From: a bacterium
GTDB taxonomy: Bacteria > Patescibacteriota > Saccharimonadia > Saccharimonadales > DATKHC01
DNA length: 64,000 bases
Assembly (NCBI GenBank): GCA_021781215.1
Contig: JAJXXC010000002.1
Location: 16,274 to 80,273, forward strand
Reading direction: 5' to 3'
Part shown: in pieces, positions 1 to 64,000 of the stretch
Layout of the letters: every line of letters starts with the position of its first letter
Numbering within the stretch: the stretch's first letter is position 1
Notes under the pieces: generated by a model
Database searches by the model: none
What the model was told of the DNA's origin: nothing
Seen by the model: only the letters and a program-made list of their open reading frames with translations
Program-made: the position numbers and the translations under genes

Positions 1-282
1 TCTATATAAATTTTCCCGATGATTATCAGAACGTCTATTAATGTATATTTTTCCACAATTGAAGTATCTTTTTAGATCTTCGAGCGTGTTCAAACTCTTC
101 TCACCTTGAGTAACGACGAATTCTGGAAATACTTGTACTCCAGATTTAGTTGTTGAGTTTTTGAAAATACTTACAGAAAAGCATCCTTCACCATCAGCAA
201 AACCTACTATCCACCACGGATCTAATCTTCCCTGCTGATTGTCTGCACGAGGCTGATTGTCACTTGATGCATAATGATTCAT
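1..282 (-). CDS. LAGLIDADG homing endonuclease encoded inside the 23S rRNA intron. Partial: the C-terminus runs off the window start.
   Basis: Minus-strand translation from the ATG (reverse complement of 280-282) gives MNHYASSDNQPRADNQQGRLDPWWIVGFADGEGCFSVSIFKNSTTKSGVQVFPEFVVTQGEKSLNTLEDLKRYFNCGKIYINRRSDNHRENLYR. The GFADGEGCF block is the LAGLIDADG dodecapeptide. The following ...VTQ....L..L..YF pattern is typical of I-CreI-like single-motif enzymes. There is no stop before coordinate 1, so the ORF is absent from the ORF track. Confidence 0.8.
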   Translation of the reverse strand, partial: MNHYASSDNQPRADNQQGRLDPWWIVGFADGEGCFSVSIFKNSTTKSGVQVFPEFVVTQGEKSLNTLEDLKRYFNCGKIYINRRSDNHRENLYR

Positions 283-419
283 CTATGGAATCATCATACC
301 ATAGTACAGCTCGATACTCAGATATTCCAGCATATAGCCAAATTTTCTTCTTCAAACCTCTCCTTAGAGGAAAACAGAAGGGAGTCTTACACTCCACTAA
401 AGCAGCTTAATTCTCTACC
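1..419 (-). mobile_element. Intron (probably group I) interrupting 23S rRNA at or next to E. coli position U1931-G1933. Partial: continues past the window start.
   Basis: The conserved 23S helix-69/70 sequence CCGTAACTATAACGGTCCTAAGGTAG (reverse complement of 420-445) is followed by AGAATTAAGCTGC... rather than the expected CGAAATTCCTTGTCGGG. The insert carries the homing endonuclease ORF. The upstream exon ends in GGT(AG), consistent with a terminal exon U for group I P1 pairing. Confidence 0.6.
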
Positions 420-2440
<2,021 letters not shown>

Positions 2441-2774
2441 TATGCAATTGACTAACTGTTGCTACTTGCAACAGTTTTTTAATAATTTGTTACCGTTTGC
2501 CTTATTTATCTATTTCGAATTGTTAAGCTGCGAAACTCAAAGACTTTCCCAAAACAATTAATTCTGTCGTCTATAAAACTTGAGTTTACGTTTAAAGTTT
2601 AATACTTAGATTTAAGCTTCTTACTTAAACTCAAGGTGCTTTAGCAGTCTATCAACTTTAACAGAGGTTGTAAAGCATTTTATGAAGCTAAAATTACTAC
2701 GTTATAGCATCAGTTAGATGTGTAGTATTTTTAAATATTTTTATTTTATAGACCTATGTTTATCACAAATCTCT

Positions 2775-2851
2775 TGGTGGAGATGCAGGGATTCGAACCC
2801 TGGACCCCCTGCTTGCAAAGCAGGTGCTCTAACCAGCTGAGCTACATCCCC
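2775..2851 (-). tRNA. tRNA-Ala (anticodon TGC), spacer tRNA
   Basis: Reverse complement: GGGGATGTAGCTCAGCTGGTTAGAGCACCTGCTTTGCAAGCAGGGGGTCCAGGGTTCGAATCCCTGCATCTCCACCA. Cloverleaf with anticodon loop CTTGCAA. Confidence 0.9.
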
Positions 2852-2870
2852 AAGCTTTTAATTTGTAGAA

Positions 2871-2947
2871 TGGTGGGCTTGCCAGGACTTGAACCTGGGA
2901 CCTCGTCATTATCAGTGACGCGCTCTAACCAGCTGAGCTACAAGCCC
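2871..2947 (-). tRNA. tRNA-Ile (anticodon GAT), spacer tRNA
   Basis: Reverse complement: GGGCTTGTAGCTCAGCTGGTTAGAGCGCGTCACTGATAATGACGAGGTCCCAGGTTCAAGTCCTGGCAAGCCCACCA. Anticodon loop CTGATAA. Confidence 0.9.
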
Positions 2948-3205
2948 GAATCTTGATCAAATTGATCTTACATATTGTATACAGTAATTGTCTTAAGGTG
3001 CAAATAGTCTTTAAAAATAAACAGACGCCCATTTTAGGCGTCTGTTATTCTTTAAAAATCTATGTAGTGCAAACAACGTCATAATCTTATATCAAACATC
3101 AAACTTAATCTGTCACCGAAGTGCTAAAGATAACTACTAAGCTTATATTAGTTATCCAGATCGACCATAGCTCTCGATTGCTCGAGGCTTAGTATACTCC
3201 CTAGA

Positions 3206-4675
<1,470 letters not shown>

Positions 4676-4771
4676 AAAAAGAAAACTGACGTTGTATTGC
4701 ACTACATAAATTTTTAAAGTTCAATATCGGTTCAAGAGACACCTCAATTAGAGCCCCAAAAGACTCCGATA

Positions 4772-4801
4772 ATAGTACAGCCTTTTAACATCTCAAGTCA
4801 A
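4772..4801 (-). promoter_or_regulatory. Candidate sigma70-type rRNA operon promoter (TTGACT-18-TACTAT on the minus strand)
   Basis: Reverse complement of 4760-4805 reads cgcTTGACTtgagatgttaaaaggctgTACTATtatcgg, ~90 nt upstream of the 16S 5' end. Sequence inspection only. Confidence 0.3.
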
Positions 4802-4839
4802 GCGTTTTTATAGTTAAATTTTTTCTACAACAATATTTG

Positions 4840-7356
4840 CTAAATATCTTCAGAATCTTCACTGTCTTCAGGAGTAGTTGGCGCTATCGACATTGATGAT
4901 ACTTTATCGTTTTCATTAAGTCTCATAATTCTCACCCCCTGAGTGGCTCGGCTCATTTCCGGAATATCCTTCAGGCCCAGTCTAATGGTTTGGCCTGAAT
5001 TTGATATTAAAATTACTTCATGTTCTTCATCCTCAAGCGTAGCCACACCTATCAATTTACCAGTCTTAGAGTTAACAACAGCAGATCTAATTCCCACTCC
5101 CCCTCTGGCATGAGAAGTAAATTGTGCAACTTTAGTTCGTTTGCCATATCCTTGCTCACTTATAACGAATATATGTGAGTCTTCTTTAACTATATCCATT
5201 CCTATTACTTCGTCGCCAGCTCTGAGTCTAATGCCCCTTACGCCCCTAGATACTCTACCCATTGGTCTTGCATCTTTTTCGTGGAATCTGATAGCCTGTC
5301 CATTAGCCGTTGAAATTAAGATTTCGTTTTTGCCATTAGTCATACATACCCACCTTAATTCATCACCATCATCAAGATTAATCGCATTAATTCCAGATGC
5401 TCTAACATTTTGATACTGGCTAAACGGTGTCTTCTTCACAACACCCCTAACTGTACACATAATTAAGTTACCTTCGCTCTCAGGTGTTTTGCTAATATTT
5501 ACAACATAGCTTACTTTTTCTTCTGGCTGAAGCTGAAGCAGATTAACTAGTGCAATTCCCTTAGAGTTGAGATTGGTAGCAGGTATTTCATAAGTCTTAA
5601 GTCTAAATACCCTGCCCTTGTTGGTAAAGAACAGTAAGAAATCGTGAGTACTAGCATTCAGGAGCTTATCAACTGCATCCTCGTCTCTAGTAACCATACC
5701 CCTACGGCCCTTTCCACCTCGCCCCTGCTTCTTGTAGTCGGCGATTGGGCTCCGCTTTATGTAGTTGGCAACCGTTAGCGTAATTACTACTTGCTCATCT
5801 GGTACTAGATCTTCATCACTCATTTTACCTAGCTCATTTGGAATAATAAGCGTTCTTCTTTCATCGCCATACTTCTCTTTTAGCTCAAGCATTTCGTCGC
5901 GAATAATAGCCAAAATCTTTTTCTCATCTGCCAAAATTGACTCTAGCTGGCCAATTATTTTCAATAACTCATTCAACTCATCTTCTATTTTTTGTCTTTC
6001 TAGTCCCGCTAGACGGCGTAGTTGCATCTCCAATATAGCCTTAGCCTGAATTTCACTTAGTTTGAACTTAGATACTAAATTAACTTGCGCTTCTTCTGTA
6101 GTGTCACTAGATCTAATAACGGCGATGACCTCATCTATGTGATCAAGCGCAATCTTAAGACCTTCCAGTATATGAGCACGTTCCTTGGCTTTTCTTAGTT
6201 CATATTCAGTTCTTCTTCGAACAACTGACTGTCTGTGCTTAATGTGTTCTACGAGTATGTCTTGTAGTCCCAAAACTCTTGGTTGAATGCCGTCTATTAG
6301 CGCTAACATATTATAGTGGAATGTTCCCTGCAGTGGTGTTAGTTTAAATAATTGATTCAACAGTTTCTTAGGATAAGCGTCCTTCTTTAGATCAATTACA
6401 ATTTTTACATCACCCCTAGAACTCTCATCTCTAATATCACTAAGTCCAACAATTTTTTTATCTTTATATAGCTCATACATTTTTTCTAGTAGACTAGCTT
6501 TATTCAAACCATAAGGGATCTCGGTTATAATAATTTGACTTTTACCCCTGTCGTTTTCAACAATCTCTGCTACTCCCCTAACGACTACGCCTCCACGGCC
6601 AGTTGCATAGGCAGTTCGTAGTGAATCCTTGCCATAAACAACTCCTCCGGTTGGAAAATCTGGTCCCTTTAGGTGCACTAATAAATCGTCGAGCGTTGCT
6701 TCAGGATTATCTATCTGATGCACTGTCGCATCTACTAGCTCACTCAAGTTGTGCGGAGGCATGTTTGTTGCCATGCCAACAGCAATACCAAGCTGACCAT
6801 TTAATAGCAGGTTGGGCAACTTGGCTGGTAATACTGACGGCTCCTTGCGTTCACCATCATAAGTATCTATCCAATCCACGGTCTCCTTGTCAATATCAAC
6901 CAAAAGCTCTTCTGCAGCCTTCATCATTTTAGCTTCGGTGTATCGTTCGGCTGCTGGAGGATCTCCATCCATGGAACCAAAATTACCTTGACCATCAACA
7001 AGCATATATCGCATTGACCACGGCTGAGCCAATCTAACCATTGCATCGTATATAGCAACGTTACCATGAGGGTGGTATCTAGCCATTACCGTACCGGTCA
7101 CATTGGCGCTTTTTCTATATTTACCAGTTGGCCTAAGACCTTCTTCATGCATTGTATATAATATTCGTCTATGCACCGGTTTAAGACCGTCTCTGACGTC
7201 AGGCAAGGCACGTGCGACAATAACACTCATAGAGTAGGTTAAATAGCTGGACTCCATAATATCCTCTACACTACGAGGCTCTACGAGCCTTGAATGAGAT
7301 TGTTCTGGAGCTATAATCTCTACATCGTCTTGGTTTGGTTTGGCATCTTCTTCCAT
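4840..7356 (-). CDS. gyrA: DNA gyrase subunit A
   Basis: 838 aa. [26 protein letters not shown], the active-site Tyr region and C-terminal beta-pinwheel repeats. Acidic C-terminal tail. Confidence 0.97.
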   Translation of the reverse strand: [838 protein letters not shown]

Positions 7357-7357
7357 A

Positions 7358-9349
<1,992 letters not shown>

Positions 9350-9440
9350 TTAATTCTTACATCTATTATACATGATTTAACTACCTCTTCCAACCCTAAC
9401 TGAATAGATAGATAATACGCCTACAGCTGTTTACCAATAG

Positions 9441-12194
9441 CTATAAATCCTGTTTTATTACAGGACTATTATTGGCGCCGTCACCGTCTTCAACGACTGG
9501 TAAATTAGCACTAGTTGAAGAATTATTTCTTTGAATCTTAAATTCCTGCTCTTGTCGTGGCTGAACATTATCGTTTAAATTGCTGACGACACTGGATGTG
9601 CTCATGAAATTAGTATTGGTCGCAGGCGGCGTAAATTGTTTTCTTTTGGCCAACCATTCATCAAGAAAAGATGGAGTTGCTTTAGGCCTAGGAGACCCTA
9701 GCCCCTGGTCCTGCGTTGGCAACCCATTAAAAGGGTTGGGTGGTATTGGTGCTCCCAAAGTAGCCAACCGCTCTTCTATTTGTTGAGCAACTAAAGCCTT
9801 AGGACGACCATATTTTGTAGCCGATAATTGTTTTAATGCAACTATGAGTTCCTGGTTGGGGTCCTCTAACGGTGGAGGTACGCCCTCCATACTAAAAGCA
9901 TCGGTTGGCACACCATTGATTAATGTCCTGACAATACAATTATGGTTAGCAACCCTTAGTAAATCATCTTCATCGAATAGCGGTTGAAAATACTTTGCTA
10001 GTATCTGAACATCATTTTGGCCTACTCTAAATGATACAATCGTACCCATATTGCCGAATACTGCATCTCTAATTTCTTCTGACAGCTGTGTCGTAAATTG
10101 ATTAGCTACTATTAGGTTAAGCGCATATTTTCGAGCTTCTGACATTATCGTAGAGAAAGAATCAGTAGAAAAATTCTGAAACTCATCTACATACAAACAA
10201 AAATCCCTTCGATCCTTTTCCAGTATATCTGCTCTACTGAGTGCTGCCTCTTGAAACTTCATAACAAATATCATTCCGAGCAGCTGAGAGTTTAGTTCCC
10301 CGATTCTCCCTTTGCTAAGATTAACTATTAGTATTTTTCCTTCGTCCATTATTTTTCGCAAGTTAAATGAGCTTTTAGGTTGACCTATTATATTTCTCAT
10401 CATTTCGTTTTGCTGAAATGCGCCGAATTTACTTACAAACCAGCTCTTAAGTTCTCCAAAATCACTGGATCGTTCTGATTGGGGCACTTCCTTCTGCCAA
10501 AAATCTAAAACAGTTCTGTCTGTAACGTGTTTTAATTTTTGAGCCAAGAAATTCTTATCAATAAATAATTTTGGTATATCTATGAAAGTGCCTCCTTCCG
10601 GGTCAGCCATTACTGTCAGAGCTGCATTTCTAAACAAGTGTTGATATCTTGGACCAATAATGCCTTGATTGTGCGGATCATATAATTTCTCCAACATCTT
10701 AATGGCCTCTTGAATCAAAAAGTCTTTTCGGTCAGGGCTTTGAAATTCAAAAATATTAAGTCCTAGCGGAAACTCTGTCTCTGCTGGAGAAAAATAGATC
10801 ACATCTTCCGTTCTATGTTTAGGTACCATGGACAGTATTTCTTCCGCAACATCTCCGTGAGGATCTATAAATGCAAAACCTCGACCTGCATTCATATCTT
10901 GAAGCGCGAGATTTTTTAAAAATACGGATTTTCCGGTACCGGTCTGACCAACTACATAAATATGCCGTTGTCTATCAGGGAGACTGAGCATGACTGGTTT
11001 TTTTACACCTCTAAAAATATTATAACCAAGCAATAGGCCCGTTTCAGGCATATTCCTGGGTGCGTCTACTTGCTTAGAAGACTGTCTCTCAAGCTGTGCA
11101 GTAGGCGTATTTTCTCTATCGGGAAAGTGAAAAATAGTAGCTAGCTCCACTGAATTTAATATACTTTTATTATTCTCGGGTGGGAAAAATCTTAATATGT
11201 AGGCAGTAGTAAAGCTCTCCATGTCTCTAGACGGCGTATATTTAAAGCCATTCTTGCCGGGTGAGTCAAAAACCGCAAAACTAGCAACTAAATGGTTCAA
11301 AATAGCCTGAGATTTATCTAGCTTATCTGACGACGCCACTACTCTTATTAAAGACTCAAACCCTGGGTATTTAACCTTCTCTTCTATAGCATCGCTTATA
11401 GCCTGGTCGAGATTAGACGACTTGCTTTCGGATTTATCGCTTTTTTTATCAACTTCTGGATTAACCAGAATCTTATTTGCTATGGCTAGCGTTACGCCTA
11501 GTGCTGTCTTTTTCTTTTCACCACCCTTCCTTTTTGAGTTAGCATAATCAGACGCTGTTTTTCTCCAAGAAGTATTTGCTGGCCTAAGCAAGAACTGGAT
11601 TCCAGCCCCATCTTCCTTATCTAAGGAAGAAAATGAGTTTAAAATCGTTTGCATTGGGTCTCTTTTCAGCTCCTGATAAGTTGCTATTGGATATGCAAAT
11701 TGATTTTTTAATATTAGCTCGCCGCCCACAGTTGAACCTAACTTGCCGATTGGACTAAATAAATTATTATCCGGTACTTCTTCTAGCATAGAACTCGGGT
11801 AAGCACTTATGATTGCCTGTTTGACTATATCAACTAAGTCTATTGGGACTGATGCATAAAAATTAACAAAGCCCTTGGAGCCAATTATCTCAAAAGAGAA
11901 ATGTCTTTGCCCATAGATCCTTGACTTAAAATCAGTCTTTATAGTACTGGCAAGAATACTGTAAATGGTTTGTGCCTTTGAAATATTCTCGTCATCTACG
12001 TCCCTTATGTCTCTACCGTTAGATATGATGTCGTCACTAGATGGTGGTAGATTTATTAATAGAGTAACCATCTTTAAACCACGCTCATAGCTTTTTTGTT
12101 CACGAAGAATACGTCTAACTTGATAAAATATCACTGGTAGCAAAACAAAAACCACTAGGAGTACAAAGAACAGGTCTATGAATAAGGTCTGCAT
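9441..12194 (-). CDS. Membrane-anchored VirB4/VirD4-class (FtsK-HerA clade, AAA_10/TraG-like) P-loop ATPase
   Basis: 917 aa. N-terminal TM helix (FIDLFFVLLVVFVLLPVIFY) and a ~380-aa N-terminal domain. Walker A VVGQTGTGKS at ~aa 415, followed by FAFIDPHGD. Walker B CLYVDEFQNF. A conjugative-ATPase-like C-motif ANQFTTQL...VSFRVGQND. Low-complexity Pro-rich C-terminal tail. The Walker A position (~aa 415) favours a VirB4/TraC-type architecture over a T4CP. Confidence 0.6.
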   Translation of the reverse strand: MQTLFIDLFFVLLVVFVLLPVIFYQVRRILREQKSYERGLKMVTLLINLPPSSDDIISNGRDIRDVDDENISKAQTIYSILASTIKTDFKSRIYGQRHFSFEIIGSKGFVNFYASVPIDLVDIVKQAIISAYPSSMLEEVPDNNLFSPIGKLGSTVGGELILKNQFAYPIATYQELKRDPMQTILNSFSSLDKEDGAGIQFLLRPANTSWRKTASDYANSKRKGGEKKKTALGVTLAIANKILVNPEVDKKSDKSESKSSNLDQAISDAIEEKVKYPGFESLIRVVASSDKLDKSQAILNHLVASFAVFDSPGKNGFKYTPSRDMESFTTAYILRFFPPENNKSILNSVELATIFHFPDRENTPTAQLERQSSKQVDAPRNMPETGLLLGYNIFRGVKKPVMLSLPDRQRHIYVVGQTGTGKSVFLKNLALQDMNAGRGFAFIDPHGDVAEEILSMVPKHRTEDVIYFSPAETEFPLGLNIFEFQSPDRKDFLIQEAIKMLEKLYDPHNQGIIGPRYQHLFRNAALTVMADPEGGTFIDIPKLFIDKNFLAQKLKHVTDRTVLDFWQKEVPQSERSSDFGELKSWFVSKFGAFQQNEMMRNIIGQPKSSFNLRKIMDEGKILIVNLSKGRIGELNSQLLGMIFVMKFQEAALSRADILEKDRRDFCLYVDEFQNFSTDSFSTIMSEARKYALNLIVANQFTTQLSEEIRDAVFGNMGTIVSFRVGQNDVQILAKYFQPLFDEDDLLRVANHNCIVRTLINGVPTDAFSMEGVPPPLEDPNQELIVALKQLSATKYGRPKALVAQQIEERLATLGAPIPPNPFNGLPTQDQGLGSPRPKATPSFLDEWLAKRKQFTPPATNTNFMSTSSVVSNLNDNVQPRQEQEFKIQRNNSSTSANLPVVEDGDGANNSPVIKQDL

Positions 12195-12195
12195 A

Positions 12196-12633
12196 TCAGT
12201 GTTCGCTTATTAATTTATTAAAACGAGGGTTCATCTTGTATTGATTTTTGGCTTTTGCTAAGCTATCACTTTTCATATACGGATCACCTTGCGTATTATT
12301 TACGATTGCTCTAGCTCTATCAACCCAAATCCTCTCAAAATCTTTATCACTAAGCCTCGCCTCATCGTCTACATTAATTTTTTTACTAGCCTCTGCACTC
12401 CCCACATTATTGGCCAATGAATCATCTACGACCGGTGGTAAAACCGAGTCATCTGTAGATACTTGCTGAATAGAATTGAGGCTGGAAAAAATATTAGATG
12501 ATGACTGCTCCGCGGAGTGCTTAATTTTATCCGTATGGTCTTGTGGTGTCTCAGCCTGTTGCGGAAGTATTTCTTCAGGATGGCCCGATTGAATTTCAGG
12601 TGCCAGGCCTTCATTCTTTTTATATTGTTCCAT
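12196..12633 (-). CDS. Hypothetical acidic/disordered protein, translationally coupled to the downstream ATPase
   Basis: 145 aa, no TM segment, Ser/Asp/Glu-rich. Its stop codon is 1 nt from the ATPase start codon. Confidence 0.5.
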   Translation of the reverse strand: MEQYKKNEGLAPEIQSGHPEEILPQQAETPQDHTDKIKHSAEQSSSNIFSSLNSIQQVSTDDSVLPPVVDDSLANNVGSAEASKKINVDDEARLSDKDFERIWVDRARAIVNNTQGDPYMKSDSLAKAKNQYKMNPRFNKLISEH

Positions 12634-12705
12634 AATACGAATAATTATATTACATTTCTAACAATCGACCATTATGAAAAAATAATGTCATGAATATGAT
12701 AAGGT

Positions 12706-13083
12706 TTATTTCTTTTTTATAAAATCCACCCTAGAAAAATATATAGCTATTAATAGAAACAGCACGAGAGCCAAAGATACGTCTTTAAAAGTGAACTCGC
12801 CGATGGAAGCCATAACAAGTAACAAGACTGGTATGATCGAGTATCCGGCCGCAATAAACGCACTACTACCCATAGAATATGTTCTATTTGTAAAAATAGA
12901 TTTTTTTATTATCCAATAAAATATTAAAAAAAATATTAAAAAAACAGATATTATTGGCAATAGTAAGATTAGAACAGGTAAGTTCTTCGGATTGGTAAAA
13001 AGAATAAAATAGAATAAGGAGAGCAATGACAATAGGAAGGATACGAAGTATATAAGAGTGGGTTTATTTTTATTGATGCTCAT
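12706..13083 (-). CDS. Small polytopic membrane protein (3-4 TM helices), first gene of the ATPase operon
   Basis: 125 aa, almost entirely hydrophobic helices (FVSFLLSLLSLFYFILF, VLILLLPIISVFLIFFLIFYWII, IIPVLLLVMASIG, LALVLFLLIAIYF). It sits in the position VirB2/VirB3-like genes take upstream of VirB4. Confidence 0.5.
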   Translation of the reverse strand: MSINKNKPTLIYFVSFLLSLLSLFYFILFTNPKNLPVLILLLPIISVFLIFFLIFYWIIKKSIFTNRTYSMGSSAFIAAGYSIIPVLLLVMASIGEFTFKDVSLALVLFLLIAIYFSRVDFIKKK

Positions 13084-13782
13084 AACTCAAAATAATTGTT
13101 ACATACTAAAACAAAAAAACATACCTACTGGAGGTATGTCAGAAATGGTGTCTGGGCGATAAATCCGCTCTATATTAAAAATAAAATAGCGCTTATCACC
13201 CGAGACTTTGACTGGCTGCTCTCGTAAAACGAGAGCATATCGACACTATACATTTGTGCCATAGAAGTAAGTTTTTTGTCTTCAACTCACTATATAACAT
13301 TAGCATTATACTTTTTGCTTGTCAACTCATTATCGTTGCGATTCATACAATACTATACCTTAAAAAAGTTTATAGTAAGAGTACTACTTACTGTATTTTA
13401 ATGTTGTTATTATATCAATGATATTTATGAACACTAATATTTTAAAATGAACATTTTATGTACACCTATTATAAATTATATTATTTTCGTACACGCGGGA
13501 TAAGCCTTAGTCGTAATTATGTTTTTGATCAACCAAATACTATGAAATATCAATAAATTGATCTAAAGTATCCACACGGTGCATTTACCTATGTAATTTA
13601 ATACACCTACTGGTCAACAATAGTGTGTGAAAACTAATTTTTTTAGTGTCATGCCCAGACCTATTATTATTTGATTTATTATTTACGCAAAAAATCGTCT
13701 TACCATTTAGACTATGCTTGGGCTTTCTAACCGGATAATTTTAAAAAGAGGGTTTATGCACAGTTTTTTTAACATAATCGCG

Positions 13783-13812
13783 TTGACAAGCATATTTTTA
13801 ATACGCTAATAT
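13783..13812 (+). promoter_or_regulatory. Near-consensus sigma70 promoter (TTGACA-18-TAATAT), probably driving infC-rpmI-rplT
   Basis: cgTTGACAagcatatttttaatacgcTAATATagc. Followed by a ~270-nt structured leader with hairpins at ~13862-13889 (aacaacggctt/aagccgttgtt) and ~13931-13960 (ataataaccca/tgggttattat). Confidence 0.4.
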
Positions 13813-14087
13813 AGCTTTAGCACTTGAATAAATAAAGTGCTCAAAAACAAAAATGACCTCGTAACAACGGCTTATAAAAAAGCCGTTGTTCCTTAACAAA
13901 AAACTAAACGACAAATAAAAAAACAACAAAATAATAACCCACATAATGTGGGTTATTATAATTTATAACCCCCAGAACACTTAAGACTAGGAAAGTATTT
14001 TATATTGATTAAATTTTATACTTGAATATTAGCTGCATTATCTGTTATATTAATTCGAATAAAGATGGTTATTAAAGGAGAATATTC

Positions 14088-14615
14088 ATAGACAAGAACG
14101 TCCGCCTGAATGGAGCAATTCGGGCAACTACTCTACGCGTTATAGACGAAAACGGAGAACAGCTCGGGGTTCTATCCCGAAAAGAGGCTCTAGATTTAGC
14201 AGAACAACGCGAATTAGATTTAGTTGAAATTTCACCCAACGCGAATCCTCCTGTCGCTAAGATAGTTGACTGGGGTAAATTTAACTACCAAAGGATTAAG
14301 CAACAACAGAAGAACAGAAAAAATACTAAGATACTGGATCTTAAACAGATAAGGTTTGGTTTGAAAATTAGTGACCACGATCTTGGCGTTAAGCTAAGAA
14401 AAGCTAGTTCTTTTTTAGAGGCTGGTCATAAAGTTAAATTTACGATATTCTATAGAGGACGAGAATTAGCTCATAAGGAAATGGGCTTCAAGCTAGCAGA
14501 GAAAGTAATCATCTATTACGCAGATAAAGTGATAATAGACCAGCCTCCCCAGCTAGCAGGTAAACAATTAAATTTTGTAGCAAGGAGTAATAATGCCAAA
14601 ACTAAAGACGCATAG
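14088..14615 (+). CDS. infC: Translation initiation factor IF-3, probable non-AUG (AUA) start
   Basis: In-frame translation from 14088 gives IDKNVRLNGAIRATTLRVIDENGEQLGVLSRKEALDLAEQRELDLVEISPNANPPVAKIVDWGKFNYQ... continuous with ORF-track 14361..14615. An upstream in-frame stop lies at 14073-14075. SD AAAGGAG at 14074-14080. There is no in-frame ATG/GTG/TTG, so start is inferred at ATA 14088; the exact start codon is uncertain. Non-AUG infC starts are the classic IF-3 autoregulatory feature. Confidence 0.75.
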   Translation: MDKNVRLNGAIRATTLRVIDENGEQLGVLSRKEALDLAEQRELDLVEISPNANPPVAKIVDWGKFNYQRIKQQQKNRKNTKILDLKQIRFGLKISDHDLGVKLRKASSFLEAGHKVKFTIFYRGRELAHKEMGFKLAEKVIIYYADKVIIDQPPQLAGKQLNFVARSNNAKTKDA

Positions 14616-14787
14616 CGGAACAAAAGATAGAGTTAAGATTACCAAAAAAGGTAAACTACTAACAGAACATTCGATGACTAGCCATTTTCTTGAAAAGAAA
14701 TCTAAATCTAGAAAAAGAAAACTGTCCAAGTCAAACAGTGTTATTGGTAAAAATAAGAAGTCTATAAGACTACGGTTAGGAATTTAA
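14593..14787 (+). CDS. rpmI: 50S ribosomal protein L35
   Basis: MPKLKTHSGTKDRVKITKKGKLL...; overlaps the infC 3' end by 23 nt. Confidence 0.9.
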   Translation: MPKLKTHSGTKDRVKITKKGKLLTEHSMTSHFLEKKSKSRKRKLSKSNSVIGKNKKSIRLRLGI

Positions 14788-14788
14788 C

Positions 14789-15139
14789 ATGAGAGTAAAG
14801 AGAGGCGTTGCAGCCCATAAAAAACACCAAAAGATAAGATCATTAACAAAAGGAATGACTCGATCTAATAGATCGAGTATAAAAAGAGGTCGACAGGCGA
14901 CAATTAAAGCCCTGCAGTTCTCGTACAGGGATCGTAGGAATAAAAAAAGAGAACTTAGATCTCTATGGAACACGAGAATAAATGCGGCTGCCAGAATTAA
15001 CGGTATAAGTTATAGCCAACTAATTTCAAAATTAAAATTATCTAACATAATCTTGGATAGAAAAATCTTAAGTGAATTAGCTACCAATTATCCAGATAGC
15101 TTTAAAACAATAGTTGAAACAGCTACAAAGAAAAAATAA
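14789..15139 (+). CDS. rplT: 50S ribosomal protein L20
   Basis: MRVKRGVAAHKKHQKI...RDRRNKKRELRSLW. Confidence 0.9.
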   Translation: MRVKRGVAAHKKHQKIRSLTKGMTRSNRSSIKRGRQATIKALQFSYRDRRNKKRELRSLWNTRINAAARINGISYSQLISKLKLSNIILDRKILSELATNYPDSFKTIVETATKKK

Positions 15140-15142
15140 CTA

Positions 15143-15181
15143 AAAAAGACTAGTGATTATCAAATCATCCTAGTCTTTTTT
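15143..15181. terminator. Bidirectional intrinsic terminator shared by rplT (+) and rnpB (-)
   Basis: AAAAAGACTAG-(16 nt loop)-CTAGTCTTTTTT: an 11-bp stem flanked by an A-tract upstream and a T-tract downstream. Confidence 0.6.
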
Positions 15182-15186
15182 AAATT

Positions 15187-15531
15187 GAGTCAGATTATCT
15201 ATAAGCCGGGTTCTGTTTTACTAATCATCTATCTAGCTCTATGGTCGCCCATAGAATCAAGCGGATAATCGATATTACTAGCGAGAACTAGTCGTAAACG
15301 ACGTGTAATATCTCCTTGCAGCGATTAGGGTTTACCACTACCAGAAGTCACCTACTGGCATTGTGGGCTCTTACCCCACTCTTTTCACCCTTACCATTGA
15401 ATGGCGGTATTGTTTCTGTGACACTTTCCCTGAGATCACTCTCGGTTGCTGTTAGCAACTAATCTTCTCTTTGCTGCCCGGACTTTCCTCTTACCAATTG
15501 AATGATAAGCGATTAGCCAATAATCTGACCA
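15187..15531 (-). ncRNA. rnpB: RNase P RNA (bacterial type A-like, ~345 nt)
   Basis: The minus-strand transcript contains GAGGAAAGTCCGGGCAGC (P4), CACAGAAACAATACCGCC, GGTAAGGGTGAAAAGAGTGGGGTAAGAGCCCAC (compare E. coli GGUAAGGGUGAAAGGGUGCGGUAAGAGCGCACC) and GCAAGG. The 3' block ACAGAACCCGGCTTATAGATAATCTGAC pairs with the 5' GGTCAGATTAT (P1). Not in the ORF track. Confidence 0.8.
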
Positions 15532-15549
15532 CGCCTAATAATAGCATTT

Positions 15550-16290
15550 TTACCTATTTTTTTGGAGGTCAAGACACTTATTAACTTCCAAGTCTGCTAA
15601 TTTATTTAATTCTCTGGGTACGTGAGTAAAAGTAGTTCTATGGAAAGAATTCAATAATACAGTTATTTCCTTATGTATAGGTATTAAATCTGGGTTTTTA
15701 ATTTTATAAATTGCTTTCATTTGATTAATTACCAGCAAACTATCCATATAAACAGAAACTATTTTAGATTCAAGCTGGACTGCATCTTTAAGCGCAAATA
15801 ATAATGCCTTATACTCAGCTTGGTTATTAGTAGTTATGCCGAGATAAATACCGTTTTGTTTAATGATTTGGTCATCTTTAGTTAAAAGCACATATCCTGA
15901 GGCAGATGGCCCAGGATTGCCTCTAGATCCCCCGTCCGCATATATTTTGATTTCTTCAACATTAAGATCTGAATTGGTTGCTAACTTACGCGGCTCGCAA
16001 TACGATTTAAAATTAAAGTACAAAATTTTAATAATATTCGAATTTTCTTCACCCCTAGTCGCAATATTGAAATGTTTAGGCGGATCGTCTTTGCTGTTAT
16101 CAAATTCTGATGAATTCTGAATAACCATCTTTGTTACGGTTGCAACGCCAAAAACTACATTGGAATTATTAAAAAACTCTAGTTCATCATTAACCGTAAT
16201 CTGATCTTCGTCATTAGTAATTCCGATATGATCCAACCGATGCGCTATGATTTCATCTATGGTGTTATCATTTAGTTTTATAAACTTCAT
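15550..16290 (-). CDS. RNase H (RNase HI fold) fused to an uncharacterised ~115-aa N-terminal domain
   Basis: The C-terminal half has IYADGGSRGNPGPSASGYVL, NNQAEYKALLFAL and YMDSLLV, the DEDD-type RNase HI motifs. The N-terminal ~115 aa has no recognisable similarity; it is not the canonical hybrid-binding domain. Confidence 0.65.
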   Translation of the reverse strand: MKFIKLNDNTIDEIIAHRLDHIGITNDEDQITVNDELEFFNNSNVVFGVATVTKMVIQNSSEFDNSKDDPPKHFNIATRGEENSNIIKILYFNFKSYCEPRKLATNSDLNVEEIKIYADGGSRGNPGPSASGYVLLTKDDQIIKQNGIYLGITTNNQAEYKALLFALKDAVQLESKIVSVYMDSLLVINQMKAIYKIKNPDLIPIHKEITVLLNSFHRTTFTHVPRELNKLADLEVNKCLDLQKNR

Positions 16291-16354
16291 TGTTTTCTAT
16301 TTTATCCTTGTTTCTTTTAGTTTATGCTATTTAAATGGTATTGGCTATTTAAAT

Positions 16355-16431
<77 letters not shown>

Positions 16432-16633
16432 TAATTATAGATTTTTTCTGAAGTAAGAGCCGACTGCAAGCATATTAAAATTGGTTGACCAACCCCTTTT
16501 TTAACCTGCATAAATCCAGGTGGATATCCTCACATAATAACCAAAATTATTATAAATATCGGATTACCTTAAATAAAAAATATTCAGATAAACGGCCGAT
16601 TGATCAACCTTAACTATTATACATCCTATTAAA

Positions 16634-17248
16634 CTAGCTCACCAGGAAATTCATTATATGCATATAACAATAGTCAATTGGGCCATATATGAAATTAAAA
16701 ACAAGGATAAAAATTGCGAGAATTGTTAGATATCCAAAAGATTCAATCTTCATCATGGTATTTTGTAACCCTTCGGGTGCAAAAGCATATAGTAACCTAG
16801 ATCCGTCCAGCGGCGGTATCGGAATCATATTAAATATGAAAAATATAACGTTAATTTCTATGAATATGAAAAGAAACTTCAATGCGTAAATCGGAAAATT
16901 AAAAATATGCAATAGTATTGCGGCAATGACTGCAAGTACTAAATTAGTTATAGGACCAGAAACAGCCACCATGGCCGCACCATATTCATTAAATTTCACT
17001 TTCAAGGGATCAAACGGCACCGGCCTTGCTATCAATACTGGGAATTTAAACAATAGGATGGTTATTATTGGCAAAATAACTGTCGTATATAAATCGACAT
17101 GTCTCAGTGGGTTCAGGGTTAGTCTGCCTGCCTGCTGGGCAGTATCATCACCCAGCGCGTGAGCGACAAAAGCATGAGTTGCTTCGTGTAAAACTAGTGA
17201 TATAAATATTGCCGGTATAGCGTATACTAGGTCTGACGATGTAAACAT
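16634..17248 (-). CDS. Peptidase M50 (site-2 protease family) integral membrane zinc metalloprotease
   Basis: 204 aa, multi-TM. The HExxH motif LVLHEATHAFVAHALG is embedded in the first TM helix, as in S2P/SpoIVFB. Confidence 0.7.
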   Translation of the reverse strand: MFTSSDLVYAIPAIFISLVLHEATHAFVAHALGDDTAQQAGRLTLNPLRHVDLYTTVILPIITILLFKFPVLIARPVPFDPLKVKFNEYGAAMVAVSGPITNLVLAVIAAILLHIFNFPIYALKFLFIFIEINVIFFIFNMIPIPPLDGSRLLYAFAPEGLQNTMMKIESFGYLTILAIFILVFNFIYGPIDYCYMHIMNFLVS

Positions 17249-17323
17249 AGTTATAATTATACCAGTCAGCTCTTGACTTTAAGCAAAAAAATAATTAGAC
17301 TACTACTTTAAAGGAAAAATATT

Positions 17324-17515
17324 ATGCAAATTTGTGATATCACCGGTAAGGGCAAACAATACGGGAATAATGTAAGTTTTTCTCAACGTCATACAAAAAA
17401 GGTCTGGAAACCTAATCTACAGACTAAGACTATACTAATTGATGGTAAAAAAACTAAGTTAAGAATTAGCACTCAAGGTATTAGAACGCTAAAAAAACAA
17501 GGTATCATAACCTAA
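17324..17515 (+). CDS. rpmB: 50S ribosomal protein L28
   Basis: MQICDITGKGKQYGNNVSFSQRHTKKVWKPNLQ... Confidence 0.85.
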   Translation: MQICDITGKGKQYGNNVSFSQRHTKKVWKPNLQTKTILIDGKKTKLRISTQGIRTLKKQGIIT

Positions 17516-17520
17516 TAGAT

Positions 17521-18153
17521 TTAGGCTCTTTTTAGAACTACGAGTTTCGTCGCCTGGCCTTCAATAAAATCTGATGACTTAAGTTTAAACTTGTTACTGG
17601 CTTCTATGATTTCTAGTCCCAAAACTTTAGACACTTGTTCTATATTGTCTTGCGTGGCTGAATAAATACTTAAACCGTCTTCATAGTGCACCGGTATTAC
17701 GACAAATGGGTCAATTTTTTTAATTATTTTAAGTGCTTGTGTAGCGTCCAGGGTGACTCCGTTACCCCCCACAGGAATTACGAGTGCGTCCACATGACCC
17801 AAGTCTTCTATTTGAGAATCTGTAAGTTCTGGCGAGACATCTCCTATTACAGCCAGGCTAGCATCGTCACTGATTAGTTTAAAAATGGTGCTACTAAGTT
17901 TTTTAGATGAATCTTCTTTATAGGGGAATGTTGGTATGCCTACAATTAAAACGTCTGCTACTTCATACTCTCCCGCACTTGAAATAAAAAGCCTTGCTTT
18001 CTTATTAAGTTTTTTTTCAGTCTTGTTGGAGAATATTACGATTTCATCATCCTTTAAATTTGATTTAGCATCTGATATTGAATCATTTATAAGTATTGAG
18101 GTTTTTTTTGTAGTTACCCTTACCGTATTAGCTCCTAAAGCTTGAATTTCCAT
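17521..18153 (-). CDS. UPF0173-like MBL-fold protein, apparently lacking the HxHxDH metal motif
   Basis: The N-terminal MEIQALGANTVRVTTKKTSILINDS and C-terminal VDALVIPVGGNGVTLDATQALKIIKKIDPFVVIPVHYED match UPF0173/MBL-fold hydrolases. The expected His-rich motif is replaced by ADVLIVGIPT. Confidence 0.45.
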   Translation of the reverse strand: MEIQALGANTVRVTTKKTSILINDSISDAKSNLKDDEIVIFSNKTEKKLNKKARLFISSAGEYEVADVLIVGIPTFPYKEDSSKKLSSTIFKLISDDASLAVIGDVSPELTDSQIEDLGHVDALVIPVGGNGVTLDATQALKIIKKIDPFVVIPVHYEDGLSIYSATQDNIEQVSKVLGLEIIEASNKFKLKSSDFIEGQATKLVVLKRA

Positions 18154-18176
18154 TTTTATATTCTCCTTTTTTATTA

Positions 18177-18761
18177 TTAATTTAACAAGTTATTCTTATC
18201 TACAATAACCTGTTTTTTGGAACCTATAACTAAATTAACGAACCTGTCATTGACTTGTTTACGATAGTTAAATTCATCTAGCGACATAATCACATACCTT
18301 ATCTCTTTTGCTTCTTGGGTTTCTAAATCTGATATGAATTTCGCCAATTGAGTCGGATTCGTATTGCCAACAATTAGTATGTCAACCCCAGAAGTTTCAT
18401 CTCTAGTAAAGATTCCGGTATATATAGCAAGTTCAATATTCCCTATTGAATGTATGGGGTTGTCTAGTTTTTTATTTTTACCAATAGCAGGCTTGGGGTC
18501 ATTTTTATTAATACCGAATATAAGACTCAGCGGGCTATAGTACTGATATTTTTGATCCACTTCATAATATAATTTATTATTGCTCGTATTAGAGGTAATA
18601 ATACCGATACTTAGCAGATTAGCCAGCTCTCTTCTAACAGAATTGATTTGTTCATCAATTTTTCTTGTTATTTCCCTAACGTAAAATGATCTGTTTACAT
18701 TACCATAAAAAAGCTGCAAAAGCTTTACTCTAGTCTTAGATCCAAACAATTGTTCAACCAT
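18177..18761 (-). CDS. Winged-helix (wHTH) DNA-binding protein with an uncharacterised C-terminal domain
   Basis: N-terminus VKLLQLFYGNVNRSFYVREITRKIDEQINSVRRELANLLSIGII has an ArsR/PadR-like wHTH pattern. Confidence 0.4.
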   Translation of the reverse strand: MVEQLFGSKTRVKLLQLFYGNVNRSFYVREITRKIDEQINSVRRELANLLSIGIITSNTSNNKLYYEVDQKYQYYSPLSLIFGINKNDPKPAIGKNKKLDNPIHSIGNIELAIYTGIFTRDETSGVDILIVGNTNPTQLAKFISDLETQEAKEIRYVIMSLDEFNYRKQVNDRFVNLVIGSKKQVIVDKNNLLN

Positions 18762-18791
18762 AGATACATTGTAGCATAATCTAAGATGTAG

Positions 18792-19661
18792 TTAATTAAA
18801 TTTATTCATAAATGTTGTAACCGAATCAACGAATTGGTATCCGTTGTCGTACCATTGAATACTTTTATTTCGGCCAAACCAAGTTTTCTGTTTCTTTACT
18901 AGTTTTATGGTGTCTTTGTTGATGCGCTCTATTAGTTCCTGTTTATTGATAATGTTATCGAAATAGTCTTTAAACTCTCTGTAGCCAATTCCCTTCATGG
19001 GCTCAATATCCCAACCATATTCAATCACTAGATTTCTTACTTCGTCTTCAAGCCCTAGCTTTATCATTTTTTCAGTTCTATGTTCTATATTTTCCCTGAG
19101 TTTCTCTAGACTAATTTTTATACCCAAAATTAAAATATTATCTTCAAGCGGTTTTGATGTTGGGAAGACACCGTGATTCTCTAAAAATCTTATAACCCTT
19201 CTTTTATTATTGAGATCTATCCTCTCGGTATCGTAGCCTAAATCATCACACATATCCTTTAATTGTTTTAGACTTAGGCTTTCTAGGTATTGTCTTTCTT
19301 CGTTTGATGATGGTGGCAAAAAACTATAATCGTATATCAGGCTATCAATATACAATCCAGTTCCACCAACTATGATTGGTAACTTCCCCCTACTACTAAT
19401 GTTCTCTATCGCCTCTTTTGCTAATTTTTTAAATTCTGCTGCTGAAAATCCCAAAGCTGGATCTGCAACGTCAAGCAGATAGTGTTGTATGCCTCGTCTC
19501 TCGGCTAGCGATGGGGTAGCAGTTCCAATGTTAAAGTTTTTATATACTGCCCATGAATCCGCATTGATAATTTCTCCGCTAAACTTCTCGGCTAGATCTA
19601 TAGCTAAATTAGATTTACCTGATGCAGTTGCACCTACGATAACTATAACTGGTGACTTCAT
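18792..19661 (-). CDS. miaA: tRNA dimethylallyltransferase
   Basis: P-loop VIVIVGATASGKSNLAIDLAEKFSGEIINADSWAVYKNFNIGTATP. Confidence 0.85.
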   Translation of the reverse strand: MKSPVIVIVGATASGKSNLAIDLAEKFSGEIINADSWAVYKNFNIGTATPSLAERRGIQHYLLDVADPALGFSAAEFKKLAKEAIENISSRGKLPIIVGGTGLYIDSLIYDYSFLPPSSNEERQYLESLSLKQLKDMCDDLGYDTERIDLNNKRRVIRFLENHGVFPTSKPLEDNILILGIKISLEKLRENIEHRTEKMIKLGLEDEVRNLVIEYGWDIEPMKGIGYREFKDYFDNIINKQELIERINKDTIKLVKKQKTWFGRNKSIQWYDNGYQFVDSVTTFMNKFN

Positions 19662-19675
19662 AAAAAAATTGCTAC

Positions 19676-21514
19676 CTAAAAAGTTGTTTTTAGGGTCCTG
19701 GTTTTTGATTCCCTAGAAACAGCCTTTAAGAAATCAGTAATTGGTAACTTATTATCGCTTTCATTGATTCTCAAATCTTCCCTTATTCTAGGTATTATAT
19801 CGCCGGATTCAATCTCTTTATCGCCAATTACAACAGTGTAGGGCACCTTATAGACCTCTGCTTCTCTTATCTTCTTACCCACAGATTGACTAGAGTTGTC
19901 TAAAACAATCCTAATACCCATGTCTAATGCCTCGTCCAGTATTTTATTAGCGAATTCTACGGTTTTATCTTCTTGATTAACGGTCAATATTCTTACCTGT
20001 TCTGGTGCGACCCATATAGGGAACTTACCCTTCGTGTGCTCTATATATGCAGCCAAAAATCTTTCAATTGATCCCATAAGCGCAAAGTGGATCATAACTG
20101 GAGTTTTTTCTGCGCCATCCTTATCAACATATTTCAAACCAAATCTCTCTGGTTGTACAAAATCTAATTGAGGTGTAGCTAGCTGTAACTCCCTGCCCAG
20201 TACATCTTTTGCCATAAAATCTATTTTTGGACCATAAAATGCTGCCTCACCTCTAGCAATATAATAATCGACATCTGAGTTCTCTGCTATATTCTTTAAT
20301 ATTCCCTCTGCCCTATCCCAAAGATTCTTATCGCCTAAATAATTGTCCGATTCATCCCTAAAAGACAGTCTTGCCTTAATATCCATACCCATGGTCATAT
20401 AAAACTCTTTTACAACATCGACTAACTGTTTAAGACAATGATCTATCTGATCGGGGGTACAGAATGTGTGGCTATCATCCTGTGTAAGGGATCTAACCCT
20501 GGAAAGACCTAACAATTCTCCAGCTTTCTCATCTCTATAATCAGTCGTAGTCTCCATATACCTAATAGGCAGGTCTCGATAGCTTCTGGGTCTTGATGCA
20601 TAGATTTGCTGATGATGCGGGCAGTTCATAGGCTTCATTACTAAGTCGTCGTGTGATTCTTTGCTGTTAACGGTAAGCCATTCATTACCAAATTTAGCCC
20701 AATGCCCAGAAACTTCATACAATTCTCTCTTTGCTATATGTGGCGTCCATACATTACTATAACCAATCTTTTTTCGCAGTAATTGGGAGTACTCATTCAA
20801 TTCATTTCTTAAAATCGTCCCCCTGGGCGTAAACAAAGGCAGTCCTGAACCAACTAACGGAGAGATCAAAAACAAATCAAGCTCTTGCCCAAGCTTCCTG
20901 TGATCATAGTCTCTAGCTTCTTGCTGCCCTATTAGAAATTTATCGAGTTCTTCTTGGGTGTCAAAAGCAAGCCCATATACTCTCTGCATTTGTGGGTTAG
21001 ATTCTTTTCCTCTCCAATAAGCCCCGGCTACCTTAACTAGTTTAAACGCACCTACCTCACCAGTTGAATCAACATGAGGTCCACGACACAAATCAACAAA
21101 ATCACCATTTTCATAAAAAGACACTTGTTGCGTGCCATCATTTTCAGCTACCGTACTTAGCTCATCTGAGCCTAAGTCTTTTAGCGCCGTTGTTCCGAAC
21201 TTTTTAAGATCATTCAATAGCTCAATTTTGTATGGTTGATCACTGCTTCTTGCCCAATCTAATGCTTCATCGATAGTTTTATAGTGTTTGCTAAATTTCT
21301 GATTGTCCTTAACAATTTTAGCCATTTCATTTTCAATTAATTCAAACTGATCTTCTGATAGCTTATTGTCACCTAAGTCAATGTCGTAAAAGAAGCCATT
21401 TTCTATAACTGGACCAACCCCAAATTTAACCTCAGGCCATAGTTTTTTTATTGCAGCGGCCATTATGTGGGCCAGGCTATGCCTCATTGCTGCTAAATGT
21501 TGATCTTTATCCAT
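19676..21514 (-). CDS. thrS: Threonyl-tRNA synthetase
   Basis: 612 aa. N-terminal second-additional-domain HxxxH (MRHSLAHIMAAA) and class II core (DHRKLGQELDLF). Confidence 0.9.
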   Translation of the reverse strand: MDKDQHLAAMRHSLAHIMAAAIKKLWPEVKFGVGPVIENGFFYDIDLGDNKLSEDQFELIENEMAKIVKDNQKFSKHYKTIDEALDWARSSDQPYKIELLNDLKKFGTTALKDLGSDELSTVAENDGTQQVSFYENGDFVDLCRGPHVDSTGEVGAFKLVKVAGAYWRGKESNPQMQRVYGLAFDTQEELDKFLIGQQEARDYDHRKLGQELDLFLISPLVGSGLPLFTPRGTILRNELNEYSQLLRKKIGYSNVWTPHIAKRELYEVSGHWAKFGNEWLTVNSKESHDDLVMKPMNCPHHQQIYASRPRSYRDLPIRYMETTTDYRDEKAGELLGLSRVRSLTQDDSHTFCTPDQIDHCLKQLVDVVKEFYMTMGMDIKARLSFRDESDNYLGDKNLWDRAEGILKNIAENSDVDYYIARGEAAFYGPKIDFMAKDVLGRELQLATPQLDFVQPERFGLKYVDKDGAEKTPVMIHFALMGSIERFLAAYIEHTKGKFPIWVAPEQVRILTVNQEDKTVEFANKILDEALDMGIRIVLDNSSQSVGKKIREAEVYKVPYTVVIGDKEIESGDIIPRIREDLRINESDNKLPITDFLKAVSRESKTRTLKTTF

Positions 21515-21580
21515 AGAATATAGTTATAAAAAATTAATTCTTTAGTTATTGTACCACGGTGAACTTCTTCAAATTGGCTA

Positions 21581-21627
21581 ATAATAAAAAAAATCGGTTG
21601 AATGTCCTCGTAAATACATTCAACCGA
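21581..21627 (-). terminator. Intrinsic terminator on the minus strand: a 12-bp perfect stem followed by a U9 tract
   Basis: Plus strand: AAAAAAAA-TCGGTTGAATGT-cctcgtaaat-ACATTCAACCGA. On the minus strand the hairpin is followed by UUUUUUUUUAUUAU. It lies ~220 nt downstream of tRNA-Val and ~70 nt upstream of the thrS start, so it is either the tRNA-Val terminator or a thrS leader attenuator. Confidence 0.45.
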
Positions 21628-21844
21628 ATTTGACAGTTTTTCTATTAAATAAACCAACTGTAGAGACTACTATAACAATAGCAGTACTATATGGCTAGTA
21701 GTATTATATTGTTAAATTTACAAAGGTCCTGGGGATACTATGCTAACAAATCTATATTACCATAAAAGATATAGTTTTAATTTTATAAAAAATACTAATT
21801 AAAATAAAAAACTACCTTATATGCGATAAAAGGTAGTTCATGTA

Positions 21845-21921
21845 TGGTGGGCCCTAGAGGATTCGAACCTCTCACCTCTTCCACGTCAAGGAAGCGCTCT
21901 AGCCAAATGAGCTAAGGGCCC
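21845..21921 (-). tRNA. tRNA-Val (anticodon GAC)
   Basis: Reverse complement: GGGCCCTTAGCTCATTTGGCTAGAGCGCTTCCTTGACGTGGAAGAGGTGAGAGGTTCGAATCCTCTAGGGCCCACCA. Confidence 0.85.
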
Positions 21922-22020
21922 AAGCAATTTATACCAGTAAACTATACTCAAAATATTGTAAGACTGCAAACTTATTCCTTAAAACATGCACTATAAATCT
22001 ATGTTTTATATTAGTGCGTG

Positions 22021-22049
22021 TTGACATACTTAATATGTTCTGATAGAAT
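22021..22049 (+). promoter_or_regulatory. Strong sigma70-like promoter (TTGACA-17-TGaTAGAAT, extended -10)
   Basis: gtgTTGACAtacttaatatgttcTGATAGAATtattc. Points toward a 39-codon ORF (22078..22197) and nrdR. Confidence 0.4.
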
Positions 22050-22310
22050 TATTCAGTTAAACGGGAGGCGCTCATTTTTGAGTACCAATACTTCGAGTTC
22101 GCTTGATAAATTTAAGTTATTCTATGAAGAATTATTGACAGCATCTACTCCGGTACGTCGAATTAGACGGACTAGAGTAGTAAATGCAATAAAATAATTC
22201 CATATAATTAACCTCTTTTCATTTAGATATCAGTATAAATAATACACATATACACAGTATTTGTTATTTATACACTGGCTTTTATACTAGGGGCATGTCA
22301 ATATATAGTC

Positions 22311-22718
22311 ATGGAATGCTATATATGTAATCATGACACTAAGGTAATTAATTCGCGGGTGCAATCCAGACTTAAACAAGTGTGGCGTAGACGAGTTTGT
22401 ATAAATTGTGACAATATATTCACAACTATAGAAAAAATCGATCTGGAGCGATCTATGGTAGTCAAAGCCAAGGATGAGACTATTAACCCTTTTATAAGAG
22501 AAAAGTTACTAATAAGTATTAGTAAGAGCCTCGGGCATAGAGTTGATTATGTAAACGATGCCATAGCGCTAACTAATACTATTATTGCAAAACTACAAAC
22601 AGACTATAAAACACCCTTACTGACGAGAAACAATATAATTATCGTATCCGAAAAAGTATTAAAAAATTTTGACAGCGTTGCGACGGTTCACTATAAGGCC
22701 TACCATAAGCTAAACTAG
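22311..22718 (+). CDS. nrdR: Transcriptional repressor NrdR
   Basis: Zn-ribbon CYICNHDTKVINSR...RRRVCINCDNIFTTIEK followed by an ATP-cone-like region (VVKAKDETINPFIREKL). Confidence 0.8.
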   Translation: MECYICNHDTKVINSRVQSRLKQVWRRRVCINCDNIFTTIEKIDLERSMVVKAKDETINPFIREKLLISISKSLGHRVDYVNDAIALTNTIIAKLQTDYKTPLLTRNNIIIVSEKVLKNFDSVATVHYKAYHKLN

Positions 22719-22728
22719 ATATCGCCGA

Positions 22729-24345
22729 TTATCCTCTCGTCTTACTTCCATCTTCCTTGGACACGACTGCCTTTTCGGTAACATCAAAAGTATCCATGTA
22801 TTTACCAATCATCAATCTAGTTTGAGAGTATAATCCCGCTGAAGCATTATAGACGATAGTAGTTAATGGCAGATAGACCCACTGAATTATCATAAAAAGC
22901 CTATGCCTGTTTTTATAATGGCTGGGTTTTGGGGGCAATATTCTCAAACTAAATAATAGTGTTAATAAAATTCCAGACAGGGCTATGGTTTGCATTCTAC
23001 TGACTATGAGGGGTAGCTGATTTGCTGCAAGATTCTGGGGGTGGAAAAAGGCTGGAATAAACGCAGAGTACGCTAATAAGAATGCGGCCGTTGCCCAACT
23101 AACGTGACTCTCGATTAATTGAAACAGTTTAAAACTTAGGTCTCTCTTGGGTATATTATTTTTCGTGAAAAACCCTTTTTCAACGACATAGGCTATATCA
23201 GAAGCCCCCCACGCCCATCTCCTAAGCTGTATAAACTGCGACTTTAAGGTTTTGACGTAACTAGAAGATAACACTGCATCTTGGTATATAGGGACATATA
23301 CTGGAAATACTTCGTGTTTGCCATCATATCTAATATAGGTTCTCCAAAACTGATGGCCGTCTTCAACAATTGTTCTAGTACTCCAAAAATCTGTATCTAT
23401 TAGAGCTTCGAGGCTTTGTGAATGTGCTGAAAAATTTCTTAACGCATGCGGTCTTAAGCTACTAACTGTCATCCAGAATGAATTACCCGTAGCAATCACT
23501 CTCATGGGTGCGGGCGCATCCCATATATTATTAGTAAACATTGGTATTGGCTGGAATGAAACATATTTTGGTTCAGCGCAGCTACAATACAAATAACTTA
23601 CTGATGAAAAATATTCGGGATGGGGTCTATTGTCCGAATCTAAAGTAGTTACCAAAACGTTTCTCGGATTTATCTTCTGGCTATGAATGTATTCTTCTAA
23701 TTTACGACCAGCGAAAGATATGTTTCCCCCCTTGCCCCTAACTTCTCCATTCATATTATTTGGGTGCTTCACGGCAATTGCATACTTAAATAACTGGCCA
23801 TACTCTTTAATTAAATTTAGGCTTTGTTTTTCAATATCATCACCACCCCTCTCCTCATACGCAATAACTAAAATAACCTTTTTCATATTATAGTTGGATG
23901 AGAGTATCGATTCTATAGTGGGTACAACAATTGCTCGACTCTCATTATAGGTTGCAATAATGATTGCATGATAAATATCCTTGGGCATTACGCGATTTGA
24001 AAATTTAGCAATTCGTTTTAGATTTTCAAAGTGCCATTTTGGCAAATCATAACTATCAGAATTTAAGTTTGAAATATCATCGAGCATAGACTCCCAGGGC
24101 AATTTCTGATGCTGCTTCAGCACTCTATAACCCTGAACCGACCTCACGCCCATGCCTACTGCTTTAGTAAACCATAGCAAAAGAAACGATAGTACAAAAA
24201 ATACAGTTAGATAAGGGTTAATGAGGGTTAATATAAAAGGAGCAGCAAGAAATAAATAACTTAATGCGCCGGGTAAAATCTCAAAAAATCTATACCTAAA
24301 GCCTCTTTCGTGAGGATAAGGTATCTCGAGCAATGTTTTCTTCAT
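22729..24345 (-). CDS. Family 2 glycosyltransferase, processive beta-glycan synthase type (cellulose/hyaluronan/PNAG synthase-like), polytopic membrane protein
   Basis: 538 aa. IIIATYNE, DxD (TLDSDN) and the QxxRW motif (QLRRWAWG), with N- and C-terminal TM bundles. Confidence 0.75.
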   Translation of the reverse strand: MKKTLLEIPYPHERGFRYRFFEILPGALSYLFLAAPFILTLINPYLTVFFVLSFLLLWFTKAVGMGVRSVQGYRVLKQHQKLPWESMLDDISNLNSDSYDLPKWHFENLKRIAKFSNRVMPKDIYHAIIIATYNESRAIVVPTIESILSSNYNMKKVILVIAYEERGGDDIEKQSLNLIKEYGQLFKYAIAVKHPNNMNGEVRGKGGNISFAGRKLEEYIHSQKINPRNVLVTTLDSDNRPHPEYFSSVSYLYCSCAEPKYVSFQPIPMFTNNIWDAPAPMRVIATGNSFWMTVSSLRPHALRNFSAHSQSLEALIDTDFWSTRTIVEDGHQFWRTYIRYDGKHEVFPVYVPIYQDAVLSSSYVKTLKSQFIQLRRWAWGASDIAYVVEKGFFTKNNIPKRDLSFKLFQLIESHVSWATAAFLLAYSAFIPAFFHPQNLAANQLPLIVSRMQTIALSGILLTLLFSLRILPPKPSHYKNRHRLFMIIQWVYLPLTTIVYNASAGLYSQTRLMIGKYMDTFDVTEKAVVSKEDGSKTRG

Positions 24346-24359
24346 TTTTTATTTACACC

Positions 24360-24725
24360 TTAAGAGAACGAAGTTAATGATTGGCTAACTAAATAAGTTA
24401 ATGCTACTAGTAGTAGATTTAGACTGAGGATAATAATTGAAAAATCTTTCTTATGCGGATAAACTTTGTGACTTAAAATCCCATTTATTACAAGTGTTAG
24501 TACTATAAATACTACTAAAGAATACAATGAGACTACACTACCGGTGTTATATATTTTTTGGCCAGCCGGAAATCTCCCCTGGACAAATGGATAATAGTCT
24601 GTGGGCAAATTGACTAACTTCAATAATATTATTAAACTTGCCAGTACTGAAACCAATACATTGAAACTCAATAATAGTAGAACTACTCTGTCGTGAAAAT
24701 ATTTATTTTTACTATTCATATACAA
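24360..24725 (-). CDS. Small membrane protein (3 TM) upstream of the GT2 synthase
   Basis: 121 aa, hydrophobic helices. 14-nt gap to the GT2 gene. Confidence 0.45.
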   Translation of the reverse strand: MYMNSKNKYFHDRVVLLLLSFNVLVSVLASLIILLKLVNLPTDYYPFVQGRFPAGQKIYNTGSVVSLYSLVVFIVLTLVINGILSHKVYPHKKDFSIIILSLNLLLVALTYLVSQSLTSFS

Positions 24726-24910
24726 GTTTAGTGATTATTTTAACCTTAGGTTATTATAGCATTTAAGAGCTTAATCCATGAGGCATATGACAGCGTTTCT
24801 ACAATAATTTATCTAGTCGCAAGACTCAATCAACCTGTTTTAGGTTATTACTTATACATTAAAGAACACTTATGGGTAGGAGTTTATATACAGATGATAT
24901 AATAGGCTAA

Positions 24911-25771
24911 ATGGCTGAATTTACTACTTTCCCCGAACACGCAAACGGTGATATTAATGTAATTCAGAGCCCCTTGCTTAGTGACTTCGTTTCAGAAGGA
25001 TTACGTCATGGCTGGTTTGACAATTCGCTAGGAGACACTATGCCTAGATCGATTGACCCAGCACAACCAAACTTGGTGTCAGATTTCTTAACTGAAGAAG
25101 AGCTATCGATAAGATGGAAACAAGCCACCGACACGCTTGGCGTAGATTATGAGCGCTTAGTTAAGACCACCGGGCTATTACAAACAGATAAAGTTATACG
25201 AGTAACTAATGCTGATGCTGGAAAAACAATTGGAAAAGCAGATGCGTATATAACTAATGTTGAAAATCTACCTATTATGCTTAGGGCAGCTGATTGCCAA
25301 GTAGCGTTCTTCTACGATCCTGTTTTAAGAGTTATAGGAGCATGCCACGCTGGTTTTCTAGGTACTCAAAAAGCATCTGTTGCAAACACGGCCCTTCGAA
25401 TGTACCAAGAATTTGGATGTAGCCCAGAAAATCTTAGAGTTGCAATCGGTCCAGCAATAAGTGGTGAGTCGTTTGTTCCTGCAGAGGACCCTAATAAATT
25501 TGATCTTTCAAAAATGTACTTTCCGCACGGTATAAAAGTCGAGCTACCAGATGGTAGAGTGGGTTTTGACATTAGGAAAACCACTCAACGACAACTTATA
25601 GCAATGGCAGGAATTCTTGAAGAAAATATTGAAATATCAGACATAGATACCCAACTTGATCCGCGATTTTTCAGTTTCAACCGGACATATTTAGAGTCTA
25701 ACGGTACGCTTAACGACATGAGACGAAATGCATCAATCATTTCACTTCAAGACGTTAAGAGTAATCACTAA
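24911..25771 (+). CDS. YfiH/PgeF family (Cu-oxidase_4 / DUF152) protein with an N-terminal extension
   Basis: RAADCQVAFFYDPVLRVIGACHAGFLGT matches the ADCxP...HAGWRG core of PgeF/YfiH. Confidence 0.65.
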   Translation: MAEFTTFPEHANGDINVIQSPLLSDFVSEGLRHGWFDNSLGDTMPRSIDPAQPNLVSDFLTEEELSIRWKQATDTLGVDYERLVKTTGLLQTDKVIRVTNADAGKTIGKADAYITNVENLPIMLRAADCQVAFFYDPVLRVIGACHAGFLGTQKASVANTALRMYQEFGCSPENLRVAIGPAISGESFVPAEDPNKFDLSKMYFPHGIKVELPDGRVGFDIRKTTQRQLIAMAGILEENIEISDIDTQLDPRFFSFNRTYLESNGTLNDMRRNASIISLQDVKSNH

Positions 25772-25856
25772 TAAACACCTTCATACCAACAGGTGTTTCC
25801 ATGAAGCCAATTTATTTTACTGAATCAGGGTCCTGAGTCTTCAACACCGAAGCGTC

Positions 25857-26816
25857 CTAGCTTAAACTAATTGCCCCCTCAAGCCTAACCGCCGCATCAA
25901 TTGCAGCTTTAGTCTCCTGGAGTAATTGACTGGGTTTTCTAACTACACCACTATATTCAGCACTGTGTCCGACTGTCTCAACTTGAACACCATAAGGTAA
26001 AGTTAATTCTTGTACTGCTGGTAGATGCTGGCCTTCTGTATAGAACCCAGTTGTCACAGAAACTATTGTTTTGCCTGGATTCTTATCAAGCTCTGCCATA
26101 TCTACCAAGAATTTATAGTTATCATAGGTAGTAGCTCTCTTCTCGCCAATTGTTTGTGGCGTACTTAGCACAAAACCATTTTTAATTTTTCCATCTATTT
26201 CAAATTCATAAAAACGCATCCCCCATGTATCTCCATTCCTCACTATAGTTCTTTCATCGGTTAATTTCGCACCAAGTAAAGTTTCAAATGCTCCACTACC
26301 TAAATCGAATTCAGTTCTAGCTCTAGGAGCATAGTCTTTAGCCTTTTCTCGTTCGACATCATTAACTTCTCTTGATGAACCAAGATAAACTATTTGATCA
26401 AAATCTTCAACAACACTTAAGCCATAACGTAAACGATCAAAAGGGGCTTTATTGGCACCTCCAAGAATAACTAAATAATCAGGGTGTTTATTAACGGGTT
26501 CGCTATCATGAACTAGCCCTAGTTGATCCGCTCCATCAAATACTACATTCCACTGTTCAGTGTTTTCTTGATCAAGCAATTCATCATTCCAATCAACAGC
26601 TTGTCTTTCAGCGCCTTTACGAAAATCCCAATGTTGAGTAGCTAAATCTTGTAATGTTGTTAATTTATCTGCTGTTGCTTCCGGCAGACTATCAACGCCA
26701 AAAAGACCTGCCAATTTAACTAGCCCTGGATTTGAAACAAATGATTCAAGTTGCCGTTGAGCAAGTTCTATTGGCCGAGACAACTCTTCTATTTTTTTAT
26801 TTTCTAACATGACCAT
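25857..26816 (-). CDS. Hypothetical protein
   Basis: 319 aa ORF with no confident family assignment. Contains DYLVILGGANKAPFDRLRYG, faintly DUF218/YdcF-like. Confidence 0.4.
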   Translation of the reverse strand: MVMLENKKIEELSRPIELAQRQLESFVSNPGLVKLAGLFGVDSLPEATADKLTTLQDLATQHWDFRKGAERQAVDWNDELLDQENTEQWNVVFDGADQLGLVHDSEPVNKHPDYLVILGGANKAPFDRLRYGLSVVEDFDQIVYLGSSREVNDVEREKAKDYAPRARTEFDLGSGAFETLLGAKLTDERTIVRNGDTWGMRFYEFEIDGKIKNGFVLSTPQTIGEKRATTYDNYKFLVDMAELDKNPGKTIVSVTTGFYTEGQHLPAVQELTLPYGVQVETVGHSAEYSGVVRKPSQLLQETKAAIDAAVRLEGAISLS

Positions 26817-26910
26817 ATATTATCATAATATAGTTATAAAGTCAATATATACGTGTTTGGCGGTCCGTAGTGGAAGATATATGGAAATATTTTAGTGAAT
26901 ACCAACAAAT

Positions 26911-27843
26911 CTAATTATATGTACCAGAAGTAGTACGGATTAATTTTAGCCAGTTTGCCGCAACTTTAAGCTGTTTAGTGCCAGCGTTGCTCATTATGGA
27001 TGAATGACTTGCGCCTTCCATTGGAGTTACTAAGTCCTGACAACCCACTTCGCCAAGAGTTGCTATAATTTCAGATAGACGAAATACTGGGTCATCTTCG
27101 CCCACAAAAATATTTATAGGATGCTTCTCTTTATTCAGCTTAGCTACATCACCTGCCAAGCTCTTAGATAATGCAAAATCGAGTTTTGGGCCAAGTCGAT
27201 GAGCCCCTATATCATCGATCAAACCTTTTACTGCTTCATATTGGCCTAGCACATTACCTATATCTATATGTGGACTTTTAAAATGAAGTGGCATCTGGTC
27301 ACCTTTAATAGCATTTTTAATAGCGAAGCGATACATAAATCTTAGTCTACGCATACGAATAGCCATATTATCCCCACCATTACCAAAAACCTCTTGATTT
27401 AAACCAACGGGTGCTCGTGAAGCGATTGCATCAAAGAGTTCAGGTGTTTCACTGGCGGTCATAAATACACCCCCTCCGCCCTGTGAACTGCCAAGTAAAT
27501 CTACATGTGAATATTGATTTTTACCTAGTGTTAGGTTCTGATGAGTAACAAATGCAGGAGGGACCTCAACTAAAACTCGTTCGATATTAGCTGGGGTTGG
27601 ATGCAAGTGATGAAATGGAAGAATAATTGCACTAGCTGGCATTCTTAATTCGTCCAATACTTCCATGGCATGAATAGCTGCACGCTTTTCTTCTCTTATT
27701 CCAGCATAAACATGTACCTGTTTAGCCATAGGATTTAATAAAGCCTCATTATTAACTACAAAATCAATAGGTACATCTTTACCATCAGCGCGATATTCTT
27801 CAAACCGCTGTATTTCGAGTGGTTTTAGATAAAGTTCTGACAT
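26911..27843 (-). CDS. Alpha/beta-hydrolase fold protein
   Basis: Nucleophile elbow GSSQGG, an acid in GEDDPVF, and a C-terminal His (EGASHSS). Confidence 0.5.
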   Translation of the reverse strand: MSELYLKPLEIQRFEEYRADGKDVPIDFVVNNEALLNPMAKQVHVYAGIREEKRAAIHAMEVLDELRMPASAIILPFHHLHPTPANIERVLVEVPPAFVTHQNLTLGKNQYSHVDLLGSSQGGGGVFMTASETPELFDAIASRAPVGLNQEVFGNGGDNMAIRMRRLRFMYRFAIKNAIKGDQMPLHFKSPHIDIGNVLGQYEAVKGLIDDIGAHRLGPKLDFALSKSLAGDVAKLNKEKHPINIFVGEDDPVFRLSEIIATLGEVGCQDLVTPMEGASHSSIMSNAGTKQLKVAANWLKLIRTTSGTYN

Positions 27844-27908
27844 TTTTAATTTTATTCCAATAAAAAAATACTACCATAAAAGTAGTATTTTGTAAAGCAT
27901 AAGCTTAA

Positions 27909-27984
27909 TGGCGGGCCCGACCGGATTTGAACCGGCGATCTCCTCCGTGACAGGGAGGCGTGATAACCGCTACACTACGAGCCC
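27909..27984 (-). tRNA. tRNA-Asp (anticodon GTC)
   Basis: Reverse complement: GGGCTCGTAGTGTAGCGGTTATCACGCCTCCCTGTCACGGAGGAGATCGCCGGTTCAAATCCGGTCGGGCCCGCCA. Confidence 0.85.
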
Positions 27985-28060
27985 TTAAATACAAACCGAA
28001 TAATAGCATTTAAAGAGTAAAAAAACAATTTTTTTGGCATTTGTTATACTTAAATCTGAT

Positions 28061-28136
28061 GCCGGCATAGCTCAGTTGGTAGAGCAGCGCTTTCGTAAAG
28101 CGAAGGTCGGTGGTTCGATTCCACTTGTCGGCTCCA
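28061..28136 (+). tRNA. tRNA-Thr (anticodon CGT)
   Basis: GCCGGCATAGCTCAGTTGGTAGAGCAGCGCTTTCGTAAAGCGAAGGTCGGTGGTTCGATTCCACTTGTCGGCTCCA. Anticodon loop TTCGTAA. Confidence 0.8.
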
Positions 28137-28145
28137 AACGTATTT

Positions 28146-28219
28146 GCGGGTGTAGTATATCGGTAATATGTAGCCTTCCCAAGGCTGAGAGCTGGGTTCG
28201 ACTCCCAGTACCCGCACCA
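28146..28219 (+). tRNA. tRNA-Gly (anticodon CCC)
   Basis: GCGGGTGTAGTATATCGGTAATATGTAGCCTTCCCAAGGCTGAGAGCTGGGTTCGACTCCCAGTACCCGCACCA. Anticodon loop TTCCCAA. ORF 28034..28231 is spurious. Confidence 0.75.
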
Positions 28220-28234
28220 AACAATACCTAGTTC

Positions 28235-29329
28235 CTATAATTTAATGTAGACCTGGGATTTGCTATGTTCTTTTAGCGGAGCAATATAAGTACTTATATC
28301 TTTAAAACTAAAAGAAATGTGTGCAGCTTGGATTTGAGCACCATGTTGACTAATATTTTTGACTATCTCTAGACTTGGCCCTGTATTTATAATACCCGAG
28401 TACTGACCGGGTTTAAGGGTGAATAATACAGACATAATTTGGACTGGGATAGAAGGATTGTTCTGTGAAATTGTACCAGGATACTGTCCCCCATTAGATT
28501 TAGTCGTTGAATCATCAGAAAATTGTCCTGCTAAAGTTGCAAAATCACCACCCTTATTCAACAAATCTAATACGCTCTGTGCTCTTGCGTGAGTACCTGT
28601 ATCTAATTTTGATACTAGATCTTGTGCTAAAAGTTGAGTTTTTAATTCTCTTTTAAAATCGTTAATAGACCAACCATAATATGTTTTTAAAACATCTTGT
28701 AGCTCGGCCTGGTTACTTCCCAGCCTGTTCTGTTTGCTAACAATATTTATTTGATTATTTACCTGAGCATTACTCACACTTACGTGATTAATCTTCGCCA
28801 ATTCATTAATGTAGGCATCGTTGAGTACCTTATTTAATGCCTGCTGCTCGTAATTTTTTAACTGCGCCTTTCCAGATTTACCGCTAAAATTTACACCTTG
28901 TTCTGTCTGATAGTAATGTATATAATGTTGAATTTCGAACAAGTAATTATTATAAGACACAAAATGGCCATCAACCCTGGCGATAGGAAACGGAATCACT
29001 GTAGTTACCTTATATAAAAATTGTGACGTTGTATGAAATTTATATAATGCAAGCGTGCAATAACTGAAAAAAATTAGCACAAAAGCAATCACTAAGCTGG
29101 TCGTTATAATTACTATCTTATTTTTAGAGTGCGATAATGGATATATATATTTTCGAGCGCCCTTTAATACATCCTCTCTGTGAATTGAAATAGTATCATT
29201 AGTAATTCTTGGAACATCATTCGTAGATATTTGATCAGTCTGTCTATTGGTCACATCACTTATAGACGGCAATGAGTCTTTAATTTTTTTTATTGGCCCG
29301 AATACATCATTCGCCTGAATCTTCTTCAA
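28235..29329 (-). CDS. Membrane-anchored PpiC/parvulin-type peptidyl-prolyl isomerase (PrsA/PpiD-like foldase)
   Basis: N-terminal TM (IVIITTSLVIAFVLIFFSY). C-terminal GGDFATLAGQFSDDSTTKSNGGQYPGTI...PGQYSGIINTGPSLEIVK matches the parvulin domain pattern. Confidence 0.55.
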   Translation of the reverse strand: MKKIQANDVFGPIKKIKDSLPSISDVTNRQTDQISTNDVPRITNDTISIHREDVLKGARKYIYPLSHSKNKIVIITTSLVIAFVLIFFSYCTLALYKFHTTSQFLYKVTTVIPFPIARVDGHFVSYNNYLFEIQHYIHYYQTEQGVNFSGKSGKAQLKNYEQQALNKVLNDAYINELAKINHVSVSNAQVNNQINIVSKQNRLGSNQAELQDVLKTYYGWSINDFKRELKTQLLAQDLVSKLDTGTHARAQSVLDLLNKGGDFATLAGQFSDDSTTKSNGGQYPGTISQNNPSIPVQIMSVLFTLKPGQYSGIINTGPSLEIVKNISQHGAQIQAAHISFSFKDISTYIAPLKEHSKSQVYIKL

Positions 29330-29849
29330 CTTCTAATTCCTTTCCTATAGGTGGTCCAACGGACAGCACACCTTCGTTTCTTAAAATGCTTAGGATTTCT
29401 TTTTGAACTTTCTTGGGATGATGAGCATCATGAATTGTCAAATCCCCCATATAAGTCTGTATAATTATAGTACCAAAGCTGAGTAAAGTCTCCTGTAATC
29501 CATTTATTTCATAGTTAACCATCTGTATTTGGTTTAATCCTATATCGACAACACTCTTATGAAATAATCCTTTTTGAGTTATCTGTATCAGCCTCTGATT
29601 GGTCACAATATATACACTATAAAACCAAGCTATCCAATAAGGCATAATAAATAAGACAGCTGCCAGAAGTCCAATGCCTAGTCCAATGAAAAAAAGGCTA
29701 ACAACTGGGTTTATAATTGATGGCACTACGCCAACCAATAGACAAAGCATGGCTATTATCAGCCCCTTCCTCATAACTACTGGGTGTTTTCTGAACACTA
29801 ATAAGACTTCTTCGTCGTCTAGTTGATCTTCAAAATGTTTACTAGCCAT
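29307..29849 (-). CDS. Bacterial PH-domain (YdbS/DUF304-like) membrane protein
   Basis: EEVLLVFRKHPVVMRKGLIIAML, two TM helices, then a PH-like C-terminal domain. Confidence 0.5.
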   Translation of the reverse strand: MASKHFEDQLDDEEVLLVFRKHPVVMRKGLIIAMLCLLVGVVPSIINPVVSLFFIGLGIGLLAAVLFIMPYWIAWFYSVYIVTNQRLIQITQKGLFHKSVVDIGLNQIQMVNYEINGLQETLLSFGTIIIQTYMGDLTIHDAHHPKKVQKEILSILRNEGVLSVGPPIGKELEVEEDSGE

Positions 29850-29935
29850 AAGCTATATATATTCTAACTCTAGAGCGATCTATATCCAACAAAAGACTAG
29901 AGTTATTAATTAATAAGTAATACAATCTATCTACT

Positions 29936-30010
29936 GTCCCCGTAGCTCAATGGATAGAGTAGATCCGTCCTAAGGATATGATATAGGTTCGACTCCTATC
30001 GGGGGCACCA
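29936..30010 (+). tRNA. tRNA-Arg (anticodon CCT)
   Basis: GTCCCCGTAGCTCAATGGATAGAGTAGATCCGTCCTAAGGATATGATATAGGTTCGACTCCTATCGGGGGCACCA. Confidence 0.8.
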
Positions 30011-30012
30011 GT

Positions 30013-30408
30013 CTAGAAGTTAATTAACTCTAGGCCAGTAATATTTGAAAAACCTGCATCATTTGTAACAAGCCTATAGCCGTGTTGTTTGCACAGTGCA
30101 GCTATCCAAATATCATTTTGTTGAATTGGTCGCCCAGCCTTTCTCAGTTCAGTAGCTATCTCTCCAAATAATTTTGCAGTACTATCGTTAACATTTAGAA
30201 TTTCAACTCTAGTATTGGATAAGAAGCGCTCAAGTAAAATACTATTTGTCTTAGTCTGGCTACCGTTCATAATCCCAAAGTGAATTTCTCCTAATACAGT
30301 TATCGGTAATCCAATATGAATAACGCTAGCAATAAGTTTGGATAATGGTTTATTGCCTCTGCCTAGTGCGGTGTATGCGTTGGTGTCGAGGGCTAAGTTT
30401 TGCATCAA
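30013..30408 (-). CDS. vapC: PIN-domain toxin, VapC family (type II TA)
   Basis: LALDTNAY near the N-terminus and LVTNDAGF near the C-terminus (PIN acidic residues). Its stop codon lies 2 nt from the tRNA-Arg 3' end. Confidence 0.75.
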   Translation of the reverse strand: MMQNLALDTNAYTALGRGNKPLSKLIASVIHIGLPITVLGEIHFGIMNGSQTKTNSILLERFLSNTRVEILNVNDSTAKLFGEIATELRKAGRPIQQNDIWIAALCKQHGYRLVTNDAGFSNITGLELINF

Positions 30409-30698
30409 TTAACATCCCGCGGAAGAGATTCCAACCAATTCATGGCTTCGTCAAATTCAGCGTCAACTGGCGTAGACCCAACAAACCAGTCAAGATCATT
30501 GAAAGTGGCATCAGGCGTTACGCCCGCACCTTTAGTAAGCGCTTCTATGACTACTTCATTTAGACTTTTACCGGTCTTCTGTGATTTTATGCGTAAAGCC
30601 TGGTCAACTTTAGGTGGAATAGATCGTATAGTATATTGAATATTATTCATGCCTACAGTGTATACAATAATGCATTCATTGTCAATACTGCTTATCAA
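30405..30698 (-). CDS. vapB: Ribbon-helix-helix antitoxin (FitA/VapB-like); the real start is probably the internal Met at ~30650
   Basis: MNNIQYTIRSIPPKVDQALRIKSQKTGKSLNEVVIEAL resembles the FitA/Arc RHH N-terminus. 4-nt overlap with vapC. Confidence 0.6.
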   Translation of the reverse strand: MISSIDNECIIVYTVGMNNIQYTIRSIPPKVDQALRIKSQKTGKSLNEVVIEALTKGAGVTPDATFNDLDWFVGSTPVDAEFDEAMNWLESLPRDVN

Positions 30699-30884
30699 TA
30701 ACCCGGATTACTGCTCGTCCCTACAAATAATTAAACAATTATCATAAACAAGTCGAAGACTTTCTAGTTTACTTACTAACAGGTAGATGCTCGAGATAAA
30801 TTGGTTTCACCTTTTATCCAGTGAGCGCACTATTTAAAATTTTTGTGATATACCACCCTGCCTTAACTCATGTACCAGATATAG

Positions 30885-31442
30885 CTAAGCATGAGTTAGG
30901 TCTTCATGGCTTAACTTATAGTTAAATAACTCCTCTGGTTTAAACCATAGTTTAATTTCATCAATTGCTTCAGTAACAGTACCAGACGCGTGAATTAAAT
31001 TAGCTGCCCCCTTCTTCTTTATAGAAGCCTTGCCCAAACTTAGATGTGCATAATCTCCTCTTATTGTACCCGGAGCAGAATCCTTAGGTCCGGTACTTCC
31101 AACTAACTTACGAACCACTTCAACAGCATGCCCTCCTTCGAGTACGATGGCGACAACAGGGGCGATAGTCATAAACTCCCTGGTCGCATCTAGAATAATC
31201 TTACCTATCTCTTCGGGGGTCTCGGTATATTCAACTCCGTAATTATCCCAATCTGCCTTAGTTTTATGGCCAATAATATCTGCTAATGAATCCGGATAAT
31301 GAGATGCTGCTAGTTGTTTATCGACCTGAATCATCTTCATTCCAATAATCTTAAGCCCAACCCTCTCGAATCTTGATAATATTTCACCAACTAAACCACG
31401 TTTTATAGTATCCGGTTTAAAAACAACTAGAGTTTGCTCCAC
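30885..31442 (-). CDS. ndk: Nucleoside diphosphate kinase, long form with a ~40-aa internal insertion
   Basis: LVVFKPDTIKRGLVGEILSRFE, active-site region IHASGTVTEAIDEIKLWF. 185 aa versus ~140 typical. Confidence 0.8.
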   Translation of the reverse strand: MEQTLVVFKPDTIKRGLVGEILSRFERVGLKIIGMKMIQVDKQLAASHYPDSLADIIGHKTKADWDNYGVEYTETPEEIGKIILDATREFMTIAPVVAIVLEGGHAVEVVRKLVGSTGPKDSAPGTIRGDYAHLSLGKASIKKKGAANLIHASGTVTEAIDEIKLWFKPEELFNYKLSHEDLTHA

Positions 31443-31488
31443 TTTTCATTCCTTCTTTATTTACATTAATTACCTAAATTATAACAGA

Positions 31489-32463
31489 TTGGCATTGAAT
31501 TTATCTAAAATAACAAGCATTATCAAATTAATGTCGTACAATGCTTATATGACCTTTGAATTGGCCAAACAAGATTTTCTTGAATATTTAGAAATTGAGC
31601 AGAATAGATCCCAAAAAACTATTGCCAACTATGATCATTATCTAACTCGATTAATAGATTTTGCTGGAGATATTAGTATTGACGAAATTAACCCAGACCT
31701 AATTAGAAAATACCGATTATGGCTTAATAGGCTGGGCACTGCTAACAGTGACGAACTTCAAAAATCTACTCAAAATTATCATCTCATAGCTATAAGATCA
31801 TTTCTCAAATACTGCGCAAAAAGAGACTTTGCAACTATGCCAGCTGAAAAAATTGATCTAGCTAGAGTAACTCGCAAACAAGTAACCTTTCTGACCCCAG
31901 AAGAAATAAACACAATGCTGTCTCAATTAGACACCTCCAAGATTAGTGGATTAAGAGATAGAGCAATTCTTGAGCTTCTATTTAGTAGCGGGCTTAGGGT
32001 ATCAGAATTAGTAGGACTTAATAAAGACCATATAAATCTATCACGACGAGAATTCACAGTCAGGGGTAAGGGACAAAAAGATAGACCGATATTTATAAGT
32101 GAGGACGCAGCAAATTGGATTACAAAATATTTAGAGCGTAGGATAGACAATGATCCAGCCCTGTTCTTAAGATATAGCGGTAAAAGAAAAACCGATACTA
32201 CCGGCAATTATCTAAGACTTACACAAAGGAGTGTTCAGCGTATGGTTGCTAAGACTGCCTTGCTAGCCGGCATTACTAAACATGTCAGTCCCCATACGAT
32301 GAGACACTCATTTGCAACAGATTTACTGATGAACGGAGCTGACATCAGGAGCGTCCAGTCATTGCTTGGCCACAGCAACATATCCACTACCCAAGTTTAT
32401 ACTCACGTTACAGACACTCATTTGAAAAAAGTTCACGAACAATTTCACAGAAAAAGTAACTAG
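31489..32463 (+). CDS. xerC: Tyrosine recombinase, XerC/XerD family
   Basis: C-terminal catalytic box HTMRHSFATDLLMNGADIRSVQSLLGHSNISTTQVYTHV, plus a core-binding N-domain. The true start may be an internal Met. Confidence 0.8.
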   Translation: MALNLSKITSIIKLMSYNAYMTFELAKQDFLEYLEIEQNRSQKTIANYDHYLTRLIDFAGDISIDEINPDLIRKYRLWLNRLGTANSDELQKSTQNYHLIAIRSFLKYCAKRDFATMPAEKIDLARVTRKQVTFLTPEEINTMLSQLDTSKISGLRDRAILELLFSSGLRVSELVGLNKDHINLSRREFTVRGKGQKDRPIFISEDAANWITKYLERRIDNDPALFLRYSGKRKTDTTGNYLRLTQRSVQRMVAKTALLAGITKHVSPHTMRHSFATDLLMNGADIRSVQSLLGHSNISTTQVYTHVTDTHLKKVHEQFHRKSN

Positions 32464-32466
32464 TTA

Positions 32467-33720
32467 CTATATAGGATTACATGAATCGCCCGGGTTAGAG
32501 CCAGTAAGTTCAGTTTGCCCAACCAATGTAGGCGCAATCGAAGATGGTGATGGACCTGGTGTAGATGGAATGGGTCCAAATGGTGCATTAGATCCACCCC
32601 CTACCGGAGCTGTTGGCAATGAGTAAGATGGGCTAGACGGAGTCAGTTGATAATTCAAGGCTATGAATGGGTTTGGATTACCCGGCTGAGAGTATTCATA
32701 TAGATAGTTATAGTAATTGTCTACTATTAGCGGCTTACATATTGACTGGTAGGCCTGTAGCGCGAAGTTTGGTGGTAAGGGTATGCTATATGGTGAAGAA
32801 TTAGTGCCCAGTGGGTTTACATAGGCGCTAAGTCGCTTTAAAACCGTCCTAGATAATCCTGTAGCATCTATTTGAATTTGAGAATTCGAGAATGCTATTT
32901 GGTTATTTGAAGCGTCGTAGCCATTAAAATCTACTGTTTGAGGTGTACCATAGTAAAATTGAATTCTTATATAATAAGTGCTACTGGTATCTAGTCCGCC
33001 GATTGTAGATGTACAACTACCCCCCTGGCAAGAAGCAGGAATAATTGGGGCCGTGCCACCAGTTAAACTGCCAAAATTCACGTAAGAAGAGGCTGTATTT
33101 TGTGGATATAGGAAGAAGGTTCTTACATTAGTTTCAAGATCCGATACATTGGTAACTCCTCGCTGAAATGGGACTAAATCAATTCTTAGAACTTCTGGAC
33201 AATTTGACCAATTCGAAGACGGTAGGAATGAACTAGTTGACTGACAGGCACCAATATTTTTATTAGCGTCTGTCCAGCTAAGATTAAAATGATCAATACC
33301 GTTACCAACGCTTGCGATATGGGCTATTATCGCATTATTAGGGCAATATGTCGGACACTGGTATCTGAGGGTATTAGGATTAGCGTTAACTAGTATACAT
33401 GTGTATTTGGTATTTTGAGTGCTGCCAACGTCGGCACCAGTATAATAAGGACCGGTACAAGAACCTGTTTGCTGAGGAACGGGTAGGCCTTGATTTTCAT
33501 AATTACGAATTACCGAATAAGTATTATTAATTCCACTCTGAGCGGCATAAAGAGCTTGAGTACTTAAAACTTTGTTTAAAGCATTAACGCCTGCTTTGTT
33601 TGAAATTTGAGCAAAACTTAAAATTAAAATTCCAAAGATCATCATAACCATAATAGTTACGAAAAAGGCAGCAAAACCATTCTGATTATTATTTATAGTC
33701 GAGTGATTAATTTTTTTCAT
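32467..33720 (-). CDS. PilX_N-like minor pilin / large pilus-associated protein
   Basis: 417 aa. N-terminus NQNGFAAFFVTIMVMMIFGILILSFAQ resembles the PilX N-terminal hydrophobic segment. The remainder is S/T/N/G/Y-rich with several Cys pairs. Confidence 0.5.
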   Translation of the reverse strand: MKKINHSTINNNQNGFAAFFVTIMVMMIFGILILSFAQISNKAGVNALNKVLSTQALYAAQSGINNTYSVIRNYENQGLPVPQQTGSCTGPYYTGADVGSTQNTKYTCILVNANPNTLRYQCPTYCPNNAIIAHIASVGNGIDHFNLSWTDANKNIGACQSTSSFLPSSNWSNCPEVLRIDLVPFQRGVTNVSDLETNVRTFFLYPQNTASSYVNFGSLTGGTAPIIPASCQGGSCTSTIGGLDTSSTYYIRIQFYYGTPQTVDFNGYDASNNQIAFSNSQIQIDATGLSRTVLKRLSAYVNPLGTNSSPYSIPLPPNFALQAYQSICKPLIVDNYYNYLYEYSQPGNPNPFIALNYQLTPSSPSYSLPTAPVGGGSNAPFGPIPSTPGPSPSSIAPTLVGQTELTGSNPGDSCNPI

Positions 33721-33728
33721 AAATTAGA

Positions 33729-34391
33729 TTAATTTTGTGTATACGCCTGGGTGCTAAAACTATAAATTGCACAAAACGGTCCAATTAAAACCGTTGGCCT
33801 GCATATCCATTGACTGCCATTATTATTTTGCACTAGATTAGACTGATTCCCGTATAAGATTTCTATATTTACAGAATAAAGCCCACTGGAAACATTAGAT
33901 AACATGCTCTGATTATCATATACTGTATGATTTAGAATTTCCACATTATTGGGCGATAGCAAGGATTGAGTATCGGCACTAAGTCCAGAATTGTTAATAA
34001 ATTGCTGTGGTGAAAAACAATTTTGGCTGCCCAATACTCCCTGCAGAGATACAATCGGTATTTTATATATATTCCCTCCCGGAATATAGAAATATTCATT
34101 CTGAGTTGTGCAAAAATAATAATAAATAGTTGCCTGAGATCCGGTCTTTGTTACTTGAGCAGACTGATCAGTAGTTATTGAAGCAGTTGTGCTAAATTCA
34201 ATATCTCTTGTCATAGTATCCGAAAGGCTAACCGCAATATTCTGAGTTTGACCTCTAATAAAACCATTCGTATAGGTTTTAGATATCTGGATCACTCCAT
34301 AGGTAACAATAAATAGTACAGCCGTAAATACTGATGTAGCTATCAATAGTTCTATTATCGTAAAACCATTTTGATCAAGCTTCTTAATCAT
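33729..34391 (-). CDS. Type IV minor pilin/pseudopilin (class III signal peptide)
   Basis: N-terminus MIKKLDQNG|FTIIELLIATSVFTAVLFIV: G at -1, F at +1, E at +5. Confidence 0.65.
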   Translation of the reverse strand: MIKKLDQNGFTIIELLIATSVFTAVLFIVTYGVIQISKTYTNGFIRGQTQNIAVSLSDTMTRDIEFSTTASITTDQSAQVTKTGSQATIYYYFCTTQNEYFYIPGGNIYKIPIVSLQGVLGSQNCFSPQQFINNSGLSADTQSLLSPNNVEILNHTVYDNQSMLSNVSSGLYSVNIEILYGNQSNLVQNNNGSQWICRPTVLIGPFCAIYSFSTQAYTQN

Positions 34392-34858
34392 ATTGAAGCC
34401 TGATATGAAATACTTAAATTATCGCAATTAAATAGACTTTGACTATTGCAGGCGTGATTAACTGGATTAATACTCAAATTGCGCCAGTAAACGTTAATGG
34501 TAAATGTATAGTCGTAGGTTGTGGGCGGATTAGGAGGTGTGGGGGCTTGAAATTCATACATAAAAGCACCTTTTGTTTGTAGGCTAGAAGTAGCCTGATA
34601 ATTATTGCTACTATTTAAATAGAAATTTCCACCGGATGGATTAATAGAGGTGGGGTTGGAGGCTAATAGCTGTTTTAGAGATTCAATTTGACCAGAAGCA
34701 ATATTTAAAGCCGTTACTCTATTTTCTGAGTTTATAATATTATCTAATGAATATTGAGCCGATTGGTATGCGCCTGTTAAAACAAACGCCAAAATCACCA
34801 TTGCAATCAATACTTCGACAATAGTATCACCATTTTTATTTAATTTAAGTATTCTCAT
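34388..34858 (-). CDS. Type IV pilin-like protein with an atypical processing site
   Basis: MRILKLNKNG|DTIVEVLIAMVILAFVL: E at +5 is conserved but +1 is Asp rather than Phe/Met. 4-nt overlap with the downstream pilin gene. Confidence 0.5.
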   Translation of the reverse strand: MRILKLNKNGDTIVEVLIAMVILAFVLTGAYQSAQYSLDNIINSENRVTALNIASGQIESLKQLLASNPTSINPSGGNFYLNSSNNYQATSSLQTKGAFMYEFQAPTPPNPPTTYDYTFTINVYWRNLSINPVNHACNSQSLFNCDNLSISYQASI

Positions 34859-34869
34859 AGATTAATCCT

Positions 34870-35712
34870 CTAACAACCAGTATAACTATAATTTAATAAT
34901 AGGTTTGTTGCATCAGACTTTCCCTCAAAAGAAATCTGAACAAATTCTCTAGGCTCAAGTGGAGAGCTCAGGCAAACTACAACTGAGCCCACGGGATTGA
35001 TATTGTAGCCACCTACTACTCCGTTAACTACGCTGTCTGCATTTATATAGTTTATGGCATTAGAAGAAGCAGAGGCTTCAGTGGGTATGATAAAAAGATT
35101 GTTTCCGAGAGAACTATTGTCGGTTAAATTTGAGGTTTGAATATTATAAAAACCTACAATATCATTTACGATACCTACAGGATTTCCTGAATAGGTGACT
35201 TTAGAGACAGTAAATTGATCAGGTAATCCTACTACTTTAACTCCTTGGGGAGGAAAACTGCCCGATATCCCAGATCCAACACTAGCGAATACTTTCGCAG
35301 ACCGTGGAAAGGGTGGTGGTGGGTTAAGTGATGTTCCGCCAAATTGATTACCAACCAAACTATAAACATAATAAAAAGACGACCTTGTAGCTAATGGGTT
35401 AAATTGGATGGCTTTACCCACATAAACACAGCCCAAATTCGTGCCTTGGCTTTGAGCGACTGGTGAAAAATATGGTGAGCCCGAAACATCCTTACATGAC
35501 ACGGGACTATTAGTTGTGTAGAGACCATTTTGAACATCAGTGCTAAGCGACTGTAGCTCAGTATATATTTGTCTGGCGCCTGTATCAAATTCGGTTTGTT
35601 TCTGGTCACCGTTCATTGCCATAGCGGCAGCAACAAATAAAAATGAGGCTAGCCCAAGTACAATTAACACTTCTATTATAGTAAAACCGCGTGGTAAATG
35701 ACCACTATTCAT
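34870..35712 (-). CDS. Type IV pilin-like protein (minor pilin)
   Basis: MNSGHLPRG|FTIIEVLIVLGLASFLFVAAAMA. Confidence 0.65.
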   Translation of the reverse strand: MNSGHLPRGFTIIEVLIVLGLASFLFVAAAMAMNGDQKQTEFDTGARQIYTELQSLSTDVQNGLYTTNSPVSCKDVSGSPYFSPVAQSQGTNLGCVYVGKAIQFNPLATRSSFYYVYSLVGNQFGGTSLNPPPPFPRSAKVFASVGSGISGSFPPQGVKVVGLPDQFTVSKVTYSGNPVGIVNDIVGFYNIQTSNLTDNSSLGNNLFIIPTEASASSNAINYINADSVVNGVVGGYNINPVGSVVVCLSSPLEPREFVQISFEGKSDATNLLLNYSYTGC

Positions 35713-35758
35713 GAACTAAATTATAGCATAAGCGTAGTGCTATTACCTGATAAAGAGC

Positions 35759-36574
35759 CTAGCCAATTAATCCGGTATACCAATTCAAGATTTGTGACCC
35801 AAAGAAAAAACACAAGAACGTACTAAAAATTAATAACGGCCCAAAGGCTATGGTCATATTAGCTTTTAATTTCTTCGTTATTAACAAAAACCCCGACATT
35901 AAGCTGCCTGCTAATGAGGCCAAAAAAAGCATTAAAACAACTTCTAGCGGACCGCCCAATATAATGCCGAGTGCGATACATAGCTTAACGTCTCCCCCGC
36001 CTATCCATTTACCATTTGAAACCTGAAAAATTAAATAAAATATACCTGCCGAAAATAGCACTCCATATAATCGAGCCAATAGATAAGCTGAGGTTTGATC
36101 ATATTTAATATAGTAGATAGTAGCAAAGACTAGGGATAGAAAGATGGCACTATAAACTAAATTATTTGGCAGAATCTTATATTTAAAATCGTAGATTGCT
36201 AAACCTACTAGTATTACTAAAATTACCAACCAAAGCATCAACAATATATAGTCCCATAAGTTAAAGCTATATGGCCAGTAAAAGTATGATAGAGAGAATA
36301 GCACTCCGGTGATTAACTCAACTATAGGATATTGAAGACTTATGGCTTTGTGACAATATCTGCACTTGCCTCTTAATAATAACCAGCTAAAGATTGGGAA
36401 TAAGTCGACCGGCGACAATATATGCTTACATTTTGGGCACATTGACCTTCCCTTAAAAAATGAGTGTTTTTTGCTGACTTTTTTTGAAGAACTATATTTT
36501 AAGTGTAGCCTCCATACAAAAGAATTAATGAAACTGCCAAATATAAGACCGAGTACCAGAAAGATTATTGTCAT
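35759..36574 (-). CDS. pilD: Prepilin peptidase (A24 family)
   Basis: N-terminal TM, the cytoplasmic tetracysteine CPKCKHIL...CRYCHKAIS, and multiple TM helices with the conserved Asp-bearing GGGDVKL. Confidence 0.8.
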   Translation of the reverse strand: MTIIFLVLGLIFGSFINSFVWRLHLKYSSSKKVSKKHSFFKGRSMCPKCKHILSPVDLFPIFSWLLLRGKCRYCHKAISLQYPIVELITGVLFSLSYFYWPYSFNLWDYILLMLWLVILVILVGLAIYDFKYKILPNNLVYSAIFLSLVFATIYYIKYDQTSAYLLARLYGVLFSAGIFYLIFQVSNGKWIGGGDVKLCIALGIILGGPLEVVLMLFLASLAGSLMSGFLLITKKLKANMTIAFGPLLIFSTFLCFFFGSQILNWYTGLIG

Positions 36575-36643
36575 AATTTTTACTACTTACAATAGTAACA
36601 TCTTATATAGATAGAAAATAAGCCTGATATTGTTTACTGGTTT

Positions 36644-37255
36644 CTACTGAGCCTGCAAACAGTTCCAGTCAGGGGCACCAGATGTCTGTGAAGTATACAA
36701 TATAGCAATATTAGACTGGCTGCCTGCTGTAAGAACGAGTGATGGACCGCTTAGGGTTGCTGTGTTGGATGCGTTTTGGCAAGTGACTCCCGGATCAATA
36801 ACTACTACCCAAGGAAATGGTGAATAACTAGTAATGGCGCTGGCGAGCAATAAGGTGCCTGCTCCCGATACGCTTTCACTGCCCAAATACCATCCAGATG
36901 AAATAGTAGACGATGTTGATGCTGCGCCATTTAAATTAGCACTGTTAAAAGCAGTGGGTGGTGGTGGTTGCGTACCCGGTTCAACTAATTTAGAAAGTGC
37001 TCCGACGTTATTATATATATCTGAAAGCTGTGTATTCGAAGTTGGTACTATTCCATTATTATTTGAGGACCAAGTGCTAACAGCCGCTGCAATATGAGAA
37101 GCATCTGTCTTGGCGGCAGTGTTGGCTTGTGACCTTTGAAGGCCTGGAACAGCTAGCAATACTACAGCCATAATTAATCCGGCAATAGCCAGTACAATCA
37201 ATACCTCTATGATGGTAAAACCACTATTGTCATTACTTTTTAATATTTTATTCAT
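36644..37255 (-). CDS. pilA: Type IV major pilin (PilA-like)
   Basis: MNKILKSNDNSG|FTIIEVLIVLAIAGLIMAVVLLAVPGL: a canonical class III signal peptide and alpha1 helix. 203 aa, located between pilC and pilD. Confidence 0.75.
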   Translation of the reverse strand: MNKILKSNDNSGFTIIEVLIVLAIAGLIMAVVLLAVPGLQRSQANTAAKTDASHIAAAVSTWSSNNNGIVPTSNTQLSDIYNNVGALSKLVEPGTQPPPPTAFNSANLNGAASTSSTISSGWYLGSESVSGAGTLLLASAITSYSPFPWVVVIDPGVTCQNASNTATLSGPSLVLTAGSQSNIAILYTSQTSGAPDWNCLQAQ

Positions 37256-37349
37256 TGTTTTGGTGCCCCTATTATATATGATTAAAATTATATCGCTTAT
37301 GGCTATTGTATGCTAGTTAGAAATAGATAACAATACGAATATTCTTACC

Positions 37350-38576
37350 TTAAGTTCCTCCAGTAAAACTACTATTGCCCGCAAGGCTATAAATCGGAAG
37401 CAGTACTGCTGCAACAATGATAAAAGCAAAAACTCCTAAAACAATCATCAGAACTGGTTCAATTAATGTCGATATATTTTTGACCTCATCATCTACTTCT
37501 TTTTCGTAATAGATGGCCAGTCTCTCTAGCATTTGATCAATGGTTCCAGAGGCTTCACCAATTTTTAACATACTTGGCACCAATGGCAAAAAATTCTTAT
37601 TGTTTTCAATAGTTTCAGACAATGACTTGCCGAGTTTAACTTTTTTTATAGATTCAACGATTGTGCCCTCTATGTGGACATTGTTAATTGCCTTAGATGT
37701 AATTTCCAGAACCTGAATTAAGGGTAAGCCGCTACTAACTAATGTTGCTGCTGTTCTAGAAAATCTTGCCATATATAGTTTCATAAACAAAGGACCGATT
37801 GGCCAAATATTCATCTTCAAATTATCGAGGGTTTCCGTACCTACTTTAGTTTTTCTCCATGAATTTATAAATACAATGATCACAACTAAAACTAGAATGA
37901 TTAACCACCAAAAACCAATTATAAAATGAGATACGCTAAGCAAAACTCTAGTTAAGATAGGTAAACTACTGCCACTTGCAAGCCCATTGTATAAAGTCCC
38001 TACTGCAGGCAAAACTTTAACCACCATAAATGACATAACACCAAGCATGACAATTAATACGATAATTGGATAAGTAAACGCGCTTCTAATTTTTTTATTT
38101 ACATCAGCATCTTTCTCTAATTGATCAGCTAATCTTTCCAAAGATTTATCAAGCGACCCAGAGATTTCACCCGCGGCTATCAAATTTAAATATATAACTC
38201 CAAATACCTTTGGGTATGCTGATAGCGCCTGAGAAAGCGATTTACCAGATTTAATTGCATCAATTACCGACCGAATAATATCTTTTAGGTTTTTAGCTTG
38301 TGTCTGGTCCGCAGTATTAACTAGTGCCTGCATCAAGGGCAAACCGGCATTAATTAAAGTAGATAATTGTCGAGTAAAAAGTATAGTGTCTTTTTGTTTA
38401 ACTTTTGAGCTCGTAAAAGAAAAAGCTGAAAATGGATTCTTTAATTTAACGTCTATTGGATTTAGCCCCTGTTTTCTAATGGTTTCGGTAGCCTCTTTAA
38501 TGCTCCCGGCTATAAGATCTGAGCTTACTCTTTTACCAGTAGCAGCTTTTATTGCTGAGAATTTATATATAGGCAT
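37350..38576 (-). CDS. pilC: Type IV pilus platform protein PilC (GspF family)
   Basis: 408 aa, two T2SSF repeats, three TM segments. Confidence 0.85.
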   Translation of the reverse strand: MPIYKFSAIKAATGKRVSSDLIAGSIKEATETIRKQGLNPIDVKLKNPFSAFSFTSSKVKQKDTILFTRQLSTLINAGLPLMQALVNTADQTQAKNLKDIIRSVIDAIKSGKSLSQALSAYPKVFGVIYLNLIAAGEISGSLDKSLERLADQLEKDADVNKKIRSAFTYPIIVLIVMLGVMSFMVVKVLPAVGTLYNGLASGSSLPILTRVLLSVSHFIIGFWWLIILVLVVIIVFINSWRKTKVGTETLDNLKMNIWPIGPLFMKLYMARFSRTAATLVSSGLPLIQVLEITSKAINNVHIEGTIVESIKKVKLGKSLSETIENNKNFLPLVPSMLKIGEASGTIDQMLERLAIYYEKEVDDEVKNISTLIEPVLMIVLGVFAFIIVAAVLLPIYSLAGNSSFTGGT

Positions 38577-39646
38577 TATTCTCTCACCATTCTCTCTAAT
38601 TCATCAGCATCAACCGCAAAGCTCATGGCGTTATCAAAGGTTATAGTCCCTTTTTGGACTAGATTTGCTAAGGTTCTATCCATGGCCTGCATACCAAATT
38701 GAGCACCTGTTTGAATTACTGCCTCTAACTGATGGCTTTTGCCTTCTCTGATTATATTTCTTACAGCCGCATTGGCAATTAAAATTTCAGCGGCGGCAAT
38801 TCTTCCACCCCCAGTGGTCGGAATCAACCTTTGGGAACAAATTGCCATTAAAATACTCGATAGCTGTGTACGAATTTGATTTTGTTGGTGTGGAGGAAAT
38901 ACGTCAATCATTCTATCAATACTTTGTGATGCTGAATTGGTATGAAGTGTTGCAAACACTAAATGACCAGTCTCGGCGATAGTAATTGCGGCGGCAATTG
39001 TTTCAAGATCCCTCATTTCACCAATTAAGACTACGTCGGGGTCTTCTCGCAAAACAGACCTTAGTGCTACCCCAAAAGAAAAGGTGTCATAATGCACTTC
39101 TCTCTGAGCTACTACGGATCTAATTGACTTATGCATGTATTCAATTGGGTCTTCAATAGTAATAATATGAGCAGCTTTTTCACTATTAATTTTGTGAATT
39201 ATAGATGCCAAAGTAGTTGATTTACCCGAGCCAGTTGGACCCGTAATTAATACTAAGCCCCGCGGATAATTTCCAAACTCGTTAACAATCGCCGGTAATC
39301 CTAGCTCCTCAACAGTAAAAATCTTGGTTGGGATAAGCCTTAGGGCCATCGCCAAGTTGCCACTTTCATGAAATGAGTTAACTCTGAATCGAGCCTGATC
39401 ACCAAAAGCAAAACTGAAATCAAACTCCTTATCTTTTAGAAGAATTTGTTTCTGATCATCGTCCAATATTGAAAATATCAGTAGTTCGACATCAGCCTCA
39501 GTTAATGGTTTATACCCAGCAACCGGAGCCAATACTCCGTCAACACGAATCATTGGTGGCGTTGCCACTTGAATATGAAGATCTGACGCATTGCGTTTAA
39601 TAACTTCACTGAGTAGATTTTCGATTTTTAATTCTTGGTTCATCAT
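38576..39646 (-). CDS. pilT: Twitching-motility retraction ATPase PilT
   Basis: 356 aa. Walker A GPTGSGKSTT, Asp box, His box, and the PilT-signature AVRNIIREGK (AIRNLIRE). Confidence 0.85.
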   Translation of the reverse strand: MMNQELKIENLLSEVIKRNASDLHIQVATPPMIRVDGVLAPVAGYKPLTEADVELLIFSILDDDQKQILLKDKEFDFSFAFGDQARFRVNSFHESGNLAMALRLIPTKIFTVEELGLPAIVNEFGNYPRGLVLITGPTGSGKSTTLASIIHKINSEKAAHIITIEDPIEYMHKSIRSVVAQREVHYDTFSFGVALRSVLREDPDVVLIGEMRDLETIAAAITIAETGHLVFATLHTNSASQSIDRMIDVFPPHQQNQIRTQLSSILMAICSQRLIPTTGGGRIAAAEILIANAAVRNIIREGKSHQLEAVIQTGAQFGMQAMDRTLANLVQKGTITFDNAMSFAVDADELERMVRE

Positions 39647-39658
39647 ATTATCTATAAT

Positions 39659-41446
39659 TTATGCGTTGTCTGTAGCTGCGACTCTATCAACTTCCTGTAG
39701 AGTTGTCTGTCCAGCTAAGGCTCTTAAATAACCGTCCTGCCTTAATTCAATCATCCCCTGTGATATGGCAACTTTTTGGATTTCTTCACTGGTTACACGT
39801 TTCATTATTAGATTTTGAATTTCCTGTGTTACCTCAAATACTTCGAACAAACCCAATCTTCCGCGATATCCGTTCGGATAACCAGGGCTTTCGATTCCCT
39901 TATATAAAGTATAAGCATTTTGGTTAGCTAATGGCAAATTATCATAGCCTAAATCAGCCGAGACTCTAGCTACATCAGCGGGGGTTTTGGGTAGTAAATT
40001 CCCTACTGTCTTGTGAATAGCATCAGTCTCGATACTGCTGGATTGGTAAGCCGTTTTGTCATTACTAATTCTTCTAATTAATCTCTGTCCAATTACCGTT
40101 CTAACCGTACTGGCAATTAAGAATGGCTCAACTTCCATATCTAGTAATCGGGGCAATATTCCAGCCGCCGAGTTAGTATGGAGCGTAGATAGCACTAAAT
40201 GCCCGGTTAAGGACGCCTGCACAGCTAAGGCTGCGGTTTCACCATCTCGTATCTCACCAACCATTACCACGTTTGGGTCTTGTCTTAATATTGATCTAAG
40301 CCCGGTTGAAAATGTTAGACCTATATCAGGATTGACCTGTATCTGATTAATCCCGTCCATTTTATACTCAACCGGATCCTCCAAGGTCACAATATTTATC
40401 GAATCACTCTTAATTTCTTGAATTAAGGCGTATAGAGTGGTCGATTTACCCGATCCAGTGGGACCACTGGTTAAGATCATGCCGCTAGATTGTTTCAAAG
40501 ATAATTGGATAGCTCTAAGCGATCTACCGGTAAAGCCCATTTGATCGAGCTTAAGATTAATTCCGGTTTTATCGAGTAGCCTAATTACAACCTGCTCCCC
40601 CCACACAACTGGCGCTATGGCAATTCTAAGGTCGATTTCCTTATCTGGTAATTTAAAGGTAAATTGTCCGTCTTGAGGTATTCTATGCTCATCAATTTTT
40701 AAGTTAGACAGAATCTTAATCCTAGAGATTAGAGCGGCTTCAGTATTTTTTGGTAATATCATCAATTCACGCAAAATACCGTCAATTCGACATCTAATTT
40801 TCAAATTATACTCTAAGGGCTCAACATGAATATCACTGGCCCCATTATCTGCAGCATAGGTCAAAATAGTAGTCAGAGTTTTTGAGATTGGAGAATCTTG
40901 ATCGTTGGTAATTGAGATTTTTTTGCTACTTATTAGAGAGTCACCGGCATCAGATTCCTTGTTTTGTTCTTGATCTATATTTTTACCTATATTTTTATCT
41001 ATGAACGTTTGGTATTGTTTCAAGACTCTTTTTATACCGGTTTCACTAGCTGAATAGACTTTAAGCGGAACCCTAATCTTATTAGATAAAAAATCTACTA
41101 CCTGAACATTATCAGCATCCAACATTGCTACGACTAGATACCCCTGGCTCTTACCAAGAGGTACGGCCATGTATTTTTCAGCAGTTTCTTTAGGTAGCAT
41201 AGCTAAAAATTCAGGATCAACGTAGGCATTACTCAAATCTACATAGGGTAGTTTATTTATCTTGGCCAAAATTTTAGTTACGGCCTCTTCGGATATTTTT
41301 TGTTTATTTATTAAGTACGCCAGTATTGGGGTTTTAGCTTTTTCGGCTTCAAGTTTTAAGCTACTGAATTCGGTTGCAGAAAAATATCCATCTTGGATAA
41401 ACGTTTCTTCTAGTCGACTTTGGTTAACTGGTGAGAGTAGGCTCAT
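39659..41446 (-). CDS. pilB: Type IV pilus extension ATPase PilB (GspE family)
   Basis: 595 aa. N-terminal GSPII_E_N domain and C-terminal ATPase (SGPTGSGKSTTLYA, VGEIRD, HT...STLHTNSA). Confidence 0.85.
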   Translation of the reverse strand: MSLLSPVNQSRLEETFIQDGYFSATEFSSLKLEAEKAKTPILAYLINKQKISEEAVTKILAKINKLPYVDLSNAYVDPEFLAMLPKETAEKYMAVPLGKSQGYLVVAMLDADNVQVVDFLSNKIRVPLKVYSASETGIKRVLKQYQTFIDKNIGKNIDQEQNKESDAGDSLISSKKISITNDQDSPISKTLTTILTYAADNGASDIHVEPLEYNLKIRCRIDGILRELMILPKNTEAALISRIKILSNLKIDEHRIPQDGQFTFKLPDKEIDLRIAIAPVVWGEQVVIRLLDKTGINLKLDQMGFTGRSLRAIQLSLKQSSGMILTSGPTGSGKSTTLYALIQEIKSDSINIVTLEDPVEYKMDGINQIQVNPDIGLTFSTGLRSILRQDPNVVMVGEIRDGETAALAVQASLTGHLVLSTLHTNSAAGILPRLLDMEVEPFLIASTVRTVIGQRLIRRISNDKTAYQSSSIETDAIHKTVGNLLPKTPADVARVSADLGYDNLPLANQNAYTLYKGIESPGYPNGYRGRLGLFEVFEVTQEIQNLIMKRVTSEEIQKVAISQGMIELRQDGYLRALAGQTTLQEVDRVAATDNA

Positions 41447-41466
41447 ATTACTAAAATCTTTGCTTA

Positions 41467-41709
41467 TTAATGAGTGAATGGAGAATTGTTTGCGTTATTA
41501 CCAATTTTAACTAGTAGAGTTGGGTCAATAGAATTTGAGTTTAAATATTGATTACCTGGTAACTTAAAAGTGGTATTAATCGTGTTAACGACCGTAACTT
41601 CTTGCTGAGTAGAAATAAAATGCGACAGAAGTGCCGAGGTAACAATTATAGCCAAAACTGCACTCAAAAACATTGTGCTAATAATTAACGCTAAGTCATT
41701 TTTTTTCAT
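41467..41709 (-). CDS. Small single-pass membrane protein in the PilP position
   Basis: 80 aa, one TM (LALIISTMFLSAVLAIIVTSALL) plus a short extracytoplasmic tail. 4-nt overlap with upstream pilO-like gene. Confidence 0.35.
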   Translation of the reverse strand: MKKNDLALIISTMFLSAVLAIIVTSALLSHFISTQQEVTVVNTINTTFKLPGNQYLNSNSIDPTLLVKIGNNANNSPFTH

Positions 41710-42407
41710 TGTACAACCTCCGTGCTGGTATAGATTCCCGATGAAGGATTGTAATAGTAGGTTTGGGCTGTAATCGAAGCAGTTAAATCAGCGTCGGTAC
41801 CTGTCAATTGAATGGTCAATATATCAATTGGTGAAACCGACCTATTAATAACGGCTAAGAAATTCTGAATATTAGTATAGCTCCCTTGTACTGAAAACGA
41901 TATTGGAATAGGCACGGGCTGAGCAGACTGGACTAAAGATAGTGAATTATCGGTACCGGTCAAACTTTCGACAGTGATGCCCGGCATAGTAAACAATGCC
42001 TGCAGACTAGATATTATTGCCGGGAAGTCGTATGACTGAGGCAGTGCATCTAGAATAATTTTAGCGTTATTCCCAGAAGTTGAGCCATTACCGGTACTTG
42101 AACCACCAATTATATTGACAGGCTGATTAATAAAATTAGTGTAGGCACTTTGTACATTATTGGCAACCTGCTGATCCTGGACAATATTATTAATTGAAGT
42201 CCTTTGAGCCGATAATACTCGGCCTTGATAAATATAAAAACCAAGCAAAGTTTTGCTAGTAAAAAGTCCAAATATTAATAAAAATGAAGCAATTGCCAGA
42301 GAGGTCACAGCATTAGCTTTGGCTTTATCGATTTTAATCTTAGTATTTAGTTTAGCTTTCATCTTTTTACCCGTTTGACGTATTAAATAATGCCGCTGGT
42401 TGATCAA
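41706..42407 (-). CDS. pilO: PilO-like pilus alignment protein (bitopic); the true start is probably the internal Met at ~42362
   Basis: Basic cytoplasmic N-terminus, one TM (AVTSLAIASFLLIFGLFTS), then an extracytoplasmic domain. Sits between pilN and pilB. Confidence 0.5.
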   Translation of the reverse strand: MINQRHYLIRQTGKKMKAKLNTKIKIDKAKANAVTSLAIASFLLIFGLFTSKTLLGFYIYQGRVLSAQRTSINNIVQDQQVANNVQSAYTNFINQPVNIIGGSSTGNGSTSGNNAKIILDALPQSYDFPAIISSLQALFTMPGITVESLTGTDNSLSLVQSAQPVPIPISFSVQGSYTNIQNFLAVINRSVSPIDILTIQLTGTDADLTASITAQTYYYNPSSGIYTSTEVVQ

Positions 42408-43047
42408 CTGCAGACCTTGTAGTAATTTTATTCGGAACTATTAACTGAACCCCGGATACACTTGTAGCAAAGATTTGAGGAGAGAAAACAGCCGTAACTG
42501 AAAAATTTTGACCAGTAGTTGAGGCTGGAGAATAGGAATAGCTCGATAAAACAACTTTGCTAAACGCCAGTTGATTCGAGGTAGTACTACTGGTGGTATA
42601 TTCACAAAACTTTAGTGTATCGACGAAAGTATTTATTGAATCTATAGTATTGGCGCTACCGGAAAGACTAATCGTATTAGTGGTAAAGTTTAAACTTAGG
42701 GTCTTTATAGACACACTAGCTGGTGTTATGAGTGATAAATATTGGGATAGGCGAGTAACATCTGGCCTTGAATTATATAGTATCGGCAACGCCTTAATCG
42801 TATCGTTAATTTTAAGAATTGAATTTAAACCGGACACCTTATTTAAAGTAGCTATATTATTAGTTATCTGCTCCCTATTTTTAGATATGTTATTCCCTTG
42901 GACAATCTTAACTTCGATGAATAATCCGATCATTATTGCAATCATTAAGACAGAGCCTAAGAATGTGACTCTAGTAATGAGATTATAAATCTTTTTAGCT
43001 CTTATTTCGTACAAGACGGAATCTGGTAGTAAATTAAGTTGAATCAT
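42367..43047 (-). CDS. pilN: PilN-like pilus alignment protein
   Basis: N-terminal MIQLNLLPDS (the INLLP motif), one TM, and an extracytoplasmic domain. Confidence 0.6.
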   Translation of the reverse strand: MIQLNLLPDSVLYEIRAKKIYNLITRVTFLGSVLMIAIMIGLFIEVKIVQGNNISKNREQITNNIATLNKVSGLNSILKINDTIKALPILYNSRPDVTRLSQYLSLITPASVSIKTLSLNFTTNTISLSGSANTIDSINTFVDTLKFCEYTTSSTTSNQLAFSKVVLSSYSYSPASTTGQNFSVTAVFSPQIFATSVSGVQLIVPNKITTRSAVDQPAALFNTSNG

Positions 43048-44078
43048 TCTATTCTCTCCGCCAACCCTACTGCAACACCAAAATAATCTGATATCGCTAA
43101 TAATTCATTCTGTCGCTTTATATCATAAGCTACATTTCTCCAGGCATTACCTATTTCAACATCTATACCTGTATGATTAGCAACTGCTAGAGGAAATTCT
43201 GGAATGATTGCCGCTGATCCAGCAACAATTATCTTACTAAGTTTAATATTGTATTTATCAGTGAAAAATTTAATACTCATATCAATTTCGGCCAAGAGCG
43301 AATTGACTGGATTAATAATCGCTTGATAAACCTGACCCTGAGCTCTGGTTTTATTTAATCCAAATTTAAATACCACTTCTTCAGCTTGTTCTCTCTTGAT
43401 ATTTAGGTCTTGGGTAGCAGCGCGAATAAGAGTCTCGGTGCCATAATTGATTGATCTCGTCAGCATTGCCGCATTATTCATACTAATTACCAAATCGGAG
43501 TTATAGCGCCCTAGATCAAAAACCATCTGCGGGCTAGTGTTGCTAGGATCCAATAAAGCACGGGTTAGGGCTAAGTTATCTGGTTCTAACGAAATAACTT
43601 TCAAACCAATCGACTCAAGCATATCTAATCTTTCTTTGGCTACGCTATTTAAGACACTGCTAATGAGCAGCTTTACCTTAGCAGGGTTCGTAGGAGAGTC
43701 ACCAATAATTGACCAATCGACTTTTGATTCATCAATTGGGGTCGGAATAAAAGAACTAATTTGAAATTTAATACTTTTAATCATTTCCTTGCGTGGTAGT
43801 TTATCTACCTCGACTACAGTAGTAAAAACTTTTTGCGATGGCAGACCAACAGCAACATTCTTGGTAGTAATTTTAGATTTAGTAATTAACTGTTTTAAGG
43901 CATTGGTAACCATGATGTTTGATTTTGTATCAACTGCCGGAGTCGTCGTGTCTAGCGGTGCAAAACCATATTTAACTAAGTTTTTTACTGGTCCACTGCC
44001 CTGTAATTGGACTAGTCTGATAGAAGAAGTACCAATATCTAGCCCAAAGAAATCAGTAACCCCATGTAAAATGCTCAT
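43044..44078 (-). CDS. pilM: Actin-like pilus assembly ATPase PilM
   Basis: FFGLDIGTSSIRLVQL (the actin/HSP70 phosphate-1 motif). 344 aa. Confidence 0.8.
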   Translation of the reverse strand: MSILHGVTDFFGLDIGTSSIRLVQLQGSGPVKNLVKYGFAPLDTTTPAVDTKSNIMVTNALKQLITKSKITTKNVAVGLPSQKVFTTVVEVDKLPRKEMIKSIKFQISSFIPTPIDESKVDWSIIGDSPTNPAKVKLLISSVLNSVAKERLDMLESIGLKVISLEPDNLALTRALLDPSNTSPQMVFDLGRYNSDLVISMNNAAMLTRSINYGTETLIRAATQDLNIKREQAEEVVFKFGLNKTRAQGQVYQAIINPVNSLLAEIDMSIKFFTDKYNIKLSKIIVAGSAAIIPEFPLAVANHTGIDVEIGNAWRNVAYDIKRQNELLAISDYFGVAVGLAERIE

Positions 44079-44139
44079 ATTGTTAAAATTATATCATAAG
44101 CATAAGCATCAACTGACTAAAAAATTGAGTTACAAAAAA

Positions 44140-47100
44140 TTAAATGACTGGAGATAATTCAGTTAAAGCCTGATAATCTGGATTTACAGGCAAAGAACCC
44201 TGGACTTGAGATAACCAAACCTCCGGCCCATAATTGAAGGTTTCTGCTGCGCCAGTAGATCCATACTGTCCGGGTAGGCCGCCATAAACTCTACCGAACT
44301 TTATCTGATTAGCAACAAGGGATCCGTTAACTGTTAGTTGGTTATTACATCCGGCAATTAACGCTTGATCAGCTTGATTCCCAGAAAATGAATTACCGGT
44401 ACCGGCGTTTGCGCAAGTAAAGATCGTACCATTTGCCGAATAAACCCCATCAATACTAGTAGCGGCACTATCTATATAGATATTAGAATTAGAAATGACG
44501 TAGAGTAGTGGAATATCTGCAGCCGAATTTAGACCCGAGCCATTATTATAGATACTTATACTTTCGCTAATCTCAGCATTGCCATTAATATAAACTACGA
44601 CTTTAGATCCAGCCGGTGGATTGCCGCTAATTTTTATCGGTCCATTAAGGCTGCAGTAATTAGTCGTATCAATTAGTTTACAGGCACTGTTACCAGTAGC
44701 AGTCGATAGATCAAACCCACCAGATGCTGGAGAGACAGAGAAACCGACTAGATTATTCTTTGTTGAATAATAATCGAGGTTACATACTCCGTTGGCTGAG
44801 CCAAAATTACCGCCATATGGAGCGTTAACAGTGTTAGCAAAAGTTAATGCGTCTCCTCCACTACCAGTGGATAAACCATTTATTACACTAGGAGCGAGTG
44901 CCGACAAATTATCCGATGCTCCGATCCATGAAGAACCACCAACATTTGAAGCAAATATATTAGCAGAATAGTTTGGTGAGCAAAATCCGTTACTATTAGC
45001 CGAGCCACTGCCGGCTATAATATCTCCGCCGCTAACTGTAAAATATGGTTGTGAATCACAAATTGTAGCCTGATTCTGGTAAGCGGTTTTCCATACATTA
45101 AGGGCAGACACTGACGCATTATATAAATTAAGATCTTGATTATAAAAACTATTTGAGTTATAGGTTGGATACCATGGGGCCAATAAAGGATAGTTCATAG
45201 TCTGATAATAAGTATTATCACTTAGATTCAACCATGGCTTGTAATAAGGCTGCATGTCATTCCAGGCAGTAATTGCTGCAGTCCTAGCTGCAGCTTCTTG
45301 CGCTCGGGCTGGTGGCATAGCTATATTATAAGCATTTCGTGCTGCAATGACTGCTGCCTTATAATTAGCGAGGTTTGTCTGATAAGCTAATTCGCCAGCG
45401 GTATTTGACGCAGTGATAATCGCATTAGCAGCCGCATTACTGGTGGTCACAGGGGTAACAACATAGGTGGTGGTGGGTGGCACCCAAATATACCCACTGT
45501 GTCGATTGTGATTCTTAAGGCTGCCACTTGTCCAGTATTTCCAGTAGCCAGGCGTAGTGACAGGAGTGATGGTATAAGTGGTAGTGGTGGGGGGAAGTAG
45601 CGCTGTGGGAACAAATGCTGCTGGGGGCCCGCTATTTACAACAGCGTCATATGCGGCCTGAATACTTGCAACGTTAGCTACGGCATTATTATAGGCATTG
45701 TAGGCATTAATATACGTGCTTAAAGGGCCTTGTAGCGCCACGGCCGCATTATCAGTCGCAGTTTTATAGTGTTGATAGCCATCCCAAAAAGTACTCCCCT
45801 GATAACTTCCCTGGTCATAGTTAAACCAATTATTGTAGGCAGGATTATATACATTTTTCTGAGCTGCTTCTTGCGCAAGTCCTGCGGCTGTACAAGCTAA
45901 AGACGTAGAGCCAGACCCCGAAGGGCTGCCACCCCATACTATTGAAGTCGGTGAGCAAGTTATGTTTGTGCCATTACCATTTGATGAAGTTACATAGGTT
46001 AGTGATGCTGAATAGACAATTCCCCCTGACGCACTCATGCTAGGAGAATCTACGATCGTTATCGGGTTAGAGTTTGAGTTGCCCTGATTCCACATATAGC
46101 CCGGCGGCCCGAGACTTACGCCCACCGGCCCCTGGAGTACTTGGGGGGCAATATTCTCTCCTGGCCCATTACCGTTAACTATCTTTTGAACTACTACATC
46201 CTTTACTCTTATTGCAGTTGGATTTGCAGTTGGTAAATGCCAATTAATATATACAGAAGTTTGTTGATTCAAGCTTGGCGAATAATTAGTTGCTACCATT
46301 AGGCAAGAAGCGACACAAATACCTACACAAGCTATCTGTGGAATCCTCCCCTGGGGATATGATGAAATATTACCACATACTATATCTAGTTTATTATAAA
46401 AACCATTAGTGGGTATTGAACCACACTTACCGGCCCATTGTGGTCCCACTAGCCCCACCATTGTTCGCGGAGTCGTATCGGCCGCAGCTCTTCCAATATC
46501 ATAAGACCCAGAGGTGATATCCATGGCAGTATTATAGGTGTCGGTCATGTTCTTTTGCTGACACACCTGATTATTATTATCATAACTTACTACTAAATCA
46601 GTTATAGGCGATATTACGTTAAAAAGTGTTACGTATGATCCATTATAGTGAAAATAATTAGTTGAAACATTATCGCCTTTTAAGATAGTCAACATATCGA
46701 ATGCCGCACCAATATTGTCCAATGAAGCTATAGAGTTTGGATTTGTTAAGCCTGTATTTTCAGTATATCCACAGCTACTTGCATTGACGCCATAATAGTA
46801 CGCGAATAATGATGCCAATAATATATATGCATCACTAGTTTTATTTGTAATGCCAATGTTTGCTTTAGCCGCTTGATAGGCGGCCGCCCCTCCGTTAAAG
46901 CCACTGCCATAGAAGTTATTTCCATTAGCTGCTGCAACTACACAAAAATGAACGCCCCACTGCACCAGCGCATCACAAGTACTGGTCATACATATGTTTG
47001 ACCTATTTGTGTAAAATTCTTGCCCGGATGTAATTGACGCGGCGCTAGCATATGGTGCGAAAATGAGTTGAGATAAAATTGTAGCGATAAAAACTATTAC

Positions 47101-47142
47101 TACTGATATGGTTTTTAAATTAAAACTTCGGAGCATTACCAC
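44140..47142 (-). CDS. Giant (1000 aa) secreted low-complexity protein, immediately upstream of pilM
   Basis: Signal peptide MVMLRSFNLKTISVVIVFIATILSQLIFAPYASA|AS. The mature protein is dominated by N/S/G/T/A/Y with scattered Cys. No enzymatic motifs were found. Confidence 0.55.
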   Translation of the reverse strand: MVMLRSFNLKTISVVIVFIATILSQLIFAPYASAASITSGQEFYTNRSNICMTSTCDALVQWGVHFCVVAAANGNNFYGSGFNGGAAAYQAAKANIGITNKTSDAYILLASLFAYYYGVNASSCGYTENTGLTNPNSIASLDNIGAAFDMLTILKGDNVSTNYFHYNGSYVTLFNVISPITDLVVSYDNNNQVCQQKNMTDTYNTAMDITSGSYDIGRAAADTTPRTMVGLVGPQWAGKCGSIPTNGFYNKLDIVCGNISSYPQGRIPQIACVGICVASCLMVATNYSPSLNQQTSVYINWHLPTANPTAIRVKDVVVQKIVNGNGPGENIAPQVLQGPVGVSLGPPGYMWNQGNSNSNPITIVDSPSMSASGGIVYSASLTYVTSSNGNGTNITCSPTSIVWGGSPSGSGSTSLACTAAGLAQEAAQKNVYNPAYNNWFNYDQGSYQGSTFWDGYQHYKTATDNAAVALQGPLSTYINAYNAYNNAVANVASIQAAYDAVVNSGPPAAFVPTALLPPTTTTYTITPVTTPGYWKYWTSGSLKNHNRHSGYIWVPPTTTYVVTPVTTSNAAANAIITASNTAGELAYQTNLANYKAAVIAARNAYNIAMPPARAQEAAARTAAITAWNDMQPYYKPWLNLSDNTYYQTMNYPLLAPWYPTYNSNSFYNQDLNLYNASVSALNVWKTAYQNQATICDSQPYFTVSGGDIIAGSGSANSNGFCSPNYSANIFASNVGGSSWIGASDNLSALAPSVINGLSTGSGGDALTFANTVNAPYGGNFGSANGVCNLDYYSTKNNLVGFSVSPASGGFDLSTATGNSACKLIDTTNYCSLNGPIKISGNPPAGSKVVVYINGNAEISESISIYNNGSGLNSAADIPLLYVISNSNIYIDSAATSIDGVYSANGTIFTCANAGTGNSFSGNQADQALIAGCNNQLTVNGSLVANQIKFGRVYGGLPGQYGSTGAAETFNYGPEVWLSQVQGSLPVNPDYQALTELSPVI

Positions 47143-47202
47143 TATTCTACAACATATTAGTTTTTCCCGTAATTTAAATTATAACGGATACATGTATGCA
47201 CG

Positions 47203-48924
47203 CTATAGGGGGTGAGCAGTTACTTTGCTATTATTATAATCAGCTACCCAGAGGTTAGTACCGTCATATAGTATCGATGTACTCGTACTTGGCAGTAACC
47301 TATAATTAAACTTAGCTATTAGTCTAGTGCCGTTAGTAGTGTACTCTGATGCCGATGCTACTGGATAAACACTTGTCACAAATAAATCGCTTCCAGTAAA
47401 AATTATTTGGTCTGGACTAATAACGTTTATCTCTCTAACGTATGCTCCGTCTGCTGCATTAAATTCAATAGCCTTATTGTTGTCGGTGCTAGTAATCCAT
47501 ACGTAACCACTATGATAAGAAACACAATTTATTCCTGAACCATATTGTGGTTGAGTCTGCCTCAAATAAGCCCCCGTGTTAATACTATACTGATATGCCG
47601 AATTACTAATCTGGTCTGACACCCAAATATAATTTCCATCGACTGCTAAACAAGTGGGATTGCCGAGAGCATGTGATGAGTTGCCCCTTATAGCCCTCAC
47701 AATGTTTCCACTAGTAGCGTTAAACTCAGATAGAAATGATCCGGGGCCTGCTGATGAACCAGTATTATTATTAGCCACCCAAATATGCGTTCCATCAAAA
47801 GCTAGGGCTGCTGGAGCATATATATCCGTACCAGTAATCGTCTGTTTCAGAGATCCGGTAGATGCATAAAACTGTGTTAGGGAATTACCCGAACGATTAG
47901 CCACCCAAATATGCGTTCCATCAAAAGCTAGGGCGTCGGGACAGCTAAACCCATAAGAGAGATTAGAAGGATTAGACGTGTTAGTTAAGGTCATAATAAT
48001 CTGTTTAGTATTCTTATCAATCTCAGTGACTGCATTTCCTTGACAACTAGCAACCCAAATATCTGAACCAGCCTGAACAAATGCATCAGGACCAGCTGGT
48101 ACGGATATCGTATTACCGGTACTTACTGGAGGCGGGGTTGTTGTGGTGGGTGGGGGCGTTGTGGTTGTGGTAGTAGGAACCGTAGATGTTGGATAAACAA
48201 TCACTGTCAAAACTTTAGTAGTTGCACTAACATCACCGTTCACGGTTAGTGTAAAGACATAATTAATTTGAGATGGGGACGAGTTAGCTGGCATTACTAC
48301 GGGGACTGAGATTGATCCTGAACCACATGGAACAATGTTGCTACTAGTGCCTTGAATAGCTGGGCTTGCTGTAATACTACAACCAATTTCATTAGCTACC
48401 TGTCCGGTTAAAGTTACGTTACCACCGGCATTAGGTAATCCACTAACTGAAGCTGTGAAGCTTTTTATAACAGGTCTAGGCGCAGCAACCACAGTCACTC
48501 TTTTTAAAGGCGCAACAGCTACTCCCTTACCTTTTCTGCCAGCAACAATCAGTTTAAAAGTATATACAATATTTGAACCAGAAATATTTTTAGGCAAGCT
48601 AGGTGTGTATATTACCACCCCATCTCTGCAGGCTATATTCCTATTTACTCCAGCCACAGCTGGAGAAACTCTAAAAATACATTTAGTAGCATTTTTAACA
48701 TCTGCCGAAAGTCTTATACGACCACCTGGGTAGTTTAGAGTAACTGGGGCAACAACAAAATTACTTACTGCCGGTTTAGTCGAGATAGCTGCAGATACTC
48801 CACCGACAGAGGCTAGTGATGCGACAAGTAGCAGCAGGGCAACCGAAGTCACTCTCAAGTCTCTGAACATCGCTAACTTACGCTTGTTCTTATATTTTAA
48901 GTATAATAGTGTCTTTTCATCCAT
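47203..48924 (-). CDS. Secreted Ig-like + 7-bladed beta-propeller protein (NHL/YVTN-type repeats); the start is probably the internal Met at ~48870
   Basis: Signal peptide MFRDLRVTSVALLLLVASLASVGGVSAA. Two ~100-aa Ig-like modules and a TTTTTPPPTTTTPPP linker. Seven repeats of G-T/S-x-I/L-W-V-A/S-N/D (DIWVASCQG, THIWVANRSG, THIWVANNNTG, NYIWVSDQIS, GYVWITSTDN, SDLFVTSVYP, TNLWVADYNN). Confidence 0.6.
   Translation of the reverse strand: MDEKTLLYLKYKNKRKLAMFRDLRVTSVALLLLVASLASVGGVSAAISTKPAVSNFVVAPVTLNYPGGRIRLSADVKNATKCIFRVSPAVAGVNRNIACRDGVVIYTPSLPKNISGSNIVYTFKLIVAGRKGKGVAVAPLKRVTVVAAPRPVIKSFTASVSGLPNAGGNVTLTGQVANEIGCSITASPAIQGTSSNIVPCGSGSISVPVVMPANSSPSQINYVFTLTVNGDVSATTKVLTVIVYPTSTVPTTTTTTPPPTTTTPPPVSTGNTISVPAGPDAFVQAGSDIWVASCQGNAVTEIDKNTKQIIMTLTNTSNPSNLSYGFSCPDALAFDGTHIWVANRSGNSLTQFYASTGSLKQTITGTDIYAPAALAFDGTHIWVANNNTGSSAGPGSFLSEFNATSGNIVRAIRGNSSHALGNPTCLAVDGNYIWVSDQISNSAYQYSINTGAYLRQTQPQYGSGINCVSYHSGYVWITSTDNNKAIEFNAADGAYVREINVISPDQIIFTGSDLFVTSVYPVASASEYTTNGTRLIAKFNYRLLPSTSTSILYDGTNLWVADYNNSKVTAHPL
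47771..47934. repeat. 38-nt perfect intragenic direct repeat (two copies, 126 nt apart) inside the beta-propeller gene
   Basis: TTAGCCACCCAAATATGCGTTCCATCAAAAGCTAGGGC at 47771-47808 and again at 47897-47934. The spacing equals one 42-codon propeller blade (FDGTHIWVAN twice). Confidence 0.6.
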
Positions 48925-49115
48925 CAGATTACCGCAGACCTACTTAATCGCTTTTACAGGTATATATTAACATAATATTAAATAATTTCAATGATATTAT
49001 TATCTCTATTTAAAATACTAGGTATGAGCTCATTAGAAATTGGCATAGTTACGAGACAGGCTAACCTAGTTAGATTAATCCCGTTCTTGCAGAGATAAAT
49101 TCGAAAATATTAACA

Positions 49116-50036
49116 TTAGAGCGCTTCGGGGCTCGGATTTAATTTTTCATGGACTAATTTATTCAACTCTGCGGTATTTCCAAATCTTGAAGAAATAACC
49201 GCCAGTCTTTCTACAACCCCAAACTCACTAAGCATCTTATCCGTTATTTTATCTAGCTTTGTAAATTCAACTCCCCATTTACGGTAGTCAACGCCTGCGT
49301 GTATATATCTATTATCCTTTATCTTATCCTTTGTGCTCCTAGAAAAACCATTTGGGATTTTACGATAAATTATCACTTCGACTCCCACCCTAATGCTTGA
49401 CTTAGTGCGCGGATTAATCACATATTCACCACCCTCATTCGAGTAAGAGTCTATCAAGCTAGCTTGGACATATTTATCATTAGCATTTTCCTTAGATATT
49501 TCATCAAGTGCATCTAGCTCCTTATCCCAACCCGTCATCGAAATCAACTCACCGGTTTGCGCCGATAATAACAATACTGTGCTCAATTTACGATTCTGGC
49601 TGGTATCAGGCGTTAAGACTGAGCGTCCGATTAAATAAAAAGGACGATATTTTTCATAGCTAGCCATAGTTGAAGTTGACATCAATAGCTCACTTGGCGT
49701 TGGCTGAGTAGGAGTAGTAGGTAACCAAATAACACTAGAAACTACTGCTAACGCGTCTTTACCGGTCTTAACTCTCATGCTCTCACCACTCTCGGAACGT
49801 GGAAGATGTTCACCAAATTTTTGTATAAATTCTAAATTTAATTTAGACCTAGCCTCTTTAGACTTTTCGGACTGTACTCTTTCAAGCATAACTGAGTCTA
49901 GTGCCTCGGCTAACGCCTGTTGATGGAAAACTCCTAAATCAATCTCCCTACCAGCTAGGTCAATTATGGTATCATTCAGTTCGGTATCTTTAAGTGACTC
50001 TGGCAATATATTTGGTTTTTCTTGTGAATGGTTCAT
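49116..50036 (-). CDS. Hypothetical protein
   Basis: 306 aa ORF, no recognisable motifs. Confidence 0.4.
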   Translation of the reverse strand: MNHSQEKPNILPESLKDTELNDTIIDLAGREIDLGVFHQQALAEALDSVMLERVQSEKSKEARSKLNLEFIQKFGEHLPRSESGESMRVKTGKDALAVVSSVIWLPTTPTQPTPSELLMSTSTMASYEKYRPFYLIGRSVLTPDTSQNRKLSTVLLLSAQTGELISMTGWDKELDALDEISKENANDKYVQASLIDSYSNEGGEYVINPRTKSSIRVGVEVIIYRKIPNGFSRSTKDKIKDNRYIHAGVDYRKWGVEFTKLDKITDKMLSEFGVVERLAVISSRFGNTAELNKLVHEKLNPSPEAL

Positions 50037-50132
50037 ATTTATTTTTTATTTCCTAAACATATACTAGCATAGTTTTGCATATTTATCAATTATATAGTTC
50101 CTATAATACAGTATATCTGTTACAATCTTTTT

Positions 50133-51215
50133 ATGTCAACATCTTTAGAAATCGGTATAGTTGGACTGCCCAATGTTGGTAAGTCGACACTATACAATGC
50201 GCTGACTAGAAATAACGCTTTGGCCGCAAACTACCCCTTTGCTACCATTGAGCCTAACGTCGGCGTAGTGGCTATACCAGATTCTAGGCTCCAGGAATTA
50301 GCGAAGATTTATGAAACCGACAATATTATTCCTGCGACTATTAAATTTATAGACATTGCCGGACTAGTTGAGGGTGCTAGTAGGGGTGACGGCATGGGAA
50401 ATAAATTCCTATCCCATATCCGAGAGTGTAGTGTAATTTGTCAGGTAGTAAGAGCGTTCAGTGACGATAACGTATTACACGTTAATAACAATAGTGACCC
50501 AAAAAAAGATATTGACATTATTAATACCGAACTAGCGCTGAGTGACTTGGCTACAATCGAAAAACGAATTTTAACTGTTAGCAAACAGGCTAAAACTGAT
50601 CCAAAAGTAGCCACAATATTAATTGAGTACAATAAAGCCCTAAAACATCTTGAAGACAACATCCCATTATTCGATACAACTGATATAGATTTCGAATTAT
50701 TAAAAGATTTGAATCTACTAACTGCTAAGAAAATAATTTATCTTTTTAATGTCGATGAGGCATCACTCCAAGACCAACCAAAACAAGACAAACTAAAAGC
50801 CTTGGTTCCAAACCATTCCGCGGTATTTATTAATGCCCAACTAGAACATGAACTAAATAGCCTTTCAGAAGATGAGGCTAAGGAACTTTTAGCCAGTTAC
50901 GGGCAGCTAAAATCAGGCTTGGAACAGTTAATAACTGAATCGTATAAAACCTTGGGATTACAGAGCTATCTAACGGCGGGGCCAAAAGAAGTTAGAGCTT
51001 GGACTATAGAAAAAGGGGCCACAGCGCCACAGGCTGCCGGAGTGATTCATACAGATTTTGAGAAAGGTTTCATAGCGGCTCAAATTGTAGATTTTAAAGA
51101 CTTAATAGAGTCTGGCTCGATTACGAGTGCTAGAAACAAAGGCCTAGTCCGAACCGAAGGCAAAACTTACGTTATGCAGCCTGATGACGTAGTCGAATTT
51201 AGATTCAATAACTAA
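50133..51215 (+). CDS. ychF: Ribosome-binding ATPase YchF
   Basis: IGIVGLPNVGKSTLYNALT and a C-terminal TGS domain (RAWTIEKGATAPQAAGVIHTDFEKGFI). Confidence 0.9.
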   Translation: MSTSLEIGIVGLPNVGKSTLYNALTRNNALAANYPFATIEPNVGVVAIPDSRLQELAKIYETDNIIPATIKFIDIAGLVEGASRGDGMGNKFLSHIRECSVICQVVRAFSDDNVLHVNNNSDPKKDIDIINTELALSDLATIEKRILTVSKQAKTDPKVATILIEYNKALKHLEDNIPLFDTTDIDFELLKDLNLLTAKKIIYLFNVDEASLQDQPKQDKLKALVPNHSAVFINAQLEHELNSLSEDEAKELLASYGQLKSGLEQLITESYKTLGLQSYLTAGPKEVRAWTIEKGATAPQAAGVIHTDFEKGFIAAQIVDFKDLIESGSITSARNKGLVRTEGKTYVMQPDDVVEFRFNN

Positions 51216-51937
51216 AGGCTCTTCTTCAATAAAAAGAACCGCTCTAAATTACCCTTAGTTCCAGATATTCCTGAATCTAATGTTTTAATGATAAAAAAGT
51301 TATTCAATTTTAACCACTGTTCAAAGCCCTTTATAAGATCACGACGGATTCGGTCATTCTTGATTATACCCCTAATTTTTGATTCCGATTCTGCTTCAAA
51401 TTGGGGTTTAAACATAGCTATAATTTTAGTTTGGTTGTTAGAAAGTGAATAAATTTTTGGTAGAATTTGTCTAAGACTAATGAATGAAACGTCGATTAGC
51501 ACTATATCGATTAAATCTTTAGGTTGATTGAGGTTTCTGATATCGCACTGCTCATGTAACTCAACTATTGGGCTATTTCTTAGAGTCTGATGGAGTTGAT
51601 TACTACCAACATCAACCGCTATTACTTTCTTAGCACCATGTTTAACTGAATAGTCGGTGAATCCACCGGTTGATGACCCTACATCTAAAACAGTTTTGTC
51701 TTTAAAATCTACTTCAAACTGATCGGCTACAGATGCTAATTTTAAACCGGCTCGTGAAACATATTGTTCTTTAGATATAATCTCAATCTTATCCTTATCC
51801 GAAACCCGCATCAGCGTGCTGGACGAAATATTGCCATTTACTCGAACTAAGCCCAACTTAATATACGATTCTGCTTGAGTCCGAGAACTAGCTAGTCCAC
51901 GATTAGCAATCGCTTGGTCTAGCCTAAATTCACTCAT
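51212..51937 (-). CDS. tlyA: TlyA-family rRNA 2'-O-methyltransferase (S4 domain + FtsJ-like MTase)
   Basis: RLDQAIANRGLASSRTQAESYIKLGLVRVNG and VLDVGSSTGGFTDYSVKHGAKKVIAVDVG. Confidence 0.85.
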   Translation of the reverse strand: MSEFRLDQAIANRGLASSRTQAESYIKLGLVRVNGNISSSTLMRVSDKDKIEIISKEQYVSRAGLKLASVADQFEVDFKDKTVLDVGSSTGGFTDYSVKHGAKKVIAVDVGSNQLHQTLRNSPIVELHEQCDIRNLNQPKDLIDIVLIDVSFISLRQILPKIYSLSNNQTKIIAMFKPQFEAESESKIRGIIKNDRIRRDLIKGFEQWLKLNNFFIIKTLDSGISGTKGNLERFFLLKKSL

Positions 51938-52497
51938 TTCTCTCTTTCAAGATAGTCATTCGTACGGGTATCAACTCTTACGACGTCTCCGCGCTTTATA
52001 AATGCCGGTACTTTAATAACCAAACCGGTTTCTAGAGTTGCGTCTTTTAATAAATTAGTAGCAGTATCGCCTTTTACCACTTCCTCAGTATAAGTCACTT
52101 CAAGAGGTACATTTTTGGCAATAACAATATTGATTGGAACATTATTAAACAGTTGCATTTGAATCATATCGTTTTCTTTAAGAAAATATTTCTGATCTTC
52201 AATAAAATCTGCTGGAACTGTAAACTGTTCATAGCTATTGGTATCCATGAAATAAAAACTGTCATTGTCGCTGTATAAGAATTGCACGTCTTTTTTGGCT
52301 ATATCTGCATTATCAACCTGATCGCTCCCTTTTAACGCCTTATCCAATACCTTGCCGTCAAGTAAACTCTTGATCCGGATGTTAACTATAGAGCCACCCC
52401 TACCAACAACTTTTTGATTATACTCAAGAACCTTGTACGGAATTCCGTCCAATTCAAAAACTACACCTTTTCTAAGATCGGTTATTGCTAAAGCCAT
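51934..52497 (-). CDS. efp: Elongation factor P
   Basis: MALAITDLRKGVVFELDGIPYKVLEYNQKVVGRGGSIVNIRIKSLLDG. Confidence 0.9.
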   Translation of the reverse strand: MALAITDLRKGVVFELDGIPYKVLEYNQKVVGRGGSIVNIRIKSLLDGKVLDKALKGSDQVDNADIAKKDVQFLYSDNDSFYFMDTNSYEQFTVPADFIEDQKYFLKENDMIQMQLFNNVPINIVIAKNVPLEVTYTEEVVKGDTATNLLKDATLETGLVIKVPAFIKRGDVVRVDTRTNDYLEREK

Positions 52498-52506
52498 TTG
52501 TCGCCC

Positions 52507-52707
52507 CTAATTTGATATAAATGGTAACAAGGCCAAGTGTCTAGCTCGCTTAATAGCAATTGCTAGCCTTCTCTGCTCATGTTCTCTTAAACCAGTCTTT
52601 TTTCGACTTTCAATCTGACCAAATTGGTTAATATATCTTTGAAGGGTTTTGAAATCCTTGTAGTCAAAAAAAGCAGCTTCTGTTTTATATTTAAAAATCT
52701 TTGCCAT
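52507..52707 (-). CDS. rpsR: 30S ribosomal protein S18
   Basis: [27 protein letters not shown]...[18 protein letters not shown]. Confidence 0.9.
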
Positions 52708-52732
52708 ATTCTATATATTCCTTCTGTTCTTA

Positions 52733-53200
52733 TTAAAATGGTATATCGTCAAGATTAATCGGCTCCTCACCAATATCTTCAACCACTACGTCTTCTTTTT
52801 TCTTTGGAGATAGTTTTGCGTCACTAGTTGCTTCAGCTGAGCCAGAATCATCTGATTCACCAGCAGCACCACGACCATCTAGAAATGTAACATCGCTAGC
52901 TAATACCTCTAGCTTACTGCGTTTTTGACCGTCCTGTTCCCATGAACGACTCTGTAATCTTCCCTGTACCATACACCTTCTGCCCTTAGATAGATATTGC
53001 GCAACTCTCTCGCCAAGATCAGCCCATGCAACTACATCAACAAAATCAGTAGCATCTTTCCACTCACCCGCTTGATCTTTATAGCTTCTATTTAAAGCTA
53101 GGCTAAAACTACAAACATTTTGTCCGGTTGGTGTTTGGCGTAAATCTGGATCTCTAGTTAGATTTCCCATTAGTATTACTTGGTTGATACTTCGTGCCAT
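52733..53200 (-). CDS. ssb: Single-stranded DNA-binding protein
   Basis: OB fold (MARSINQVILMGNLTRDPDLRQTPTGQNVCSFSLALNRSY) and the acidic tail ending DDIPF. Confidence 0.9.
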   Translation of the reverse strand: MARSINQVILMGNLTRDPDLRQTPTGQNVCSFSLALNRSYKDQAGEWKDATDFVDVVAWADLGERVAQYLSKGRRCMVQGRLQSRSWEQDGQKRSKLEVLASDVTFLDGRGAAGESDDSGSAEATSDAKLSPKKKEDVVVEDIGEEPINLDDIPF

Positions 53201-53227
53201 AATTATTCTCCTATCTTAGATTAGAGT

Positions 53228-53605
53228 TTATTCTTCTGTTTCTTGGCTATTGCCTTCAGAATCATCATCTCGACGATTCTTAGATTTCCTAGCAACTTCA
53301 GATGCAGCGTATTCACGACCCTTATAATCAGGTTTAACGATCAAATATCTAATGATCTCATTGGTAATATTGAGAGTTGATTCGACCTTACCGACGGTCT
53401 CGCCCGGTAATTCAACAGTATAGATGACGTAAATGGCATAATCTTGTTTTTTAATTGGATATGCTAATTTTCGCTTACCCCAAGTTTCACGATCTAAAAC
53501 CTTACCCTTATTGCCGACAAATATTTTAGTAATCTGTTCTTCTGCTTTGCCCAAGTCAACTTCCAAACTAGGATCATACAGTACCGTAATTTCGTATTTA
53601 TTCAT
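53228..53605 (-). CDS. rpsF: 30S ribosomal protein S6
   Basis: MNKYEITVLYDPSLEVD..., in the classic rpsF-ssb-rpsR order. Confidence 0.85.
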   Translation of the reverse strand: MNKYEITVLYDPSLEVDLGKAEEQITKIFVGNKGKVLDRETWGKRKLAYPIKKQDYAIYVIYTVELPGETVGKVESTLNITNEIIRYLIVKPDYKGREYAASEVARKSKNRRDDDSEGNSQETEE

Positions 53606-53728
53606 ATAGAATCTCCTTTGGTTAATGCCTATATCCTAATAAATTAGTTATAAGCTGAGTTATGTTGCTTAAAATTATACTATATAATCTAGTTTTTAAC
53701 AAATTAACTGTGCTAACTTATTAAAATA

Positions 53729-55945
53729 TCATTCTATTTCTTCAGACTGAATGCCGCTATCATCTTCTTCATTATGGGGAGAGAAAACCTCATCAAGTGA
53801 TGAAACTAAAACTTCTCTAGGCCGATTGCCATCAGCTGTGCCAACTATACCCTGCTCTTCCATCTGTTCAATAAGTCTAGCCGCTCTTCCATAGCCGATT
53901 CTAAGACGACGCTGAAGTAGACTTGTACTGGCCTTCTTCCCCTCGATAACTACCCTAACCGCGTCTCTCCACATATCATCATCTACGTTAACGTCATAAT
54001 CAGCCACAATACCACCTTTGCCGTTGAGATGTACTGGTTGGCTGACAACTTCGTCATTATATTGTGGGGGTCGCTGAGCTTTAATAAAATCGATTACTTT
54101 TATTGTTTCGTCGTCGGTAATGAATGAAGCCTGAACTCGTTTTGGTTTTGGCATACTGGCTGTTAATAGCAACATGTCACCATTACCGAGCAGCTTTTCG
54201 GCGCCGCCCTGATCGATAATAGTCCTTGAGTCGACCTGAGATGCGGTCGTAAAAGCGATTCTAGCCGGAACGTTAGCTTTAATTAAACCAGTAATAACGT
54301 CGACGCTTGGTCGCTGAGTAGCTAATACTAGATGAATTCCGGATGCCCTAGCCTTTTGAGCTAATCTAACAACTAAAGATTCTACATCTCTGGCGGCCAT
54401 CATCATTAAATCAGCCAACTCATCAATGACGATTACGATGAATGGCATCGGCTCATCTTTCTTCAAATTATTGTATTCATAAATATTTCGCCTACCGACT
54501 GTTGCCATGGTTTTAAGCCTTCGATCCATCTCGGCAACTGCCCATTTTAGAGCACTGATTGTTTTTTCTGGATCATGAATAACCGGAGTTAATAGATGAG
54601 GTATATCATTATATGGCGTAAGCTCAACCTGTTTTGGGTCAACCAATATAAGCTTTAGGTCTGACGGCGTATTATGATAGATCAAACTGGTTAGTATCGT
54701 GTTAATCATTACCGACTTACCAGAACCAGTCTGTCCGGCAATCATTAAGTGTGGCATGCTTGCCAAATCGCCCAATATTGGCGCACCAGAAATGTCTTTG
54801 CCTATTATAAATCCTAGGCTACTATCGACCGCCTGCCACTCTGGGGTTTTTATAATGCTGGAGATTCTAACTATAGCTGGTTTTACATTCGGTACTTCAA
54901 TTCCAACCAATCTCTTGCCAGGTATTGGCGCTTCGATTCTAATTGAATGAGCGGCCAGATCTAGGGCTAAGTTATTTTCAAGTGCAGTTATCTTAGTTAG
55001 CTTTACCCCGTTTGGTGGTTTCAAAGTATATTGAGTTACAGTTGGGCCAACGTTTGCTCCATCCATATCAACCGGTATATTAAAATTTAGAAATGTATCT
55101 TTTATAGATTGAGCATTAGCAGCAATGTCACCTGCGTAAGCTTTTTCTTGTTTTTGAATCAAAAGATCTACTCCTGGAAATTTCCAATCTGGATCGTTAG
55201 TAGTAGTAAGAGCTGTTAAATCGGGCTCTGCAACCATTTTTTGTGCACTATTTCGAAAACTAGACAATCTAGGCTTTGGCGCACTGCTATTGTGCTCAAC
55301 AGGAACGCCTTCATTCAATTTAAATTCCATATTATCAGCTTTAGACTTTAATTCAGATAGATTAGTGTCAGAGTTTTTTGTATCCGTACTGAAGAAACCA
55401 AGTACTTTTAATATAGTTTTGGGGGATAGCTTAAAGCTATATAGCACCATCAATATTGTTAGTACTAAGAATAGAATACTGGTCGGGATTTTATCTAAAA
55501 TATCGAATACTGCTCTGCCCAATACTAAACCAACGTTACCACCATGAGCTTTTGAATACTGCCCAGTTAACAAATTTTTAGTGGTGAATGTCGCAAATAA
55601 CCAACCCGAACTTAAAATAACTACGCTTACTAGCCCTATGGTTCGGCCTACACTAACTATCTTATGTTCATCTGATAGCTTAAAAACACCGTAACCAATT
55701 AAACACATGATCGCAATCCAGGCGCCCCAACCAAAAGCCCAATAGATTGCATGGAATAAAGCTCGGGGTAAGGGACCACCAGCTCCAAAACCACCGATAA
55801 ACGCTAGGGCAGATAAAATAATTACCGCAATCGCTATAGACATTGGTAAGAACAGAGATTTTTGTTCTAAATCTACGCTTTTTGTTTTTTTAGAATTTTT
55901 GTTTTTTTTCTTGGCCATTATCTTAAAATTATACCCTACAATCAA
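53729..55945 (-). CDS. ftsK: DNA translocase FtsK/SpoIIIE
   Basis: 738 aa. N-terminal 4-TM domain. Motor with MIAGQTGSGKSVMINTIL and VIVIDELADLMM. C-terminal gamma winged helix (LLQRRLRIGYGRAARLIEQMEEQGIV). Confidence 0.9.
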   Translation of the reverse strand: MIVGYNFKIMAKKKNKNSKKTKSVDLEQKSLFLPMSIAIAVIILSALAFIGGFGAGGPLPRALFHAIYWAFGWGAWIAIMCLIGYGVFKLSDEHKIVSVGRTIGLVSVVILSSGWLFATFTTKNLLTGQYSKAHGGNVGLVLGRAVFDILDKIPTSILFLVLTILMVLYSFKLSPKTILKVLGFFSTDTKNSDTNLSELKSKADNMEFKLNEGVPVEHNSSAPKPRLSSFRNSAQKMVAEPDLTALTTTNDPDWKFPGVDLLIQKQEKAYAGDIAANAQSIKDTFLNFNIPVDMDGANVGPTVTQYTLKPPNGVKLTKITALENNLALDLAAHSIRIEAPIPGKRLVGIEVPNVKPAIVRISSIIKTPEWQAVDSSLGFIIGKDISGAPILGDLASMPHLMIAGQTGSGKSVMINTILTSLIYHNTPSDLKLILVDPKQVELTPYNDIPHLLTPVIHDPEKTISALKWAVAEMDRRLKTMATVGRRNIYEYNNLKKDEPMPFIVIVIDELADLMMMAARDVESLVVRLAQKARASGIHLVLATQRPSVDVITGLIKANVPARIAFTTASQVDSRTIIDQGGAEKLLGNGDMLLLTASMPKPKRVQASFITDDETIKVIDFIKAQRPPQYNDEVVSQPVHLNGKGGIVADYDVNVDDDMWRDAVRVVIEGKKASTSLLQRRLRIGYGRAARLIEQMEEQGIVGTADGNRPREVLVSSLDEVFSPHNEEDDSGIQSEEIE

Positions 55946-55998
55946 GATTTTTTGGTTTTTATTAACAAACCATATTATACCAATAATTCAAGTAGTTA

Positions 55999-56676
55999 TC
56001 AAACGATTCGACTCCTAAGATCAAATAGAATATCTCTCTTAAGTGTATCCCTCACTCTATTTTTCTGCTTATCATCCAAGAGTTCGCCCAGACCCTCTAA
56101 AATCGAACTATTTGAAACATTACTATCTATATAATCTATTAAATATTTAAAATATTCTTGAACATTTTTACCAGTCCTAATTTTTATAATCTCATCGTTT
56201 ATCTCGAAGTGTTGTTTAAACATAAAATGAGCATCAAAAAGATCACGGTTTTGAATTTTCTTTCGATCGGTGATAGCGCAAAGCTTATGTGCAAACATAT
56301 AGCTAGGCTCCATTATTGGAACGCTTAAGCCGTAAAAATCTTTTATAATATATTTATCAGGGTAGTCTCTTTTACTAACTTCAACCTTAATTTTTGCAAA
56401 GGCTTTTTTATAACTACCCAGCCAAAACCAAGTGTTAAATTTGTTTGTCATCTCGGTGATATCCATGTTTTTTTCTATGGCCTTTGTTAACTGATTATTA
56501 TTAAATTCATCAGACCTTAAGTTGAAATCAAGGTCTACAGAAAATCTATCTAATCCAAAAAACATATAAAGGCATGTCCCTCCCTTCAATGCCAGGGATC
56601 CCTGTAAATATTTATTAGTATAAATATCCTTTAAAATATTCCTTAATATTTGTTCATGGATTTGTTTATCAAGCAT
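55999..56676 (-). CDS. abiEii: AbiEii/AbiGii-family nucleotidyltransferase toxin (DUF1814), type IV TA / abortive infection
   Basis: YLQGSLALKGGTCLYMFFGLDRFSVDLDFNL matches the GG(T)...RFSxDLDF NTase core of AbiEii. Confidence 0.7.
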   Translation of the reverse strand: MLDKQIHEQILRNILKDIYTNKYLQGSLALKGGTCLYMFFGLDRFSVDLDFNLRSDEFNNNQLTKAIEKNMDITEMTNKFNTWFWLGSYKKAFAKIKVEVSKRDYPDKYIIKDFYGLSVPIMEPSYMFAHKLCAITDRKKIQNRDLFDAHFMFKQHFEINDEIIKIRTGKNVQEYFKYLIDYIDSNVSNSSILEGLGELLDDKQKNRVRDTLKRDILFDLRSRIV

Positions 56677-56680
56677 ACGA

Positions 56681-57262
56681 CTACCTGCCCTCCTTTATTT
56701 GCGTTACGATATTTTTAACGTCTTTTTCCAATCGTTTATTGTGATAAATCTTTGAAATTTTTTTGAACAACATTATATCTATATTACTTATATTATCTAG
56801 CTCAATTCCTGGAAAAACATAGAGTAAATCACAAACCGTACGCTCCCTATTAGCGAATGTGCAGTTATCTTGTGTAATCAACCCAAGATTATTAAAAAAT
56901 ATTTCGTTCTTAACTTTCCTATAAATATATTTATGACTATCTATTTCAAAATTTACTGATCTTAGCGACATACAGTATATCGAGGAATAATGCTGAAAAG
57001 TAAGTCCATGCATCTGACTAGTGGTGTATAACGATACATAAGATAATGGAACTAGTTTTTGAGCGATTTCAAGAGGACTAGGTTCACCATATACATAGAC
57101 CCCCCTATAAATTGAAGAAAACTTTTGTTGACGAAGATAATATTTAATTCTCTCTATGAGTTTTCGGTGGTCCGAAATATTCCATATAACCGCAAGATCT
57201 TCAACCGTAAAGACCTTTTTACCGCTAATTATAAGTTTCTCTATACTACTTTGGTTATTCAT
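56681..57262 (-). CDS. abiEi: AbiEi-like antitoxin/transcriptional regulator
   Basis: 193 aa. N-terminal wHTH-like region (KVFTVEDLAVIWNISDHRKLIERIKYYLRQQKFSSIYRGVYVY) typical of AbiEi_4. Immediately upstream of AbiEii with a 4-nt gap. Confidence 0.55.
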   Translation of the reverse strand: MNNQSSIEKLIISGKKVFTVEDLAVIWNISDHRKLIERIKYYLRQQKFSSIYRGVYVYGEPSPLEIAQKLVPLSYVSLYTTSQMHGLTFQHYSSIYCMSLRSVNFEIDSHKYIYRKVKNEIFFNNLGLITQDNCTFANRERTVCDLLYVFPGIELDNISNIDIMLFKKISKIYHNKRLEKDVKNIVTQIKEGR

Positions 57263-57338
57263 AGGGTAGTTTTCCTACCCTGCAGAATACCATATCAATA
57301 ATAATTTGTCAATATTCTTATTCCTGTAGTGCTACTAG

Positions 57339-59336
57339 CTAGTCAGTTCTAGCGTCTTGTGAAAGTAGACGCAATCTCATTTCCTGAAATCGTTTTTGTT
57401 GATCTATGGCAATCTCCTGATTACTCTGAGCAGGTTTATCGGGATTGCCGGGTTTATTTTCAGATCTCCCACCGACTACATTAACTACAGGGATAACAAT
57501 TGGGCTTCTTTGAGTATGCTCAAATAAGAAATGAGTTACATGCTCTCGTATCTCTTGCTTAAATCTATCGATATCAACTCGTTTAAATCTTTGAGACACG
57601 GCTCTTCTTAACTCATTTCTAAGCTCTTTCATCATCTCTTCGTTGTCACGCATATAGATAAATCCTCGGCTAATGATATCGGGGCTAGTTAAAGTTTCGC
57701 CTCGTTTTTTGTCGATTGTTAAGACTACGGCCACCAAACCTTCTTCGGCCAACATTAATCTATCTTTAATTACTATCGAACTAACAGTAGATCCAGTTTG
57801 GTCAACCAAAACCGTACCGGTCGGAACCTCACCGATTGTTTGCATTTTGTCATGAGTTAGAGCAATAATTTGTCCATTGTTAATATTGGTAGTATCCTGA
57901 CGCGGGAACCCTCTCTCAATAGCAGCTTCGTTATGATATTTCTGAGCGGTAAAACTACCATAAATTGGGATCAAGAATTTTGGCTTAATCATATCAATCA
58001 TGTCCATGTATTCGTCCTGAGAACAGTGTCCACTAACATGTAGGGGGCCACAACCATCTGCTTCATGGGTAGAATGACGTTTTACAAATACTCCATTTCG
58101 GTTCAACTCATCAACCATCTTAGTGATTAATCTATCATTTCCACTGTCGGGAATTGGTGTCGAGCTTAAAATCACCGTATCCTGAGCTTTAAGTTTGATG
58201 TACTTATGATCCCCTACACTCATTCTTTGAAGTGCTGAGTTTGGTTCACCCTGAGAACCAGTACAAACTACCACAACTTCCCGGTCATTCATTTTTGGAA
58301 CAGATGCAATGGGCACGAAAGTTCCTTTTGGAATCTTAATCATTCCAAGTTTAACTGCTACTTCTAGAGTGCCCATCATACTCCTACCGTCCATGGCAAT
58401 TTTTCTACCGTGAGCAACTGCTGCATTCACTAGCATTTGAATTCGATTAATATTACTAGAAAAAACTGCTACGAATACCCGACCTGGTGCATTAGCGAAT
58501 AGATCAACAAAAGTTGGCTCAATAGTACTCTCACTCGGAGTTCTACCAAGCCTATCGGCACATAAACATTCATTTAAAAGTGCTAATACACCTTCATTAC
58601 CAATTTGTTTGAGTCTTTCGGTATCTGATTTTTCATGATCCAGCGGATTGGGGTCTAGACGATAGTCGCCGGTACATACAATCTTTCCAACTGGGGTATC
58701 GACAATCACACAAGTACTACCTGGTATTGAATGAGTAATTCTAACTAATTCAATAAAAAATGGGCCAACTTTTAATTTTTCATGAGTTTCTTCATTCATA
58801 ACAACTGTCTTTAGCTCAAAACCATCGGGCATAGATTGGCCAAAATTCTCAAAATGTTTATCTATCATTCCAATTGTAAACTTTGAGCCATATATAAGAG
58901 CCGGTACTTTGGGCACTATATGTGGTAGTCCCCCGATATGATCTAGGTGACCATGAGTAATGACATAGCCTCTCAGCTTATTTTTAATTGACTCTAAATA
59001 GGAAATGTCACAAATTGCGTAGTTGATTCCCGGGAGGTCGACTCCAAGTTCGTTACCGCAATCTATAACAATCGCGTCGTTTAAGTATTCGAGAATAATC
59101 ATATTCTTTGAACCACCAGCATCCATGCCACCCAAAGCAATTATTTTTAGTCTTGGAGAGTCATCTATCTGATTGGCTCTAATTTTAGTATTAGTTGGCG
59201 CGATGTCATACTGATCTATTACCCTTTGGGCATCACCTTGACTCCGTTGTTGGGCCCTAATGGCCGCTCCACGGCTAGCATTTCTCGGCTGTGCCTTTCG
59301 GTCGCTTGGTTTATTATTATTTTGTTTATCATTCAT
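57339..59336 (-). CDS. rnj: Ribonuclease J (MBL/beta-CASP) with a low-complexity N-terminal extension
   Basis: IIALGGMDAGGSKNMIILEY, VITHGHLDHIGGLPH, a beta-CASP region and a C-terminal domain. The first ~60 aa are Q/R/N-rich. Confidence 0.9.
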   Translation of the reverse strand: MNDKQNNNKPSDRKAQPRNASRGAAIRAQQRSQGDAQRVIDQYDIAPTNTKIRANQIDDSPRLKIIALGGMDAGGSKNMIILEYLNDAIVIDCGNELGVDLPGINYAICDISYLESIKNKLRGYVITHGHLDHIGGLPHIVPKVPALIYGSKFTIGMIDKHFENFGQSMPDGFELKTVVMNEETHEKLKVGPFFIELVRITHSIPGSTCVIVDTPVGKIVCTGDYRLDPNPLDHEKSDTERLKQIGNEGVLALLNECLCADRLGRTPSESTIEPTFVDLFANAPGRVFVAVFSSNINRIQMLVNAAVAHGRKIAMDGRSMMGTLEVAVKLGMIKIPKGTFVPIASVPKMNDREVVVVCTGSQGEPNSALQRMSVGDHKYIKLKAQDTVILSSTPIPDSGNDRLITKMVDELNRNGVFVKRHSTHEADGCGPLHVSGHCSQDEYMDMIDMIKPKFLIPIYGSFTAQKYHNEAAIERGFPRQDTTNINNGQIIALTHDKMQTIGEVPTGTVLVDQTGSTVSSIVIKDRLMLAEEGLVAVVLTIDKKRGETLTSPDIISRGFIYMRDNEEMMKELRNELRRAVSQRFKRVDIDRFKQEIREHVTHFLFEHTQRSPIVIPVVNVVGGRSENKPGNPDKPAQSNQEIAIDQQKRFQEMRLRLLSQDARTD

Positions 59337-59369
59337 GGATAAAACCTTTCTTTTAAATTAATATAATTT

Positions 59370-59939
59370 TTAAATTGTGTTCAAAATTGAAGGAATTTGC
59401 TGAAAATCATTAATCAGTGTCTTCTTCAAAAGACCGTTATACAAGGCAGCCGCAGGGTGAAAAAGTGGTAGAAAAAGTCTATCACCTAATTTTTGTAGTT
59501 TTCCGTGAACAACAGAGATGGTCAGTTCAGGGAAAAAACAATTCATACTGTGGCGGCCGAGGGTAACAATTAATTTTGGATTTATGATCTCAATTTGTCT
59601 GTTAAGAAAGGGCATAAAAATTGCCTTCTCATCAGTCAACGGATCACGATTATTTGGTGGTCTATATTTAACAATATTGGTTATATAGACCTGATCCCTC
59701 GATAAATTAATGGTTTCGAGCATTTGATTTAAGAATTTACCCGATGCGCCAACAAACGGCAATCCCAGAATATCTTCGTTCTTTCCAGGAGCTTCACCTA
59801 TAAAACAGATCTTAGCGTCTATGTCACCAACACCAAAAACTAAATTTGTGGCACTATCGGCCAGTTCTGGACAAACCCTATCATCAATTATCTGATTTTT
59901 AAGTTTATCAAGCTCAAGTTGCTTGTTCATTTTACCCAT
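59370..59939 (-). CDS. udg: Uracil-DNA glycosylase, family 4
   Basis: FIGEAPGKNEDILGLPFVGASGKFL, the family 4 UDG signature. Confidence 0.8.
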   Translation of the reverse strand: MGKMNKQLELDKLKNQIIDDRVCPELADSATNLVFGVGDIDAKICFIGEAPGKNEDILGLPFVGASGKFLNQMLETINLSRDQVYITNIVKYRPPNNRDPLTDEKAIFMPFLNRQIEIINPKLIVTLGRHSMNCFFPELTISVVHGKLQKLGDRLFLPLFHPAAALYNGLLKKTLINDFQQIPSILNTI

Positions 59940-59943
59940 ATAC

Positions 59944-60135
59944 TTATCTTCTAAGAATAGCTCTCTTTATAAGATTAATAACGAGCCCAAGGCAGACAAA
60001 ACCCCAAAAATATTGCCATAAACTGCCACTGTTTAAGGCTAGTGAAAATATAATATAGTCTAGGGCTAGAAATACCAATGCTAAGAAAACGGATAATCTT
60101 CTATCTTGATTAATTTTTTTGATAAATTTATTCAT
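59944..60135 (-). CDS. Small hypothetical membrane protein
   Basis: 63 aa, two hydrophobic helices, tightly packed between udg and pnp. Confidence 0.35.
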   Translation of the reverse strand: MNKFIKKINQDRRLSVFLALVFLALDYIIFSLALNSGSLWQYFWGFVCLGLVINLIKRAILRR

Positions 60136-60150
60136 TATCTATGACTCTAA

Positions 60151-62274
60151 TTAATCTTTGTTGATGGCTTTGATGCTTAGATTTAATCGACCCTTGTCAT
60201 CTATAGCCATTAACTTAACTGTAACTCTTTCGCCTTCTTTAATCACGTCGCTGACTCTTTCAACTCTTTCGTTTCTAAGCTCAGAAATATGAACCAATCC
60301 TTCTTTACCTGGCATAATTTCGACGAAAGCACCGAAATCCAGTACGCTTACCACTCGACAATTATCATAAATACGACCGACTTCTGGTTCAGCCGTGATG
60401 CTTTCAATCCAGGCAACAGTAGCATCAATGCTCTTCTGATCCGGACTAGCAATGAACACAGTACCGTCATCTTTGATATCTATATCAGCACCAGTTTCAG
60501 CAATAATCTTGTTAATTGTTTCGCCACCCTTACCAATAACTTCTCTAATCTTATCTGGGTTTATTGATATGGTTCTAACCTGAGGGGCGTACTTACTTAG
60601 TTGTTTTCTTGGCTCCGATATAGTTTCGAGCATATGATTTAAAATTTCTTTTCTACCAGACTTTGCTTGTTCAAGAGCGGCTGTCATAATCTCGGGAGTA
60701 ATCCCGTGAACCTTAATATCCATCTGCAAGGCTGTAATTCCATTATCAGTTCCAGCGACCTTGAAATCCATATCGCCTGCAAAATCTTCGGTTCCTTGAA
60801 TATCGCTCAATATTACATATTTACCACTATCTGAGTCCGTAATTAGACCCATAGCTATTCCACTTACAGGTGCTTTTAGTGGTACACCTGCGTCCATTAA
60901 GCTAAGAGTACTAGAGCATACACTTGCCATAGATGTAGAACCGTTACTACTTAGAATTTCACTTACAGTTCTTATGGCATATGGGAAAACATTTTCATCA
61001 GGTATAACTGCCATTATCGCTCGTTCAGCCAAAGCTCCATGTCCAATTTCTCGTCTTCCCGGGCTACCCATTCGTCTTATCTCGCCTACAGTATAGCCAG
61101 GCATATTATAGTGATGGATAAACCTTTTTTCCCTACTCTCTTCCATGCTGTCTATAGTCTGAGAATAGCTTAGCGGAGCAAGTGTGGTAATGTTAAGCGC
61201 CTGTGTACTGCCTCTAGTAAATAAGCTAGAACCGTGAGTTCTTGGCAAAATACCAACTTCTGAGCTAAGGGTTCTAATTTGTAAATTAGTTCGGTTATCT
61301 GGTCTAACACCATCTTTTAGTATGGAGTTTCTGACATCTTGTTTTAGTGCATGTTCAAAGGCATCTAAATAAGCGGCCTTATCAAAATTCTCAGCTAATT
61401 TTTCTTCAAAATGCCCAACAAAAGTCTCCTTTAATTGTTGTATAGCTTTATCTCGCTGCGATTGATTGCCGCGCAATAACTCACCTAGTTTTTTGTCCAA
61501 GTATTCATCAACATGAGTCTGAATTGCTGGATCAGGTAACAATAAATCAAATGGTCGTTTTTCAACTCCAACTTTTTGAACTAACTCATTTTGTAATTCA
61601 ATGGCGCTCTGGAATGACTTATGTGCTAATTTGATAGCATCAATCATCATTGCTTCACTTACTTCTTCAGCACCAGCCTCAACCATCATAATTGCATCTT
61701 TAGTACCGGCTACAATTAAATCTAATTTGCTAGTGGCTAATTCGGTAGTAGTCGGAAAAGCCTTAAGCTTATCGTCAATTAAACCGACCCTAACACCCGC
61801 TACAGGACCCTCGAAAGGTGTTCCAGCTAGCATTAATGCCGTACTAATAGCAATCATGGCTATGATATCGGGCTTTAAATCTGGGTCTAGGCTAAGAACT
61901 GTAGCTATTGCCTGAACTTCGTTACGATATCCCTTTGGAAATAGCGGTCTAATGGGCCTATCTATTAATCGTCCAGATAGTATCGCGGTGTCTGTTGGGC
62001 GACCTTCTCTTTTCATAAATCGGCTGCCGCTTATCTTGCCAGCTGCATAAAGTTTCTCTTCATATTCAACAGACAAAGGAAAATAATCCATGCCTTTTAT
62101 TGGCTCATCAGCAACACTGACTACTGCCATAATGACCGTATCGCCATAACTTGCAGTTACTGTAGCGCCGGCTTGAAAAGCTAATCTACCAGTTTCTAGT
62201 GTCAACTTTTGACCACAAAAATCACCACTAACTGAGGTTATTTTCTTATTGAATGGGTGGATTGTTTGCCCCAT
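60151..62274 (-). CDS. pnp: Polynucleotide phosphorylase
   Basis: 707 aa. Two RNase PH domains plus KH (GKGGETINKI) and S1 C-terminal domains. Confidence 0.95.
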   Translation of the reverse strand: MGQTIHPFNKKITSVSGDFCGQKLTLETGRLAFQAGATVTASYGDTVIMAVVSVADEPIKGMDYFPLSVEYEEKLYAAGKISGSRFMKREGRPTDTAILSGRLIDRPIRPLFPKGYRNEVQAIATVLSLDPDLKPDIIAMIAISTALMLAGTPFEGPVAGVRVGLIDDKLKAFPTTTELATSKLDLIVAGTKDAIMMVEAGAEEVSEAMMIDAIKLAHKSFQSAIELQNELVQKVGVEKRPFDLLLPDPAIQTHVDEYLDKKLGELLRGNQSQRDKAIQQLKETFVGHFEEKLAENFDKAAYLDAFEHALKQDVRNSILKDGVRPDNRTNLQIRTLSSEVGILPRTHGSSLFTRGSTQALNITTLAPLSYSQTIDSMEESREKRFIHHYNMPGYTVGEIRRMGSPGRREIGHGALAERAIMAVIPDENVFPYAIRTVSEILSSNGSTSMASVCSSTLSLMDAGVPLKAPVSGIAMGLITDSDSGKYVILSDIQGTEDFAGDMDFKVAGTDNGITALQMDIKVHGITPEIMTAALEQAKSGRKEILNHMLETISEPRKQLSKYAPQVRTISINPDKIREVIGKGGETINKIIAETGADIDIKDDGTVFIASPDQKSIDATVAWIESITAEPEVGRIYDNCRVVSVLDFGAFVEIMPGKEGLVHISELRNERVERVSDVIKEGERVTVKLMAIDDKGRLNLSIKAINKD

Positions 62275-62347
62275 ATATTATGTTACCTTTCTTTAATCTA
62301 TTCGTCTGTGTTTTAATCTTTTAAAAACAGGCGTTGATTCTTTTAGT

Positions 62348-62408
62348 TAATGTGCAGACTTGTCATACCAAGAAAATACATCTATGGAATGGTTATAGTC
62401 TACACATT
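62348..62408 (-). promoter_or_regulatory. Long-range hairpin in the rpsO-pnp intergenic region (candidate rpsO terminator / pnp leader RNase III site)
   Basis: AATGTGCAGACT ... AGTCTACACATT (12 bp with 1 mismatch) enclosing a ~35-nt loop between the rpsO stop and the pnp start. It corresponds to the well-known rpsO-pnp processing hairpin. Confidence 0.4.
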
Positions 62409-62421
62409 AGTTGTTAATAAT

Positions 62422-62686
62422 CTAGTGTCTTAAACCAAGTTTCTCAACTATAGTTGAGTACTGATCAGAATCTTTTCTAGCGATATATTTAAGTAGTCTC
62501 TTTCTTCTTCCAACTAACTGCAGTAAGCCACGTCGAGACATAAAATCATGCTTATTCAGTTTTGCGTGAGCAGTCAAAGAAACGATACGGTCAGTTAATT
62601 CAGCAATCTGAACGGCGCTTGATCCGGTATCGGTCTTGTGTAACTTAAGGGTTACCTTTTCTGATTTCTTCACACTTGTAGGCATA
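62422..62686 (-). CDS. rpsO: 30S ribosomal protein S15
   Basis: ...[36 protein letters not shown]... The ORF-track start (62739) is probably too far upstream; Met at ~62686 ([10 protein letters not shown]) gives the expected ~88 aa. Confidence 0.85.
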
Positions 62687-63012
62687 ATTGTCAGTAAATT
62701 GTAACACATATTAAACCTTTGTTCAACATCAAAATTCACTGATTGAGGATGGTGTCAATTTAAAAGGCTTTTTTGTAGGTCGTTATCAAAAGTCATTACA
62801 CCGTTTTTTCCGTCCAACATAAACAAAAGACAATCAGCATAATCCAACTTGGGGTATTTCTTATATAGCTTTAGTGTGGCTAAGGTTTCATCTTCCTTAC
62901 ATATTCAATTGGTAGAGTGATTTGATTTCAACTACTTATACAGATATTTTTTATGACCATAGTAAGTAACATACTATTTCCTTATAGCATGTCGAGATAA
63001 GTTTTTGGGGTA

Positions 63013-64000
63013 CTATTTAGAAATTATTGGCGGCGGAACTGGTGGCGGCGGAGTTGGATCAGAGAATTCAATATTCGATCCAGCTCCATAATCTACGCCC
63101 GATTCATTTTTAGGAGTGTGATCAAACTTAGGGGCTTCTACACTATTACCCCTGTCTAGGTCTACCGGTTGAGCATTCAAGGCTTCCACTGGCTTTAAGG
63201 ATACGCTGGGCGCTGGGGTCGGAATAGTGTTATTAGATACTGGGACGGGAGGAATTGATTCACCCATTACTACTGAGTGATGGCTCATCATGGGTGTATT
63301 AAACGTTGGTGCTATAGCAATCTGATCAACATCATCGGGATCCGGAACCGTAGGAAGCCCAAAATCATTACCATCAGAATTTGGTACTGACTTGGGCGCC
63401 GGATTATTAATACTGGGAGAATTATCGTTTTGATTAGGTTTCTCTTGGCTAGGAGCAGTGTTGTTTGTCGGTTCTTGTTTCGGGTGATCAATCGAAAAAG
63501 CACCGTCATCTGCTGTGTCGGGGCTTGGTGTTCCCGATGATTTATCTGAGTCTACGTTGACTGTGGAAGTTTGTGGTTTATTGGCCTCAGCTTCACCATT
63601 TAAAACTTCTTTTGAAACTAGTTGTTGGTTAGCCCCTGCTTCTAAGAGCCGAGACCCAGCCGCCATTGTCGCAGATGTAGTTTTACTATTACTAAATTGA
63701 GCGGTCTCTTCAATAATTCCAGACAATAAGGCATTGGCAATTTGACCGTCTAATAATTTTTCTACCTTTATGTTAGACGATAGACCAACTAACATTTCAC
63801 ACAAACTACTAGCCTTGGCATCATTCCAATTAATTGTGCCAAGACTACTTTGTGTTGCAGTATTGATGGTGGCTATGGTTGCATCATGTAATATTCTACC
63901 CTGCTCAATAATTACTTTGTCTAACTCTTCTCTTTTTACAATGCCCAAAGCAATCACAACGTCAACATTGAAATCCCCCATTGAGTAGATGAAGTCTTTT
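63013..64000 (-). CDS. Hypothetical protein with a Pro-rich C-terminal tail. 5'-truncated: the ORF stays open to the window end.
   Basis: The frame is open upstream of Met 63981 (..KDFIYSMGDFNVDVV..), so the N-terminus lies beyond 64000. The C-terminal 200 aa is low complexity (P/S/N/T-rich, ends PPPPVPPPIISK). Confidence 0.45.
   Translation of the reverse strand, partial: KDFIYSMGDFNVDVVIALGIVKREELDKVIIEQGRILHDATIATINTATQSSLGTINWNDAKASSLCEMLVGLSSNIKVEKLLDGQIANALLSGIIEETAQFSNSKTTSATMAAGSRLLEAGANQQLVSKEVLNGEAEANKPQTSTVNVDSDKSSGTPSPDTADDGAFSIDHPKQEPTNNTAPSQEKPNQNDNSPSINNPAPKSVPNSDGNDFGLPTVPDPDDVDQIAIAPTFNTPMMSHHSVVMGESIPPVPVSNNTIPTPAPSVSLKPVEALNAQPVDLDRGNSVEAPKFDHTPKNESGVDYGAGSNIEFSDPTPPPPVPPPIISK

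Follow-up and report, generated by a model that had tools for sequence, protein, structure and literature searches.

The 573-aa protein described here has the predicted architecture of an exported seven-bladed β-propeller on an Ig-like stalk, and its gene stands first in the type IV pilus (T4P) cluster of low-GC Saccharimonadales. Close relatives occur as low-GC islands in GC-rich contigs, and whole propeller domains have apparently been swapped on otherwise constant stalks. The protein appears to be neither a pilin nor a PilY1 homologue. We give about even chances to the interpretation that it is a Sec-exported, pilus-linked and exchangeable binding head acting where epibiont and host make contact. 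The gene was analyzed within "the window", meaning the whole 64,000-nt stretch of DNA.

Host recognition by the ultrasmall Patescibacteria is largely unexplained, and the adhesin candidates tested so far are only pilins of oral strains (PMC11623550). The propeller family offers a concrete non-pilin candidate in environmental Saccharimonadales, probably a host-binding module of a parasitic soil bacterium. Its copies beside Lsr2 genes are an instance in which gene flow between epibiont and host could be tested, and such foreign islands with swapped heads could allow uncultured epibionts to be paired by sequence with their likely hosts in peat metagenomes.

Domain architecture and predicted export

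The AlphaFold2 (AF2) model of the protein (pLDDT 84.7) consists of two β-sandwiches at about residues 50-145 and 150-243, a disordered linker and a propeller (Table 1). Homology searches retrieved 135 relatives at E ≤ 1e-3, about 29 of which cover most of its length. The sequence-only reading had placed two Ig-like modules, a stalk and a signal peptide ahead of the propeller, an order supported by the AF2 domains, the AxA-like site and the linker.

Table 1. Features of the propeller gene and its surroundings (window coordinates)
Feature	Position	Strand	Basis
Type IV pilus cluster: pilM, pilN, pilO, small ORF, pilB, pilT, pilC, major pilin, pilD, four minor-pilin-like genes	32467..44078	-	ORF translations
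Secreted Asn/Ser/Gly/Tyr-rich protein, 1000 aa, conserved C-terminal domain of ~300 aa	44140..47142	-	Orthologues in syntenic loci
CDS, 573-aa Ig-Ig-linker-propeller protein (stop codon 47203-47205)	47203..48924	-	ORF list, homologues, AF2
Predicted N-terminal export signal, aa 1-46	48787..48924	-	Basic n-region, hydrophobic segment aa ~22-45, VSA/A cleavage-type site
Ig-like β-sandwich module 1, aa 49-146	48487..48780	-	AF2 strands, pLDDT ~90; Cys82-Cys99 pair
Ig-like β-sandwich module 2, aa 147-244	48193..48486	-	AF2; Cys182-Cys200 pair
Thr/Pro-rich flexible linker, aa 245-271	48112..48192	-	AF2 pLDDT <50 at residues 252-269
Seven-bladed, four-stranded β-propeller, aa 272-573	47206..48111	-	AF2 DSSP strands, Pfam NHL, Foldseek, PDB profile search
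Gene-conversion tract, blade 2 copy, aa 331-343 (likely donor)	47896..47934	-	39/39 nt identity to 47770-47808
Gene-conversion tract, blade 3 copy, aa 373-385 (likely recipient)	47770..47808	-	Blade 3 variable in homologues
Promoter-like site TTGAAA-16-TAATAT with TG, upstream of the start codon	48964..48991	-	Consensus scan; weak

Only in the N-terminal segment do 19-mers exceed a Kyte-Doolittle hydropathy of 1.6, and every homologue in the alignment carries an AxA-like site 5-6 residues ahead of a conserved KPxVS, features consistent with cleavage of a Sec-type signal peptide. The start of several homologues coincides with the position of M19 of the window protein. Motif searches of the 573 residues found neither a lipobox nor, in the first 80 aa, the pilin leader G[FMLIV][TSA][LIV][ILV]E; G/FTLIE was likewise absent. 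The N_methyl Pfam family, which matches the 280-aa minor-pilin-like ORF at 34870-35712, has no match in the propeller protein. There is no LPXTG sorting signal at the C-terminus, the only LPxxG-like string being internal (LPNAG, residue 163), and no C-terminal hydrophobic segment. As judged from its sequence, the protein has no membrane or wall anchor. Its GAST content of 39% falls inside the range given for exposed pilins (PMC11623550).

Each of the three domains, namely the two Ig-like modules and the propeller, holds one Cys pair, and all three pairs were called invariant: Cys82-Cys99 in module 1 (columns 23/23 in the alignment), Cys182-Cys200 in module 2 (20/20 and 20/21) and Cys294-Cys328 in the propeller. 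The second module is missing in one-module homologues (P0020, P0022, P0025, P0027 and P0029), and its type was found in 384 representative proteins, with tandem arrays reaching 11 copies. The Ig-like modules match no Pfam family at E ≤ 10 and no PDB sequence; they are members of an extensive repeat family that has no annotation. The linker, VPTTTTTTPPPTTTTPPPV, varies in length from 0 to ~30 aa among the aligned homologues.

Fold and family of the propeller

The AF2 model places 28 strands (7 x 4) within aa 272-572, mostly with pLDDT >85, in blades at approximately aa 279-314, 329-364, 371-412, 423-456, 465-500, 504-538 and 551-572. The fourth strand of blade 7 is contributed by residues 272-274, a predicted strand-exchange closure. 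Seven repeats share an [ILV][WF][VI][AST] core, with the sequences SDIWVAS, THIWVAN (twice), NYIWVSD, GYVWITS, SDLFVTS and TNLWVAD. Conservation is highest in blades 1-2, with major-residue frequencies of 0.73-0.74 vs 0.50-0.60 in blades 3-7.

As a whole, the protein scores 25.3 bits against Pfam PF01436 (NHL; cutoff 20, E 1.5e-5), no repeat passing alone; the only Pfam matches at E ≤ 1 are NHL, SGL, Lactonase and DUF3439, and the NCBIfam scan gave no match. The best 50 Foldseek matches in the PDB include YncE, which is among those that superpose best on the propeller, with a target-normalized TM of 0.75, as well as Lp49, the NHL domains of Brat/Mei-P26, BamB, WD40 propellers and an archaeal surface-layer YVTN protein. 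The latter (1L0Q) is also the best solved relative by sequence, matched at 1e-7 in a profile search of the PDB. The propeller is of the YVTN/NHL class. Structure prediction and fold comparison, together with the repeat cores, the NHL score and the 1L0Q match, bear out the seven tandem NHL/YVTN-type repeats initially read from the sequence.

A gene-conversion tract between blades 2 and 3

A perfect 38-nt repeat shared by two adjacent blades had been taken as evidence of a recent duplication or gene conversion and as a possible source of repeat-number variation. The repeat exists, with one base more than stated: two in-frame tracts of 39 nt (13 codons) encode ALAFDGTHIWVAN and lie 126 nt, or 42 aa, apart (Table 1). 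Given identical peptides, the probability that 13/13 codons also coincide is 6.5e-6 when computed from the codon usage of the window itself. In P0006 and P0009, whose blade 2 and 3 peptides are near-identical (11/13 and 12/13 aa, respectively), just 5 codons match. The 39-nt identity is a lineage-specific patch of gene conversion. Blade 2, in which the tract peptide is conserved family-wide, is the probable donor, and blade 3, variable among homologues, the probable recipient.

Of the two explanations offered, gene conversion stands and a freshly duplicated blade does not. Whole-blade duplication was ruled out by the confinement of the identity to 39 nt, the complete 126-nt blades, core included, being only 52% identical at the nucleotide level. 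An extra or variable blade was excluded by the seven repeats found in 25/25 aligned homologues, with no blade-sized indel, and by another assembly of this strain (L086; ENA ERZ27236866, 2042 nt), in which the repeat structure is unchanged; the suggested variation in repeat number was thus not found. This second assembly equals window positions 46934-48975 save for base 47564 (- strand), where codon 454, TTG in the window, reads TAG in this other metagenome. Its gene call ends at 453 aa; one population appears to carry a premature stop.

Position at the head of the pilus locus

The proposed position at the head of the pilus locus was verified in the window and is kept in 8 independent low-GC loci. 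In the window, where all these genes lie on the - strand, the propeller gene is followed after 60 nt by the 1000-aa ORF and, after a further 61 nt, by pilM and the rest of the cluster, whose gene order is that of TM7x T4P locus one (PMC11623550). Low-GC Saccharimonadales contigs always show the arrangement YchF, propeller, ~1000-aa protein and pilMNO-pilB-pilT-pilC. It is read, with YchF on the - strand, in the window and in L080, L081/82, L083, L087, L110 and L120 (36-100% identity), on a single strand throughout and with gaps of ~55-65 nt; L084 shows the propeller gene, then the start of the ~1000-aa gene, and nothing further. Pfam annotations at the syntenic loci include PilM_2, T2SSE and T2SSF. 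What lies upstream of the propeller gene differs from locus to locus.

Adjacency to pilus genes is weaker evidence than usual here because these genomes share their gene order across the entire neighbourhood (FtsK-S6-SSB-S18-EFP-FtsJ-YchF). The interval from YchF to pilM is variable, with PIN, rhodanese, CHAP-ricin and orphan ORFs among its unrelated cargo.

L080, L081, L083, L087, L110 and L120 each carry an orthologue of the 1000-aa protein, 54-57% identical over its C-terminal part, in the interval from the propeller gene to pilM. A distant pilus locus (L129) has no propeller gene and carries two paralogues of the 1000-aa protein upstream of pilM; of the two genes, that of the 1000-aa protein is the more widely conserved neighbour of pilM. 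Pfam, NCBIfam and PHROGs yielded for it only DUF7305 (E=3.4e-4, below cutoff), and its AF2 model, built from a 5-sequence alignment, is unusable (pLDDT 31.9).

Scans for promoters and terminators were uninformative, site counts equalling the shuffled expectation, and no terminator-like site was found in the two intergenic gaps downstream of the propeller gene. The propeller gene is probably co-transcribed with the ~1000-aa gene and pilM.

Relation to PilY1

The sequence-only reading had tentatively compared the protein with PilY1, a comparison that the searches did not support. At E ≤ 1, the Pfam scan gave no PF05567 (PilY1/PilC) match, and a profile run against all PDB sequences at the same threshold retrieved no chain of PilY1; PilY1 (3HX6) is not among the best 50 Foldseek PDB matches, and a motif search of the 573 residues with D-x-[DN]-x-[DN]-(G)-x-x-[DE] found no EF-hand-like Ca loop. 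Like the C-terminal domain of Pseudomonas aeruginosa PilY1, the window protein has a seven-bladed propeller, a T4P locus and a proposed adhesive role. However, it is about half the size of PilY1 and has Ig-like modules where PilY1 has a large vWA-like region. Its gene, upstream of pilM, lies outside the minor-pilin operon, the minor-pilin genes (32467-35712) being at the opposite end of the cluster, ~11 kb away.

A PilY1-type tip adhesin would hold its propeller at the tip of the T4P filament via minor pilins and would have a role in priming or regulating the assembly of pili. The presence of a seven-bladed propeller at a T4P locus fits this proposal, and both PilY1 and TM7x PilX2 are T4P proteins bearing propellers. 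We nevertheless consider it very unlikely, given the absence of any detectable sequence relationship to PilY1, Ca-site motif, pilin-like leader or N-terminal pilin helix, the lack of PilY1 among the best 50 fold matches, the distance to the minor pilins, the full-length homologues in genomes without this pilus locus and the distant T4P locus that has no propeller gene. A location at the pilus tip is in any case less likely, since the leader is not of pilin type and homologues exist without any pilus locus.

Copies in GC-rich contigs and exchange of heads

A scan of genome contigs was dominated by propeller-only relatives (Acidimicrobiia, Acidobacteriota) and gave no orthologue; a metagenome scan specific for blade 1 was used instead. 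Close full-length homologues were found not only in Saccharimonadales but also in contigs of 48-56% GC, where one to three paralogues form low-GC islands beside a dedicated Lsr2 gene. Gene GC3 in these islands is 0.25-0.49 (0.25-0.41 for the propeller domain alone) vs 0.55-0.72 in the flanks, and some high-GC paralogues reach 0.50-0.62. In the Saccharimonadales copies, gene GC3 equals that of the flanks. The assignment of the GC-rich contigs to Actinomycetota is suggested by one exact NCBI link, the regulator and kinase flanking L088 being exact matches to proteins of an Acidimicrobiales MAG, together with Lsr2 and GC content.

Copies from pilus and Lsr2 contexts pair as sisters with 95-100% bootstrap in a neighbor-joining tree, the only type of tree computed. 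P0015 and P0016 agree at 280/281 residues as far as the linker, beyond which their propellers differ. Between L118 and L080 the propeller is 83% identical and the N-terminal part 51%. The linker is thus an apparent recombination joint for the swapping of propeller heads, and alleles seem to have crossed between Saccharimonadales and Acidimicrobiales-type genomes.

Two other origins were rejected: an assembly chimera, as the junctions recur at 99.5-100% identity in independent assemblies, and a phage receptor-binding protein or phage-derived Lsr2 cassette, as there is no PHROG match and IMG/VR holds only propeller-only relatives at 25-29% identity.

An actinobacterial origin, with the family native to Actinomycetota and repeatedly borrowed by Saccharimonadales as mimicry of their hosts, low GC in the actinobacterial copies being upheld for instance by Lsr2-based regulation, seems very improbable to us. 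Several observations would suit it. The propeller-only outgroup is mostly from Acidimicrobiia, and the cassette Lsr2 copies have stayed adjacent while diverging to 50-93% identity, which implies long residence. The high-GC paralogues would also fit, as would the Thr/Pro linkers, which are typical of actinobacterial secreted proteins. It must contend with the Saccharimonadales-like GC3 of the Lsr2-side propellers within GC-rich flanks, with the lack of any GC excess of the Saccharimonadales copies over their own flanks, and with the deep branches with conserved synteny, all of which are Saccharimonadales.

Proposed function and alternatives

In the interpretation to which we give even chances, the protein would be exported by Sec and stabilized by disulfides, its two Ig-like modules serving as spacers and the Thr/Pro linker connecting them to a propeller whose own N-terminal strand completes the ring. 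Its gene stands first in a T4P-1-type cluster in one clade of low-GC Saccharimonadales from peat bogs, and protein and pilus would be produced together. The propeller would act as a ligand-binding (adhesin or lectin-like) head contacting the surface of an actinobacterial host, with blades 1-2 on a conserved face and blades 3-7 on a variable face. The head would be an exchangeable cassette, recombination in the linker swapping whole propellers on top of the conversion between blades 2 and 3. The best functional precedent is TM7x PilX2, a heptabladed-propeller minor pilin required for efficient host binding (PMC11623550).

Counted against the binding head are the lack of an anchor on a protein proposed to be associated with the cell or pilus, the persistence of homologues in genomes that lack the pilus cluster, so that the protein can do without a pilus, the general synteny of the neighbourhood, the distant pilus locus devoid of the gene, the premature stop in one population and the sub-threshold SGL and lactonase Pfam matches, which could indicate an enzymatic role. 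A secreted propeller enzyme of the SGL, lactonase or Vgb-lyase type, acting on a small molecule or a host envelope polymer, would account for these matches (SGL, E 0.0023; Lactonase, 7-bladed, E 0.021), for the JGI annotation of one relative as a streptogramin lyase and for the conservation of a CVSYHSGY[IV]W motif in blade 5 and of E487. Yet both scores lie below their cutoffs (18.0 vs 26.3 bits and 14.5 vs 21.7 bits), NCBIfam has no match, and the invariant columns of the alignment, mainly Gly, Trp, Cys and Pro, show no evident conserved His/Glu/Asp set of metal ligands. Propellers of near-identical tandem repeats are typical of multivalent binders. The near-perfect 7 x 42-aa repeats of Acidimicrobiaceae relatives, the swapping of heads on a constant stalk and the variability of blades 3-7 argue for binding rather than catalysis, and we regard an enzyme as unlikely.

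We likewise find it improbable that the protein is a general envelope or S-layer structural protein, or cargo of a variable region whose adjacency to the pilus reflects genome synteny and not shared function. Its nearest relative of known structure, judged by sequence, is an archaeal S-layer protein with YVTN and PKD domains, the entire region is syntenic with variable cargo between YchF and pilM, homologues are found away from pili and a nonsense allele exists, all of which speak for this explanation; but strand, order and the ~60-nt spacing to the 1000-aa gene are kept in 8/8 low-GC loci, the remaining cargo changes and always lies upstream of the propeller gene, and no terminator-like site separates that gene from the pilus cluster. 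Should the protein prove an ordinary secreted propeller with no special role, the finding would shrink to a correctly described domain architecture. Starting again from the binding head, one extension, which we rate as quite improbable, is that actinobacterial hosts have repeatedly captured copies of the recognition head, kept them AT-rich beside a dedicated Lsr2 silencer and secrete them as decoys or receptor masks against epibionts, in which case head swapping on both sides would be the trace of an arms race.

Comparison with known systems

PilX2 of TM7x (PMC11623550) shares with the window protein its origin in a Saccharibacteria pilus locus and a C-terminal seven-bladed propeller. It differs by its pilin-type N-terminal helix, its RCC1 repeats and its membership, as a minor pilin, of T4P-2, whereas in the window protein the leader is of Sec type, ending in an AxA-type site, the repeats are YVTN/NHL, and the gene lies upstream of pilM in a T4P-1-type locus. 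The surface-layer protein of Methanosarcina mazei (1L0Q) likewise bears a seven-bladed YVTN propeller together with Ig-like (PKD) domains at the cell surface, but it is an archaeal S-layer component in which the propeller comes first, and the window protein has no PKD or other Pfam match in its Ig-like modules. Leptospira Lp49 (3BWS), secreted with an Ig-like domain and a seven-bladed propeller, and Escherichia coli YncE (3VGZ), a secreted seven-bladed YVTN propeller, are only 11-15% identical in sequence and have no link to pili, no Thr/Pro linker and no counterpart of the Cys294-Cys328 pair.

On the host side, EsrA of Schaalia odontolytica (PMC13622651) resembles the window protein by description, homology not being claimed, in its Sec signal, Ig-like stalk and surface propeller with diversifying sequence. 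It differs in having 14 Ig-like repeats, an N-terminal WD40 propeller and a MoxR/vWA/kinase signalling cluster, and it senses epibionts at the interface between Saccharibacteria and Actinobacteria (PMC13622651).

Domain architecture and fold

The ORF matches exactly the boundaries proposed in the sequence-only reading (table). An AlphaFold2 run on a 25-sequence alignment (mean pLDDT 84.7) yielded two β-sandwich (Ig-like) modules, a disordered Thr/Pro linker (residues 252-269) and 28 strands forming seven four-stranded blades, the last completed by strand 272-274. NHL was the sole Pfam family above cutoff, and neither NCBIfam nor PHROGs gave a match. Foldseek against the PDB returned generic propellers (YncE, target TM 0.75; Lp49; BamB; WD40 proteins; NHL domains) and an archaeal S-layer YVTN+PKD protein, which was also the best match (1e-7) of the family profile to PDB sequences. 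The AlphaFold2, Pfam, Foldseek and profile results confirm the predicted propeller as seven-bladed and of the YVTN/NHL class, and the first description of the sequence, with its two Ig-like modules and Thr/Pro stalk, was accurate.

Each domain holds an invariant cysteine pair (C82-C99, C182-C200, C294-C328), and half of the family has a fourth pair, which fits an extracytoplasmic protein. The proposed signal peptide corresponds to a lone hydrophobic segment at the N-terminus, which ends in VSA|A, and AxA-type sites are kept in aligned homologues 5-6 residues ahead of the conserved KPxVS opening the first domain. Since sequence inspection revealed no lipobox, pilin leader or C-terminal sorting signal, we infer that the protein is exported with a cleaved Sec signal and is not anchored.

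The Ig-like module, which belongs to a large family that Pfam does not model, was detected in 384 representative proteins (E<=1e-3) of up to 3141 aa, with as many as 11 copies in an array, some of these proteins also bearing PD40/NHL propellers or DUF11; by these matches it is a common, unannotated stalk unit. Secreted Ig-plus-propeller surface proteins are already a known type, of which this gene is an unannotated, new form.

Coordinates of the features discussed
Feature	Location	Strand	Remarks
Propeller gene	window 47203..48924	-	573-aa ORF
Ig modules	window 48193-48780	-	
39-nt repeat	window 47770-47808 = 47896-47934		
1000-aa ORF	window 44140..47142	-	60 nt downstream of the propeller gene
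Type IV pilus cluster	window, from 61 nt past the 1000-aa ORF down to 32467	-	complete
306-aa ORF	window 49116-50036		between YchF and the propeller gene
23S rRNA match	window 329-2436		
16S rRNA gene	window 3205-4677		
1000-aa C-terminal-domain paralogues	L129 5431-7407 and 8001-10292		distant pilus locus
CHAP/Ricin-B gene	L081 8737-9744		also in L082
Tandem propeller genes	L002 9851-13686		Acidimicrobiaceae MAG
Lsr2-linked loci	L085, L088, L090, L091, L103-L126		contigs of GC 0.48-0.56

Pilus synteny and the variable interval

The gene does head a pilus locus, as first proposed: it is followed on the same strand by the 1000-aa ORF and a type IV pilus cluster ordered pilM, pilN, pilO, small ORF, pilB, pilT, pilC, pilin, pilD and four minor-pilin-like genes, the order of "T4P locus one" of Nanosynbacter lyticus TM7x (PMC11623550). 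The arrangement YchF(-)/propeller/~1000-aa/pilM recurs in metagenomic loci L080, L081/L082, L083, L087, L110 and L120, while L084 holds only the propeller gene and the first part of the ~1000-aa gene. These loci, L084 included, have a GC of 0.36-0.39 (window ~0.38) and encode proteins 36-67% identical to the window protein, with gaps of ~55-65 nt between the syntenic genes; one homologue is listed at NCBI under the organism name Candidatus Saccharimonadales. A site scan, which carries no statistical weight, placed a promoter-like site ahead of the propeller gene and no terminator-like site in the gaps.

The likeness to PilY1 suggested by a propeller in this position was not upheld. PF05567 did not match the window protein at E<=1, the profile search of PDB sequences contained no PilY1 chain at E<=1, PilY1 was not among the 50 best Foldseek matches in the PDB, and the protein showed no EF-hand-like motif. 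The N-terminal part of PilY1 is vWA-like whereas here it is Ig-like, and the gene sits at the cluster end opposite the minor pilins. PilY1 identity was dropped on this evidence, and a PilY1-like pilus-tip protein is very unlikely.

The interval between YchF and the propeller gene differs between genomes: an orphan 306-aa ORF in the window (no Pfam or NCBIfam match, no counterpart at its position in syntenic loci), PIN, rhodanese and CHAP-ricin genes in L081, another ORF in L087. The CHAP peptidase of L081 and L082, which bears Ricin-B lectin domains and is encoded on the opposite strand immediately upstream of the propeller gene, is possibly a host-wall-targeting enzyme of the same variable region.

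The 1000-aa protein is secreted and Asn/Ser/Tyr-rich; its AlphaFold2 model was unusable (pLDDT 31.9). Its conserved C-terminal domain of ~300 aa (...PLLYVISNxNIYIDxxxTSIDGVY...CNNxLTVNGSLVAxxIKFxR...) received no family assignment, the DUF7305 match being sub-threshold. Since two paralogues of this domain stand upstream of pilM in L129, whose pilus locus lacks the Ig-propeller gene, the 1000-aa family is, by locus comparison, the more widely kept neighbour of pilM, and the propeller gene has been added at the cluster head in a particular clade.

A short conversion tract and constant blade number

The perfect repeat noticed between two adjacent blades measures 39 nt rather than 38 and comprises 13 in-frame codons for ALAFDGTHIWVAN in blades 2 and 3. 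Given identical peptides, 13 identical codons have P = 6.5e-6 under window codon usage; homologues with near-equal peptides (P0006, 11/13 residues; P0009, 12/13) agree at only 5 codons. Over the full 126 nt, core included, the two blades are 52% identical and have diverged outside the core, and seven repeats with no blade-sized indel were found in 25/25 aligned homologues. Of the recent duplication or gene conversion originally envisaged, these data thus retain a short, lineage-specific gene conversion and rule out a fresh blade. Blade 2 is the likely donor, its motif being conserved family-wide and blade 3 being variable.

A 2042-nt contig from another metagenome (L086, ENA ERZ27236866) equals window 46934-48975 save one base at 47564 (codon 454, TTG->TAG), which cuts the propeller after blade 4; this is a genuine loss-of-function allele or else an error of assembly. 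Its repeat count equals that of the window, and with all 25 homologues seven-bladed the repeat-number variation raised as a possibility was not observed.

Apparent exchange with Lsr2-linked cassettes

The most interesting property of the gene, absent from the original finding, is its apparent modular exchange with Lsr2-linked cassettes in host-phylum genomes. Scanning metagenomes for a blade-1 motif specific to the family, [DYN][IL]WVASCx[GA]N, yielded 27 loci from JGI samples, taken to be peat-bog samples, most of which are not pilus loci and lie on contigs of GC 0.48-0.56. There, Lsr2, an actinobacterial protein, is directly adjoined by up to three propeller paralogues, whose Ig modules number two, one or none; genes for transposase-like HTH, PIN/VapC and Prok-E2/Multi-ubiq proteins lie nearby. 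Several observations link these contigs to Actinomycetota and show the propeller genes to be foreign in them. L088 is flanked by a regulator and a histidine kinase that match proteins of an NCBI Acidimicrobiales MAG exactly, and the cassette Lsr2 proteins form a tight group (75-93% identity) that shares <=56% with ordinary Lsr2 of named Actinomycetota. The propeller genes are sharp low-GC islands (GC3 0.25-0.49, propeller domain alone 0.25-0.41) within flanks of 0.55-0.72, Lsr2 itself (~0.68) resembling its surroundings, and the island junctions recur at 99.5-100% identity in independent assemblies. Saccharimonadales propeller genes have a GC3 of 0.22-0.30, equal to their neighbours.

In neighbour-joining trees of the propeller domain, Lsr2- and pilus-context copies interleave, several mixed sister pairs having 95-100% bootstrap. 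P0015 and P0016 share 280/281 first residues (signal, both Ig modules, linker) and carry propellers of different lineages; between L118, from an Lsr2 context, and L080, from a pilus locus, identity is 83% in the propeller vs 51% in the N-terminal part. Such mosaicism (P0015/P0016; L107-L108, L118-L119) indicates that recombination at the Thr/Pro linker has replaced entire heads.

Propeller-only Acidimicrobiaceae relatives (30-41% identity) are tandem paralogues with near-perfect 42-aa repeats. In L002, the propeller of each of three tandem genes consists of seven nearly identical 42-aa repeats (GGSYGFxxPxxIAFDGTHIWVTNxxGNSVTEFNASNGAWVQTLS), suggesting concerted evolution within and between paralogues.

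We infer that the propeller domain family would be old in soil Actinomycetota, that in one Saccharimonadales clade the modular Ig-linker-propeller version would have become a fixed part of the pilus locus, and that alleles, or heads alone, would later have crossed between these phyla. The main direction suggested by composition is from the low-GC epibiont to the actinobacterial side; the reverse, host-to-epibiont history is quite improbable.

Candidate function

We see an even chance that the protein acts as a secreted, exchangeable binding head for epibiont-host contact. A ligand-binding head is favoured over an enzyme on four counts: no enzyme family matched above threshold; there are relatives built symmetrically from perfect repeats; heads are exchanged while the stalk stays constant, and across the family blades 1-2 are conserved and blades 3-7 variable; and TM7x offers a precedent, its propeller-bearing pilus protein being needed for host binding (PMC11623550). 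The Pfam SGL and lactonase matches that might suggest catalysis fall below their own cutoffs, and an enzyme is unlikely. Evidence against a strict pilus role comes from homologues that lie away from pilus loci, from the missing anchor and from the nonsense allele. An unrelated envelope protein or cargo gene is as unlikely as an enzyme.

The window also contains an rRNA operon, with the 16S gene and two tRNAs upstream of the 23S. The end-to-end match to the bacterial LSU rRNA model (2925 positions) spans only 2108 nt, and it appears that the 23S gene is much shorter than usual or that the alignment omits large parts.
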